From: Antedon mediterranea
Taxonomy: Eukaryota; Animalia; Echinodermata
Length of the DNA: 64,000 nt
NCBI RefSeq assembly: GCF_964355755.1
Contig: NC_092671.1
Location: forward strand, 8,494,001-8,558,000
Reading direction: 5' to 3'
This document shows positions 1 through 64,000 of the stretch, piece after piece. The notes under the pieces were generated by a model. That model was not told the origin of the DNA, did no database searches, and was given only the letters and a program-made list of their open reading frames with translations. Positions within the stretch are counted from its first letter, which is position 1. Every line of letters starts with the position of its first letter. A program made the translations under genes and the position numbers.

Positions 1-2010
1 ACGCGACTAGAGAGCGACAACAAGTTTTAAAAATTATCAATGGAAAAAGAGGAAAGATATTTCTATGGTTGTAATGTATAGGACCGATGAAATATTTCTG
101 CAATATCTTCTTATTGAAGATTAGACCAATAAGTTACATATCCAGGAGGGGCGTTGAGAGTGTTCAATTAAGTTTAAGAGGACCCTGTGTATTTCCATAT
201 TTCTTCTTAATGAATCAATCCCAATGAAGTTTATTTGGCATGGAAGAATTTCCTCGAATTATGTTATTACGAACGATAATATTGTGGGAAAATAATGATC
301 AAAGTTAGCCTACTTAATTAGAATTTCGCAGGTATAGGCCTATAGCATCAGTACATGGTATTCGGCATAATGCACTCCAAATTAATATGATGTCAATCAA
401 TAATGATGACAACATTGAAGAATATTTACTTCTTAACTTTTCTTCATTTTTATTTATGCTTTATGTTGTCCTTACCAAGAAGAAAACGTCCTCTAGTCCA
501 TAAACAAAAGTGGAAACTGTCCAATTAACGCATGCATGACATTGCTTTGAATGACAAGTTTTTCTTCTCGTAACCAGGAATGTAAAAAAATAAAGAAAAA
601 GTCCTCGGAGAACAGTTTGAAGTGTTTTACCAGGCCAAGTAAAATTATCAGGGCGCCAGTAAGCTGTCGAGGCGAGTGTACTAGTGGTCTCTGACAATTA
701 CGTATTCCATAATCGGCCTACCTTTGCAGCTTGGCAATTCGGCTAGGATTAAGGGTTGCGAATCCGATTTCCGTTTATTCCTAGTGAATGTGAGTGAAGT
801 GATGAATTTCTGACGGTCGCAGATTACTGAGGTTTAAGTTAATTTATAATAAATACTTAAGTTAAATTCATCTTTATATTGAAAAGGGTTTGAACTTGAG
901 TATACAGGATTCATGTTGATCTTTTAACGATGAGCAAATTGTCAGAGTAAAATGAGTCAAATGCAGTTTATTTTGAGAGTATAAAAGTTAACTTTGAAAA
1001 TACACGTGATAAATATGAGGTAATACCGTAATTGTATTTATTGAAAGTACAGACCGATCGGTTTTAGGTAACTGATTTTATATAATAAAAATAGTCAATA
1101 TGAGGATATAAATAATCCTAAGCTGTGACTTGTTCAACATTTGGAACATCATGAACTGCAATTGGTTTGAGTCAGTAATAGAGATATGACCTCATTTTGA
1201 CTCAGTCATCTGCTTTGTCAAATTGTCCAAATCCTTCAAAATATCCACCCAGTACGACAATGTACCGATGTAAATAGCTTGCAAATTAAAAGTGTTGCAT
1301 AGCATGGGTATAATTTAGAAAGTTATTGCGTAACACCATCTAAATAATTCTAAAAAACATTAAAAGTATCTCAATGCAGAAGTTCGTACAATTTCTGGAG
1401 AGTAACTGAATCTGAAGAAACATTATAAGATTTGCCTGTTAACATTTTAACTGAAAGTTATGAAATTTGGTCAAGTTCAGTTAACTGGAAACAATAGGCA
1501 GTTTTCGTGTAACACTTAATATACATGTATATATAATTTAATAAAGTTTACTAAAGTATCTCGATACAAAGTAACTTCTCAAAGAATAACTGGCGATTGA
1601 ACTTTGATTGATAAAAACTGACAACTGAATTGTAACTTCAAGTTGTAAAATTTGGTCAAGTTCAGTTAAATGGAAACGAGAGACAATACTATAAAGGTCT
1701 TCGTACTTTCTTAATTACATTTATTCATAGTGTATATTTGAAAACGATCCACACCCCCTAGGCGTTTCCTTGGTGTGTTAGCTTGTGAAGTTTCCCTACG
1801 CTGTCACTTCGTATTGAGAACGACGTATTGTTATAAACAGTGTCACCATAATATCATATTTATCTTAATCATGTTTATATCCTTACACAATGATACTTCT
1901 AATGATAAAATAAGTCGCTGGTATAAATTATAATTAAGAACGTGCCATTAAAAAAAAAAAATACTGGTTCTTTTAAAAGTTTTTCTAATTGAAGTATATC
2001 CATAATGACT

Positions 2011-2125
2011 AATATGGGAATCATGTCTAAATATGGGCATATCGAGACTATGGACATATCGAGACTAAATATGGACATATCGAGACTAAATATGGGCATA
2101 TCGAGACTAAATATGGGCATATCAT
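2011..2125. repeat. 20-bp minisatellite, about 5 units, related to the MITE internal repeat
   Basis: Unit GAGACTAAATATGG(G/A)CATATC. Confidence 0.8.
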
Positions 2126-5100
2126 AAAATCAAAATACTTAAAGGTGCATTAAATCCCCAGCATGCACTACAGTTATAAAAAGTCTTAAATGTTATCGAT
2201 AAACGTTAGTGTTTTTTTTTAAAGGAATTTGTTGGAACTGCAATTAAAAATGCATAATTTATAATAAATATTGCACGCTTATAAATCCCGTTCGTTGTTT
2301 TATAAACAAAGGTTATAGTAAAACTAATTCTACAGTAAATAACAATAATTAATAAATGAGTCATTATTGTTGTCATGGTGATTAATGCTGAGCGACGATA
2401 TAAAACAATTTCCTGCTGTACAGTAAATAAAGAGATCTGAAAGAGTAGTAGGCCTATTTAAAAAGTTTTACAAAGAAATGGATGGAATAACTATCTCATA
2501 GAACTTCCTGAACGTGCAATCCGTCAAGGATGACTGAGTAATATACAATATATCTGAGTCACAAAGCTTCTTCAAAAACCGAGAGAAAATTTGATAAATC
2601 GTAAAATTTAGGTGTACCACACTATTATATTAATAGATAGGTGATGTGACATCTAACAAATTCTTAATAATTGAAGAGAATGAATCGCTGGTGGCATCTG
2701 AAATACAACCCGTGTTTCATTATTTATCAAGGGGTAGACTATGGTTGGTCTGACGTAGGATACTGTCCCAAACGACCTTATAAACACTGGTGTAGCACGT
2801 CTGGGAGACATCTCATACGGCGCGACTACTGAGGGCACGGCCCAAGCGTATCTATTCGTATCTGTTCGTGGTCTTGTTTCGCTACGACATTCGTATGTGG
2901 CCTAGCTAAGCTCTTGTATCAGTTTGCTTGAAGATACGGAACTTCTATCTGTCAATACTTTGACAGGGCACCGAAAATTGTCCAAAAGCACGAACCATTG
3001 ACTTAAACGACCGGCACGTAGACAAAGTATAAAATTATAATGCTCAAGTTTATGAAAAGACACAAGGTCACGCGTCCACTCAACTGTATATTTCAACCTA
3101 TATTGTAATAATGTAACCATTATATTGCCGATAGACTTGCTTTAAAAATGCAAATGACAGACCTACACAAAATCAAAATAAAAGATCAACTAGAATTGCA
3201 TTACTAATCAGGAATAATAATCATTTTTTAACATCAAGAAAGATTTTATTTTCCCTATGAAATATGATTGTTTTGGGGGTTTCCATTAATTTTATTTAGT
3301 TTTTTTTAAATAATTATAATTATCTTTCCTTTTACATAGTTAAGATCAATCAAATTGTAGAAATTTGTATTCGTTCGTTTGTAAAGTACTTTCATTCCCC
3401 CTTTTTTCACTGTTTTTCTGTTAATAATTGACATTAGTCGCACTTCTGCCAAATCGGAAACAGCGTGACGTTTCGAAATTGAGACGTCCAGTGTCCGAAA
3501 TTTGTCCCGGTAAATAACTACGTGTATGGGTTAGGTGAAACCAATACTCGTTGCAACGAAATAGGGCACAGGGTATGTATCCCACGTGGTTTGTTAAATT
3601 GAAAATAAACACCAAATAACACGAAGTTGATATTGCTTCTGTAAGCATCACTTAAAGGGACGGGGTTATCTGATAAGACATTTATTTGAAACTTTTATAC
3701 TTTATTCTCGATGGGATAGGAGTTGCCTATTAGAAGAAGATATGAACCTATATGGAGATTATTGATTAGATCAATAAAAATAGGTTCCCAGTGGGCATAT
3801 TCAAAGTATTACTCGAGCAGGTCATGAAGTAAAAAGTAATATTGACACATTCAAAATTGTTAACACTATCATACAATCGAATCCTCTACGGTAGTCTAAA
3901 AATGTTAAACGTATTAAAAGTTAAACAAGATATTAACTTGATTTCATTGCAATTGCAAATTAAAGAGGCGTTTTTACATAAAATACGTAGGTTTCTTTAG
4001 ATGTGGTTTAAGTTGTACCTGTTGAATTCCCCTTTAACCACACGACTAATTCATAACAGAAACATTCTTTATGAACATGAGCCATAAATTTAATAACAGG
4101 TAAATTAAGATCTACACTCATAAAATAATGGCAGTAAAATTAAATTTAACGGTATTTTAACAACTTTTGTGTATGGCTAACCTATTACAGTTATTCCTCC
4201 CTTAATAGTTTCGTCACCTATATAAGAGTTGCTTTAAATTTATTGAGATCATAGTTCTCAAAGAGCAAATTTGTCACAGGAGTGTTAAATGATAACATAA
4301 TGCACGAAAATTGCCGACCATAAAATATTTACGTAAGATTATACACCTTCCATTTAATTTTATTTTACATCAAATAAACTCATTATTTTTACTAATATTA
4401 ATGAATAATTAAATTTATTAAACGTAATATGATTGGAATATGTAAATTAACCTATGACGTTAGTAAACTTCTTAAAAGCAAGAAGTCTTTTTTCCCATCA
4501 GAACCGGTAAATCATTTAAAGTCTACACAAAAGACTAGCTGACGTTTAACAGATTATTAACAAAAGGATATAATAAGTCGATGGGTCTAACCAACACAAA
4601 GAGGCCACGTTTTTTACTATACTATAAAATTAGAACCATTGTAATGTGTAAATGGCTATGATAAAACGTCCTAATACTTAAATATGTCAATATTAATTGA
4701 TGATTTAATGTTGTTGCCAGAAAAAAAGAAAGAATAATATCTGTTAGATACTGCCAGTTATTAAATATTATGCGATATTAACGACTATATTAATATACTA
4801 AACAAATCTGCTTATATTAAATAAGTTATTAAATCAATTTAGTTCACCCATATTCACACAGAAATGTGTTACAGGGCCACTTCAGTGTAATAAATACATT
4901 TGTTTTACGAAAGAAACATCGTCTTTTTATTGTTTGTATTTATCATGGATAGTTCTATACTGCTTAGCTACTTGTTATAGTCTACTCTGTTAGCCTAAAG
5001 AAAACAACTATTAAGCCTTAACACTGGCGGGTAAGTTAGTTACATGGCTGTGGCAATTTGTAGCGATGCCTAAACAAATATTCTTCGTTGTCTGTGGTAT

Positions 5101-5734
5101 AATCTTAAATCAACTTCTTAATGAAAAACATACGAAACGTGTCAGTGATGGGGACTTGAGTCCGGAAGGAGGGATTTTGGGACAGAGGCAGTATAGGAAA
5201 CAGAAACTTATGAGCCCGCCGTTTGAGTGATACACACAAAGACAATTCAAAATCACCTCAGTATAGAACAATGAACACTCTACTAAAGCCTTCCTTACTA
5301 ATTTGATTCTTAACCGTGCCCTTCGTAGTATAGACCATCATAAACTTCAACGAGGCTTTTTAACAGTACAGATGTATACATTGATTGGGAAAAAGAAGAA
5401 TACCGTGACAATTCAATATTGTAGACTTAATGAGAAACTAATGTTAAAAACAAATGTAAAAGTTTGTTTTAGAATGCGAAACACTAAAATAACTATATTA
5501 TTAACTTAATCTGTATTGCCAAAGAAATAAATAAACATTTTCTTTTCTAAAAGAACGGACCTAATTTTTAATTAGATCATCCATTTTGCCTTGAGTTTGT
5601 AAAAGGCCTAAATTTTGTTACTGATTTAAATAAAACACAGACCAAATATGCGTTTGTACTTGAAGATTTTACCGTTAATTCGAACACGGTAGCCTAGTTA
5701 CAATATACATAAAATTCTGATTAAAATTTAAAAT

Positions 5735-5912
5735 TTAAAAAACGTGTTTCTGATTTTAATTAATGTCCCTTTAAAATTGGGGTTTGATAACGCGTTTATG
5801 ATAACGCATTCTGATTCTAATTAGTGTTGTCTAAAATTGGGTTTATAACGCGTTCGGGTTATGTTAACGCATTCTGATTCTAATTAAGTGCTTCACTGAA
5901 ATGGGGTTAAAA
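5735..5912. repeat. About 62-bp degenerate tandem repeat, 3 copies
   Basis: TTCTGATT(T/C)TAATT...AAA(T)TGGG(G)TT recurs near 5748, 5810 and 5872. Confidence 0.75.
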
Positions 5913-8900
5913 GTTAAAACTTAAAGGTGATATAATGTGTTTTTAATCGAACGCAATTCGACTGCATCATACACATTGTCATAGATCTACTTATTGATTA
6001 CATCGCAATCCTTAAACAATGTAGGTCTACAACGAAAGCATTTCAATTCCAATTCTACAATTTTTAAATTTAAGAATTATGTGTTAGGCCTATTTTAATA
6101 AAACTAATAAATATTAGTAGTGTGCAATAATATGAATAATGTTTATTTAAATAAATAATTAAAGTTTGAATTTCTATATGAAAATATCATGTGTTGTAAG
6201 GGTAAACAAATTTCTTTAAAAAAAAAAGTAAAATTGCAAAGTTGAAGTAATTTCAATGTTTCATTCTAAAGCAGTAGGCCTATTTTATAAAAAATTGAAT
6301 ATGTGAATTAAGTTTAATAAAAACAATATAGGTCTATAAAGAAATAATGATTACCATGCAAATAATAATAGTGTCTATTACATATTAAAATCGTATTATT
6401 ATTTACCGTTTATATACCAATATAGTTTTGTATTAGCCAATATTTAAATAACATTAAATATTAATAGATGAAAATATTAAATTAAATGTTCATACAGCTA
6501 ATTACGATATTCAATACATAAATTTGTGAAGTGAAAGTTTATTCTGAATGGTGAGTGATTGATGCATGATTGAATTGTCGTGTTTAGGTTCATTTATAGG
6601 GACAACTTGGATAAAGCGACAACACAGTTTAGGAAAGGAAAATGTCACCTGACCTTGAACGTGAACGGGTAAATAGAGTCTCCTGTACGGCACGTGGAGA
6701 AGCATCAGATGCGGTTTAAAGTTATGTAGGCCTAGATCCACTGATGCTATCAACAATGGGTAAAGTGAACATTACGTTGTATAAACATACCAGTTGATGT
6801 AGTTCAAAAATTAAGTAGGCCTCTATAATCAACCAATATGTCTATATGTACGGTATGCATATAACCATCATACGTGTTTCCAAGAATTAATATTGATACT
6901 ATTTTCAACAATAAATGTATGCAGCTTGGTTCTATTTAGGTGGTTGGTAGAACTAGTACACATCGTAGATACTCAGTAATATCAAACAAAGTAGGCCTGA
7001 TTATAGATACATCCCTAAAAATGTCAGAAATCAAAACCGACGCATTTCACAGAAACAATTATATTTATACACGGAAAATTGTTCTGTTTAAGCCTATTAA
7101 AATAACATTGATGACAGCATCTAATGCTCTTTATATACAACCAATACCAGGAAGAATCCTATAGGAAATAATATATGGTGATGGGAATTAGGCATTGTTG
7201 TAGCAACGTTTCTAAAAACAAGAAGACAATTCCTATAATTTCTGCTATTTATAAGCACATTGTTGTAATGTTGAATCGCCCATTGATGTCTACAGTATAT
7301 CAAATACGAGGGTTAGTAGTATCACATCGTCGTCGAATTTTAATAGCACAACAACCGCCCAAGTACTGTCACAGTATTAGCAATAATCAGTAGTAATGCA
7401 ATTGACAATACCGCATCACTTACTCTCAGTAATACCATTTTCATAACTTCTATATATAGACAGATGTTAACTGTACAGATTTGAATCTTTTGATCATTTA
7501 AACACTTAACATCTATACGTTAATATTACACACGTGTTATTGAACAGCCATGAAAAGGTTTTGTTACGTTGTCTTGATAAAGGATACAAAAGTACAGATA
7601 TTTAGATTTATGATATTAACAATTAAAACTATTTTAGAGTAAGAGTGATAATCCAGCGAAATTGACGAATCCTAAAATTCAGATTGGTCTGGTTAACCCA
7701 GAATGTCAAAATCAATTAACAAAGGGTTTGAGAATGACGTGTGATTCACATTCAACTTGGATATATCCTAACATCAATAATTAATCACTTTATCTAATTT
7801 GCATAACTGTCAATCCAGGTGTCGACATAATAAATAGATTAACGTAATTATTACGCATTTAGGTGTGATTTCTGTTAATTAAATCAAGAATTTAAACTTA
7901 ATATTGAACATATTTTACAATGAAGTACATGTAACCTTTCTAACATGCATCTTCCCCAGTCAACCAGCGTCGTTTCAACCATATCTATGCACAATATTCT
8001 ATGCAGAGAAAGATGATACTAAATTTCTCTTCAGACTTTAAGAAATGTTATAATGATGCCTTAATAGAAACAAAAATGGTCAAACAGGAATATAATCAGC
8101 CTAATAAACGTCATGGAAATCTCAACAAAAAAGGACTTCGTAAATACAGTATTAAAATAATCAATAATTATTATATTCCTATATCTAATATCAAATATCA
8201 TACTAGAACATCCTACCATAACAATCACAACAAATATAGAAAGGTCATGTAGAAAACTGTGGATAACTTGATAACACAGTTGATTATGTACATCCAAACT
8301 GTACTGCTGTATTAGTAGGCGAGTAATCGCGACATTTTACGGGACATTAATTAATCGTTTGAATTCATAAAATGATTGTGAGTGATAATGGCGTTCCATT
8401 AGAACGATTCTTTTACTGAAATCGCTAACTGTAGAAATAATATGCCATCTACTCGACGCACGATTGCGGTAGATCGTGTTATAGCAGTAATATTATTCTG
8501 CTAGGCCTAGATTATTTGCGAGTTTGGCTGAAAGTACTGCTTTTAATGATGGTATGTTGTTCCTTTTCTTGAATATAAACAATAAAGATGAAGTGATATG
8601 TGTTGATAAGGTACGGAGCCGATGGATAAAGGTGTATATGTAAGAAGATGCCGAATTAAGACAATGGCGCGTGCTATATTTTGGCTTCCTACTGCTCTCT
8701 CGCGACACAACAGTATTGATAGAGCTAGTAGCCCCAGGCGCAGATGAACAAACTACAGGTATTATAGGCACTCGCCCATCGGCTAAATATTCACTCCCAC
8801 ATGACAAGCAGTTTCATTTTTTAGATACTAGCTTTTGTGTGCCCATACAATTTAGATTTTTATAAATATATTCAGACAATGAAACATAAAAGCAACATAA

Positions 8901-9470
8901 AGTGGTATTCGTGGCCTTGGAAATAGCCCGGGAAAAGTACTTTTCTTTCCACTTTTTCAATATTGTTATCAAACATCATAATTTAATTATATCTATAGCA
9001 AGGTTATTGTTATCAATTATGTAACAATTTTAAACACTCACACACTCATTTAAAACTTTTGATTAAAACTCCATACCTCCATGCTCCAACAGTTTGATTT
9101 TAGTAGAGATAATACGATATACCAACATTAACACATTATGGTCCTCTGAAGCATTGTTGACATTATTTGTTGTTGGTCTCAATTAAACGTAACATAAATT
9201 ACTACGATTTCTGTTTTATCAACAACATCCTTTTACCATAACCCCATAAACCAACATTAGTAGAGACTTAATATACAGGACTGTCACTTGCCTTACCAAT
9301 TTACACGTCTGGTCAAATACCATTTTAATACCAAATCAAAGTAAACCAACACACATTCATAATTAATGTATTACTATATAGTCTGATTAGACTTTTAGTA
9401 AGTAGACCTATTATTTGTTATACAAATATTGACATTTCTTCTTACGTTTCGTAAATATAACATTACTTAC

Positions 9471-10067
9471 CATTGCATCCGAAGTATTTGAACTTGTTTC
9501 CAAAGTTTCTAACTCATTTCCGTCACTGTTCGATTTTTCAACTTGTAACAATCTCTCTAACTTTTCAATGTATTCGATGGCATTTCGCAAAATTTCCACT
9601 TTTGGAAGGCGCTGATTTGGATTTGCACAAGTATGTCGCTTTAGAGCCTCAAATGCTTCGTTAACTTTTCTTAACCGTCTTCTTTCTCTCATTGTTGCTG
9701 CTTTTCTCTTGTCCATAGCAACGTTTTTTCGTTTACACGCTTTACAAGCCCACAACAAACATCGTCTTTCTCCTTGCCCAGGATATCCAGGGGCCAATAC
9801 ATGTTCCATGTCCTCCTCCCTATGACCGCCTTCTGATCCGGTGTCAGGGATGTGTTCAAGGGAATAACAAGAACCAGGGGTGCGTGGATGTGTCGATTGG
9901 TGTACACTATCATGGTGATATCCGTTTGAGTATACCGAGTTAACATTACCGTGGTATCCCGAAACATCGGTGTTAGCATTGAAATCATCATAGTAACCCA
10001 TTGTCTGCATATCTGAATATCTACAACTACTCCGCATCGGCTCCATAGCTTCCATTGTCTGCATCAT
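9471..10067 (-). CDS. MyoD: Myogenic regulatory factor (MyoD/SUM-1-like bHLH), coding exon 1; downstream exons not located in window
   Basis: Cys/His motif EHVLAP...[13 protein letters not shown] followed by the MRF b[27 protein letters not shown]...[18 protein letters not shown]. Donor ATG|gtaagt at 9471/9470. ATG 10067 is preferred because a TATA box lies at about 10222-10227. Confidence 0.95.
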
Positions 10068-10219
10068 AAGCCCTGCCGTTTTTACTTTCACACACGCAGA
10101 CCGTTTAAAAACACTACGACATGAAGTCCCGGTGCGACCTAGAGGAAGAGCGTTATTATCTCGCTTACATCTACCTAACCACTGGTGGCTTGATTTCATA
10201 TCTGCCAACCAGACCTAGG

Positions 10220-10265
10220 AATTTATATGCTACTCGCTATTGGCGCATGCGCTTAAGTGAGTCAC
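10220..10265 (-). promoter_or_regulatory. MyoD core promoter: TATAAA, CCAAT, NRF1-type GCGCATGCGC palindrome, AP-1-type TGAGTCA
   Basis: TATAAA 10222-10227 (-), CCAAT 10239-10243 (-), GCGCATGCGC 10243-10252 and TGAGTCA 10258-10264, clustered within 45 bp upstream of the MRF ORF. Confidence 0.6.
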
Positions 10266-13200
10266 GGCATAAACGGAGAAACTCCGAATCTATTTTGCGA
10301 TGACAGTACCAACGTGTTGATTGACACCTCAGTAAAAGGAATTGTACATAACGAGAATTCCAAATTATATCGTGGATAAACAGAATATCTCAAATGTTTA
10401 ACAAGATTTTCTCATCTGGACCTGAAACAACGATAAAACTTAAGTAAACTTATTATCGTACCGATAACTTTTAACGTAGGCGTGGAGAAAACTTTAGTTC
10501 ACTTAATTTGTATATTTAGTGTTAAATAGTCACGTATCATATCAGGAGTGTTAATTGTTTTGGTAACATTCATAATAATGTAAATAACATAAATATATAA
10601 GTATAATAAAACAATAATAGTACAACATTCTTGTGTGTTAAGTAGTAGTACACATTATTCATAATAAATACAGTATGCAATAATAATGTAATTAATTATT
10701 ACTATGTTATGTAAACATAAACAATTAGGCCTATGAACAATTATCATTATTATCAAAATCGTAACCTATAATTTATTTATCGAAAATAAAAGAATTATGC
10801 AAGTAGAAAATAAATACATTATTGAAAAATGTGAAGATTCTTTTTTGCCTAAGATTTAATTTTGTAAACAAATCCTATTTGTCAAATTCTTCCAAATTGT
10901 ATTAGACAATACTATTAAAACTATTAACATTAATATTTACATTTTGGTTTGTCCCACGCTTTGATTAGTATAAATTAATCTATCAATTACAGGATTAGCA
11001 TAATGTATGAATATTCGTGTCGTTTCGACGATTCAAAGTATTTTTATGTTAAATCAACACTTCCTGGATAAGATGTCAAAAATGTCTTGCAAAATTTATT
11101 ACTTTGAAGTATTGGTAATATTTTTATTTTAAACGCATGCCGAAATAACTTATGGTAAAAACATTACACATTTTTTTGTTCGTATATTTTAGAATAACAT
11201 TCACGTGTCTTGAAATATGTTGTTAATAATGTTCTTGTTATGGAAATAATAATTGTCAGGTTGTTGAGGCAAACATCAGAGAATAATGTGCTTAGAATGG
11301 TAGCGATTAAAATCTTAAAAGAGAATGTTTTCAATTTTAAACAATTAAAAATTCATCAATGAAATTAAAAGTTGTAAAAAATAACTTTTATCTTTTGATA
11401 CTCAATATAATATCAATTATTATTTATAATATTTCTTTTTTTCCTCCAGGTACCCACACTTTACCTTGATTTTTACCTTTTTACTTTTTTTTCTTTACTG
11501 TAGGCCTATTACATTAGGTAATGGGCCTAGGCCTGAGGAAAAGATTGTGTCGGCCTGAAGTGAGCGCCAGTAAAAATGGTTTTAAAATGTATACCTACAT
11601 TATATAGTTACAATTTATTGAAATTGTTATTTATCGATAATATTGTAATTGATGTATGCTTATTCTAACATTAAGAAAACGACGGTATATGTTTTCGGTA
11701 GTATTCAATTCAATTCAACTTTTATTTCAGACAATTGTCCATAATGGTATAATACATTACAAAAGTATATTCACTTTTACCATTTTTTCAATAATTACCA
11801 TAATAATTGTTGTTTAGTTGTAAAAAATATATAATTTTTATGTAAAAAAATTAAAATCCAATTCAGCTTTAAAAACAAAATTTTCTCCAACTTTCGAAGG
11901 AAGCATATTATAATGGCAGTTTAATAAAGTCTTTAGTTAGCCAAAAGGACATAATATTTATTTTCAAATTTAATATTGCTTTTATTTATATTGTATTATG
12001 TAATTCACAGTTTTTTAAAACAACAGTATCATATTTTAGAACAATAAAATAAATACCAAATATGGTTATTATTTTAGTATTTTGATACTCAACTTTTTTG
12101 TTTTACTTTTACTTAGGCCTATTTCTAATAATATAAGCGGTTGTATTTACTTTAGCTGTTATGGTATAAAGGTTATAGTGAAAATTACAATTATATTTTT
12201 TTTCTTCACCTTTTCAACACCACCAGTAATTTTTAATCATATTCGGACATGTAGTATCGAATTCTGAGGCTGCTTAGGTCTATCGAAGAGGCTAATTGAA
12301 AGTGACACCAGCCTGAACAGAACACAGTCGCAAAGTCATGTAGGTTTGCCCGTATTGGTTCTGTCACTTTTGTTCGAATCGGGGCTGACCGCGTTTTCAC
12401 GCTAATCTAATTTTTCGATTTTCAGGTACACAAGTTTGAAATTTCAAAAGGAAGATTTTCTCTCCTCGAATGGTCACGTGGTACCGTGAGTATGCTGTTA
12501 TGGGCGAAGTTTTTAATGAGATCATCTCGATATCTAGCTGTTGCTCACTTATTACCGGGTCGGCACTGAATAATAAAGTGAAGGTGACGATTGATAGACA
12601 TTGGGGCTAAATAATGACACATTTTTCATTTACCTGTTTGCCTATTAAATGTTAACACACCACAACCGCAGTTCAAACGAGAAAATGAAAAGTATTTAAT
12701 TTAATAAATGATTAAATCTTCAAGAGACTTTAAAAAAATGATCTACAATTTCATTGAGTATTTCATACAGGCCTATTATCTATATATTGTTTGAAATTAT
12801 GATTAAAAAAGGCTAGCAGTCTTAATTTATTAAATATGTATGCCTCAATTTGTTTTATTTTCTTATTTTTCAGCCTATAGAATTATGTCTGTTTCTCTAT
12901 TCTCTATTCTGAACTCTGATTGGTTGCGCATCGTTTCGCGTCGCTAAAGTAGACACAAATATGAATACACATGCGCATTAGCCATCGACTTTAATTCGCA
13001 CCTATACATTTTTACCTACTTTTTGAAAGTTTTAAAATATTATAAAACATAATATAACATATAAAAAAATGTGATTTATATGATTAAAAATGGATAAAAA
13101 CAAAATGTGGTTAAGTGAGGAAGTGTAGAAGTTCATCCTTCCAAAAAAAGTAAGTAAATAAATACAGAATCTCAATGTATTGGTGGAAAGAAGTTAGACT

Positions 13201-16200
13201 TTTCTGTTATTATAAAGATTTGTTTTGTAGTACCGGTAGTGAAAAAAAATATTTATCATTTATATTTAAAACATTTTGTCTGTCTAATAATTGTGTTTAT
13301 TTGTCTTATGGCATCTGCACTTCGATCTCTATGCCAACCAAAATAACATTTTTTAATTATTGGCTAACTTTTTACAAAATTTTAAGTGTTAGGATGTTTT
13401 AAACTACATCCATTATTAATTACTCCTGGACCTATTATTCACAATAAAGTTACAATAATATGAATTTCGTTATTTATTTAGGATTACAATTCAATTACAA
13501 AATAATGTTTTGTAGGCCCCTACATAGTAAAACTTTTTGTAACAGATATTTTAATATGCAAAATCTAATCTTTTCATATTATTGCTCATATAAAATATAT
13601 AAAATTAACAACAGAAATAACCTATGAACTAAATGTTACCTTTAAAAAAAATTAGCCTGTATACGTTTATTTTTCTTAATGATAATAAAATATAAATCAA
13701 TTAATGCAATTTAAAATAATTACATTAAGGTTTCAAAACAGTATTCTTACGATTAAAATATAATATTGTAAATTGTTATTGCGCAAAAGTTTAATTTTTT
13801 TACGACGCGATTCGTTAATTCTTTCCTTCATCGCTAATATGAAGCAATTATGAAATCATCTACTTTAGCAACGCTCCTACTTTAACCATTATTAATGCTA
13901 ACTCGCTAAAATCTCTCTAATTTCTGAGAATAAAAAATCCAGTAAAATGGACGCATGTGTTGTTTTATCATTTATCTTAGCAAGATATTTAAAAATCCTC
14001 TCCTGACATGTTTAGTGCTACTAGTTTCTTGAGTGACCTTGGATCTGTAATTAGAGAGACTTAAGGAGTAATACCTTTACAATTCACACTTGAAACTATG
14101 CAAACGTCGATTTCAACAGCGCCAGAAAAACTCATTTCGTAGCCGTCAATGTTGCTGTGGTGGAACTATATTAGTTTTAAAGCTTCCGAAAGGTTTGCTT
14201 CAACGAGCAACACGGGAGCAATCCAATATTTTCTGTACTTTGGATTGCGACACTAAAAGCATAGCATGAAAACTACGATTATCTTAAGCTGTTGCAACTA
14301 GTGTCGAGTTAGAATAATGAAGGTGTAATCAGTGAATAACTTCTAATGTGATTTACAATCTCGATTAGTTATTGTCATTTAAGAAAAATGACTACACCCA
14401 TGGCATATTACTGGATCAGCTTCTGATTTTTTTTCCAATGCTCATACATAAATGTGATATTACATTCGAGTTAGTTTCGATCCAGTAAGTAGTATGCGTA
14501 ATGCGCACAATATTACCGTTTGAGTACAGTACGTTTAAAGGAAAATTTATGATTTTTAAAACTTGCGTCACGAGAAGATTTAAGAAAATCCACAAATGCC
14601 CACGCTTGCTTGACATGTAATCTTGACATGTAATTTTTAAGTAAAGTATTTCCGATTTGAAATGTATCATGAAAAGCTCTTTGGTGTATGATATATATAA
14701 ATACTAATAGGCCTAGTCGACATATAAATAGTTTTATAGGTTGCATGAAAGTTGGTTACTTTATTGAATTATGTAGGCCTACTTGTAGAAAACAAAATAC
14801 TAAATGAGATGCCAAATCACGCAATAACGTTATTGAAGTGGGCCTCACCAAGGCATCATACCTAAATCGACCTATTAAAAATGGAGGACGTTTATAAATA
14901 TAAATTTCTTAGAGAAACAGAAATTGTCTTTAAAAATCCTTGACACAGACAACAAAATGCCTATTTTACAGTAAAATATGGACAAAGGCGTAAGTTCATA
15001 CAATTCCAGCTTAAGTAGAACCGACGAATGTGAGGATAGTATTTCGATAAGTAGAAAAATATAATTAGGATACATAAAATATATTAATATACAATTATTA
15101 TTATTATCTCATAGGGCATCTACTCACATAATTATTATTGAGCCGATCCTGTCCTACATCAAGACCCTTGCTGATGGACTGTCCATTGACAAACACTACT
15201 AATAATAGTGCTACAGTACAGATGAAGAAATAATATTTAAATGAGACTGGTTGCATGAGTAAAAATTATTCATGTTGAAAATTACGTAGTTAAAGAATTT
15301 TTTGTTCAGATATTCATTTTACTCATTTAAATATTAAGGTTACATTCATTGCTAGCTTATTATGAAGTTAAACGTAGCGGATTAAAACCCACATTGAAAC
15401 CCCGTTTGTAGTGAGGTAGCGTAAAGTATATACTCTAACCACCTGTACATGGTTGTGGGATATTATTTAAATAAGTAGGCTAACGACAGTAAAAAGTCAT
15501 CATAATTAATAATAAGTTATCAGTATTAACTGTATTATTATATTAATACTGCACTAAACTATTTTATATTCATTGAATTGAGATATTTTTACTACAATGA
15601 TGATGTTTGGTAAGGTGACCCGTGAATCCAAGTTAATAATAAATATTAGAGAGAGAGGGAGATATTATTATGACTTGTTTCCTGTTCATGCAAATTTATA
15701 ACACTGTCAGTTGTATACAACTTTTATGATCCACTTGGAAGTTTATAAAAACGATGACATTACATCAAACTGTATTTTGGACCAACCTGTAACGACGTTG
15801 TAGGCTGAAACCTGTTCTTTTCAGATCATTTTTTAAATGTGTTAATAAAGCTTAAAAACGAATAAATAGGCCTACCAACTACCATGGTGAATTTGTTTTA
15901 ACAAGGTCGTGAACTAATGTCTCATCTCAAAATGCGAATTGGAACGAAATAATTATTCTTTCTAATCTGGCAGATAAACAAGTTACAGTTAGGCCTACAT
16001 AAAAGAATAACATAAATAATAAAATAATGTTAATAATTACAGTACAGTATTCGGATAAGGAAACTTGGTGCACTGGAAATTAAAAATTAAGTTACATGTA
16101 GTAGACTGTGTTGAAAAGACCTTTGTTATAGGCTGCGTGACTCGCAAACCTCCATCCACACTTTTACGGGAGGATTTGGAAAAGTTAACAATCCTGCGCA

Positions 16201-16771
16201 TCTTTTGGCCTATAGCACATTACATATAAATTTATTCTTGGAGTATTGAAAAGTGTTATAAAAGCACCCGATTCTGCTACTGTCAATAGGTATGTATCTG
16301 TATTCAGTCTTGTTGAACTATTTTATTTTTCCCGTTCGTTTTAAACATTGATATTAATCTACCGCAACAAGCAAGTGTGAAGAAGATCATTAGATCTGTT
16401 TACACAGAAGATAAAGTCTCGTGTACTTTTAGCCTACTTCCTCTGACCAAGCTCTGACATAATGTAAAGCAATTTAAGTTATTAAATCGCGCTGAAAAGA
16501 GCCTAAAGGAATAGATGATAGAAGAGCGACTTAATAATATATCATCAAGTATTTATAACGTGTAAATCTTCGTCTAATATGGTGAATTTTTAAGAAAAAT
16601 TCGGTTTATAGTAAGCTCTGAAACTAAACATTTTTTAAATTAACGCCACACAAAAGTACCGTACCGTAATGCACTATTTTTAGTTTATGTTGATTAATAA
16701 CAAATTACATAGGCCTAACAGTGGATTCAATTCAATGCGGCAATTCATTACCTGTAGGCCTATGTGTTTTT

Positions 16772-16774
<3 letters not shown>

Positions 16775-16808
<34 letters not shown>
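16775..16808. repeat. (TA)n microsatellite
   Basis: About 17 TA units; further (TA)n tracts occur at 37.3-38.3 kb. Confidence 0.95.
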
Positions 16809-16810
<2 letters not shown>

Positions 16811-17135
16811 TAAGTGAATAAGGCCTTAACCCTTAAACAAAACATTATTGACAACAACATGAAACAGAAGCTACATCATGTAGACACTTTTTGTAATGTT
16901 TTTGTTTTGAGTTCGTGTTGTGTTCGTTGGATATTGTGCTCCGCCAAACAGAGCAAACAGAATTTCCATGTTTTTTTCTTAAAACAAATGACAATAAATG
17001 ATACTTGACTTGATACTTTACTTGAATATGTTGCCTTATAATAATTATGGACTATAGATAACAGTTATGTTTATAGAGAATATCAATATAGGCCTAAGTG
17101 AATTATGTCAGGCCTGGAATGGTTATATAATAATA

Positions 17136-17965
17136 GGGCCTGTTTCTGCTGCAACTGCTCAAAATACGGTATAAAAATACGGTATAAAATACGGTATTTT
17201 TTATACCGTATTTTTTAGTACCCCGTTTCTGCTAACAATACTTCTTGGGTGGTCGTGTTAAATTTCATCTTTTTTACCCAAATTGCCATTCATTTATTTG
17301 ATCGATAATTAAAAGTCGCAATAAAGGAAGTTTTACGTCTCACTTTCAACAGCCTAGCCCTAGTGATAGAGATGTTGTGAGAGCACAGAAAACATCGTAA
17401 TGGGGACAATTAATTCGTTCCCTCCCCGAGTTATTGTATTTTGCAATGTTGTACTGCTTTCGCAGGCTCTTCAGCTTTGAGTTTACTTGCTTTGGAGACA
17501 AGTTTATTCCATACTCCTGCTTTATTTTTTTAGAAATGTCTTTATAAATGTGGTTGTCCCTTTTATTACCTTTTAGTTGGTCAGACATTTTAGCTTCCCC
17601 ACACACATTTATTTAGTAAAACTGTGACGTATTCGCTCCACATTTTCGCCGAATATATCTATAGGCCTACATGTGTGTAAAGCAGCTAACAGCGACAGAA
17701 AATAAAAACACGAATGGTGACCTTTTGTCATGGAAAAAAAAAATACGGTATTTTTTATTGGCAGCAGAAACGGGTACAAAAAATACGGTATAAATTTGTA
17801 AATACCGTATTTTATCCACAAATTTTGTGGGGAAAATACGGTATACAAAATACGGTATATTTTTTATGAGCGCAGTTTCTGCTGCCAAAAATATACCGTA
17901 TATATACGGTATTCAAAAAATACCGTATAATATACGGTATTTAGTTGGCAGCAGAAACAGGGCCA
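17136..17965 (-). mobile_element. Non-autonomous PIF/Harbinger-like element with a degenerate Myb/SANT-like ORF
   Basis: TIRs GG(G/C)CCTGTTTCTGCTGC(C)AACT at both ends and about 13 subterminal ATACGGTAT/ATACCGTAT repeats. The internal frameshifted ORF 17346-17643 reads MWSE...VW/GE...IYKDISKKI...KQVNSKLKSLRKQY...SGRERINCPHYD. Confidence 0.8.
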
Positions 17966-20900
17966 TAGTGGTTTAAGGTTGAGAGAGATGATTTATTGCT
18001 AATCGACATTGGATGCTTATATTTTTCAATGAAGGCTGGAATGTTATAATTTATTTATTATTTGTTTTTTATCCGTTTAGGTTAGCGACACTAGGTATAA
18101 GTAATCGCTCAGATGTGAATAATGACCCTTGACCTATTAATATTATTATTGAAGTCCCTCTTGGTTTATACTGTTCAAACTGAAAGACGCTAAGAAAGTT
18201 GATGAAGTTTATTAACAACTTTCCCAAGAGAAATTAGAACATAATCTTCTGTTTATTTTAAATTCCAAGAAACTTTAGAGAAATGTTTTACCTTTTCAAT
18301 TTTTTTTTTAACTTGTTGTTTAATTGGGTGTTATATCTAAAAGACGATGGAACATTGGCAACCTAAGGAACAAAACAAACGAGTTTTCTTTCTTTATTTT
18401 CATTCTTTTTCACTTTTATCGGTAATTTAAAAATAGATCGGAAGTAATGTGTTATAACATAAAGCTCTGCCTACACTATAACAATTTATGTAGCCAAAAA
18501 AAAAATTGAAGTGACCATAATATACACATGATGATGTCATATCACTACCACATTTGGGTATATCACAACCATATTTAGGCATATCACAGCTTAGTGCACA
18601 TTCGGTTGCCTATTTTGAGCAGATCAGTAGCTCTTATTCGAGTATCACTGCGATGAGAGTGACCAGTCGAATACTGTTATCTAACTTTATTCGATTGTTA
18701 ATTAACTTTTTAACATTATTTTAAAGAATACACTCAGTGATGTCCACAAAAAAACTTTTCCTCTTTCAAAAAAATATATTTGTTAATCTAGCATTATTAA
18801 GGTATAAATAATAAGTTATAATAATAATAGTTATATGAGTTTTTACGTTTTAAACCTCAATTTACAAGTATTTCTAGTTTGCATCTTGCATCGTAGGCCG
18901 ATGCTATCCCATTGGCAAGACGTCAGCGGAGGAAATGTCAATATTTTGCCACAGGCACCATAGTGTTGGCTCAGGTGAAGTTTGTGATATATTGTATCCA
19001 AAGAAAACACAGTAAAATGGCCAATGAAGACTTAACCTTAAACGAAACTACAGATGCTAGAAAGGAAGTAGTTAGCAATTTTTGATACCTGGGATTTAGA
19101 TTATCCCCTCAGGGCAAATATTTTGCTTCGATTGTTTGCTTTTTAGCGCTTGATTACAAATAAAATAAAAGTTTGTTTTGCTCATTATAGCCATGTTTCC
19201 CCAGAGGGCGAGAAACCTCGGGTGCAAAGCTATTTTGATTACTGCAAGGTGAAAGACAAGCTTCGTACATGTATCTGTTTGATAGCCGCATTAAAGTTTG
19301 TTGAATGAAAATCATTAATTAAAAGTATTTTCATTAGATTTATATGTTGATTTACTGTTTACTTAAGTAAGAACATTAAATATCAATTAGATGGAGTCTG
19401 TCTCGGGTAATCCTTCAACAACTTAACAACAGACTGTGTATCAACACAATGAATCGCAATGCACCGAATATTGCAGCACAACCACGGTGTAGGCCTAATC
19501 ATAAGTAAAATCACAATGTTTTAAATCATTTTAACCGCATCATTATCGTATAGTGAATTAATTACTCGTTTATTCACTAAATAGTAATAATAATTTTATT
19601 GTAGAACCCTTCTTTAGGACTTCCATATACAAGGCTCATCCGTCTTATAATACATAGCATATTTTCCCTTTAAATAAACGAGAGTCAATCTATGTTAACA
19701 CTGCAATATACGGATCTCCCCTATTCAACATAGGCCTACTGTATAACACATAAGCTAAACATGACCTTTGTAACCTTATAATAAGTGCATTAAAAATAAA
19801 TAATTAAGGGAGGTAAGTTCACAGTACATCAGTGGTACTCTTGATTATTGGTCAGTATTGTAAAAAAAGTTTATATATTCTTAAATTGAAGAGGGCGCTG
19901 CTTAATGAAAACGACACACGTCTTCGCCGGAATGTGTTAAATTATTGAAAATAATATACTTATTATTAAAAATAATACTTATTATTGAAAATAACACTTA
20001 TTATTGGAAATAATTATTATTGAAATATCAGTTATTGAAATAAATGTTTCGAAGTATTTTCATCTAATATTTGATTTGTGTTTTTACTGCAATTGTTGTT
20101 GCAATATTATTCGATGAAAAATGTATTATCTATTTTTTCATCAATGTTGTTTTAATTAATAATAATACAAACACTTGAGAAAGTTTACAAGAGAACGTTA
20201 ATTCAAATTCCAAACGAGTTTAGAACGAAAGGTGGTTTCTTATAGAATGTATGTTTACCACAAATCTTGGCATTCTAAAGAACAATAAAATAAAGAAAAG
20301 CCGCAAATATCATCCCTGGATACACTTTCAAACATAATGTGTTTGAATCTGCAGATACGAAAAATACCAATTCCAATATTAAAACGGCTAAATGTTATCA
20401 CTACAACAATCAAAATGATAACAGTGCTTAAATGAGTCCCAGAGTGAAAATTATGAGGCACAATTTCACTAGATTAACAGCAAAATGAAGGTCTAATTTC
20501 TAAAGAGGAAAAATGTACCGTCTTACATGGGTCACGTGATGTTACATTTAAAATTATAGAATGTCGTCATGAGTCTACTTATCAGATATTACTGAAAGCA
20601 TCACGTGACATGTATAGACATTATTAGGTGACATTAGAAAATGCAGCACTCAAGTCAGTGGGTGATCACTTCTAACAAATGTTTAATGATAATAATAATT
20701 GATGGAGATGAAAAAGAATGACAATGGTTATAATGGTTATAATGATTATACAGTATTAACAACTGTACCCCTAACAACGTAAGAAACAACAACAAGATGA
20801 TAAACAAAATAGTTTAGAAAGGAACAGTATCTTCAAGTTAAGCTCTGTCTACACTAGTACACAAGTAATGTGCCCAAATATGGTAGTGGTATGCCCAAAT

Positions 20901-23900
20901 ATGGTAGTGATATGACACCATCATGGGGACATAACATTTTTTTTGTTACAATTAAATATACTAGTTATGTAGGTCTAATTTATAGGCCTAATGTGTGGCG
21001 TACCTTTATAGCAGTGTAATTTTTCTACATTCTGTATTTTATTGTGAGAAAAATTAAATGCGGTGGTGATCATGAATGATGATATATGATGATTACGATA
21101 ATGATAACGATGATAATTGTGTACAAGACGTGGTTTCAAGGAAAGTCCGTTCTTTCTTCGTAAAATGTTAGTGGTTCAACCACACCTTAAGCCTACTATA
21201 CTCCAAAGAATGGAACAATTTAAGGACAAAAAAATCTATTAAAAAAAATTAAAACCATCCTCAATAACATTTTTAAATATATTGAATCTGGCGGTGCGTG
21301 CGAGGGAACACCACATTTTTAATGAATTGAAATTGGATATGTGATCTGGCAGCAAATCTGAGGTATCTCTGTGCCTAGAGGCTCAGCAAAATTTCAATGG
21401 AAAACTTCCTTTTTGAATAATGTCCTAATATATGTACTGTATAACTAGCTTAGTAGGTTTTGACAGCTTTTGGGTATATTAATAATAGGGCAGGGCGCTT
21501 TCCCTAGACTACCTTAATTCAAGGTTGACAAATTTGGCAAAAATATCTCATTCGATGAGTTTTGGCCAATTGTTCCGTGACTCTGCAATTTCGAGTTTAA
21601 ATATTGATACTAAATATGTATAATTAAATTATGATGTAAAATTCATTGTGTTGAAATTCATGTATGACAAGCAATGCATTAAGCTGTACTGTATTTTGAA
21701 TTTCACACATATAGTTTAATGTATACAGTACCGCAGTATTATATTGAAATGAAATATTGTTATATCCAACAATTGCAGTGATATCTTCAAGTTAAGCTCT
21801 GTCTACACCATCAAACTAGTCCAATAAAAGTGTGATGTGCCCAAGTATGGTAGTTATATGACCAAATATGGTAGTGAAATTACGTCATCATATATGGGCA
21901 CATCACATTTTGTTGTCACGTTTGTGATAGACAGAGTTTTGCAGCTAAACCAAACGACAGAATAACAATTAACAAAATGAAAAAGTACATAATATATGTA
22001 ATATTTCAATTTTTTTACATTATATCATGTAGGCCTAGGCCTATATTCATTTTTTTTTAAATATCAAAACCAAGTATTTTTAATTTCTTAACTACTACTA
22101 TTCGTAGTTAATTATTAATTCAATTTTTATAATGCAACACCGTTGAGCGTTGTTTATAAGATCGCTTGGTGACATAATACCTGCTGAGACTATGTTTCAA
22201 ATATGCAACAAGATGGCTGCCTGACATACTGTACCATACTCGCCCTAGTTATTATAAACTTTATATGAGTTATAGTTATTGGGTTAAGAATACTTGTTCT
22301 TGGTTTGTTAAACTAAAAGTTTAATTTAATAGGAGTGTACCACCGTATACCGCTGTAATGATACATTGTCTGTATGTGAACATAAATATATTTCAATTCA
22401 ATAATCCTTTAGATTTAAAACATTTCAATAAATTGAGTGGTATGTATGCCACTGATTATTTAATTAAATTGATTAGGCCTAATATAAATAATAATGGTTG
22501 GATCTCTATGTTTACACGAACGAAATACTATGCTATTCTTAATATTTAAATTGTTTTTATATAGTCTAATAAATAGGTTATGTTTTTCACGAACTCGGGG
22601 TTTTGGCGAACTCATGTTTTTTTATCTTCTACGCTGTGAATAAAATACAGATTTGTATTGAAACAAATAAATAAATAATTTCAAAAAGAAATATTAATAT
22701 AGAAAATGTCTATACAGTTATGCCTAATGTCTAATAGACAGTATGCATATCATAGTAAGATGATTGAGTAGGCCTATGTTTCGAATATAACTACGGTTTG
22801 CATCATAGAACGATCGTCGACGAATATTATTCAATGTTGATAGACCTACACAATACCGTAATGTTAATATACATCATTGACGAATTTGTTTATAAGATTA
22901 TACTTAAATAATTCCTCCATGATTTAATATGGAATATTGCAATTTAAATATTCGACTCATTTGAGTTTCCATGAATGAAGTAAATATATTGAATTCTCGG
23001 TATACATTTCGTGACGCTATTCGGAAATAAGGCCATTTTGTGGACATCTGGAATAAAATTCTATACGTTTTCTTATAGGTATCTTTATTTACGTAATATA
23101 AGTCTTTGTTTGAAGATTGTCTCTTCCACATTCATCAGCTTGTTAGTTTAAATATTTCTACATTATCTAGAGGAATCTTTGGCTTGATTTTTACGTCAAA
23201 GAAACAGTGAATCCGTTGGAAGCCGACATTTCCCGCTGAAGCACTCGGTCGGTAGATAGCAACCTTATACCAGGCCAGTTTGCCTCTCTCAATCCCGAAA
23301 CATGCGATAATAATTACGAAATTACGTTGTAATTTAATCATACACCGGACAGGATTGCGTTGGCAGAGATACCTCCATGGGTAGCTCGTTGATAATTCGA
23401 CAAATTCAATACAGTGTTTGCTCACCGGTAAAGCGAATCAAGTGCGAAGTCTGTGGGCCTTAGTGCAGCACGACAACCCGCTGGAAAAGAAGACGTGAAG
23501 CGTCCGCGATGACAACACTGGTCGCGGAAACTAGGCCGTGACTACCGTCAAACTAAATAGAAAAATTAGAAATTTGAGGTTGGATCAGTTTGATTGAAAC
23601 ACTAGTTCTCGTGTTGCTGTCAACATTTTTCATATCAATATTCAATTGTGTATTATATTTCTTATTATATATACTTCATTACCACCTTGACCTTGACTTT
23701 CAAATTCGTTATACTACCTAACTAACTGCCTGAAACATAACACCATATCCGTTTCTTTAGCTTAGATTTAGGTCCGCCAAGGTCACAAGACTATTTTTGA
23801 AGCCGGGGAGCCCCTGGCGTTACTACGACTGCGTGCACAGTAGAAAGTGCAAAGGCATGCAAGGAAAAATTATCTTGAAAATCACAACATTTACGAACAT

Positions 23901-26605
23901 ATCCAATTACAGCTTACTGAAAATGATTCGACTGAAATTCTACGCGCGGACTATGATTACTAATTACGGAACGATAGCGTCGAGTACGGAGTGTCGCACG
24001 CGACTCGGTGTTGGAGACCGTTGCCAAAACTCAATCATAACCAGGGAGGTGGTGTTCAAAGCCGCCGATATTTGGCCAGTCAATTAAGGTCATTAGGCGT
24101 CTACCTGCGTCAGTGTACAACCCCTCTATGCTAGAGAACTCGATAGTCAGCGTCAACTATGCTATTATTAGGCTCGCCATGCGGTGTGTTTTTGCTTATG
24201 TGTGGCTCGATTTTTGTAATGCCATTTTTAATGATAGGGTAAAGGGCAAATACACGATAGGAGACAATATTCTGCGCGAATTTCACCCGCCTTTTTTGTT
24301 TACAAAGGTGCATGGGTGCGTTAGCTTGGTGACCACGCGGTATGACGACCCATGGAACGTCAACCGTTGACCAACAAGTGCGCTTTGCAACTTTTCAATT
24401 ACTACCGTTTATAACAATCGAGTTCGGATTCGCGTTGGCTAATTACGACAAATTAGATAATTACAAACGAAATTCTTGTTCAATTATAAATTTGATAACC
24501 GAAAACAACTTTCAAAATTCGTCAAACATCATCAACAGATTCCAAATCACCTAGGTCTACAAACCACTAATTTTCAAAACAGATGAAACAAAACTCAACA
24601 ACAAAATATATTTTATAATTCATTATTGGTACAAAAAACTGCGCGGAGGTACAATTTCATGGCACGTCATAACAAAGTCGTTAGAAACTGCTTAAGTCAG
24701 TTACAATAAAATATAATAATAATAAATATATTTATTTCCACAAATAATAGAGCAAAATACAGACATTAGGTCTATAAATATACAACCGATAATGAACATA
24801 ATTAATTCAAGAAAAGAAATAAGTGGAAAAGGGACGCCGCAGCAAGTAAGCTTTAAATTGGGCACCCCTCTCCCCTATTAGTAGGAAAAAAAACACAACT
24901 ATGGAATTTAAATACGGTATCAGTCAATTTAAGGGGTTTATACAGTATCGCATATTGCGTACAACTCTACTGTAATATCATCTTTTATACAGTACGCAAC
25001 GACTTACGCAACACAACATAAGCAACCGTGTGAGTAAAGTAAGGTACAATGGAGGCTTACGAATCACATTGATTTATCTAAAGATTGTGTGACAAGACAT
25101 ATTTACAACTCCCCTAGTATCATAAGAATTGCAAAATGCATTAGTGCTGGAAAAATTTGAAAATCAATGTTTTAATTCTCTTTAAAATACAATACATGTT
25201 ATGTTCTATTTGGTTTGGTGGAGATTGTTAATATATTGTATATAATTTCGTTTACTTAGATTCACATGGAATTAAAAGTTGATTCGGCGTGGCGAAACTG
25301 CACTATCAAACTAGTTTGACGAAAAAGTATGATGTGTCCAAATGTAGTGATATGATGTCATCGTGTCCATATATTGGCACATCACATTTTTTTTGTCACA
25401 TGAATTTTGATAGTGTAGACAAAGCTTTAGATCAATCAATGATGAATCGATGTTCTCTGAATTTTGTTTCAGTTTGATGTGAATACAGACTATTCTGTAA
25501 GTGTGTACAGTTACTGCATTGACAACATTAAAATAATTAAAACACTAAACATTGATTAAATAAATAATAATTATAGAAAATATTATTGGGCTCATGCATT
25601 ATTCATGATTTCTTGCACGATAAACATTTCAAGCTGATGACTATACTTATACCAGGGAGTTGTTTTACAACTCCCTGCTTATACAGCTTGTATTTTACAC
25701 ACCCTAGAGTAATAATACAACCGGTTGTTGCGTAATAATTCTATGTTAAAACAGTTTCGGGGACGTAGAGGGGGTTTTCTACTTTTACCTACAACAAAAA
25801 TAATAATACAGCAGATAATAATAATAATAAAAATATAACTTAACTGTAAATTAGACAAACGTCCCTTTTTTTATTTTGTATGATGTGAAGCGATATAACG
25901 TTTTACTAACAATAACAACTGTGACATATAAACATGGATTAAGATGTTTCTGCATCAAGCAATCTAAAGGATTGGAATGTTGTTATTATATTTAAAATAG
26001 CTATATTTATCTAATTTTTATTTTCTAACGTACGTGTACGTGGCGTTTGCTTTGCGGATAACTAACTCGTCAAAGTGACGAGTTCAAATCTAGATATTTT
26101 GAATTTTTTAACAAATTTAAATCGTATGACTGTAATAAAGAGAGGGCGATATAACTGTTGTAATTCTTCTCATGAAATAATTTTATCGAAGTAATCATTT
26201 TATTTCCAACTAAAGAATAGTCCTGCCGCCTAATGTAGGCCTATTCAAGACCATATCAATCATTTTCCCACATTAAATGGTTAAATTAAATTCAACGTAA
26301 GTCCCTGTGTCATTTTGAGAGTGAGTTCACAATTTTACACATAACCCCAACAGAATAATTATTACCATTCTCTTTAATTATCAATATCATCAGTATAATT
26401 GATATCACATATTATCATTGGTTTGTTACCTTTCTTATAGTCCATGGGCCAGACAATTTGATACTGCTTTCGCAAAAAACTGGACCTGGCCCATGGACTA
26501 ATTAATTGCTATAAGTTTATACAGTATCACAAAAGTCCAAATGACCTACGGTAAATATATTTTAAAATATTTATGAATTTCTGCTGTTTGGTTTAATTTT
26601 ACTAA

Positions 26606-26788
26606 AGCGTGGTTCCCACTAGCGACGCAACACAAGGACGTAACGCAACGCAAGTGAATTGACCAATCACAAGCGATGGCTTATTCGCTTGTGATTGCTA
26701 ACTGTCTATAACTTCGCTTGTCATTGGTTAAAACGCTTGCGTTGCGTTTACGTCCTTGCGTTACGTTCTAGTGGGAACCAAGCTTTAG
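26606..26788. mobile_element. Palindromic MITE (Harbinger-like ends)
   Basis: TAAAGC(G/T)TGGTTCCCACTAG ... CTAGTGGGAACCAAGCTTTA, almost fully palindromic. Confidence 0.85.
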
Positions 26789-28238
26789 CGAGCTTTTAAT
26801 TCTCTTAAAGTGTGTTATAATAATTCCTTGCGTATGTTGTTGAATATGAGTAAATATTGTTGTAGTGCTTTCTATATGTTTGTTAAATTTGATATCCCTA
26901 GTTTAAGTGAATTTTTGCGTAAGTCTATTTAGAGTTTTATGTTACGTATTAGTATGTCTAATAATTTGATTGTTAAAACTGTGTTTGATAAATTGCTTTT
27001 GAATTCAAAATTGTATGTCAGCTGGTCTGACATGTTATATTAGATTTTATATGCTCATAATTGTTATACCTTTTGTATGTTTTTGCTATGCATTTTATTT
27101 GCGAAATAAAGTTTTATATATAGGCCTATAGAAAATACAACCATCGATATTACGCCTTGAGATAAAAATGATAATATTATATGAATGACGTCATTTACCT
27201 ATTCACAAAGTATCCATATGTAAAAATAGCAATTTATGAATCCATAAAATATCCATAATTATGATTAATTTAGACAATATCCTAAAATGATAATGCAACG
27301 GTATAGATATCTTTTAGTATATAGTACTGCCATGATTAGAGTACGGATTACAAAATCAAAATTTCTAACATACACTCCGAGAAAATTAATTCTACCAATT
27401 GAAGATTCAGATCTAACAAAATGATTACAACAGTATGTGAAATAATTCGCCTTATGTTATAGTATGGTATTATCTATTTGACATTGTAATATCTATCTTA
27501 TTATCTTATAGACAATAATGTATGCAAGTCTAGAAAGAATATGGACATACTATGTATGAATGATGTACAGTAGATACCGTAGGCTACACATGATCAGGCA
27601 TACATGCTAACTACAGTAATACCTCCCCCATTAGCTCCTCTAACTTTCTGACACCCACTGCTTCAATTAAGCAGGACAAATTGAAATAACATTATTTAGT
27701 TCCTGAAAATGAACCCTGGTTACGAGTATCCAAGTTAGTGAGAATTGTAAGGTACATAATGTTATGGTATTAACATTATGCTGTAATATATCGAATAATT
27801 GTATTTAGTTTCAATTCATTCTTTACATTTTTAGTCAATTAGGTCATCAATGATAATGTTTAATGTTTTGTGATACCATAATTGCATTCCGTAATTCAAA
27901 ACCGATAGGATTTCGGCAACAGATCCGACGTTACATCACTGCAATGTTCATTTTCAATTCATCGACCAGATAAGAGCACACGTGATCGGTAAGTTCTCGC
28001 CGTCGTCACACCGGCGATACACGCTCGAGTTAAGCGATTCACTTCCAGCTGCAGCCTTTTAATTAAGGTGCTACCTGTCGTATTGATTGGTTGCAGGTTG
28101 GCCCTACTTTCCAGTATTATCATCTACTGACATGTAATAAAGACATCTTTATCAAAATAAAGATCATCGCTGTAATCGAGGTAACAGAAGAAAAGTACCA
28201 TATTCATATTTATAACAACGTATTGTTATGCCATCAAA

Positions 28239-31200
28239 ATGCGACGAAATTCTGGAAGTTCATTTAGTGACTTGAGCATTAATTTGTTCCGGTCTCCAAA
28301 ACACGGAGGGGGGCACAACCCAGGGCGGCGAAATTCGGCGATGCCCATTCTGCAGCAGTCTGAGTTTGCGACGACAAAGACACAGCAGTTGCTAGGATTA
28401 GGATTCAATCATGAATGGGATAGGTACGTCTTATAGGTAACACTTAGATTTTCTTTTTATTTATGTTTAAACAATTTGGTAATCTCCCCTATGGTTTTAG
28501 TATTGTTATAATTGTTCAAAACACTTGGACTTTAAACTCTCTTGATTTACACCTCTGATAAGATTTGTCGAGGTGTGCCAACCTTGATAAGCATCAGCAC
28601 ACGGACGGACACTGGATCGGCTGTTATATCCTATTATACAACATATAATTAGATATTAATACGTACTCAATACTGTGTGAATGCAGGTGTAAACATTATA
28701 TTATGTTAAATAGTTAATACAATCAAACGAATGGTATTATATTACAAGCTCTTGACGTCTCGACCATGATGTTGTTTTCGAGCCATGGACTTGCAGGATA
28801 CTGTAGCTTAACCAACCGACCGACCGACCGACCAACCAACCGACCGACATGACCTGTAGAGTCGCGTTGCACATGAATAAAAAGATAGGGCCTACTAATG
28901 ATATTATTTTTCAAACGAACCTTTAGAATAACTCCTATGATACAGTTGTAACTTGTGACTCTGTAACATGGAACTTTCATAAGTTACATACAAATCAGAT
29001 CATTGACTCCTATGACAGTTGTGACGACATGTGACACTGTAACATGGAACAGTATGTATAGTATGATACAGCTATAGAGTGTATAATTATTAAACGTATG
29101 CATAATTACAGCCTAGTTAGTGTTATCAACTCGTGTTGAAAAAGGCTCGTTGGCATGTATTATTTCTAATGAACGTATGGACATTAATTAGGTATCTATT
29201 CTTAAATGAAATCTGATCATGAAGTAAAAAGTAAATTCGATTCGATTACTACACGGTGAGCTTATTTACATTGTAACGATGGTCTTATAGGATAGTTGAT
29301 ACAAACAGAGAGAAGAGGTAAAGACCACGTGAAACATTATTATTTCTATAAAAATAAATCATAACCAACAACGGAAATAGAATTTGTCAAGGAAAATCAT
29401 TGATTGCATAATAAGTAGTATTTAGTCCGATGGATTTGTGTGGAGTAGCCTAAGACATTTTAATCTCTGTACACTATCAAACTAGTTTGACAAAAAAGTG
29501 TGATGTGCTTAAATATGGTAGTGATATGATTAAATATGGTAGTGATATGACATCCATGATGCGGCCCATCCATGGGCCGCATCATTTGTCACATAAAGTT
29601 TGATAGTGTAAAAAGAGCTTTAGACATAATAGAAATCACGAACATCATGGACCAACAAAGCCCGCTTCTTAGTCGACATGTTCATCTCAACCCATGGCAA
29701 TAACGATATAAAAACGACATTAAAATCGGTTCGTTTTTAGATTTTCGCAATTTTATTGAGAATAACGAGACGCATGCGCGTGCATTCAACTGCTAGTGTG
29801 AAAACTTCACAAGTTTAAAACTTTTTTAAATTGGGGTATTCACAAAATTATAGTACTGTAAAAAATGAACTCGTTTTATAAACTTAATATGGAAAGCAGA
29901 ATGTGACATTAAGTCATTCATTTAGTATCTGTCTCTCTCGGAGATGAGATTTTGCAACGATTTAACGATTTTATACCAAACATTGTAGTATCACATTGCT
30001 CAAAGCTTTCTTACAAAGCCCGCTTCTTAGTCGACATGTTCATCTCAACCCATGGCAATAACGATATAAAAACGACATTAAAATCGGTTCGTTTTTAGAT
30101 TTTCGCAATTTGATTGAGAATAACGAGACGCATGCGCGTGCATTCAACTGCTAGTGTGATAACTTCACAAGTTTAAAACTTTTTTAAATTGGGGTATTCA
30201 CAAAATTATAGTACTGTAAAAAATGAACTCGTTTTATAAACTTAATATGGAAAGCAGAATGTGACATTAAGTCATTCATTTAGTATCTGTCTCTCTCGGA
30301 AATGAGATTTTGCAACGATTTAACGATTTTATACCAAACATTATAGTATCACATTGCTCAAAGCTTTCTTACAAATTCAACTAAACATATTAGCCTAATT
30401 TCTTTTAAAAAAATTCAAAGATGATGACACAATCATATGTAACTGTATGTAAACATAATCATTTTCATGCAATACCAGAAGTTTCAAACCTATAGGGAGC
30501 ATTTTGGAACACTGCATTATCGTATTATGATAATTTTGTATCTTTCAGTGTTCAAAGAGCTGTTGTTTCAGTATTCAAAGGCGAAACATTGAGACAAGGG
30601 CAGTTGGAGGAGCAGATTAGTTTAATTCGGTAGGATCATCAGAAAATACCTATAACTATAAATAGCAGCGTGGCTTAATGCTTTAAATACTGTGCAGTAA
30701 TACGGTTGTGTATTTATTATAATATACTATACGTCAGTTATGACGTAATCGCATAAAATAGAACAGTGACATTATTTTTAGCGTACTGGGTTGAAACACG
30801 GAGATAATATTTTAAATTTTCTATCGTGACGTCAATATCTCCATGGGTACCGGTAATGCACTGCTGCTGAATGTTGTTCAGAAAGAATAAACGATGATAC
30901 TGATAGTTAACCTCTGTCTAAACTAGCAAACTATTGACAATAAAATGTGCCTAAATATGGTAGTGATATGGCCAAATATGGTAGTGATATGATGCCATCG
31001 TGTCCATTGGGGAAATAACATTTTTGTCACATAAAGTGTGATAGTATAGACCAGGGAGTTGTAAAATAATTTTACAACTCCCTGGTGTAGACAGAGCGTT
31101 ACACAGCTGCACCTCCTGCACCTCGCGACACGATATCCTTACGAAAACACCCGTTTTACCCTTTGCCGTTGCATGGTCACTTATAAAAATCTGTGTATTT

Positions 31201-34200
31201 TTTTTCTTCGTTAACATTCTCGTAATATTATTTTTTTCAGTGTAGTGCTTGATTCCGATATAAGACAATTTATATGTGAATATTACAGAGTAAGTAATCT
31301 TTTCTTATTCAAACAAACAAAGTGTGTTTTGTACTATAAATAAGACTTGGTGTGTTTTTTTTTCTGTCAGAAAAACCTTCTGAAGAAATGTATGACAATT
31401 CTTGTTGGACGTATAGACGAGTCATTAACTAACGGAGGTAAGCCTACAGCTAGTATAGGTTTTAGACGGAATTTTAACTTAATACTGTATTAGCAAAAAG
31501 ATAAATATTTTGGCAAATATACCGTTTTATACGTTTACTACTCGAAAAGAACACTTCTGACATGCAAACATTAACAGCAGTATTCGTTACGCCTAATGCG
31601 TGGTTCCCACTATAGAGACGCAAAACAGGAACGTAACGCACACAACGTAAAAGTGATTTGACCAATCTAATGGCGATTATTCGGCATTGGTCGTCCTTGT
31701 GTTGCGTTTCTCTGTGGGAACCAACTTTTAAGCAAGGAAGGGGACTCTTGAAAAAGACGCGAGCTCATTATGGCAGGGATTCCAATGTAAACATAAAGAT
31801 TAAGGAAACACCGAGCATCGTGACAAATTGACAGAATAATAATTCCAAAATAGAACAATATTTAGATAGACAGTCATATACAAACATACCAGAACGTCGT
31901 ACAAACATCTCTGGATAACCTATGACCCACTATAAACGACTCTTTAAGTTATACTTAGACTTGTTTTCTCTTCATATACGTAAATCCTCACCTACGCTAC
32001 TATAAGCATATTTAAGCTAAAAAGGCGCCTACCAATAACTTTAGTTTTAATCAGCAAATTATATTATTTATATATATATATATATTTTATATTATAAGTC
32101 ACCAGATAATGATCGACGTTACTACATGCATACGAACAATCTATAGGCCTAGGCCTAACAATTTCAATCTAATTTCTTACTGAAGATGATTTTTTTATGC
32201 AGCCTGTATTATTTTATACAAACATCGATGGCATAATCATACCCATTATCAACTTGAATGCTTTTGAACATTAACATTAATATAGTGCGGCCCATTTCTA
32301 TGAAAAGCTCATAATCAGCGGCGCTTCACATACACCCATTAAATGTTTTTTTAAACTGATAATATTCATTCAAATGTTTAATGTAACATTGAAGTAATTC
32401 ATTTTAGCATTCAATGAAATCAACAATTATACAAGTACCCAGTATATAATAAGTCACTTAAATACAAAGTTTTTCATAGCTATAATGGCTTATATATAAC
32501 ATTTATCTGACCGTCGACGTCAATTGTAAAACCTCTCCAACGTAAGCATTATCTATGGCAGCAGTAACATACATTAACTAAATCATTATTATTGTTAAGC
32601 TACACAAATATCATTCGTCTGAAATTCGAAATTCACAGTATCATCACCAAAGACATGCGATTAGCGTATGCAGTATATTTATATATAATATAAACACATT
32701 AGGCATAGAACATTAATTCTAAACCGCCCGGTGATATACAGAAATGTAATTAATTAATTTTAAACGATAAGATGAGGAAATCGGTGAGAATGAGAAAAAG
32801 TCGGCCCATCCCAGATTCGAACCCGGAACCTTCTGCTTGATATGTATATATGAATATCCGTCTAAGAATTAAATCTGTAATGTATTTGTCTGCTAATCTT
32901 ATCTTCATTCAAGATGCCTTGCTCGACACTATAGCAGATATTTGGGTTAAATTCTATACAGAAGTTCTACCAACTCTACAAGCCATATTCATTCCAGTTC
33001 GGGTACGTATTAAATATTAAAGGTTTTTAATTGATCGATAGGCAATCGATCAACTAAAGATTCATAAACCAACTAATAATTTGGCGGACCGAACAACCAA
33101 CCGAGCAACTGACCAGCAAACCACCACTAGTGACTACATCATAGAGTAAAGCTCCGTCTACACTATAAAAAAAGTGCGATGTGCCCAAATATGGTAGTGA
33201 TATGACATCATCAAGTCCATATATGGGCACATCACATTTGTTTTGTCACAAAGTTTGATAGTGTAGACAGAGTTTTTAGACCGGCTGACTAGATGATCAA
33301 ACTACCGACTAATCAATAAACTGATAACTGGTATCATGATGACGTTGGGATAAAAACGTAATACAGTTATTAGTTATGATATTGAACATTTTATTAGACT
33401 CTTTTTCCTATTGTTATTTCTACTCTGAAAGACCTACGAACCAAAAATATAAAATGTAATAGGAATTTGACTGAATAAATGATTTGCACATTTGTAGAAT
33501 ACCTTTTGCACATTTAACGTCAAAACTGATCGTTTTTACATTTAACGTCGTGATGTTGGCACATTTGCAGGTTATACATTTTTACAGATTTGCACATTTG
33601 AAGGTAAAATGTTTGCACAAATGTGGTTGTTTGCACATTTGAAAGTAAAATGTTTGCACAAATGTGGTTGTTTGCACAAATGTGACTTTTTGCACATTTC
33701 ACGGCTCCACAGTTCCCACCTCTCCGACAAGAGGGTTATATATCGACTATCTAGCTAGGAGCGCGCTTGACTAAACATATTTTCTATTAGTCCCCAGGTC
33801 TTTCAATCAAACAGCTAACCTTATTAGCATTTCGAGATCACATGGTTTTAGCAAGATATGAAGCAATAAAAGGTAAACCTACAGAAAAAAACAATTTTCA
33901 TTAATACATACGGGTATTTTTTATTCAGAACAAATAATAATACAAAAGCTGAATTGACGTCGTTAAAATGTATACTTAAAATATAAATCAAAAACACTAA
34001 TCATTAATTACATTTTATATACAAATTATTTATCAGATTTTAAAAGTTGAATATACCATATTGACTAGAGACCCCCTTTAAGGGGTCACATGAAAAGAAC
34101 CAATATAGGTTTTAACACGACCAACTGACGCGCAGGTCAGTTTGTGCCGATAGAAAATAATAAATTACCCGCACTGTTTACCGTGCAGATAGCCAATTGT

Positions 34201-34505
34201 AATGCCACATTGGATATTGAAATCATTGTAATATTCATTTTACAGGTTTGCTTGAAGATCCTACTATTGAAATTGTCGATGATTTTAAACACATGCTTCT
34301 TGTTCTACAAGGGGTACGCGAACCAAATAACGAAGGACATTTCCAGTTAGAGACTTTAGTATCCAAAATATTTTATCCATACCTAGGAACGAATAAAGTA
34401 TATGCGGGTAAACTAAACTACGACTTCAGAACCCAAGAGAAAGAAAATAACAATGTCCAAGCTAAAGGCAAGTACTTTCAGAATTACATGCAGGAGCGGA
34501 TTTAA
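28239..34505 (+). CDS. PRR5: PRR5/PRR5L (Protor, mTORC2-associated, HbrB-like domain), 7 exons, 270 aa
   Basis: Exons 28239-28423, 30549-30629, 31241-31289, 31371-31437, 32914-33002, 33791-33872 and 34246-34505 are all GT-AG and phase-compatible (813 nt). The protein contains WDSVQRAVVSVFKG, LLDTIADIWVKFYTEVLPTLQAIFIPV, SIKQLTLLAFRD and MLLVLQGVRE...LETLVSKIFYPYLG, matching recalled PRR5 family motifs. Confidence 0.9.
28742..28886 (+). mobile_element. Helentron/DINE-1-like non-autonomous fragment
   Basis: ACAAG start, (CCGA/CCAA)n microsatellite and terminal TAGAGTCGCGTTGCAC..AAAA. A similar remnant lies at 33080-33147. Confidence 0.45.
29460..29622. mobile_element. MITE family with AAGCTCTGTCTACACTATCAAAC TIRs and internal 20-bp CCAAATATGGTAGTGATATG repeat (representative copy)
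   Basis: Other copies at about 18461-18600 (reverse), 20840-20950, 21793-21940, 25295-25429, 30908-31100 and 33148-33277. Confidence 0.85.
29655..30375. repeat. 358-bp near-perfect tandem duplication in PRR5 intron 1
   Basis: ACAAAGCCCGCTTCTTAGTCGACATG starts at both 29655 and 30013, with only a few substitutions between copies. Confidence 0.95.
31594..31731. mobile_element. Diverged second copy of the 26.6-kb MITE, in PRR5 intron 4
   Basis: GCGTGGTTCCCACT ... GTGGGAACCAACTTTTA with the same internal ACGTAACGCA and TTGACCAATC. Confidence 0.75.
32690..32840 (-). mobile_element. tRNA-derived SINE-like fragment
   Basis: The minus strand has a B-box/T-arm GGTTCCGGGTTCGAATCTGGG. Its body (32692-32770) recurs at 38193-38272. 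Confidence 0.6.
33480..33712. repeat. TTTGCACA(T/A)-rich subterminal array of a truncated DNA transposon end
   Basis: About 8 copies of TTTGCACA and a duplicated 36-bp unit, ending ACGGCTCCACA. Confidence 0.6.
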
Positions 34506-35211
34506 TCGACTGAAACGTTCGTCGCGTCAAAATGACTATTATGATTTAACGCTTGGTGCATGTCGCTTTGCGTGTAAATTAAACTGTTAGAATAAATGCA
34601 TTAATACATTTTTTTTTCTTATTATAGGTCCACCATACATCAAGTTATCAACACATTATTCTACAACTGATTCGACTAGCCTGCGAGCCAGACGTGCAAA
34701 AAGTCATGGGAGCACCTTTTCAAGTTCTTTATCAGCCTCAAATTTAGAAACATTAATGGAAGATAGAAAAAGAAATTCAGATGATTCACTTTTAAAATAA
34801 CATACTCAACAAGAGGCGGTTTCCACTTTATTGTAAGAACTTCAAATTTAAATAAAAAAAAGAATCTACAGATAATCTACCCATTTTTCAAACAAATATC
34901 AAAGATTTAATAGTCTAGACCGCATTGCATTAGCAAAGTGATAAATATTTTGGCGTTTCATACGTTTCCATACAAAAATGGAAACGCCGACTGGTGGAAT
35001 AAAATAAAAAAAAGGCAATACAGACTTCGGGCAAGTTTAATAAAAAATATACAATACAATGCAAACATTTCCTTAACCTACTGCAAATAACAATTAAGAG
35101 CGAGATCATAGTCTGGTAGGAGGGGTTTCCTTATCAGTATGTTACATACAATACCAGATTTAGAACGAATAATAATAGCAATCAGAAGCAATGTTATATT
35201 TATGAAAAGGC

Positions 35212-36790
35212 TTACAGACCACACATTGTCATCTTACATATATCACATTTGAAAATCTTTATTCCGTTGTGTTCCACTTTCATGTGATCTTCACAAGTCT
35301 TTAAGGGTTTACCGTGAAAACTACGCATGTGTCGTTGAAAAGTTTCTTCAGTCAAACAATACTTATTTCTACACATAGAACAACGTATTTTTGTTCCTTT
35401 TTTAGCTGCAACTTTGCCCTTGCGATTTCTCCCGTCCGTTCTTTCTTTAACTGGTACTGCAAGTTTATTCTTGTGGCGTATCATAATATGATTATCTAAC
35501 TTGAATTTGTTTTCGAAATTCCTTCTGCACGCAGGCCAATCACATTGAAATGGCTTCGTTTCGTCATGCACGAGTTTCATGTGTCTTTTCAGTTTTTCTG
35601 CATTACTTAAGACTTTCTGGCAAACATTGCACTCCACTTCTTTGTGAACAGAGTTCATGTGCTTTTTAAAAATGACTCTATTCAGAAAGACTTCTTCACA
35701 TAGTGAACAAATTAACTCGTTTTTTTCCGGCACTGCATCTCTGTGTGTTTTCATATGGATATCTAACAGTGATTTATTTTCGAAAATGTCATCGCATCTA
35801 TAACATCTCAGCTTATGCTTATAATCTTTAGGTGTCGTATCTATGTGCATGCGTGTCATATGCGTTTTAAGACATCCAGCACTTAGACAAGTTTTACCAC
35901 AAATGTCACAAGTTTTAGGATCTTTGCGAAATTTATAGCCCCTTCTTTTCCCCTTTGCAGATTGAGAATGAGTGACAAGATGATGATCTAGATCTGATAA
36001 CATTCGAAATGAATGTCCACATTTTTTACAGTCGAAAGGCAAATTGTCCATTTTATGAACATCATTCTGATGACATTTTACCTGAAACTCTGTTTTGAAT
36101 AACTTTTTGCACACGACGCACTCAAAAGAAATTCCTGCATCTTTATTGGCATGCATTTCCAAGTGGTATTTATAGAGAACGGGCTGATAGAAAACCGAAA
36201 CAGGCTTACATATTGTACAGGTTAATATCCGTTTCGGGTGATACTTTATAATATGATCATGCAGTTCTATAGAATTTGTAAATCCAGCAGAAGTACAAAA
36301 ACGACAAGGTTTAAAAGAAAGTTTAGTTTTAATACTTTGGCAAGTATGACCAATCAATGAATTCTCGGTGGCAAACGTTTTCCGACATTTTTCGCAATTG
36401 AACAAGGAAGGTCTCCTTCCCGTGTCAGCGTCATGCCCAACACTATCACTATCAACATAACTTTTAGAGGTACTAGGGAGATGCTCATTACATATTTTTG
36501 CTTTGTAACTTTTCTGTATAGCGTCTTTAGCTTGGCGTGACTTTTTTTTTTTTCTAGTCAATCCTAGAGGTTGAATCATTTTTCTTTGATTCTTTTCAAC
36601 CAACCTACCATCATCACGAACATCATAGGTAACTACATTTGCATTTATGGCGCAATCAGGTTCAACTACGTGTTTCACCATTCGACTGCGGTTACATATG
36701 GCAACATGCTTTTTGTATTTCTTTCTATTCAGCCATTCACCACCACAGGATGCACAATTGAACGTGTAGTCTGCCTTTTCAACGTCATCC
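35212..36790 (-). CDS. C2H2 zinc-finger protein, large exon with about 12 fingers; upstream exons unresolved
   Basis: Repeated CxxC...HxxxH motifs. Phase-2 acceptor tattttctag|G at 36791/36790. The last finger is cut short (CDICKMTMCGL*) at a possible donor gtaag near 35215. Confidence 0.85.
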
Positions 36791-37596
36791 CTAGAAAATA
36801 TCAAATACAACGAGTAAAATGATTGATACACAAGCCACACCCGATATCTTTGGTTAGTTAATGAAAATTGAGTTAAACCCCATTACAAATGACTCCAAGA
36901 ACCTTGGTAGATTTAGACTGTTTTACGGTTAAATTGCCAATTTGAAGAGAGACATTTATCAGCCTTTGCATATAGTGACGGTACGCCACAATAAAAAATT
37001 CAGCTGTCATCATTAAGATATAACATGTTACTGGACATCCATTGCCTCACTTTGATGATTTGTGAGGATGGCTAACTATTTGCTTGGTTCAATATGTGCG
37101 CACACTTGCAATCAATAGTATACGTGTTGCAGCACCACTCAACGAATTGGATAGACTTACAACACATAATTTGAGATGGTTTGTAACAGCGTTACAAAAC
37201 TTCTGAATAACAAATTCAATAAATACAACTGAGACAGAAAGTAAATATTTTACATTACTGTACTTATATATAATTAATGTTCTTTGCCTGATTTGTTTAT
37301 ATATATATAATTATATATATATATAAATCCAAAGGCAAATTACTGAAAAAAATGACAATGCTGTGGGTATCAGTGGCTGGATCTCAATGGAGATACAAAA
37401 AAAAAAGCGAAAAGCTAAATCAAAACGATAAAGTAAACAGCCAGAAAAGTTAGCAGAGCTTTCGGGCAACACTAGCCCTTCATCTCATTGAGCTTGTGCA
37501 CTCTTTGTGTTCATAATCAGTGTACCATGTCCCGCATACCTGGCTCAGCCTATATATTGTGCCAGTTCTGCGGTACATTTCATTTCGAAACCTGAG

Positions 37597-37641
37597 CTGC
37601 ACTGACGAGATCTAATAAGCTCGAAACAGTACTGTCTGCAG
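37597..37641 (+). ncRNA. Minimal type I hammerhead ribozyme
   Basis: Stem I CTGCA/TGCAG, core CTGACGA, short stem II, GAAA, stem III C-AGTACT-G with a palindromic loop, and a GTC cleavage triplet ending at 37636. Confidence 0.78.
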
Positions 37642-37665
37642 ATTGGATATATATATATCCAATCT

Positions 37666-37990
37666 ACTCAAGCATATAGTAGCGCAAACAAAAAATGCAA
37701 CCTCTGCCTCAAAGAGAAATTATTTATCATCCGCCACCCTGAATTATCGACATTAAACAAACGTAACGAACTTGTGTCCGCCTGCCGGCACAGAAAGAAA
37801 GCATTGTTACATAACAGCTGACATTCCAAAACATATCACCTGTAAATGCTAATTCTACAAGTAAATGCGCTTATAAGCAACGTTGTAATTGATTGTTCTC
37901 ATTATAGTCTCCTGATGAGTGAGTTGCACGACTCACAAAACAAGCCTGTAGAGAACTGTAGAACTGTAGTTTTTACTTCTTTTCCAGACT
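37666..37990 (+). mobile_element. Penelope-like retroelement 3' remnant (GIY-YIG C-terminus plus pLTR)
   Basis: AYSSANKKCNLCLKEKLFIIRHPELSTLNKRNELVSACRHRKKALL* (37666-37821), followed by a hammerhead-like motif and (TA)n. Confidence 0.8.
37903..37960 (+). ncRNA. Hammerhead ribozyme-like motif with a core mutation
   Basis: TCTC-CTGATGA-GTGAGT(TGCACG)ACTCAC-AAAAC-AAGCCT-GTA-GAGA; the GAAA box reads AAAA. Confidence 0.65.
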
Positions 37991-38055
37991 TAACGTATAT
38001 TTTAGCTTTACTTTACCGTATTGAGCACTTTTTAGACGGTTACATTGAACTGAAC

Positions 38056-38086
<31 letters not shown>

Positions 38087-38280
38087 ATGTTCTTTGCCTA
38101 GTGCGTTTATATATATATATATATAAATCCAAAGGCAAATTACTGAAAAAAATGACAATGCTGTGGGTATATATATATATATATATATATATAAACACAA
38201 CAGGCATAGAAATAAATTCCAAACCGCCCGGTGATACACTGAAAATTATTTCATTTATTTTTTAAACGATATATATATAT

Positions 38281-38465
38281 GAAAAGAACGTTGAGTTTCT
38301 CGACGTTCCGATCAATATACTTTGATCGTCCTCAGGAGTAAGATTAAGAAGGATCAAAGTATATTGATCAAAATGTCGAGAAACTCAACATTCTTTCCAG
38401 AACTATATATACGTGGTGTACCGCATAACAACATTTGATTTCGCCATGCAAAACTTCAAACAATA
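38281..38465. repeat. Inverted pair of pLTR-like sequences, each with a degenerate minimal hammerhead motif
   Basis: Minus strand 38299-38338 reads CTC-CTGAGGA-CGATCAA(AGTATA)TTGATCG-GAAC-GTC-GAG. A mirror copy lies on the plus strand at 38345-38400. Confidence 0.6.
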
Positions 38466-38762
38466 TGTAAAATCATTATGTAATATAAGTTTGTAATTCC
38501 TGTATTATTTTAAAAACTAAATTTAATGAAAATGAGCCAGTGAAGAAAGGTCAGATTATTTGAAATTGTAGCCTACATAGCACAATGAAACAACTGATAT
38601 TTTTTAAGAATTCTTATTTTATAATGTTAAATTATCTTTAAAAATAATTTACCAACTTAAATTGTTTACATGAATAATTGGGTCTACCATATTACATCAT
38701 AATCACTTTAACAGTAACTGTAAGAAACAGAACATTTGAGTGAAAACATAAATTGCGAATTG

Positions 38763-39155
38763 TTATGTCTTCCTTCTTCGATGTTTCTTTGGAAGTACCA
38801 CCGTTAGGTGTACCATATTACATCGCAACCGATTAAAAGGCATGCACGTCTGGGGGTTATATTTGTTCTGGTGTATTTCCATGTGAATATCAAATACCGA
38901 TTTCTCTCCGAATGTCATCTTACATTTACCACATTTGAACAAATTGTTGTGTTTCGTGTTCATTTTAAAAAACAAAGAGTTTCACCACAAAGTTCTTAAA
39001 AGTCATTTGCATTTAATACTAGTACTTCTTCTTTGTTAACCACCATTCGACTGCGGTTACATATGGCAACATGTTCCTTGAATTTTTTTTCATTCAACCA
39101 TTCACCACCACAGGATGCACATTTTAATATGTCATAGAATGTATCAACGTCAACC
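38763..39155 (-). pseudogene. Degenerate, internally deleted duplicate of the 35-36 kb zinc-finger exon
   Basis: Same acceptor context and near-identical CASCGGEWLN..K.HVAICNRSRMV. A stop at 38996 follows, then a finger KCGKCKMTFGEKSVFDIHMEIH resembling the C-terminal end of the long exon. Confidence 0.7.
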
Positions 39156-39502
39156 CTAGAAAATATTAAATACAACGTATAAAATGCCTTGATACTAACT
39201 GATAAACTCCACAAACGTGCCATCGACCATTTGATTAGCTGAAAACTAAATTAAATGCCTTGATACACAACACAATCCATACCGATGTAAACCATATATT
39301 TTGATGAGCTACAGTAACGTCATTGTTTTATTTCGCCAGCAATGGCATATGGACATTTCAGACATGCAAAAAATGGAAACGCATAACAAATAATCAAATA
39401 TACATTAAATAAATAAATCCTTTAATTTAATGTAGAATTAACACATATTTTACTGATTCGAATTACAATGAGGCTGCATTTTTCTTCAATCTATAATGTT
39501 AA

Positions 39503-39853
39503 AGATGTATTGTCCCCCTGAAAAAATAATTCTAACAAAATTTGTTGTTGAATATTCCATTTTAGTGCAACATAATAGTTATCCACTTTGACGAAAAATT
39601 GGATCTAAAAAAAAAATGTATTTACCTGAAAAAAAAATGTAATTTAGAGCAAAATATGATCAAATTGGTTGCCAGCCAATGGATTTTTGGTTGAAATTTA
39701 CCATTTATTTTGTCATTTTATAAGTGAAAACATGATTTTTTTTCATTTAATTTTCTATGGAAGTGATTAACTTTATTAAAACTACAAAATAACATATTCA
39801 AAGTCTGATTTAATTAATCTTTATTTTTCATGTTTTTGGGGGACAATACATCT
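39503..39853. mobile_element. MITE with TTAA TSD (Kolobok-like AG termini)
   Basis: TTAA|AGATGTATTGTCCCCC ... GGGGGACAATACATCT|TTAA. Confidence 0.85.
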
Positions 39854-39944
39854 TTAACATTTCATGATTATTTCAAATAAAGCAGTGGATTTTCTGTACA
39901 ACACAAAATCACAAAATAACGGTTTGACGCCCATATAGAGTATA

Positions 39945-40509
39945 ATACCCCTTTCACACCAAAACTCCGGAGTGTCTCCGGAGACACCCCGGGGTTTATG
40001 ACCATTCAAAACGTCGAGAAACTCCGGAGATACCCTTTCACACCAACCTAGCAACACCAGGGTTCATAAAATAAAATTGTAAATGTCGCCCTCTAGTTTG
40101 TTTGTTTACATAGCGACGATCGTTAGAATCATTTTAATTAATAATATTTTAAATTTAAAAATTACTTTCAAAGTCTCAGAAGTAATATAATGTTTTATTG
40201 ATACTACATATTATTTTCTAGACCCGCTATATATTTTGTACAAATATTTAAAGTATTTTGAAATAAAACTAAAGCAATGAGTGATCGTGTGAGGATGACC
40301 TTTTGACCCGAAACACTCCGGATTTGATGTTGGTACCTTTCACACCAAAACACCGGGGTGTCCCCGCAGTTCGCTCTCCGGAGAATGTTCAGCTGTTCAA
40401 CCCCGCAGTTTTAAACTCCGGAGTTGCTTGATTTTACCTTTCACACCAAACAGCGGGGCGTCAACTCCGGGGTGTCTCCGGAGTTTTGCTTTTGGTGTGA
40501 AAGGGGTAT
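39945..40509. mobile_element. MITE with ATACCCCTTTCACACCAAAA TIRs and many ACTCCGGAG subterminal repeats
   Basis: Perfect 20-bp TIRs flanked by TA, with internal copies of CCTTTCACACCAA. Confidence 0.85.
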
Positions 40510-40923
40510 TATATATATATGGTCTTCAAACCATTATTTTGCGAAATTATATATTTCACAAAATTGTATATTTTACATTGTATACCTATATTATAGACAT
40601 ACAATGCAGATTTTATTATAATGATGATCACACTGAAAATGTTTTAAATATATATCAACAATTAGGGTATAAAATAATGTGTCTCTGCTGGAGGGCCTAC
40701 TCTGGCCAAATTGCATTGTTCAATCTACATCTACTGGAACAATGTGTTATTAATTATATAGTATTAGAATATTGATAATAAGTTTTGCAGTACACAAGGT
40801 AATATTCTTTTTAAAAAGTAAGTACGTACGATCGAACCCAAACTTACCTACTTCCCTTTTTAAAGGAAGTTAGTACTTGTAATATCACAATGTTACTACA
40901 GTAAATTAGAATACATTATTAAA

Positions 40924-43900
40924 TCAGCTATTAGTATTTCCATCCTTGTTACTTGTGCACATATTTGGATCAAAGTTTCTTCTTAAAGCTGCTAACATTG
41001 TTTGAAATTCTTTAGATCTCCGCTCCTCGGCAAGCCTTTTATCTTCTAAATCTTGTTTCATAAAATCCAATAAGCCAGTCATATACCTTTCTTCTGCTTT
41101 CTCTAGCCTCTTTTCTTGCCTTCTTTTGCTTGCTGAAGACGTAAATGTTCTAGTATTTCTCCAAGCTATCCCATCCATTTTTCTAGTCAAAATTAGAAAT
41201 GACTTTTCTGACAAAAGAGTTTCTTTCTCTCTTTTTTCATCTAAAATAAATGAAAATAAATACAGTTTAATTAAGCAGAATGTTAATAATACTAATTTCA
41301 AAAGTATTTTGAATAATTTCAAAAGTAGTTTTAATCAAGTGCAATTGTAAACAAATATTTAAGAAAAAATTAATTAACCTTTGTTATCTTGAAATTGCTG
41401 CTTAGACCTTTCTAGGAGACTTCTAAGAACAATAGATTCTTTCTCACCCTCTCTTGATACATTTTGTTTGTTACCAGGTTTGGTGTTGTTATGTCCAAGT
41501 TGCTGCAACAATAACGGTTGATCTTTGCTGCCATGTTGAAAGTTTTCAAGTTTGTTTTCTGGTTGTAAGTTTAGAAACTGCTGAATGTCTTGTTTCTGTA
41601 AACTGAAATGTCCTTCCTCGTTTTCATCTACATTAAATTGCTGGCAAAACATATGTTGCTGATCTTTCTCTTGTATTTTCCCATGTTGCTGTATGTTGAC
41701 AGATTTTTGTTTATTTTTTTGAAAATCTATTAAAAAACAGAAACAAAATATCATACAAATAATTAGATGTTCATAAGCTATATATTTCAACTAAATAAAT
41801 ACTTTTGAGATGGCAAAGTTTATAAATAACATAATTCAACAGCAAGTATTGGTAACATGAACAATAAAGGTTTTTTAAACATACCCTCATCTTTAAAAGA
41901 ACTACTGACATTTTCCTCTAATGAGTTGTCTAGCGAAGAATTTAATAGTTCCTTCATTTTATAGTAAAATGGAAATGTTGCCAAGACGTCTGTTTCTGAC
42001 GGTGGACCAGTATCATTAAAAACCTTGTATGCTCTCTTCAGATCTTTTATTTTACGCTGAATCTGAATCCAATTTCTATAAAAAGGACCGCATTCTGCCA
42101 ACCGTCTTGCCATTTCAACAAATGTACCCTTCTTAGTTTTATGCGAGTCTAATACACTTTTGATTTCAGGTTGAGCCCAAATGTCTAAAAGATGGTAGAC
42201 TTCTATATCTGCCCAATTGAATGCTCTTCTTCTATTTAAAGTTTGATCTTGCTTAGTTTCCATTTGGTTTCTATTCATCTCTTCAGCTTCATTTTTATTT
42301 TCATTGACCCAATTTTGCTGAATGTTTCCATGTTCTCTCATATGTTGCCACTTATTGTCATTTTTCTCCTCTTCTTTGCTATTAGGTTGCATGGTGGTAT
42401 GTTGGTTTCTGTTATCAAGTGATTTACTACACATAATCTGCTCTTCAATATCATCAAACTCCTTTATTTCATCAAAAACTTCTCCATCGTTAGGATATTG
42501 AGAACTCACTTCATCACTGAGTACAAAGGAAAGCTCAAAACCTACTTCTATAAAAAACAAGACATTGTTATACTACAAAAGCATTAATTGCTTACCTCTA
42601 ACCCATAGTTAAATTTTCAAAATTAGAAAATAATTTTTGTTACAAATGCCTGGTTCTGTGAGGTTTTTGGATATATACAAATGGTACAAATACGTCAGGT
42701 GATGAAATAGAAAATATACTTACTATCATCTCCAACTGACTCATCAACATTCTCCGGAAAATATGAAGAGTATGGTTTTATTAAACCTTTCATTTTGTAG
42801 TAAAATGGAAAAGTTCTAAAGATTTCAACTTCCGATGGTGGACCAGCATCATTGAAAACCTTGTACGCTCTTCTTAGATCTTTTATTTTGCGCTGAATCT
42901 GAATCCAATTTCTATCATAAGGACCACAGTCTGCCAACCGTCTAGCAATTTCAACAAAGGTACCTTTCTTTGTTTCATGTGAGTCTATTACCCTTTTGAT
43001 TTCTGGTTCACACCAAATGTTTAAAAGGTGGTTGACTTCTTTTTCTGTCCAAAGAATTCGTTTTTGTTTTGAAGTCTTTGAATCATCTTCTCTCATCTCA
43101 TTACTTTCATCCACAATTTGATCTTCCTGATTTTCTTCTTTATTGTCTGGTTCAGTATTTTCCTGCTGTTTGTCAAGTAGCTGTTTACTATCTAAAAGCT
43201 TTTCATTTTCAAGCTCTTCATTTTCATCAAAAACTTCTTCGTCTCCGCCCTGATAATTTTCTTCATCACTTAAGATGTGAGAGTGCTCTAAACCTGAAAT
43301 CATAATTTAATTGTAGTTTTGTTATGTGGTGGTACACATTTTGTTTTAGATTCCAAAAAAAATTTGGAACACCCTCAATGTTAATACCACAGTCAGAGGT
43401 TGATTACTGCCCTCACCCATCTATTTAGCTTGCCCTTTAAAGACTAATAACTAATAAAAGTATGATGATTTAGTAAATGTTTCAAAAATGTTTAGATTTT
43501 TTTTGTTTTTAAGAACAAAGGTAATTAGCTAGTCAGTTTTAATATTACAAACATGTACAGAACATAAAAAGAAACTTACTATCATCTTCAATGAAAGTAT
43601 CAACATTGTCAGGAACATCTGAAGAGAATTTCATTAAACCTTTCATTTTGTAGTAAAATGGAAACGTTCTAAAGATTTCAACTTCCGATGGTGGACCAGC
43701 TTCACTGAAAACCTTGAACGTTCTTCTTAGATCTTTTATTTTACGCTGAATCTGAATCCAATTTCTATCATAAGGACCACAGTCTGCCAACCGTCTTGCA
43801 ATTTTAACAAATGTACCTTTCTTTGCTTCATTTGATTCTATTACTCTTTTGATATCAGGTTCACACCAAATGTCTAAAAGAAGGTGCACTTCTTTTTCTG

Positions 43901-46900
43901 TCCAATTGACTCTCTTCTGTTTTGAGAGATCTTCTTTCATTTTACTACTTTCAAGTTGGTTAACATCATTCTGGTGTAACTGCGGACTTAACTGTTTACA
44001 ATCTAAAAGGATCACTTCACTATCAATCTCTTCATTTTCATCCAAAATATCATCCTCCTGATATGGATAACTGTCTTCATCACTTAAAGCTGAAATCACA
44101 ATTTAATTTTGATTTATTTATTACAATAATACAACTTATCTACAGTAGTGCTTTCTGTCAAACAAAGCACACAAAAACAATATACTTTACAAATTCCGGA
44201 ACACAACCTACCATCATTCATTGAAGTATTGGCATTGTCTTTTATGCTGTCCGATACATCTGCTAAAGGCTTCTTTATCAACTCTTTCATTTTGAAGTAA
44301 AATGGAAAAACTTTCACAATTTCAGCTTCTGGTCTATCCTGATATAGCTTGTATAATCTCCTCAGGTCTTTTACTTTGTGCTGGATCTGAATCCAGTTTC
44401 TAATATAAGGACCACGATCTCCTAACCTTTTGGCCATTTCAGCCCAAGCCTTTGTTTTGTTTTTATGAGTTGACTCTGTAATGTGTTTTATATCTGGTTC
44501 ACTCCAGACGTCTATAAGGTGATTGATTTCAGTATCTCTCCAATTGATATCTCGTTTTCTTTTATGAGTAGACTCCACTACACTCGAATCAGTCAATAGC
44601 TGCTCTTCAATCTCGCTATTATCAAATGGTTGCTCAATCTCTGGATGCTGATCAAATGTTTCATCTTCATCTTGGCCAAATTCTTCATCACTCACAATAT
44701 CTTCAAAATCTGAAATTATATGGTAAATGTTGCAAATATACAAATATAAATTAACATTAAAAAATTATAAATAAAACAAAAGCTGCAGTTCTGTTTTTAT
44801 TTTTGATTTAAGACATTTAAGAAGATAGTAAATCTGGATAACTAAATCAATAATCATTGGTCAATCATTGGTTACCAAGGCTACTATTGTAAATTAAATA
44901 AAACAATAGTTACACTAAATAAAAATAGATTAAAAAAAAACAATACCTTCTTCTTCTACAGCAGTTCCGGTGTTATCCAGAACATCCGATGATGATTGCT
45001 TAAATAATTCTTGGAGTTTGTAATAAAATGGAAACACCCTCATAATTTCAAATTCTGATTTCGGATTCTCATTACAGAGCCTAAAGGATTGTCTCAAACC
45101 TTTAATTTTAACCTGAACTTGCATCCATGTTCGCTTATGAGGACTGCAAGTCAACCGCTTGGCAATTTCATTCCAGGCCCACTTTTTACTGCTCTTTCGA
45201 TGGGATTCAATTACCCTCCTTATTTTAGGTTCACTCCAAATTTCTATCAGATTATAGGTTTCGGTATCTGACCACCTTGACGCCCTTCTCTTTTTATTTA
45301 AAGATCTTCTTTCAAGTTGGTCCTTATTGGCTAATGGTGCTTCATCTTGACGCTGCGTAACAAAGCTTGCGCTCTCAATGTTTGTGTTTCTTCTCAATCT
45401 ATCAAACTCATTATCTGTATCCGATTGTTGTTCGTCCTCATCGAGGAAACTTTCTTCATCACTTAGAATACAAGAATCTGCGTCAAAAAATATAAAACTA
45501 ATGTAAATATTAAATAACACAGTATTTCATAATATTGCCAAGAACTCATTTTATTTGTGAAGGATAATAAAAGATCAGAGTTTAAAATTACGAGTAATTA
45601 ACAAAACGATATAGAAAATTAAAAACTTACCATCGTCGTCATCATCTTGTACCAGACTCTTGATATTTTCTTCTAATGAGCTGTTACCAAGTACATCCGA
45701 GAGGGACTTCTTCATTAAATTTTGAATTTTGTGATAAAATGGAAATACCTTCAAGACTTCAGTTTCTGAACGTGGACCAGAATAATGACAAATCTTGTAT
45801 GCTGCCCTCAGGTCTTTAACTTTTTGCTTGACTTGCTTCCAGGTCTTATTATGACATCTTGAAGATAACCTTTGTGCAATTTCAGCCCAAACAAATTGTT
45901 TACTAACATTTTTACTTGATTCAGTTATACTCCTTATTTCAGGTTGGCTCCAGATTTCAATGAGGTCATTGATTTCAAAATCTGTCCAGTAGGAAGTCAT
46001 TTTTCTTTTTGAAATTAAGTTAGCATTATCCTCATCAATATTGTCATCAGCTTTACTTAAAAATAAAGCTTGTACTTCTTTTGCAATTATGGCGCTAGTT
46101 TCACACTGATTACCATTTTTGCTTGTATTCTGAACTTCTGTACCGTTATCATCTTCTATTACTTCACATTCTGTACTTTCATCATTATCTTTTTGTTCAG
46201 TAAGTGTTTCTTCTAGAAAAACCAGAAATATTAGCTTCAATAGATGCTCAAACTAATCAAACATATTTCTTTCTTAAGAACAACTAATAATCAGAATAAA
46301 ATTCAACTCCCTGTAATAATCAGAATAAAATTCAACTCCCTGTAATAATCACATCTACTGCACAGTAATATGCCTAACAATACAATATATTCCACTGTTT
46401 CAATATACGTCTTTACTTTGAAATCTGTAATTAACTATAAGGCCAACCCTAAACCAAAATTGTTTTCAGCCTGCAAGTACTAATGTATGTTCATCACTAG
46501 GTTTCAGATTATGTCAGTGTCACTGTCACTACTTCCCTAATGAAGCATACAAATGCCAAATGTCACCTAATACTATAGTTTTTTCCCATTAGGTCAACTT
46601 ACCTAAGTTTTCTTCTAACAAAGCAATTTCTTTGGCTGATGAGTCCACCATCAATTCGTGGATTCTGGTGCTGAATTGGCGATTTATAGTGAAGAAAGGC
46701 CCTCTGTACATTTGTAGTAAGTTCTTGATTTTAGAGCGAATTTCAATTTCAGGTCTCTCAGTGTGTCCAAGCTCAACCAACCTTAAGCGAATTTTGTTCC
46801 AAACATCTTTTGTATTTTTGTTGGATGTTAATTCATTTTTTATTTCAGACTCACTCCAAATATCTATAAGGTGATGAGTTTCATCATCTGACCATGTAGC

Positions 46901-46918
46901 AGCCTCCTTCTTCGCCAT
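40924..46918 (-). CDS. Multi-Myb/SANT-like (trihelix, MSANTD/Harbinger-type) protein: 9 exons, 7 DNA-binding domains, Q-rich linker, C-terminal coiled coil, about 1444 aa
   Basis: Exons 46603-46918, 45631-46212, 44947-45477, 44212-44709, 43580-44089, 42724-43293, 41885-42547, 41379-41726 and 40924-41240. Every intron is GT-AG phase 1 and the joined CDS of 4335 nt is open. Exons 1-7 each carry W.D.E...L(L/I).IW....K(I/V)K.L, ending in FPFYxK in exons 2-7. Confidence 0.88.
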
Positions 46919-47699
46919 GTTTGTTAGGCTAGGCCTAGTTTAGAATCAAATTACAGGACGTTCTGTTATTGATCATAGGTAGGTTGTTTGTTTTGTGCCG
47001 ACATGTGTTGTTATAACGCGGTTACTGACGACGCGACGGATTAGGTCAACATTGTCAATTTTTCTAGCTCCAATCAATACAGCTAACAAAAAACCTTTGC
47101 ACTATACACACTTTTAAAAATGAGATAAAATATTATTTATCTTGTGTTTATCTGTTGATATAGTGTTAAAGTGATGCAACATATTGATCTCTAAATACAG
47201 TACTTTTCGTCAATCTAAATTGTGTTATTCAAATGATATACATCAAAATGCAACCTTGGTTTAATTAATTTCACTGAGAGACATGATAAAATAAAAAGTT
47301 GTAGAACGACCAAGTGTCATTCATTTATCACTACTGTACATTACAAGCTACATTTAAGAGTATACAGTACTATTTAAAATCACATTTGTATTATTGGATT
47401 GTTAAAACTTAAAATTTAAAAATATAGTGTACAGTACTTGTACTTGTGTAGTGAGTTTTCAACAGAATTAAAATGATGTCATTTGTTTAAATGTCTACAA
47501 TACAAAGCAAGCCTGTACAGTTTGAACAAGCAGGTAAATGAAAGACAAAGAGTTATTCTGATTTTAGTGACATTCTCATTATAAACCACATTACAATCAT
47601 GAAGTTCCTTCAGACTGAATGAATGGACCCTGAGAAAATTTAATTAGTTTATACATGATTGCACTAATATGAAAAAACAAACAGCTAATAACTATATTT

Positions 47700-50436
47700 T
47701 TATACTAATACCATTTTTTACATCTGTATAATGTAACAACTTGTAACCATGTTTGCAAAGAGTGAATACAATGTTCATGCCGACGAGAGGCCTGTTCTTT
47801 TCTTCTGAGATGTTGTACTTTGCATGTGTTGCCCTGGAATTATTTTAACTGACCACAGTACACTAATAATTAAATAGCGCCCCCAACTATGGAATGACAA
47901 TACTTTCTCCAGAGATTTCTCAGGGTTTGCGTATGTGTGTATGAAAGTGTGTAATAAATTGAGAGATTAAACAAGTTGTAACAATTAACGCAGATGTGGA
48001 AAGAGTATTAGTAACACTTTATATAAGGAAAATAAATCTTACTCTGACTGTCTACTGGTTGATGTACTAGGAGTTGAATCACTACAAAAAAAAATAAAAT
48101 AGAATTACTATACACTAAATTAATATGTTCACTACATTAATGGATATAATTACAATCGTAACCATGGCAGTCATATTTTACATAAGATTACGGCAAATAT
48201 AAATATTGATGGGAAACCATGTAATCCGTTATTAAAATTGCAGTGTCTCATAATGTGACTTCAGCTCTTTCCAAACGAGTGTTTCACACAACGCAACATC
48301 AACACTCGTTCTGATTGGTGTGAATAAAAAAACAAAAAACTCTGCAGCTCTATAGTAATCAGTAATTAGGCCCCCTCTAACTAAAACATCATTATGTAGT
48401 TGGTTCATACTGTTATACATCATTTAATTAGCAAGTAAGTTTAAAGCCTAAAATATATTACCTTTCTTTAGTTGTTTTCTGGTTTGAAGTGGTAGTGATA
48501 CTGAAATTAATTAAATAAATAAATTAGCAATATTTGCCTATTAATAGACTGTATGACATGACTCCAACATCTTTTTAATACTTCTGGTTTGATAGCTTTT
48601 GTTGATTCATTCTCTGATGCAATGTATTTCTATATTCACACTTAGATTACAAAAGATTTATAAAATCAAACAGAAATCTTAATATTAGATTCTTGTGTCC
48701 TAAAACTATTTCATGAAACTTACGATTCTTCAGGTGTTTGCTGCGTTTTACACATCTTGGAATAATAACTGAAATAATAATAAATGTATTATTAGAGTGA
48801 TGACTATAGTATCAAGTGAAAGGCATGAGTTCAAGTTTCGGTCTGTGCTATATTCATTGTATCCTTTACTCGAATTGCCTCATTCTAAGAATGGGATGTA
48901 TACATGTTAAAGAACATGATACATTACTCAAAAAGAGTAGATCACTGATGTAGATGCTCTGATCTTGCTAGTTGCTAGTTGTTGTGAGTCCATACTGTAG
49001 AGGGCCTAATCTACATTTCCTCATTTTCCAGATACAGAATCACAGCATATAGGCAACACATATTGGTGAAAATAAAACAAACAAGGCCTTAGCATCCAAC
49101 TTCAAAAGTTGTGAATATTACAGAATTTTATATCAACATATTGATTTTGCAATGCAAAACTTCATACAATATATTACAAAAATTGTACTTTTATTTACAA
49201 ATTTATATAAAATTCTTTTTATAGCTATACTTACGAGTTTAACAGAAATTCTGTTAACTCTTCATGTGTGTTAAAATTTAGATTTTTCCTAACTTTCAGC
49301 CACCTTTTATACTGTTCACCAAACATTGCTTTTGCAGCATCGCCTCGTTTCACATAGTAATAACTATATAGAAAAAAAATATTGATTAAAAATTATTTAA
49401 TAATTAATATAATGCTTTTTACTTGGGGTACTCTAGGACTCTCTCATCTTCTCCTCTTCTTCCATCCGACACTATTGAGTGTGTCATTACAGCTTCTTTT
49501 GCTGTACCCCGAGTATCGCACATTTGTGCTTGTTGGTATAGGACAACGTACAGGTTATAAACAGTGTTAATACTTGCACAGATTTCAAGTCCTTATTCAA
49601 GAAGATTCAAGTTTTACTTGATCCAGTACCATGATCAAGGAGAGCGTTGAGCATGTACAGTATGGTTGTTGGCACCTCCACTTGACTCAAATTCAGAAAT
49701 CAAAATGGCCTATTAGAGAGACAATACAAACCTCCCACGATGGCCTAGGAAACTGGCCATTTAAAAAAATGTAAACATTATAACCCAACCAACTTGGAAC
49801 CTACCAATCTATTAATCCTTCTGCTACTTTTACATCATTGAATTTAAATTCAGACGCAATGTTTTTCCATCTAGGCAGTTGATTACCTATGTTTAATAAT
49901 GGACTAGATCTATTTCTATAGTCCATTTCTTCCTTCTTGTCTTTGTTATTGTCTTTCTTATTTCCTCTTGATTTTTTCCTATACGTGTTAATTTCTGACA
50001 AGATTTTTTTTTTCTTCGTTGCAGTTGCTCCGTCTTGTCCAGTTTTAGAACATCGTTTATTCTTTCTTTTGAGACTTGTAATTTTTTGTGGTTCTTCATT
50101 GTTGACAGTCACAAATTGTCCCCAAGTGTTTTCATCTGTATCGTCTACAGGTTCAGTTTTTATTCGAATAATCTTCCCTTCTATATCAATAAGCGAGTGT
50201 GCTGGATCCTCAATTGCCTCTTCATTACTTTCATTCTCTGACATTGTATTTTCACATTCTTTTTTTATTTCCAACATGTTATTAATTGATATGTTACAAC
50301 CAAGTCCTAGTAGCTGTTGGTGCATCCTGGAAGTATTTGAGTCGCTTTCTGGTTCGACATGTTGGTTATCCATACTGCAAGAAGTCGATTGATATTCTGC
50401 ATAGCTATCATCTTCATTTTCTATTTTTATGTCCAT
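47700..50436 (-). CDS. Uncharacterised acidic nuclear protein with IKIE/IKTE motifs, a small helical domain and phase-2 micro-exons
   Basis: Candidate exons 49805-50436, 49235-49363 (YYYVKRGDAAKAMFGEQYKRWLKVRKNLNFNTHEELTEFLLNS), 48724-48768, 48462-48500, 48043-48081 and a tentative last exon 47700-47833. All introns are GT-AG phase 2. A 5' UTR acceptor lies at 50461. Confidence 0.65.
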
Positions 50437-52832
50437 CTTACTGGCATTCAGCTACTGTACCCTGAAAGGAAAAAAAACGAGGCCATCAAAAAAGTTTTCT
50501 ATCAGAACAGTTGATCATGGTCCTTAAATTTCCTGGCCTTACAGTATTCACGGTTTGTGAAGACATATTAGCAATATATTATTAGACCTATATTACTATG
50601 AGGAATCTAATTTAAGATCACAAACTATATTTAATGTAAAAATAATACTATATGGTCCTATTGCGATAACTTTTTTCGTCTTTAAATGGTTAAATTAAAA
50701 ATAAGTCGATTCGAATAATTATAGCGGCCCCGCTATAAATCTCAAAATGCATTGCGCCCGGATTGATATTATTTATATCAAGTTTTGTTTTTCTTCTGTA
50801 ATTCACTCACTTTTCGATCGATCACAAGGCCAAAACAAATGGAAGATTCCTAACTTTTCAGCGAAAATACCAGGTTTTCCCCAACTTGTATCACTTTTTA
50901 TCATAATTTACCATAAAAACATACATTTAAGACAAGGAATGACCTGGTTTAATGTTTTTAAAGTAATAATATACAGTACAGTATATGTATTATTTTTACA
51001 AAACGTCACTGGTTGGAGGTACACACCTAATGGGTGACAGTGGCTTAGGCTGCTTTTGTGCTTTCCTGGCAGCTAATGACTATGATTTTATATTTTCTTT
51101 TGCGTTGTGTTTGTTTAATTTGTTGATTTATATTATATATATTATTATTTTGTAAAATGTATCTTTTGCCTGAATAAATAATAATAATAAATTGTAGGGA
51201 AGGTGTATTTATTAAATATATCATGGATCAAACATAATTATACAATTTGTAATTGTAAAATTAACATAGTATTAGTAATGCAACAAGTGCACTATTAATT
51301 TTTCGAATGGAATAATGTATACCACGGAGGGCACGTAATAATTAATATGCAACCACGCCTGGTGTTCCATACTAAAAACATGCAGCCAAACGTCAAGCCT
51401 GGTGGCGATTTTTTTTTCCGTACGAGAGTTCCTCCATCGGTTCGTTTCGGACTCAATCGACTCTTCGGTAAGCCACCAATGCTCACTGATGCGTGACAGA
51501 CAGCAACCACAAGACACAAAACGTGAGCAGCTTTTTTGCACGAGTGACAGATTTATACATACTACTACTAGGCCTAGGCCTATACTATACTCACTGTAAA
51601 TATAATAATAAATATTAATAGTAGTACTGAACCTCATTGTAATAATAATAATAGGCCTAAAATTGTAATAATATAATACTGTATAGGCAGTAACACTAAC
51701 AGATATTTTTATCAAGAAAATTACAATTTTCTTCAGGTTTTTAAGTGTAAACATTTGAAAAATTGTATACATTACATAGTAGGCCTGTAGTAGTAGTAAC
51801 ATGTATTCTTGTAAGTTGTAATGTATAGAAACACATGCTTGCTTATAAAGCGTTTAATATTGTGTTAATTTAATAATTATTGATATCTTGGGCGGTGGAA
51901 ATTTTGAATTAAAATGAACAAATTTTTTGTAAAATTAATTTCAGAAACCATAATAAAAAAAATAAAATCAAGAATATGGAATACAGAAAACCGATCTTCT
52001 TGATAAGATGATAGTATCACATATAAGCTTCCTGGAAAATTTGTTATTATTAAATGTATTTGTAGTCGTGTCAGTACCGTAAAATTTAATATTTTTTACT
52101 TTGCATGTATTTTTTATGATTTTCCAAATTACATACACATAATAAACAATAATATTAGTTGTAGGCCTATAACTTAATTAAAACTATGGAACGATCTCCC
52201 TGTTAAAATAAAACTTTCTGTATCTTTAATTACTCTTTAAAAATCTGTAAAACGCTACCTATTAGCCATTTAAACAACATACTTTTGTTATGCTCTATAT
52301 TTTTTCTCCTTCGTTTTTGACTTATATTTTGTTTATTGTTTTATCATGCTTTTTCTTTTATGTATTTCTGCATACTTGTTTTTTAGGGGCCCTCATGAGA
52401 CAAGCTTATGCTTCTAGTGCGGGCCCCAGTTGTTGTTGTCATAATAATAACTGAATAAATGTGTATGAACTATGAAAACTCCAAAATGGCCTATTATTAA
52501 AAGTTTGAAATCTTTATTTTTCATGATTAGGGATAATACGTACATCTTTAACGTAAAATTTCCATCAGCTTACAATATAAATATTAATTTAATAATATTA
52601 TTTTAAAAGGTATAAAAAAGATACACTGTGCATGTAGGAATTCCTACTACTGTACATTAAATCATTTTAAATTCAGAATACATTGCATAAAGCTTGGCTA
52701 GCCATAGGCTAGCTACAATACCATAAAAAGAGCATCTCGTTCGTTCAACTTCAAAAAATAATATCTGATACGACCTACTATTGGGTCGTAGACCTAAGTA
52801 TCTTTAATATGCTATTGCTATTGGGTTCTTAA

Positions 52833-53696
52833 CCCTTTCACTGCGTATACCCGGTACTACCGGGTATAAACAAACGTCGTTGAAGTGCGTATACCCGGTA
52901 ATACCGGGTATGGGCAAAACAATGATTTAATCGTATTTGCCTATAATATATAGCACCCTCTATATTTGTTCGATGAACTTGAATATTTTTGCAAGTCATT
53001 AAAAAAATTTTCCAGCAAAAAAACGGCCCTCTATAGCTGTATTATTGTCTTGAAAATCATGCGCCCTCTATAGTTATATTATATATAGTATAGTGTATAT
53101 ACTGTAATAGTATTCTATCTTGGAAAGTTGTTTTGAGTAGCGTAATGGCGGCCATTTTGAAAGTAACCAAAATTTACCAGCCCCAATAGGGCAACATTGT
53201 GTTTATCACAACATTACACGCAAAAAAAAAAAATTCTGAAACAATAGTTAGTTTTGTACTATAGTGAATTTTTGGAAAATGTCATTATTTTCACGATTTT
53301 GCCCCAAAACTTTGATTTGTGCATAATTTTTATAAATAATAAAAATAATTCAATTTTTTTTAATATTTTTATTTGTTATACGTATCTTTATCAATATCCA
53401 GTTGGAGAAACGTATTCCATAAGAATTTCTTATAGAAAATATAGTTTTTATCATTGATTCGATAAAAAACACGAAATCCAAAATACCTGTAATGACGTCA
53501 CATGACGTAATCAATAATAATGCAAATTACATTTTTTTTATACCTAACTGTAGACTAACCCTTTGCCCATCACACACCACAAAAATAATTATACAATTAT
53601 CTCAATTAGTATTTTTTTGCAATTTATTAAAATACCATGTTTTTCTTAAATATACATTACGCACAGAGGTGGGAATAATGCTCCGCAGTGAAAGGG
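52833..53696. mobile_element. piggyBac-like MITE nested in the 6-kb element
   Basis: TTAA|CCCTTTCACTGCG ... CGCAGTGAAAGGG|TTAA, with internal subterminal TGCGTATACCCGGTA repeats. Confidence 0.88.
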
Positions 53697-53805
53697 TTAA
53701 TGTAATTACTAAGTAGGCCTAGTATTTATAGATTCATTTTACTATTGTGAGAGCCTGTGTGTGAAAGTAAGCTCGCGGTTTGTACTGTAAATGTAAATTT
53801 TATTA

Positions 53806-56800
53806 TAGTAGAGAGGCCAAATACACAAAAGTCCTCTATAAAAAGTTTGGGGGGCATTTTTTGTTAATAGCAGGCAACCATGTTGAATGTATCCTTTGTG
53901 GGGTGACAAAAACGATAGGGGTGGATGCCATCTTCAGTTTTGGGTTTTAAGGTTAGTTTATGTGGTCAAGAGGTCAAGCAAGGTCAAAATATAGGATTTT
54001 TTTTTATTCACGGAAAATCATCTACATCATCAGATCTATCCAAAAAAGTATATCTGAAGATCAACTGATGCTTCATATTATAGTAATTATGAGATAAACA
54101 TTTAATTTTACACATAAAAACATAGGAAATTAAATATAAAAGTGTCATTTTCTCAAAATGTTGTTTTCACATATTTCTGTAAAGTACACACAGTTTTTTA
54201 ATAGGCTTTTCCCAGTCTGTTGTAAATTTGTCTTTTTTATGTTGCCCACCAGTCATCGTTTTGATTTTTGTCGGAAAAAATAGGTCAAGTGTTATGTATG
54301 AAACGCCATATGTACCAAAAGATTGGTCTTTTACTATAATATTAATATTACTTATAATAATGTAATACAGTAATATTTAGAAATTTGTTTTTAGAAAAAT
54401 TATTAATATTACCTATAATAATGTAAAATATTTAGAAATTTGTTTTTAGAAAAATTTCGAAAACAGAGACCCCCTATATGACCTAATGACGAGATGTTTT
54501 TGTTTGGGTCAGAGACCCCCTATAATGTAATTATTTAAACATTTTTTCATTATTTCAATGATACAAGTTTTTATTGAAGTTTGTTGTTTCAAGAAATCTC
54601 GAAAGAGAAACCTGGGTATCGAGTCTTTGTTTTCAAAAACCCTAACTATTGGACTTCATCAAGGTTGGAAGGAGTGGTAATTGGGGACTTCGTCTTGAGG
54701 CCTTCGCATCTATGCTATCATGGCTGACGGTGATAACAAATACAAAACTCCTTAAGTAATTAAGAAGTCCTTTATAGATAAAGACGGTTTTAACGTTATT
54801 TACAAACATTACGTTACGTACTGTGTCCAGGTATGAAATCCATTTCTCCAAAAAGACATAAACGCACTTGAAGAGGACAACGTCATGCGACAAATCAAAT
54901 TCCAGCTATCCATTCTTATTCATATGAAGATCGTTTAAAGTTTCTTGGCCTAACAACCCTGTATGGTGGTGACTTGATTGAAAATTTTCAAAAGATTTCG
55001 AGGGTGTAGCCAAGGAAAACTTCCTTCAAATGAGATGCAATCTAAGCAGAAATACACGAGGACACCAGCTTAGACTTTTTAAACCTAAATTTCACAAAGG
55101 ACTGATAGGAGATCCACTTTTTCACAATTAGTAATTATATATTTGAATAGTTTGCCAACCAAAGTCGTCATTTCTGAAACCACCAACACATTTAAAAACC
55201 GATTGGATTCGTTGTAGAAATGAGGTTAAAAGGGTAAACAAGTTTCAGAACCAAATATTCTAAACACTGAGTGGATGATTGATCAATTCAAAATAGAATC
55301 ATTGGTATAACAAGAAACGCTGTAATTCATTGATAGGTTCTGCATGACATGGTCAGACTGATCACGAATCACACATAATACCCAATATTCTTTCGAACTG
55401 ACAGATGATAAGATCTTATATTTAAAGTAACAACTTATTGAAAGAAAAAAAACAGTAGAACTTAAAACTTCATGAGCCACTGAGAAAGCATCGCTTTAAA
55501 TCTTTGCGGAAATCTATAAGGCAACTGTTTCGATAAAGTATATAAAAACTGACAGAAAATCTGCTGATCAACCATTGGAGTATGATCATAGCCCAATTTT
55601 AATATCTTTAACCAAAATGACTTCACATATCTTGATGGCGTTGAAATACCCACAGATGTTCCGGAAGAAAACTTACAGTAAAGACATGATGGTCATGCAC
55701 TAAAGGATGCAGTAAACATGGCTGTAAACATTTGGTGACAATGCAAGTATTTATGCAAGTTACCTAGATATTTCGTCATTTTGTTGTATTTGATCATTAC
55801 ATTGGAAAGGGGTGGATAAAAGCAGTGACACGATTGAAAGGATAGTCCCAATGTACTAATCTGTACTTCCGTACGTGTTTTGGGCCACACTCATCGGTTT
55901 GGAGGAGAACAAATATCACAAACTTTTTAGAAATTCTTTATGTCAATAACAAAGAGCTTGCCAATTATACGAAAGTTGATGTTAATTAATGATATGCACT
56001 TTGTAACAGTAGCCTACAAAATTATGGACGATGTCTGGTATAGTGAACAATAAAGTGGTTGAAAACCTATTAAGAATAATCTACTGTAACCAGCTTCCAT
56101 GCCATTACAGGTTGCAGCACGTCATTATTTGCTGGTTATGGGAAATCATTTGTAACGCATCCACTCCTTGTAAATGGAATTGATTAAGATTAAGACTTTC
56201 CACGTACAGTGTACACTTCTAAAGTTTAATATTGCAAAATATATGGTACTTTTGAGCAGATAACTGTATAATAACAGACTATTCTTTGGTGCTACCTCCA
56301 TCTAGACTCAGTGACCATATACCATTAATACTAGTGATATATATTTCCCTTAAATATTAAGTATTTCACTTCACTCAATAAATATTTAAGTACTGTATTT
56401 CTACTTCGGAAAACACTATGGTGAATACAGCCATCATAGAACCTAAACATACGAGCCAACTATCAGGTAGAGATCAGTATGTGGCCTAAATGAATCGGGT
56501 CGTAAGCCCCTAACCCAGTTGTCAGTTTGGAACTTGTTACATGTGTATGTAAACTAAAGAGCCAGATGAAGTTGTTACCGAAAGCATGCATGTGGTTGTG
56601 ATTCAATCGTTTGCCGTTACCCAGATGGCCAGTAGGCATTATAAATCAGTGCTTGAAGAAATACCCACCTCCGAGCGTTACCTCCTTCCATCCCAGAAAA
56701 ATTTAGAATATTGGCATTTGCACTTGCCGCCCATTACTCCCAACCCACAAACCCTCTGTGACCGTTTTTAAATGAAATTTAAGACATTCCAGTAGGCCTC

Positions 56801-57321
56801 CAATTTCGGTTATATTGATACTCTAGGACTCATCCTCTCCATTCCTTGAACACCTTCCAGGAGTGACTCATAAAGTTTAAAATCTTCCCAGTACAATTCT
56901 GGTCTTTTTGACACCACACTATAACCATCAGCTCCAGGCTATCATGAAAATTATATTTATTTCAATTATTAATACCGATAATTAACAGGTCTGTGCTCTA
57001 TTTGACCTTATGACCTTGAAAATGACCTTTAAACTTGTAAGTTGAAAAATTGATGAACTTCACCATCTACAGCAATATGTCAATAATGGTTACATTTCTT
57101 TTAATTAGCTTATATGATTATGTTGTTGAAAACAGCTTAAACCTCTATTTTACCATATTTGACCTTATAACCTTGAAAATGACCTTTGACCTGAAATTTG
57201 AGAGAGGCATCCACCCCTATCTTTTTTTGTCATCCCATAAGGGATATATTCCACATGGTTGCCTGCTATTAACAGAAAATGACCCCCCATGATGAAAAAG
57301 CTCGCATTGGCCGCCCTACTA
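53806..57321 (+). mobile_element. Decayed Academ-like transposon nested in the 6-kb element
   Basis: TAG...CTA termini, TTA flanking both ends and about 130-bp imperfect TIRs. Coding remnants include GNWGLRLEAFASMLSWL (about 54675) and an XPG/H3TH-like FHAITGC-STSLFAGYGK (about 56095-56146). Confidence 0.72.
54915..55215 (+). mobile_element. CR1-like LINE ORF2 3' fragment inserted in the Academ-like element
   Basis: Degenerate SYEDRLKFLGLTTL..GDLIE...TRGHQLRLFKP...NSLP.KVV...NTFKNRLD, typical of the CR1 C-terminus. Confidence 0.8.
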
Positions 57322-58329
57322 TTATGTTGTCACGCATCAGTGAGCTGACTTTACCGAATACCGAAGAGAGTCGATTGAGTCCGAAACGAACCGATGGAGG
57401 AACTCTCGTACGGCAAAAAAAATCGCAGCCTGGTGCGCCTAGCCTAGGCCTACTATTTTTTGTTGGAAGAACGCTCGCGCCTCCTATCTTGAGACAGACA
57501 ATTAAATTTGCAGTTCTAGTTGTTAGGTCAGTTGTGCAGCCAAGAAACTAGCCTAGCTATTTTATAGAAAATCAACAAATAAATGTTAATAAATCTATTT
57601 TAAACAACCTAATATAACAACACGTATTTACATAATTGTCTGAATAGCACTTTAATAAGTATATAATGCGTTTATTACCTGTTATTTTGTCCTTTTATTG
57701 CGAGTCTTTGTGCACCTCTTTCGCTCAATTCTCCTTCAGATTTTACATGAAAGCGCCCTCTCACGTTGTGTGTAGTGTCTTTTTTGCAGAAGGTATAGGC
57801 CAAATAGGTAAATTAATAATGTTTTTTTTTTTAAACAAACAGTAATCAAAACACAGAAAATATAACTGCTGTATATACATCAATAATTTAAATAAACTTT
57901 AAAGTTCTAATTTAATTCTCTATTAAAAATAGTCACAGAAGTGTGTACCATAATATCTTTATGGTACCATACGCTACAAAACAGAACTGTATATCATAGG
58001 ATAGCCAATAGATATCATGTCATCATACTCGTACACAATTTTTAAATAATAAGATTTTGGTAGGATAGGATATAATAGACAGACATGCATTTTTAACTTG
58101 AGCTCCTGTGAATATTGTTCCGTCGGGCTCTCATATGGGAGCTTTAAAGTGCTGGAGAACGGAGCTGGTGTAACTATTTCCTCCTCTTTTCTTTATTTTT
58201 TGGTTATTTTAGGATATTTTATGGATCCTTTGTGTAAAACGCTTAAAAACATTGTATTAGGTGCTATAAGACTCCATTATTATTAAATACATGTTATGAT
58301 ACAAATAAATATCATATTTCTACTAGAAA

Positions 58330-61300
58330 TTAAGTTTTTTTCCCGAGTAATCTAAGGATTCTTTTCTCTTCTGCGCTTACTTGTACTTTCATTACACCAT
58401 TATCCGCCCACCAATCAATGTTATGTTTACTTTTCTTGTGTGTTTTAAGACTGACTTTATGATTAAAAGTTTTTTGGCAAATGTTACATTCATATGGCTT
58501 TTCTCCTGTGTGAATGCGCATATGTTTTGACCGATTACTGGATTGAGAAAACCTTTTCTTACACACAGGACACTCAAACCTTTTTACGGTTGCGTGCGAT
58601 TCCATGTGTACTCCAAGACGTCTCATTGAAAAGGTTTTTCCACATATCTCACATGCATACTTTTTATGAGTCAATATATGTTTACGAAGTTTACTCGGAC
58701 ACAAAAAAGTTCTTTCACACGACTTGCATGAAAATTTCTCTCGCAACTTTTGATTTGCATGCACTTCCATGTGTTTCTGGAATCTTGATGGAGACTGCAA
58801 AACAGCCGAGCACTCCTGACATTTATATGGAAAGTGACCACTAAACTTATCATGTGTGCGTAGTAAATGAATATCAGCTTCAGTTAATGACTTGTATCTT
58901 TTTTCACAATGAGGGCATTTGTATGGTAAATGTTCACCACTATGAATCTGATTCTCATGAAGTTGCAGATCAGCTTCGATGCAGAAAGTTTCCTGACAGG
59001 CTTTGCATTCGTAAGAGACACTGGCTCTTTCATTCTCATGCCTTAATTGATGGCAAGCAAAATCGGTAGCACTTTGCAACTTCTGATTACATTCAGTACA
59101 AATATATTTTTTATTTAATACTATCCGCTTTGTTTTTATAATTTCACCATTTCTGTTTATTCGGGCAAATACACATGTACCACTTGTTACTTGCTTTTCA
59201 ATTTCAGCAGCAATCTCATTTTCTTGAAGTCTTCTAGCAGTTTTTTCGTCAATTTCACTGGCTGAAATTTCAGTACCATCTTGGTTGATTATGTGTTCAT
59301 GGTCATCATTTTCATTTTTATCATTGGGATTGATGGGCAGTGTTTCATCAATTTTTTGAACATCATTTTTGTCAATGGAATCAACTTGATTGTCACCGCC
59401 ACTTTCGCCGTTGCATAGTTCTTTGATGCCATCCTTTTCTTCTACATTATCTACGACACTGTTAGAAAGTGTTTCATTAGCATCAATTTCCTGGAGATCA
59501 AGTTTGCCAGTGGTACTGTCAAGATTTACTTCAATTCCATCCATTTGATTATCATGGTCTTTGTCAGCTTTGCAGTTGTTACCATTCTCTTCACTGTTAG
59601 AGGTAGTTTCATCAACATTAACTTCATGGAGATCAAGTTTGCCAGTGGTACTTTCAAGATTTACTTCAATGCCATCCATTTGATTCGCATTGTCTTTGTC
59701 AGTTTTGCAGTTGTTACCATTCTCTTCACTGTTAGAAGTAGTTCCATCAACATTAACTTCCTGGAGATCAGTTTTGCCAGTGGTACTGTCAAGAGTTACT
59801 TCAATTCCATCCATTTGATTATCATGGTCTTTGTCAGCTTTACAGTTGTTACCATTCTCTTCACTGTTAGAAGTAGTTCCATCAACATTAACTTCCTGGA
59901 GATCAGTTTTGCCAGTGGTACTGTCAAGGTTTACTTCAATGCCATCCATTTGATTATCATGGTCTTTGTCAACTTTGCAGTTGTTACCATTCTCTTCACT
60001 ATTAGAAGGAGTTTCATAAACATCAACTCCCTGGACATCAAGTTTGCCAGCAGTACTGTCAAGATTTAATTCAATGCCATCAATTTGATAATCATGGTCT
60101 CTGTCAGCTTTGCAGTTGTTACCATTCTCTTCACTGTTAGAAGAAGTTTCATCAACATCAACTTCCTGGACATCTGTTTTGCTAGCGGTACTGTCAAGTT
60201 TTACTTCAATGCCATCAATTTGGTTATCCTTGTCAGTTTTGCCGTTGCTACTCTCTTCTTCATTATTTGAAAGTGTTTCAACAACATCAACTTCCTGGAC
60301 AATTGTACTGTGAAATACTTCATCTTTAGAACGATTTTTACCTTTGTTAACTTTATTACATGAATGCTTAATAAGATTTATCAGTACTTTGAATGATTTG
60401 TCACAGCAGTAACAAGCATAATGCTCATTGTACAGCTCAACATCAGATTCAGATTTAATAGTTGAAGACTCGCCAGACTTTTCTGCCGAGAGTTCATTCT
60501 CGCTATCTGAAGACTCTTTAAATTCATAATCACTATCTTTGTGGTTGCATTTTAACCTATGACGTTCCAATTGTGCCATGTTTGTAAATTCTCTACCACA
60601 ATCACAATAATTTACTTCGCTGTCATCATCCATAAATTCTTCATCTATGCTCTCTTCTGTTGCCATATAGGTATAACTTCTTGGTTTAAGTACTCTTTTA
60701 GGTCTAGTAGAACCAGAGTTTGCATTGACAGAACCGGCATTCTTGGAACTGTGCTTTCTTTTAGGATGTTTCACTCGTGTTTTTGAGACCCTTACAGAAG
60801 TACTTAGCTCTTCTCTTCTTGATCTCTTAGAATCTGTGTTAGAACTGCCACTTTTGCTCTCAAGAGAACATGCACGAGAATGGTTATCAATTATTATCTG
60901 TATTCTCTGTAAATAATAAAAGAACTATATTAGATTCTGCCATGTACAGAAGGATTTTGCCATGTACAGAAGGATTTTTCCATTTAGGAAAACTGTGTAG
61001 TAATGGATCCAATAAAAATCGTCCAAAGTCATTAATGTTTTGCTAAAAATAGTGCAACTTTCTTACTGCGGCCATTCGTTTCAATTGTAGATCACTAAGT
61101 ACCATTTTCTTTTCTTTGGTTTGCTTTGGTGTTATCTTCCTTGCTTCTTCTTCGTCCATCTTAGTTTGCATCTGTGTAAGACATGACAATCATACAGTAA
61201 ATGAAAACATTTTTTTTTCAGATGATGTTTTATTATACCTGTATATTGGTTTAATAAAATTAATAACGGACAGCCTTTTTAACAATGATCATAGCTACAG

Positions 61301-61713
61301 TATACAGTGCTTTCTTTTACTTTAGGACGTTTCACTTGTGTTTTTGAGACCCTTACAGAAGTACTTGGCTCTTCTCTTCTTGATCTGTTAGAATCTGTGT
61401 TAGAACTGCCACTTTTGCTCTCACGAGAACATGCACGAGAATGGTTATCAATTATTATCTGTATTCTCTGTAAATAATAAAAGAACTATAGTAGATTGTA
61501 CCATGTACAGAATCATTTTTCCATTTACGAAAACTGTGTTATAATGGATCCAATAAAAATCGTCAAAATTCATTTATGTTTTGCTAAAAATAGTGCAAAC
61601 TTTCTTACTGCGGCCATTCGTTTCAATTGTAGATCACTAAGTGCCATTTTCTTTTCTTTGGTTTGCTTTGGTGTTATCTTCCTTGCTTTTTCTTCGTCCA
61701 TCTTAGTTTGCAT
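58330..61713 (-). CDS. C2H2 zinc-finger protein with acidic 45-aa repeat linker and about 8 C-terminal fingers
   Basis: Main exon 58330-60906 (phase-0 acceptor) with a canonical HTGEKPYEC linker. Upstream phase-0 exons at 61067-61171, 61321-61467 and 61609-61713. Confidence 0.88.
59460..60300 (-). repeat. Coding minisatellite, 135-bp (45-aa) unit, about 6 copies
   Basis: Unit QEV(N/D)VD.T.SNSEENGNNCK.DKDHDNQMDGIEV.LDSTTGK.DL; DNA anchor recurs near 59490, 59625, 59760, 59895, 60030 and 60165. Confidence 0.95.
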
Positions 61714-61850
61714 CTGTGTAAGACATGACAATCATACAGTAAATGAAAACAATTTTTTTCAGATGATGTTTTATTATACAGTATATTCAATGGTTTAATC
61801 AAATGAATCAGGGGCAGCCTTGTCACTAATGATCATGGCTACAGTATTTC
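60750..61850. repeat. About 550-bp tandem duplication copying two exon segments and an intron of the zinc-finger gene
   Basis: 60750-61300 is near-identical to 61305-61850. Confidence 0.92.
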
Positions 61851-61895
61851 TTTGGATGCAATTAGCTATTTGTTTCCAACAGTAGTAGTTTGAAT

Positions 61896-63506
61896 CAGGG
61901 GTGGCGCCAGGATCTTCCCGACGCGGGGGCTACATTCCCCGAGGAGGGGGCTATGCGAGCGAAGCGAGCATCATTAGGCTGGGGGCCAGGGGGCCGCCAA
62001 GGGCCCCCGGTGGGGGTGCAGGGGGCGAAGCCCCCGGAAGCAACGCGTTCTAGCGTCATTTGAGGTCATTTTAATCAGATTTAGGGTAGCCATTTTTTCC
62101 ATTTTTTATAATGCATAAATAAAATACTGCGTGCAAAAAAACGATGCGCGATGACTGTTTCAATCCATATTTTTCAATTTAAAAAATAAAAGTTCAAAGA
62201 AAATTTAGAAAAATAGAGTTGGAGGTCCCGGAAATTGGACTTATTATACTTCAAAACATGAAACAAAATATATAAGTCCCTATCATGGTTGTGACTGAGC
62301 TAAGAAATGTTTGAAAAATAGAGATGTTAGGTCCCGGAAAATGCACTTCTTGTACTTCGAAATATGACCAGCTTTATTATTGGGGCTGAGCTAAGAAACT
62401 GTTTAAAACTAGAGCTGCAGGTCTTCAAAAAATTGCATTTTATACTTTGGAAACATCAGGCCTAGAGGCTTAAAAAAGCAAGCGTAGACCTTTTCAGTCG
62501 GGGAAATAAATTTATTCCTCCCAAGTGTATGCGTGCGTACCACCATCTGGACTTCCGAGTGGTGAGAAATTCATGACATACATGACATTGAAAATGTAAT
62601 AACTTAGCTATAATAAGATGTTGGCTAAGCGAAAATGGCATGTTTTTTTGTTTAGTAATGGATGAAAAATTTATTTTAGATGCCCCACGGTAGAGAAGGT
62701 TACTTGTAAATTAAAAAATTGGTGAACATACGAACAATTAACATAATTCGTTTTTGCTGTAGTGTAGCGTACGTCGACGCAGTACACGACGTAACCGTCA
62801 GTAAACTTCGCCTGGAAAATAACTACAGTACACATTTTTGGTCCCTGGATGGAACATGATATCACGCGTCTCGACCCAACGTTGAACGATTCGTACAAAG
62901 GGATACCGCCAGACAAGTGCGAACCTAGCTATTGTTTAGTAGTAAGTTAGATCGCTGGCAATAATGGATGCATAGAAAGTGCATAATATCACTCTGACGT
63001 ACTCTCACAGTCAATGAAACGTCGCGGTTTTCTAGGCGCTGAAGCTAGCTACGAAGTAAACGCGAACGCTTTTTACTGTATAATTATTATATTCCCCGAC
63101 AAAAAGTACCCGTGTTCCCTTCGGTAACCTTCGCCTGGAAAATAACTACATTACACATTTTGGTCCCTGGATGGAACTTGATATCACGCGTCTCGACCCA
63201 ACGTTGAACGATTCGTACAAAGGGATACCGCCAGACAAGTGCGAACTAACTATTGTTTAGTAGTAAGTTAGATCGCTGGCAATAATGAATGCATATAAAG
63301 TGCATAATATCACTCTGACGTACTCTCACGGTCAATGAAACGTCGCGGTTTTCTAGGCGCTGAAGCTAGCTACGAAGTGAACGCGAACGCTTTTTACTGT
63401 ATATTATATTCCCCGACAAAAAGTACCCGTGTTCCCCGACGGGGGGGCTAGGCTCCCCGACGAGGGGGCTAGAGCCCCCTTAGCCCCCCCGCTGGCGCCA
63501 CCACTG
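61896..63506. mobile_element. hAT-like non-autonomous element with internal 325-bp tandem duplication
   Basis: TIR CAG(G/T)GGTGGCGCCAG at both ends and perfect 8-bp TSD GTTTGAAT (61888-61895, 63507-63514). 62806-63120 is repeated at 63129-63437. Confidence 0.9.
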
Positions 63507-64000
63507 GTTTGAATAACGTTTTAATGTTAACTGTGTATCTGAAAAAAGATAAATTATTGTAATCATTTTCAAATGAAAATATTTAATACACACACAGTAT
63601 TTTATTAAGAGCAAATAAAATATAGAAATAGGCCTAAATCATTTAAATGGAAACAAAAAAAACTATCTAACTACAGATCTAGACCTCGGTTAATAGGGCC
63701 GGGCCACTCCTACTGCGCCTCCTCATCGTATATGAGGCCTCCTCATCAGGTACAATGCACATGGCATGGATTTTGGCCCTACTTTAGTATACGAAGTACA
63801 GTACTGTACTACTACTACTAGAGGCCTAGTACTAGCTAGTAGCCCTAACTAACTAGGCTACATATAGGCCCTACTACAGCTCACTCAGACAGTAGTACTA
63901 CTACTACTGTACTAGGCTAGGCCTACTGTACTACACAGTACTATGACTAAGCCTACTCTCTCTACTGCTAGGGCTAGGCCTAGATAAAAGGGGCATTTTA

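Follow-up and report, generated by a model that had tools for sequence, protein, structure and literature searches.

The window examined here, a 64,000-nt stretch of the Antedon mediterranea genome (NC_092671.1; 33% G+C; all coordinates are positions within it), contains an accumulation of hammerhead ribozyme (HHR) motifs in TA repeats next to a large zinc-finger exon, and raises the questions of how these motifs came to lie together, whether the copies present are likely to cleave, and whether they affect the neighboring gene. An earlier note, made from the sequence alone, proposed that several unrelated Penelope or retrozyme families had repeatedly entered one microsatellite. The first part of this is retained, as the HHR families are mutually unrelated and one of them is the end of a Penelope-like element (PLE), but there is no tandem retrozyme array. 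We consider it highly probable that the region consists of a (TA)n tract with ten pieces of five families in it, likely delivered in successive insertions by TA-targeting PLE enzymes, and with hammerheads that, in these copies, are predicted to be inactive.

Organization of the TA tract

Ten short pieces, belonging to five repeat families and mostly linked via (TA)n, make up the segment from 37270 to 38460. From left to right, the flank is followed by (TA)4, a SINE tail (plus strand), TA, an F1 element (minus) abutting an F2 element (plus), TA, and piece D (plus), and then by (TA)14, a second SINE tail (plus), (TA)9, an F1 end (minus), (TA)13, a third SINE tail (minus), (TA)6, and an H arm (minus) abutting another H arm (plus). 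The spacer at 37298–37325 is a (TA)n run with one interruption, and seven of the ten TA runs of at least 10 nt in the whole window fall inside the cluster. The motifs are where they had been reported (an HHR at 37597–37641, a core at 37912, an inverted pair, and a minus-strand motif at 37456–37484), although they were described as up to five different hammerheads all separated by (TA)n, whereas the HHR families number four, one of which is the inverted pair, and TA is absent both from the join at 37484 and between the inverted H arms. Three SINE tails, a second short F1 copy (38126–38167), and an H tail reaching ~38460 had been overlooked.

A type I descriptor with one core mismatch allowed has three matches in the 64-kb window, and the cluster accounts for all of them. 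Dinucleotide shuffling of the region (300 shuffles) yields no match at all, a partly circular result in that the descriptor was drawn up with the motifs already known. The Rfam hammerhead search suggested previously recovers 37585–37658 (Hammerhead_HH9, E 0.0068) at 25.4 bits, short of the gathering score of 52, and none of the other motifs. A search of 37260–38480 for non-circularly permuted hammerheads (type SGC etc., PMC10085705) gives no solution for any of the three exact cores, with helix cut-offs strict enough to overlook F2's mismatched type I fold as well. There is no head-to-tail tandem HHR array within the window, and no hammerhead in the cluster has a partner of the same family on the same strand; scattered partial tandems of F1 and F2 are all that the contigs of public runs contain in this respect. 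The five families are mutually unrelated, with 12 of 13 pairwise alignments matched by 59–485 of 500 shuffles, and the sole alignment above its shuffles (0/500) joins the SINE body to the third SINE tail. The F1, D, H, and SINE tails likewise show no homology above shuffles, and the TGCCT that they have in common before the TA end was spotted post hoc.

Parts of 37326–38058 are matched by 20 public sequencing runs, best in organisms A and B, and seven distinct runs, each in the form of contigs, were compared. One run (X4) has the left flank (37050–37284) without any difference and may be the source sample rather than independent support. Another run (X5), which may be RNA, extends over both of the non-coding flanks. 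Relative to flank depths of 291 and 296 in X4, summed contig depth, which gives an order of magnitude and not a copy number, is roughly 8,600–20,000x for F1 (two bins), 1,900x for F2, 190x for D, 1,450x for the third SINE tail, 1,100x for the H arm, and 1,340x for the H tail; all five families are thus repeated and far deeper than the flanks. For three of the hammerheads, other copies in the contigs have the canonical base or the missing core. One organism B contig has the right junction in common with the window (38431–38619) and another diverges from the window at 37256, its remaining 89 letters no longer following it, a weak hint that the cluster was filled stepwise; neither an empty site nor a contig spanning the cluster is among the joints and contigs listed for the seven runs. 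An assignment of the left flank to an old LINE was rejected, as it had no Pfam support.

Hammerhead families and SINE-like tails

The minus-strand motif, previously described as the weaker one, belongs to the most abundant family, in a copy that breaks off within the catalytic core. This 5′-truncated F1 element (37326–37484, minus strand) carries the remnant of a minimal HHR (37484–37456), with an extra A after the core, helix II GGGC/GCCC, GAAA, the palindrome AGCU, and a CUC site at 37456, and the truncation lies at 37484. Contig loose ends behind this position have the same first nine letters in all seven runs, restoring CUGAUGA and helix I, and diverge beyond them (agreement 0.54–0.61); such contig ends, a weak basis, suggest that F1 is a ~170-nt element beginning at its hammerhead. 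Through them the family-level minimal HHR pattern is seen (CUGANGA, an extra nucleotide, a G-C closed helix II, GAAA, a palindrome, and UH). The last 42 nt of F1 recur at 38126–38167 (minus strand), identical to 37326–37367 and with (TA)n on either side. Scans for the F1 pattern returned no match in viral contigs, two chance-like matches in prokaryote genomes, which were rejected, and three in metagenomes, two of them GC-rich coding sequence and the third a hammerhead (locus L002) with the F1 core and helix II but another helix I and loop II, which constitutes one case of covariation. At L002 (633–2040) the F1-type core is ~280 nt past a 361-codon frame without a Pfam family, the first part of which may resemble a PLE N terminus.

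F2 (37485–37646, plus strand) is a 3′ end with a type I HHR at 37597–37641, whose cut site was correctly given as C37636 (GUC). The window copy is 5′-truncated, because family sequence continues upstream past 37485 (visible as 24–30 letters only in the contigs), and in the window it ends at 37485 and contains no ORF. Helix III is the Hydra-type ACAG-UA-CUGU listed for Penelope-1_SK, and with its cgaa context is as in the Penelope-1_SK and -2_SK rows when compared by eye. The motif had been called intact-looking and its core is perfect, but U37611 lies opposite C37620 in helix II, a mismatch private to the window copy: other copies have A at 37620 (~99–100% of depth in seven of seven runs), completing a 5-bp helix II. 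Because C37620 breaks helix II, a misfold ~6 kcal/mol below the active fold is predicted (minimum −8.3 vs −2.3 kcal/mol for the active fold), with a helix I pair probability of 0.0 in context. Slow or protein-assisted cleavage of F2 nevertheless may occur, since the core is perfect and in silico folding of the homodimer yields an extended helix III (−27.0 vs −16.6 kcal/mol). The F2 pattern has no match in viral contigs. At 37484, where F1 meets F2, two different HHR families stand head-to-head, both 5′-truncated and with one common base. At the other end of F2, a perfect 26-nt palindrome (37640–37665) is centered on the (TA)n run at 37647–37658, and its 7 nt of perfect inverted flank is the longest among 24 TA runs (the next is 6); this would fit priming by fold-back at the TA end and a subsequent 4-base match to D.

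Piece D (37662–38058, plus strand) comprises the last ~52 endonuclease codons, a stop codon (37819–37821), the 3′ UTR, an HHR at 37908–37954 that falls in the 3′ pLTR, and a tail, and is flanked by TA runs at 37647–37658 and 38059–38086 (one copy). The motif at 37903–37960 was rightly described as core-mutated and as following a Penelope ORF end: CUGAUGA at 37912 is accompanied by AAAA for GAAA at 37937–37940, such that G12 is replaced by A at 37937, and the cleavage site at 37950 reads GUA. At 37937 the other copies read G, in 100% of depth in six of seven runs and at a depth of 4 in the seventh (X11), so G12 was lost in the window copy. The depth of D in X7 is only ~9x that of the flank.

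The 54-residue D peptide has 99 homologues among 103 candidates, with identities up to 84%, and no Pfam family above cut-off. Hydra-clade PLEs have RWK, DKT, and CxCx5C and no N-terminal GxKF/Y, and (TA)n insertion and canonical HHRs are features of nearly all of their families, with 26 of 27 families in File S1 listed with (TA)n (Craig et al. 2021, PMC8557442). The window itself lacks the RT part, and these signatures were counted in the 14 longest of the 99 homologues (at least 690 aa, leaving out 85 shorter ones), of which 14 have DKT, 11 RWK, 13 CxCx5C, 14 CxxC before E, 14 CxH, and none GxKF/Y; a looser count over 22 homologues of at least 600 aa agrees. The window peptide carries the C-terminal CxxC and CxH of the GIY-YIG endonuclease around E and N, and the D tail motif is common to the end of Hydra-2_Amil. 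Judged by these sequence features, piece D is the 3′ end of a Hydra-clade PLE, a clade known for (TA)n insertion and hammerheads. A tblastn search of the window with four full-length homologues finds piece D only, and viral contigs contain no relatives of it. One Hydra-type RT-EN fragment (P0052) is named by its source as from the pipefish Entelurus aequoreus; the Hydra list in the available part of Craig et al. is without a vertebrate.

The inverted H arm (38281–38343, minus strand) has a minimal HHR with core CUGAGGA at 38335–38329, GGAA for GAAA, and the palindrome ACGU, and is without the family tail. The direct arm (38344–38460, plus strand, end approximate) has a more decayed core and the family tail, and differs from the inverted arm at 5 of 47 positions, from helix II onward, all of them transitions. 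The TA run at 38404–38411 belongs to the H family and is not target DNA. Positions 38269–38332 and 38347–38410 of the two arms are 84% complementary and form a very stable hairpin (z −12), in which the pair probability of the hammerhead's own helix II is 0.0. Other H copies likewise turn at 38343, joining 38400–38430 of the tail, and have loose ends before 38290; an inverted 5′-truncated arrangement with a tail on one end only is drawn for PLEs in the literature. The GGAA was expected to be private to the window copy, and the finding that no variant at 38308 (position 13, G for A) reaches at least 25% among those listed in four runs speaks against this; GGAA may be a family trait, an amplified non-canonical core, rather than damage. 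The H pattern has one match in viral contigs, which was rejected as unrelated.

The remaining pieces are ends of a SINE-like family. These are the last 25 nt at 37273–37297 (plus strand; 22/25 identical to 32717–32693; (TA)n on either side), the last 21 nt at 38087–38107 (plus strand; 18/21 identical to 32713–32693; between (TA)14 and (TA)9), and the last 75 nt at 38194–38268 (minus strand; 82% to 32693–32766; repeated). A longer copy at 32693–32845 (minus strand) is TA-rich on both sides and contains near its 5′ end the segment GGTTCGAATC, which we take to be B-box-like by the box consensus; an A box is absent from this copy, which is truncated, and ARAGORN finds no tRNA gene in it. Together with the longer copy, the three tails represent a candidate tRNA-like, TA-targeted SINE.

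Assembly of the cluster

In the favored scenario, a PLE endonuclease would nick (TA)n and the freed DNA end would prime the reverse transcription of an element RNA from close to its 3′ end; synthesis would halt early, the short cDNA would be rejoined, often via a few matching bases, and the TA repeats left on both sides would let the target survive to be hit again. Both orientations and head-to-head pairs would be expected because (TA)n is self-complementary. The literature basis consists of TA targeting and HHRs in Hydra, truncated and inverted PLE insertions, both-strand priming, and the dispensability of HHR cleavage in vitro. The last two are described for the Poseidon PLE of Anolis, which in vitro nicks AT-rich DNA with both strands extended, gives a one-sided tail upon an internal start, and does not need HHR cleavage, protein-assisted cleavage also being reported (Frangieh et al. 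2024, PMC11167929). Poseidon belongs to another PLE clade than Hydra, but a protein that extends both strands, starts internally, and needs no HHR cleavage would account for the two orientations, the head-to-head pairs, the one-sided tails, and the tolerance of dead ribozymes seen here.

The window copies of all four HHR families are damaged or truncated and are predicted not to cut: the F1 core is truncated, F2 has a helix II mismatch and misfolds, D has G12A, and H has GGAA and is locked in a hairpin. A mixed F2/D dimer was considered and rejected, since F2 and D have helix I strands that do not pair with each other. The search for a coding partner gave none for F1, F2, H, or the SINE; we infer that PLE enzymes moved all four, and infer likewise the order of the insertion events.

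A different driver for some of the pieces is somewhat unlikely, although it is the alternative that fares best. F1, H, and the SINE could have been moved by other TA-targeting machinery, either a LINE or another PLE clade such as Naiad or Neptune, leaving only D and F2 to Hydra. SINEs are normally mobilized by LINEs, the tails of F1, D, and the SINE do not align above shuffles (59–349 of 500), and Naiads too prefer (TA)n according to the literature. The minimal HHRs of F1 and H are also unlike the Hydra motifs of File S2, with no matches for either in the available part of the Craig et al. supplement. However, neither a LINE nor a Naiad partner is seen, the pieces are alike in anatomy (3′ end on TA, 5′ truncation, and TA on both sides), and a change of machinery would alter the driver and not the overall picture.

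It is unlikely, and more so than a different driver, that part of the cluster derives from local duplication, slippage, or deletion between TA runs, with the F1/F2 join a later deletion between independent insertions. The order SINE tail, TA, F1 end does occur twice, 800 nt apart, with the F1 bases identical at 45 of 45 positions, which could speak against separate insertions, and the F1/F2 join has only one common base. The two SINE tails, in contrast, differ at 4 of 21 positions, compared with an F1 part that differs at 0 of 45 (Fisher p 0.008), and each tail is 3 off the copy at 32693, which fits independent copies; moreover, local duplication cannot account for five unrelated families.

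Successive PLE insertions remain the preferred reading, and within it we offer, tentatively and with much more doubt than belief, that a PLE enzyme carries non-coding passengers in trans, namely the ~170-nt F1 starting at its hammerhead (~ten thousand copies) and a tRNA-headed SINE with a 3′ motif in common with F1, and that it primes two RNAs on both strands of one TA break, as at the F1/F2 join at 37484. If so, the SINE would be driven by a PLE and not a LINE, the join would be genomic proof of two-template insertion, and the cluster would bear on the enzyme responsible for moving small hammerhead elements and on the reason that hammerheads persist in PLEs. F1, F2, and the SINE provide concrete substrates, for which the natural single-base mutants of the window are ready controls. 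Our literature search turned up no account of a PLE-mobilized SINE, a negative that argues weakly for there being none.

F1, F2, H, the SINE, and D are new families of known kinds, although similar short families may appear in the supplement of Li et al. (2026, 10.64898/2026.07.22.740005). D resembles the Hydra PLEs of Craig et al. (PMC8557442) in its CxxC..E..N..CxH endonuclease, in homologues with RWK, DKT, and CxCx5C, in its (TA)n target, and in an HHR ~90 nt past the stop and ~110 nt before the end; it differs in being only 400 nt of 3′ end and in having lost G12, and F2 differs in having no ORF. The D family is not among the listed Hydra consensi as far as the searched part of the supplement extends. 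F1 and H resemble the minimal HHRs of PLEs (Cervera and De la Pena 2014, PMC4209133), with an additional nucleotide separating positions 9 and 10.1, G10.1-C11.1, a loopless palindromic helix III, a short helix I, and close copies on opposite strands; such HHRs do not cleave as monomers and cleave at low levels as dimers in that account. Unlike these, no parent PLE is found, helix II of F1 has 4 bp rather than 7–8, H reads GGAA, and the copies of F1 and H seem to begin 8–10 nt before the core. The likeness to animal non-LTR retrozymes (Cervera and De la Pena 2020, PMC7229834; Li et al. 2026, 10.64898/2026.07.22.740005), which are proposed to use PLE enzymes and commonly occur as monomers, is in being short non-coding HHR elements of high copy number, whereas the cluster is without a tandem array and without the canonical helix I/II motif. 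The cluster exemplifies known biology, in which TA-targeting PLEs regenerate their own target and turn microsatellites into piles of element ends.

The zinc-finger gene and the rest of the window

The neighboring gene is represented by a large C2H2 zinc-finger exon (35212–36790, minus strand; Pfam zf-C2H2_4, E 8e-21), and because it starts at a splice-acceptor-like site, further exons would lie upstream, at higher coordinates, which would probably place the cluster in an intron. The earlier note placed the cluster between two zinc-finger exons and suggested an effect on transcript processing. The second of these (38763–39155, minus strand) is a decayed duplicate of the exon start (83% over 158 nt), with a stop after 52 codons and beyond it an out-of-frame finger remnant. 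The two best motifs, F2 (37597) and D (37908), are antisense to the gene; F1 and the inverted H arm are sense, F1 being without the start of its core and H having G for A13 and sitting in the arm-to-arm hairpin. An effect on transcript processing is not supported by this arrangement, as the two best motifs are antisense and the presumed second exon is a decayed duplicate. That the cluster is a co-opted regulatory module, in which cleavage of the zinc-finger pre-mRNA, or of an antisense RNA, by at least one hammerhead tunes the gene, is very improbable: it lies 0.5–1.7 kb upstream of the acceptor, probably in an intron, the F2 core is perfect, and the stable H hairpin could affect the pre-mRNA, but F2 and D are antisense, the sense motifs are truncated or hairpin-locked, the private changes in the F2 helix II pair and D G12 are those expected from decay and not selection, and the left edge of the cluster seems different in organism B. 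The cluster is likely ordinary PLE debris rather than a regulator of its neighbor, and matters little for the zinc-finger gene.

Several other features were noted in the window. An exon of a myogenic regulatory factor (MyoD family; Pfam Basic and HLH) is at 9411–10214 (minus strand) and points to a bilaterian host, and 41820–46939 (minus strand) contains a tandem series of seven or more exons or genes, all with a Myb/SANT-like (MADF-type) domain, PF13837 being found in the one scanned. A second, long zinc-finger exon (58330–60924, minus strand) includes a coding 135-nt tandem repeat of 6.3 copies (59457–60299), and a 358-nt tandem duplication at 29655–30375 is 98% identical. To the right of the cluster there is an inverted pair (39495–39523 and 39833–39861), and short GC-rich, MITE-like inverted repeats are clustered at 39950–40510.

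What the first reader, a model, noticed from the sequence alone, without database searches (positions are those of the whole stretch)
40924..46918. Seven-domain Myb/SANT (trihelix) gene built as a modular array of phase-1 exons
Seen: seven consecutive exons each encode one Myb/SANT-like domain. Exons 2-7 precede it with an acidic linker (often starting SDE) and a basic patch. A Q-rich exon and a coiled-coil exon follow. All eight introns are phase 1 and all internal exons are multiples of 3, so any subset can be skipped in frame. Known: Harbinger transposons encode a single Myb/SANT-like protein that binds subterminal repeats and recruits the transposase, and domesticated relatives (NAIF1, MSANTD family, ZSCAN20/29) usually carry only one or two such domains. 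Inference: this is a transposon-derived DNA-binding module amplified by exon duplication into a poly-reader, analogous to zinc-finger arrays. It may be combinatorially spliced and may recognise transposon ends. No transposase ORF or bounding TIRs were seen around it.
Basis: partly seen in the sequence, partly recalled or inferred. Interest (0 to 1): 0.9.

Follow-up and report, generated by a model that had tools for sequence, protein, structure and literature searches.

The report
Feather star seven-Myb DNA-binding array gene
A feather star gene, intact and spliced, strings together seven copies of a transposon-type DNA-binding domain, one per exon, and likely acts as a multi-armed chromatin regulator; arrays of five to ten such domains also occur in a brittle star, fishes, reptiles and an insect, so this is one case of a recurring, little-studied design and not a unique one.

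Summary
Seven consecutive exons each encode one PF13837 Myb/SANT domain, all eight introns are phase 1, and one run's contigs show all eight junctions. The gene is longer than reported. Five phase-2 exons upstream give a 1,744-aa protein identical to RefSeq XP_071942172.1 (Antedon mediterranea). The array grew by internal duplication, with the oldest copy at the 5' end. Its source was probably a single-domain crinoid gene: two such proteins share its acidic linker motif and C-terminal helical tail. The domains are under purifying selection. The design is not unique: 18 other proteins among the best 150 profile hits carry 5-10 domains, some behind KRAB or TINF2_N. No exon skipping was seen, and phase symmetry follows from copying one exon. 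Linkers are 66-121 aa and acidic, so it likely binds several separate sites rather than reading one long sequence like zinc fingers. No transposase or bounding repeats were found; binding to transposon ends is untested. The module may sit inside a C2H2 zinc-finger gene as a captured alternative 3' end (inferred). Verdict: new variant of a known kind, interest 0.5.

The parts
49805..50464 (-). Exon 1 of the coding model (ATG at 50436; acidic then basic, no Pfam family); phase-2 donor
   Evidence: matches P0001 residues 1-210; X1 contig covers exactly 49805-50464 (record 6)
49235..49363 (-). Exon 2, phase 2-2; short motif that I recall as resembling the N-terminus of ZNF692/ZNF653/ZFP91 (recalled, not confirmed by any search)
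   Evidence: no Pfam hit at E<=1; Atlas hits only under 0.8
48724..48768 (-). Exon 3, 45 nt, phase 2-2
48462..48500 (-). Exon 4, 39 nt, phase 2-2
48043..48081 (-). Exon 5, 39 nt, phase 2-2; spliced to exon 6
   Evidence: 21-nt loose end of an X1 contig at 46934 maps uniquely to 48043
46603..46934 (-). Exon 6: acceptor 16 nt before an internal ATG (46918) whose MAK...W start lines up with the start of single-domain relative P0056; Myb domain 1 (most diverged, net charge 0)
45631..46212 (-). Exon 7: acidic linker + Myb domain 2, phase 1-1
44947..45477 (-). Exon 8: LSDEE linker + Myb domain 3, phase 1-1
44212..44709 (-). Exon 9: linker + Myb domain 4, phase 1-1
43580..44089 (-). Exon 10: linker + Myb domain 5, phase 1-1
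42724..43293 (-). Exon 11: linker + Myb domain 6 (84% identical to domain 5, youngest pair), phase 1-1
41885..42547 (-). Exon 12: linker + Myb domain 7, phase 1-1
41379..41726 (-). Exon 13: Q-rich low-complexity linker, phase 1-1
40848..41240 (-). Exon 14: charged helical, coiled-coil-like tail homologous to the C-termini of crinoid single-domain proteins P0056 and P0062; stop at 40924-40926; 3' UTR donor 76 nt after the stop
   Evidence: phmmer E 4.3e-13 and 1e-6 among 171 proteins
38996..39155 (-). Degenerate short copy of a zinc-finger exon (phase-2 acceptor) into which the Myb gene's 3' UTR splices
   Evidence: 26-nt loose end at 40847 maps uniquely to 39129-39154; 83% identical over 158 nt to the long exon's start
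35212..36790 (-). Long C2H2 zinc-finger exon with a phase-2 acceptor; candidate alternative 3' end for exons 1-5 (820 codons in frame; junction not observed)
   Evidence: covered by an X1 contig (record 1)

Best explanation
This is an intact, spliced feather-star gene whose 1,744-aa product carries seven trihelix-type Myb/SANT domains, likely built by repeated duplication of one linker-plus-domain exon of a single-domain crinoid gene, and it likely works as a multivalent DNA-binding chromatin regulator. Shown: exon structure, splicing, domain identity, purifying selection, a ladder of duplication with the oldest copies at the 5' end, and homology of linker motif and C-terminal tail to single-domain crinoid proteins. 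Inferred: (1) The parent was a host gene of the type Myb - acidic linker - coiled coil, itself probably domesticated from a Harbinger ORF2. (2) A first internal duplication joined the linker to a second Myb start and made a symmetric phase-1 exon, which unequal crossing-over then copied. (3) An acceptor just before the old ATG let upstream exons capture the module. (4) Each basic domain inserts its recognition helix into a short DNA motif. The 66-121-aa acidic linkers let the domains hold several separate copies of a motif, which raises avidity on clustered or repeated sites; domains 5-7 share one recognition helix. (5) The helical tail recruits a partner or a second copy, as BESS does in Drosophila HMR.
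For: PF13837 in 7 of 7 exons. 8 of 8 junctions in X1 and 0 in X2-X4. The model equals RefSeq XP_071942172.1. The AlphaFold model of domain 6 has pLDDT 86; best matches are Sap1 (Z 10.3, rmsd 3.0, 91 aligned), GT-1 (Z 8.5, rmsd 4.5, 77) and Zeste (Z 7.8, rmsd 2.5, 69). Foldseek's first hit is GT-1, probability 0.98 but E 0.76. dN/dS is 0.18-0.47 in 16 of 21 domain pairs, 5 saturated. Coding differences between individuals are 7 silent to 2 replacement in domains against 5 to 12 outside, Fisher p 0.038 (26 coding rows of 40 shown, 11 more not shown). Domains 2-7 form one clade, 100/93, nested d2,(d3,(d4,(d7,(d5,d6)))). P0056 (Anneissia japonica, 319 aa) and P0062 (Antedon, 303 aa, on another contig) share the LSD[ED] motif and the tail; no other of 171 proteins scored under E 0.08 to the tail. 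Domains 2-7 have net charge +6 to +13 and linkers -16 to -28.
Against: No DNA target, localisation or partner was measured. Domain 1 has net charge 0 and a long branch, so it may not bind DNA. The grouping with crinoid single-domain proteins in the tree is weak (81/80), and AU tests rejected none of 6 groupings tried, p 0.11-0.61. Expression rests on one run whose RNA status is the tool's guess, and no contig spans the gene. Intron positions of P0056 and P0062 could not be read, so step 2 is inference. Harbinger ancestry is not shown by any transposon-linked relative.
Confidence: 0.65

Rival explanations
1. The Myb array is a captured alternative 3' module inside a C2H2 zinc-finger gene. Exons 1-5 are the zinc-finger gene's own N-terminus and splice either to the Myb array or to the zinc-finger exon at 36790, so one promoter makes two kinds of DNA-binding protein. 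This is compatible with the best explanation and concerns the locus structure.
For: Exons 1-5 end in phase 2, and both zinc-finger acceptors (39155, 36790) are phase 2, giving 347 and 820 in-frame codons. The acceptor of exon 6 lies 16 nt before the old ATG, as in 8 of 9 host-transposase fusions (bioRxiv 10.1101/2020.05.07.082677, passages). The Myb 3' UTR splices into the 39155 exon. The long zinc-finger ORF has no in-frame ATG until 37 codons after its acceptor.
Against: The exon 5 to zinc-finger junction was not seen: one search was swamped by repeats, with 241 joints not shown. No protein under 959 aa sharing residues 1-300 was found among 2,170 candidates. The X1 contig over exon 1 carries 254 further nt (exons 2-5 total 252), which fits either a branch or a coverage gap. 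A phase match occurs by chance about one time in three.
Confidence: 0.4
2. One reading: exons are skipped combinatorially to give a code of specificities, and the protein reads transposon ends such as MITE subterminal repeats.
For: All Myb exons 7-12 are phase 1-1. Harbinger3_DR Myb protein binds a 9-bp subterminal motif (PMC9710019, passage). MITEs with palindromic subterminal repeats lie in the window. Three identical recognition helices would suit repeated motifs.
Against: Only consecutive junctions were seen, 8 of 8 joints listed. The RefSeq cluster holds 1 protein. Symmetry follows from duplicating one exon. At least four unrelated TIR elements lie in this window, so proximity means little. 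The window's own transposon-borne Myb domain is distant from the array.
Confidence: 0.15
3. The array is an old gene shared with other array-bearing animals, for example the 10-domain Amphiura protein, and its copies look lineage-specific only because of gene conversion within each array.
For: The AU test does not reject one clade of the Antedon array, the Amphiura array and P0017 (p 0.28), nor joins with the alligator, teleost or insect arrays (p 0.11-0.51).
Against: The Amphiura protein and other arrays score no better than E 0.08 to the C-terminal tail. The best per-domain BLAST hits of all seven domains are single-domain proteins. The Antedon copies are 30-84% identical in a graded ladder, and introns share only one 32-nt match, which is not homogenisation.
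Confidence: 0.12
4. A decaying tandem run of transposon exons or of separate small genes, with no selected function as one protein.
For: The stop lies 76 nt upstream of a 3' UTR junction, a feature that can trigger nonsense-mediated decay (rule recalled). No orthologue of the full array was found.
Against: An open frame of 1,744 codons over 14 exons, all eight array junctions spliced, dN/dS under 0.5, and a deficit of replacement differences in the domains.
Confidence: 0.05

Closest known systems
Domesticated Harbinger Myb-like genes (NAIF1, MSANTD1-4; plant HDP2, ALP2, SANT1-4)
   Same: Trihelix Myb/SANT domain, immobile host gene, negative selection; described as DNA- and protein-binding, several in chromatin complexes (PMC9392472 sections 5 part 1 and 14; PMC5339849 passages).
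   Different: The MSANTD proteins are 275-559 aa, with one domain stated for MSANTD2; this protein has seven domains, one per exon, plus captured 5' exons. No cognate Harbinger family was identified here.
Crinoid single-domain Myb/coiled-coil proteins XP_033096920.1 (Anneissia japonica) and XP_071961113.1 (Antedon mediterranea), both uncharacterised
   Same: Same domain subtype, LSD[ED] acidic linker motif and C-terminal tail.
   Different: One domain, about 310 aa, no N-terminal extension; they are 48% identical to each other.
Uncharacterised multi-PF13837 proteins: Amphiura XP_072035543.1 (10 domains), Alligator KRAB + 8, Anolis KRAB + 7, teleost TINF2_N + 6-8 (zgc:113263), Hemicordylus SCAN + 4, Bacillus rossius 6
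   Same: Tandem PF13837 domains separated by long low-complexity linkers.
   Different: Different N-terminal modules, no homologous tail, and each array's copies cluster together in the tree. Their exon structures could not be read.
Drosophila HMR (four MADF domains + BESS)
   Same: Several Myb/SANT-like domains plus a C-terminal interaction module; one domain atypically charged; loss de-represses transposons (PMC8412352 passages). Best functional analogue.
   Different: MADF rather than PF13837 (MADF scores at most 16.6 bits, cut-off 22); no BESS hit; no homology claimed.
Host-transposase fusion genes such as KRABINER (Cosby et al., bioRxiv 10.1101/2020.05.07.082677)
   Same: Transposon-type DNA-binding module spliced behind host exons through an acceptor just before its ORF, possibly inside a zinc-finger gene.
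   Different: The captured unit is an ORF2-type Myb gene, probably already domesticated, not a transposase; that paper's main text has 0 occurrences of Harbinger or Myb.

Membership tests
Myb/SANT-like trihelix domain (PF13837) | Score above Pfam gathering cut-off | tested here: met
   7 of 7 exons, 42.1-50.5 bits against 27; 7 stretches in P0001
Myb/SANT-like trihelix domain (PF13837) | Three-helix fold with long recognition helix and conserved aromatic core | tested here: met
   Domain 6 only: pLDDT 86; Sap1 Z 10.3, GT-1 Z 8.5, Zeste Z 7.8; two tryptophans invariant in 7 of 7
Myb/SANT-like trihelix domain (PF13837) | Sequence-specific DNA binding | not testable with these tools
   Net positive charge in 6 of 7 domains is only compatible with it
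Mobile Harbinger element (ORF2) | Adjacent DDE transposase ORF | tested here: not met
   No transposase family in 142 ORFs of at least 62 aa or the long ORFs; shorter fragments not scanned
Mobile Harbinger element (ORF2) | Bounding terminal inverted repeats | tested here: not met
   0 inverted 13-mer pairs with at least 4 G/C between 36901-40923 and 46935-52000
Domesticated Harbinger Myb genes (MSANTD/NAIF1 type) | Significant similarity to, and grouping with, a named Harbinger ORF2 | tested here: inconclusive
   No Repbase here; the window's TIR-element domain scores 21.8 bits and falls elsewhere in the tree, AU p 0.48; metagenome scans found no linked transposase
Domesticated Harbinger Myb genes (MSANTD/NAIF1 type) | Negative selection | tested here: met
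   dN/dS 0.18-0.47 in 16 unsaturated pairs of 21; Fisher p 0.038
Domesticated Harbinger Myb genes (MSANTD/NAIF1 type) | Same syntenic position across species | not testable with these tools
   No genome held; no eukaryote genomes offered
Host-transposon fusion gene | Splice acceptor immediately upstream of the captured ORF | tested here: met
   Acceptor 16 nt before ATG 46918, junction seen in X1
Host-transposon fusion gene | Parental host transcript coexists (exons 1-5 joined to the zinc-finger exon) | tested here: inconclusive
   In frame but junction not seen; no such protein found
Zinc-finger-like contiguous reader array | Short fixed linkers allowing one continuous site to be read | tested here: not met
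   Linkers 66-121 aa, net charge -16 to -28
MADF-BESS proteins (HMR type) | MADF domains above cut-off and a BESS domain | tested here: not met
   MADF 14.5-16.6 bits in 3 of 7 exons, cut-off 22; no BESS at E<=1

The most novel reading that the evidence does not exclude
Animals have repeatedly turned a transposon-type Myb/SANT domain into arrays of 5-10 copies that take the place of zinc-finger arrays behind KRAB, SCAN, TINF2_N or, here, behind the shared first exons of a zinc-finger gene. In the feather star one locus would switch by alternative splicing between a zinc-finger reader and a seven-armed Myb reader that polices repeated DNA. This would be an undescribed parallel to KRAB zinc-finger defence, built from transposon parts.
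Probability: 0.2. Interest if true: 0.8.

Novelty: new variant of a known kind. Interest (0 to 1): 0.5.

Why it matters
The gene shows, in one locus, how a single transposon-type DNA-binding domain becomes a repeated module: a likely parent gene, a graded ladder of exon copies, and captured 5' exons. The wider result is that such arrays recur in a brittle star, teleosts, crocodilians, lizards and a stick insect, mostly annotated only as uncharacterised, some behind KRAB or SCAN. My ten paper searches listed no paper on them as a class. Teleost members (annotated zgc:113263) suggest a zebrafish gene on which target and function can be tested directly. If the arrays bind repeats, they add a second family of rapidly evolving repeat readers beside tandem zinc fingers.

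Tried and rejected
No window genome was held, so copy number, paralogues and synteny were not examined. Word-based protein searches found only P0001 itself (1 of 950 candidates; 1 of 4,599) or nothing (0 of 2,170); the profile search showed that the first two had missed many relatives. The run search said 'no RNA holder listed' on record; X1 is a guess. The second read-laying was swamped by repeats and settled nothing about exon 5 to zinc-finger splicing; contig depths were not used to rank exons. Metagenome scans for a transposon-linked relative: 0 of 147 stretches and 1 of 181 (L001, matching only residues 103-155, the low-complexity linker; disregarded, not examined further). PDB sequence search: best GT-1 at E 0.065, not significant. 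AU tests had no power on about 97 columns. A test that the shared start of the two zinc-finger exons is under selection failed (3 differences in silent codons, 19 in replacement codons); the short copy is taken as degenerate. Two copies of the C-terminal tail were folded: no answer, score 0.00. The recalled ZNF692-like motif was not confirmed by Pfam, the Atlas (scores under 0.8) or papers. Searches of earlier findings by place, by words and by sequence gave nothing. The MITE at 39941-40513 was considered as a target and dropped for lack of any link beyond proximity.


Full report
Observation. On the minus strand, seven consecutive ORFs each match Pfam PF13837 above cut-off. Contigs of run X1, from a different study than the other four listed runs, skip exactly these 8 introns, while X2-X4 read through them. 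X1 is only guessed to be RNA, three junctions have 30 or fewer letters on one side, and no contig spans the gene. A retrocopy in DNA is not formally excluded, but no run that reads through the introns shows the joined form.

The gene is larger than reported. A protein search with exon 11 returned one protein, RefSeq XP_071942172.1 of Antedon mediterranea, 1,744 aa. It maps to 14 exons from 50436 to 40924 and is reproduced exactly. The five extra introns are all phase 2. X1 supports the exon 5-6 junction by a 21-nt loose end and covers exon 1.

Selection and fold. Between domains, dN/dS is 0.18-0.47 in 16 of 21 pairs; 5 are saturated. Among 26 coding differences in the 40 rows shown of 51, domains have 7 silent and 2 replacement changes and the rest 5 and 12 (Fisher p 0.038). 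Domain 6 folds confidently (pLDDT 86) and matches Sap1, GT-1 and Zeste best. Domains 2-7 are basic, domain 1 is neutral, and linkers are 66-121 aa and strongly acidic. Domains 5-7 share a nearly identical recognition helix, whereas 1-4 differ.

Origin. A profile of the seven domains found 1,632 proteins at E<=0.001 among 1.84 billion representatives; the best 150 were returned. The best per-domain BLAST hits are single-domain proteins. Two of them, P0056 (Anneissia japonica) and P0062 (Antedon, another contig), also share the LSD[ED] linker motif and the C-terminal tail (E 4.3e-13 and 1e-6; next best 0.087 among 171 proteins). P0056 begins at the point equivalent to ATG 46918. In a tree of 88 domains chosen from 365 (one from the window's TIR element added), domains 2-7 form a clade (100/93) with a ladder from d2 to the d5-d6 pair. 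Domain 1 joins weakly, and the crinoid single-domain proteins are next at 81/80. I infer growth by internal duplication of a Myb-linker-tail parent. Uniform phase is then a by-product, not evidence of regulated skipping, and X1 shows only consecutive junctions.

The architecture recurs. Of the best 150 hits, 18 besides P0001 have 5-10 domains (ranking favours multi-domain proteins, so this is not a frequency). Of 34 scanned against Pfam, 7 have seven or more. Of 20 looked up, arrays were named from Amphiura (10 domains), alligators (KRAB + 8), Anolis (KRAB + 7), several teleosts (5-8 domains, some with TINF2_N, one annotated zgc:113263), Hemicordylus (SCAN + 4) and a stick insect (6). Each of 10 arrays tested sits on one side of a branch (all 365 domains by FastTree). 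That shows expansion or homogenisation within lineages. Independent origin is likely but not proven, since AU tests rejected none of six groupings.

Transposon link. No transposase or bounding repeats flank the gene. An 829-bp element at 17136-17964 with inverted ends, 3-bp flanking duplications and palindromic subterminal repeats carries a PF13837 fragment. This looks like a deleted Harbinger (family traits recalled) and shows that such elements exist in this genome, but its domain is distant from the array (21.8 bits). Ancestry from a Harbinger ORF2 therefore rests on established knowledge of the family (PMC9392472: abstract, section 5 part 1 of 2 and section 14; PMC9710019 and PMC5339849: passages), not on a test here.

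Locus context. The gene lies between C2H2 zinc-finger exons on the same strand. Its 3' UTR splices, 76 nt after the stop, into a degenerate zinc-finger exon at 39155. That exon and the intact one at 36790 have phase-2 acceptors that fit exons 1-5 in frame. This resembles capture of a transposon module inside a zinc-finger gene (bioRxiv 10.1101/2020.05.07.082677, passages), but the decisive junction was not seen and no such protein was found. I give it 0.4.

Mechanism. The most likely function is a nuclear regulator that binds several separate short motifs at once and recruits partners through its helical tail, like the four-MADF protein HMR (PMC8412352, passages). All functional steps are inferred. 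Targets may be repeats, but nothing here points to transposon ends specifically.

Literature. Ten searches (listings and abstract starts) showed no paper on this gene or on multi-PF13837 arrays as a class. The searches were few, several were poorly targeted, and subscription journals are not covered. PMC10547256 (passages) has no mention of Myb or TINF2. No supplements were read; domain tables there could bear on the novelty claim. One earlier AI note on a sawshark locus describes the same kind of chaining; I did not test it.

Verdict. A real, expressed, selected gene; a new variant of a known kind; interest 0.5, carried mainly by the recurrence of undescribed arrays and the possible shared locus with a zinc-finger gene.

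Noticed in passing
window 17136-17964: 829-bp element with inverted ends, 3-bp flanking duplication, 13 of the window's 15 TACCGTAT/ATACGGTA motifs and a broken PF13837 fragment (50.2 bits): likely a non-autonomous Harbinger deletion derivative.
   Followed up: partly
window 39941-40513: High-copy MITE-like element with long inverted ends and all 6 copies in the window of the palindrome CTCCGGAG, lying in the Myb gene's 3' UTR intron.
   Followed up: partly
window 39495-39861, about 52830-53700, 26602-26788, 38269-38410: Further TIR or palindromic elements.
   Followed up: no
window 9411-10214 (-): Myogenic regulatory factor (MyoD-type) exon with Basic and HLH domains; useful synteny anchor.
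   Followed up: no
window 58330-61847 (-): C2H2 zinc-finger gene with an internal 135-nt tandem repeat in its ORF and a tandemly duplicated 5' segment (60748-61303 and 61304-61847, 89% identical).
   Followed up: no
window 38766-39155 (-): Degenerate duplicate of the zinc-finger exon at 36790, transcribed in X1 and used as a 3' UTR exon of the Myb gene.
   Followed up: partly
proteins P0003, P0013 (alligator, anole): KRAB domain followed by 7-8 Myb/SANT domains and no zinc fingers detected: a KRAB repressor built on a Myb array.
   Followed up: partly
proteins P0004, P0006, P0007, P0011, P0012, P0029, P0030, P0038: TINF2_N domain joined to 3-8 Myb/SANT domains, in four cases also to C2H2 fingers; the four looked up are teleost proteins.
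   Followed up: no
proteins P0028, P0031: Two or three Myb/SANT domains in front of SAICAR synthetase and AIR carboxylase domains; could be a gene-model fusion.
   Followed up: no
window 51405-51498 and 57328-57426: Inverted pair of an 87%-identical GC-richer segment near the likely 5' end of the Myb gene.
   Followed up: no
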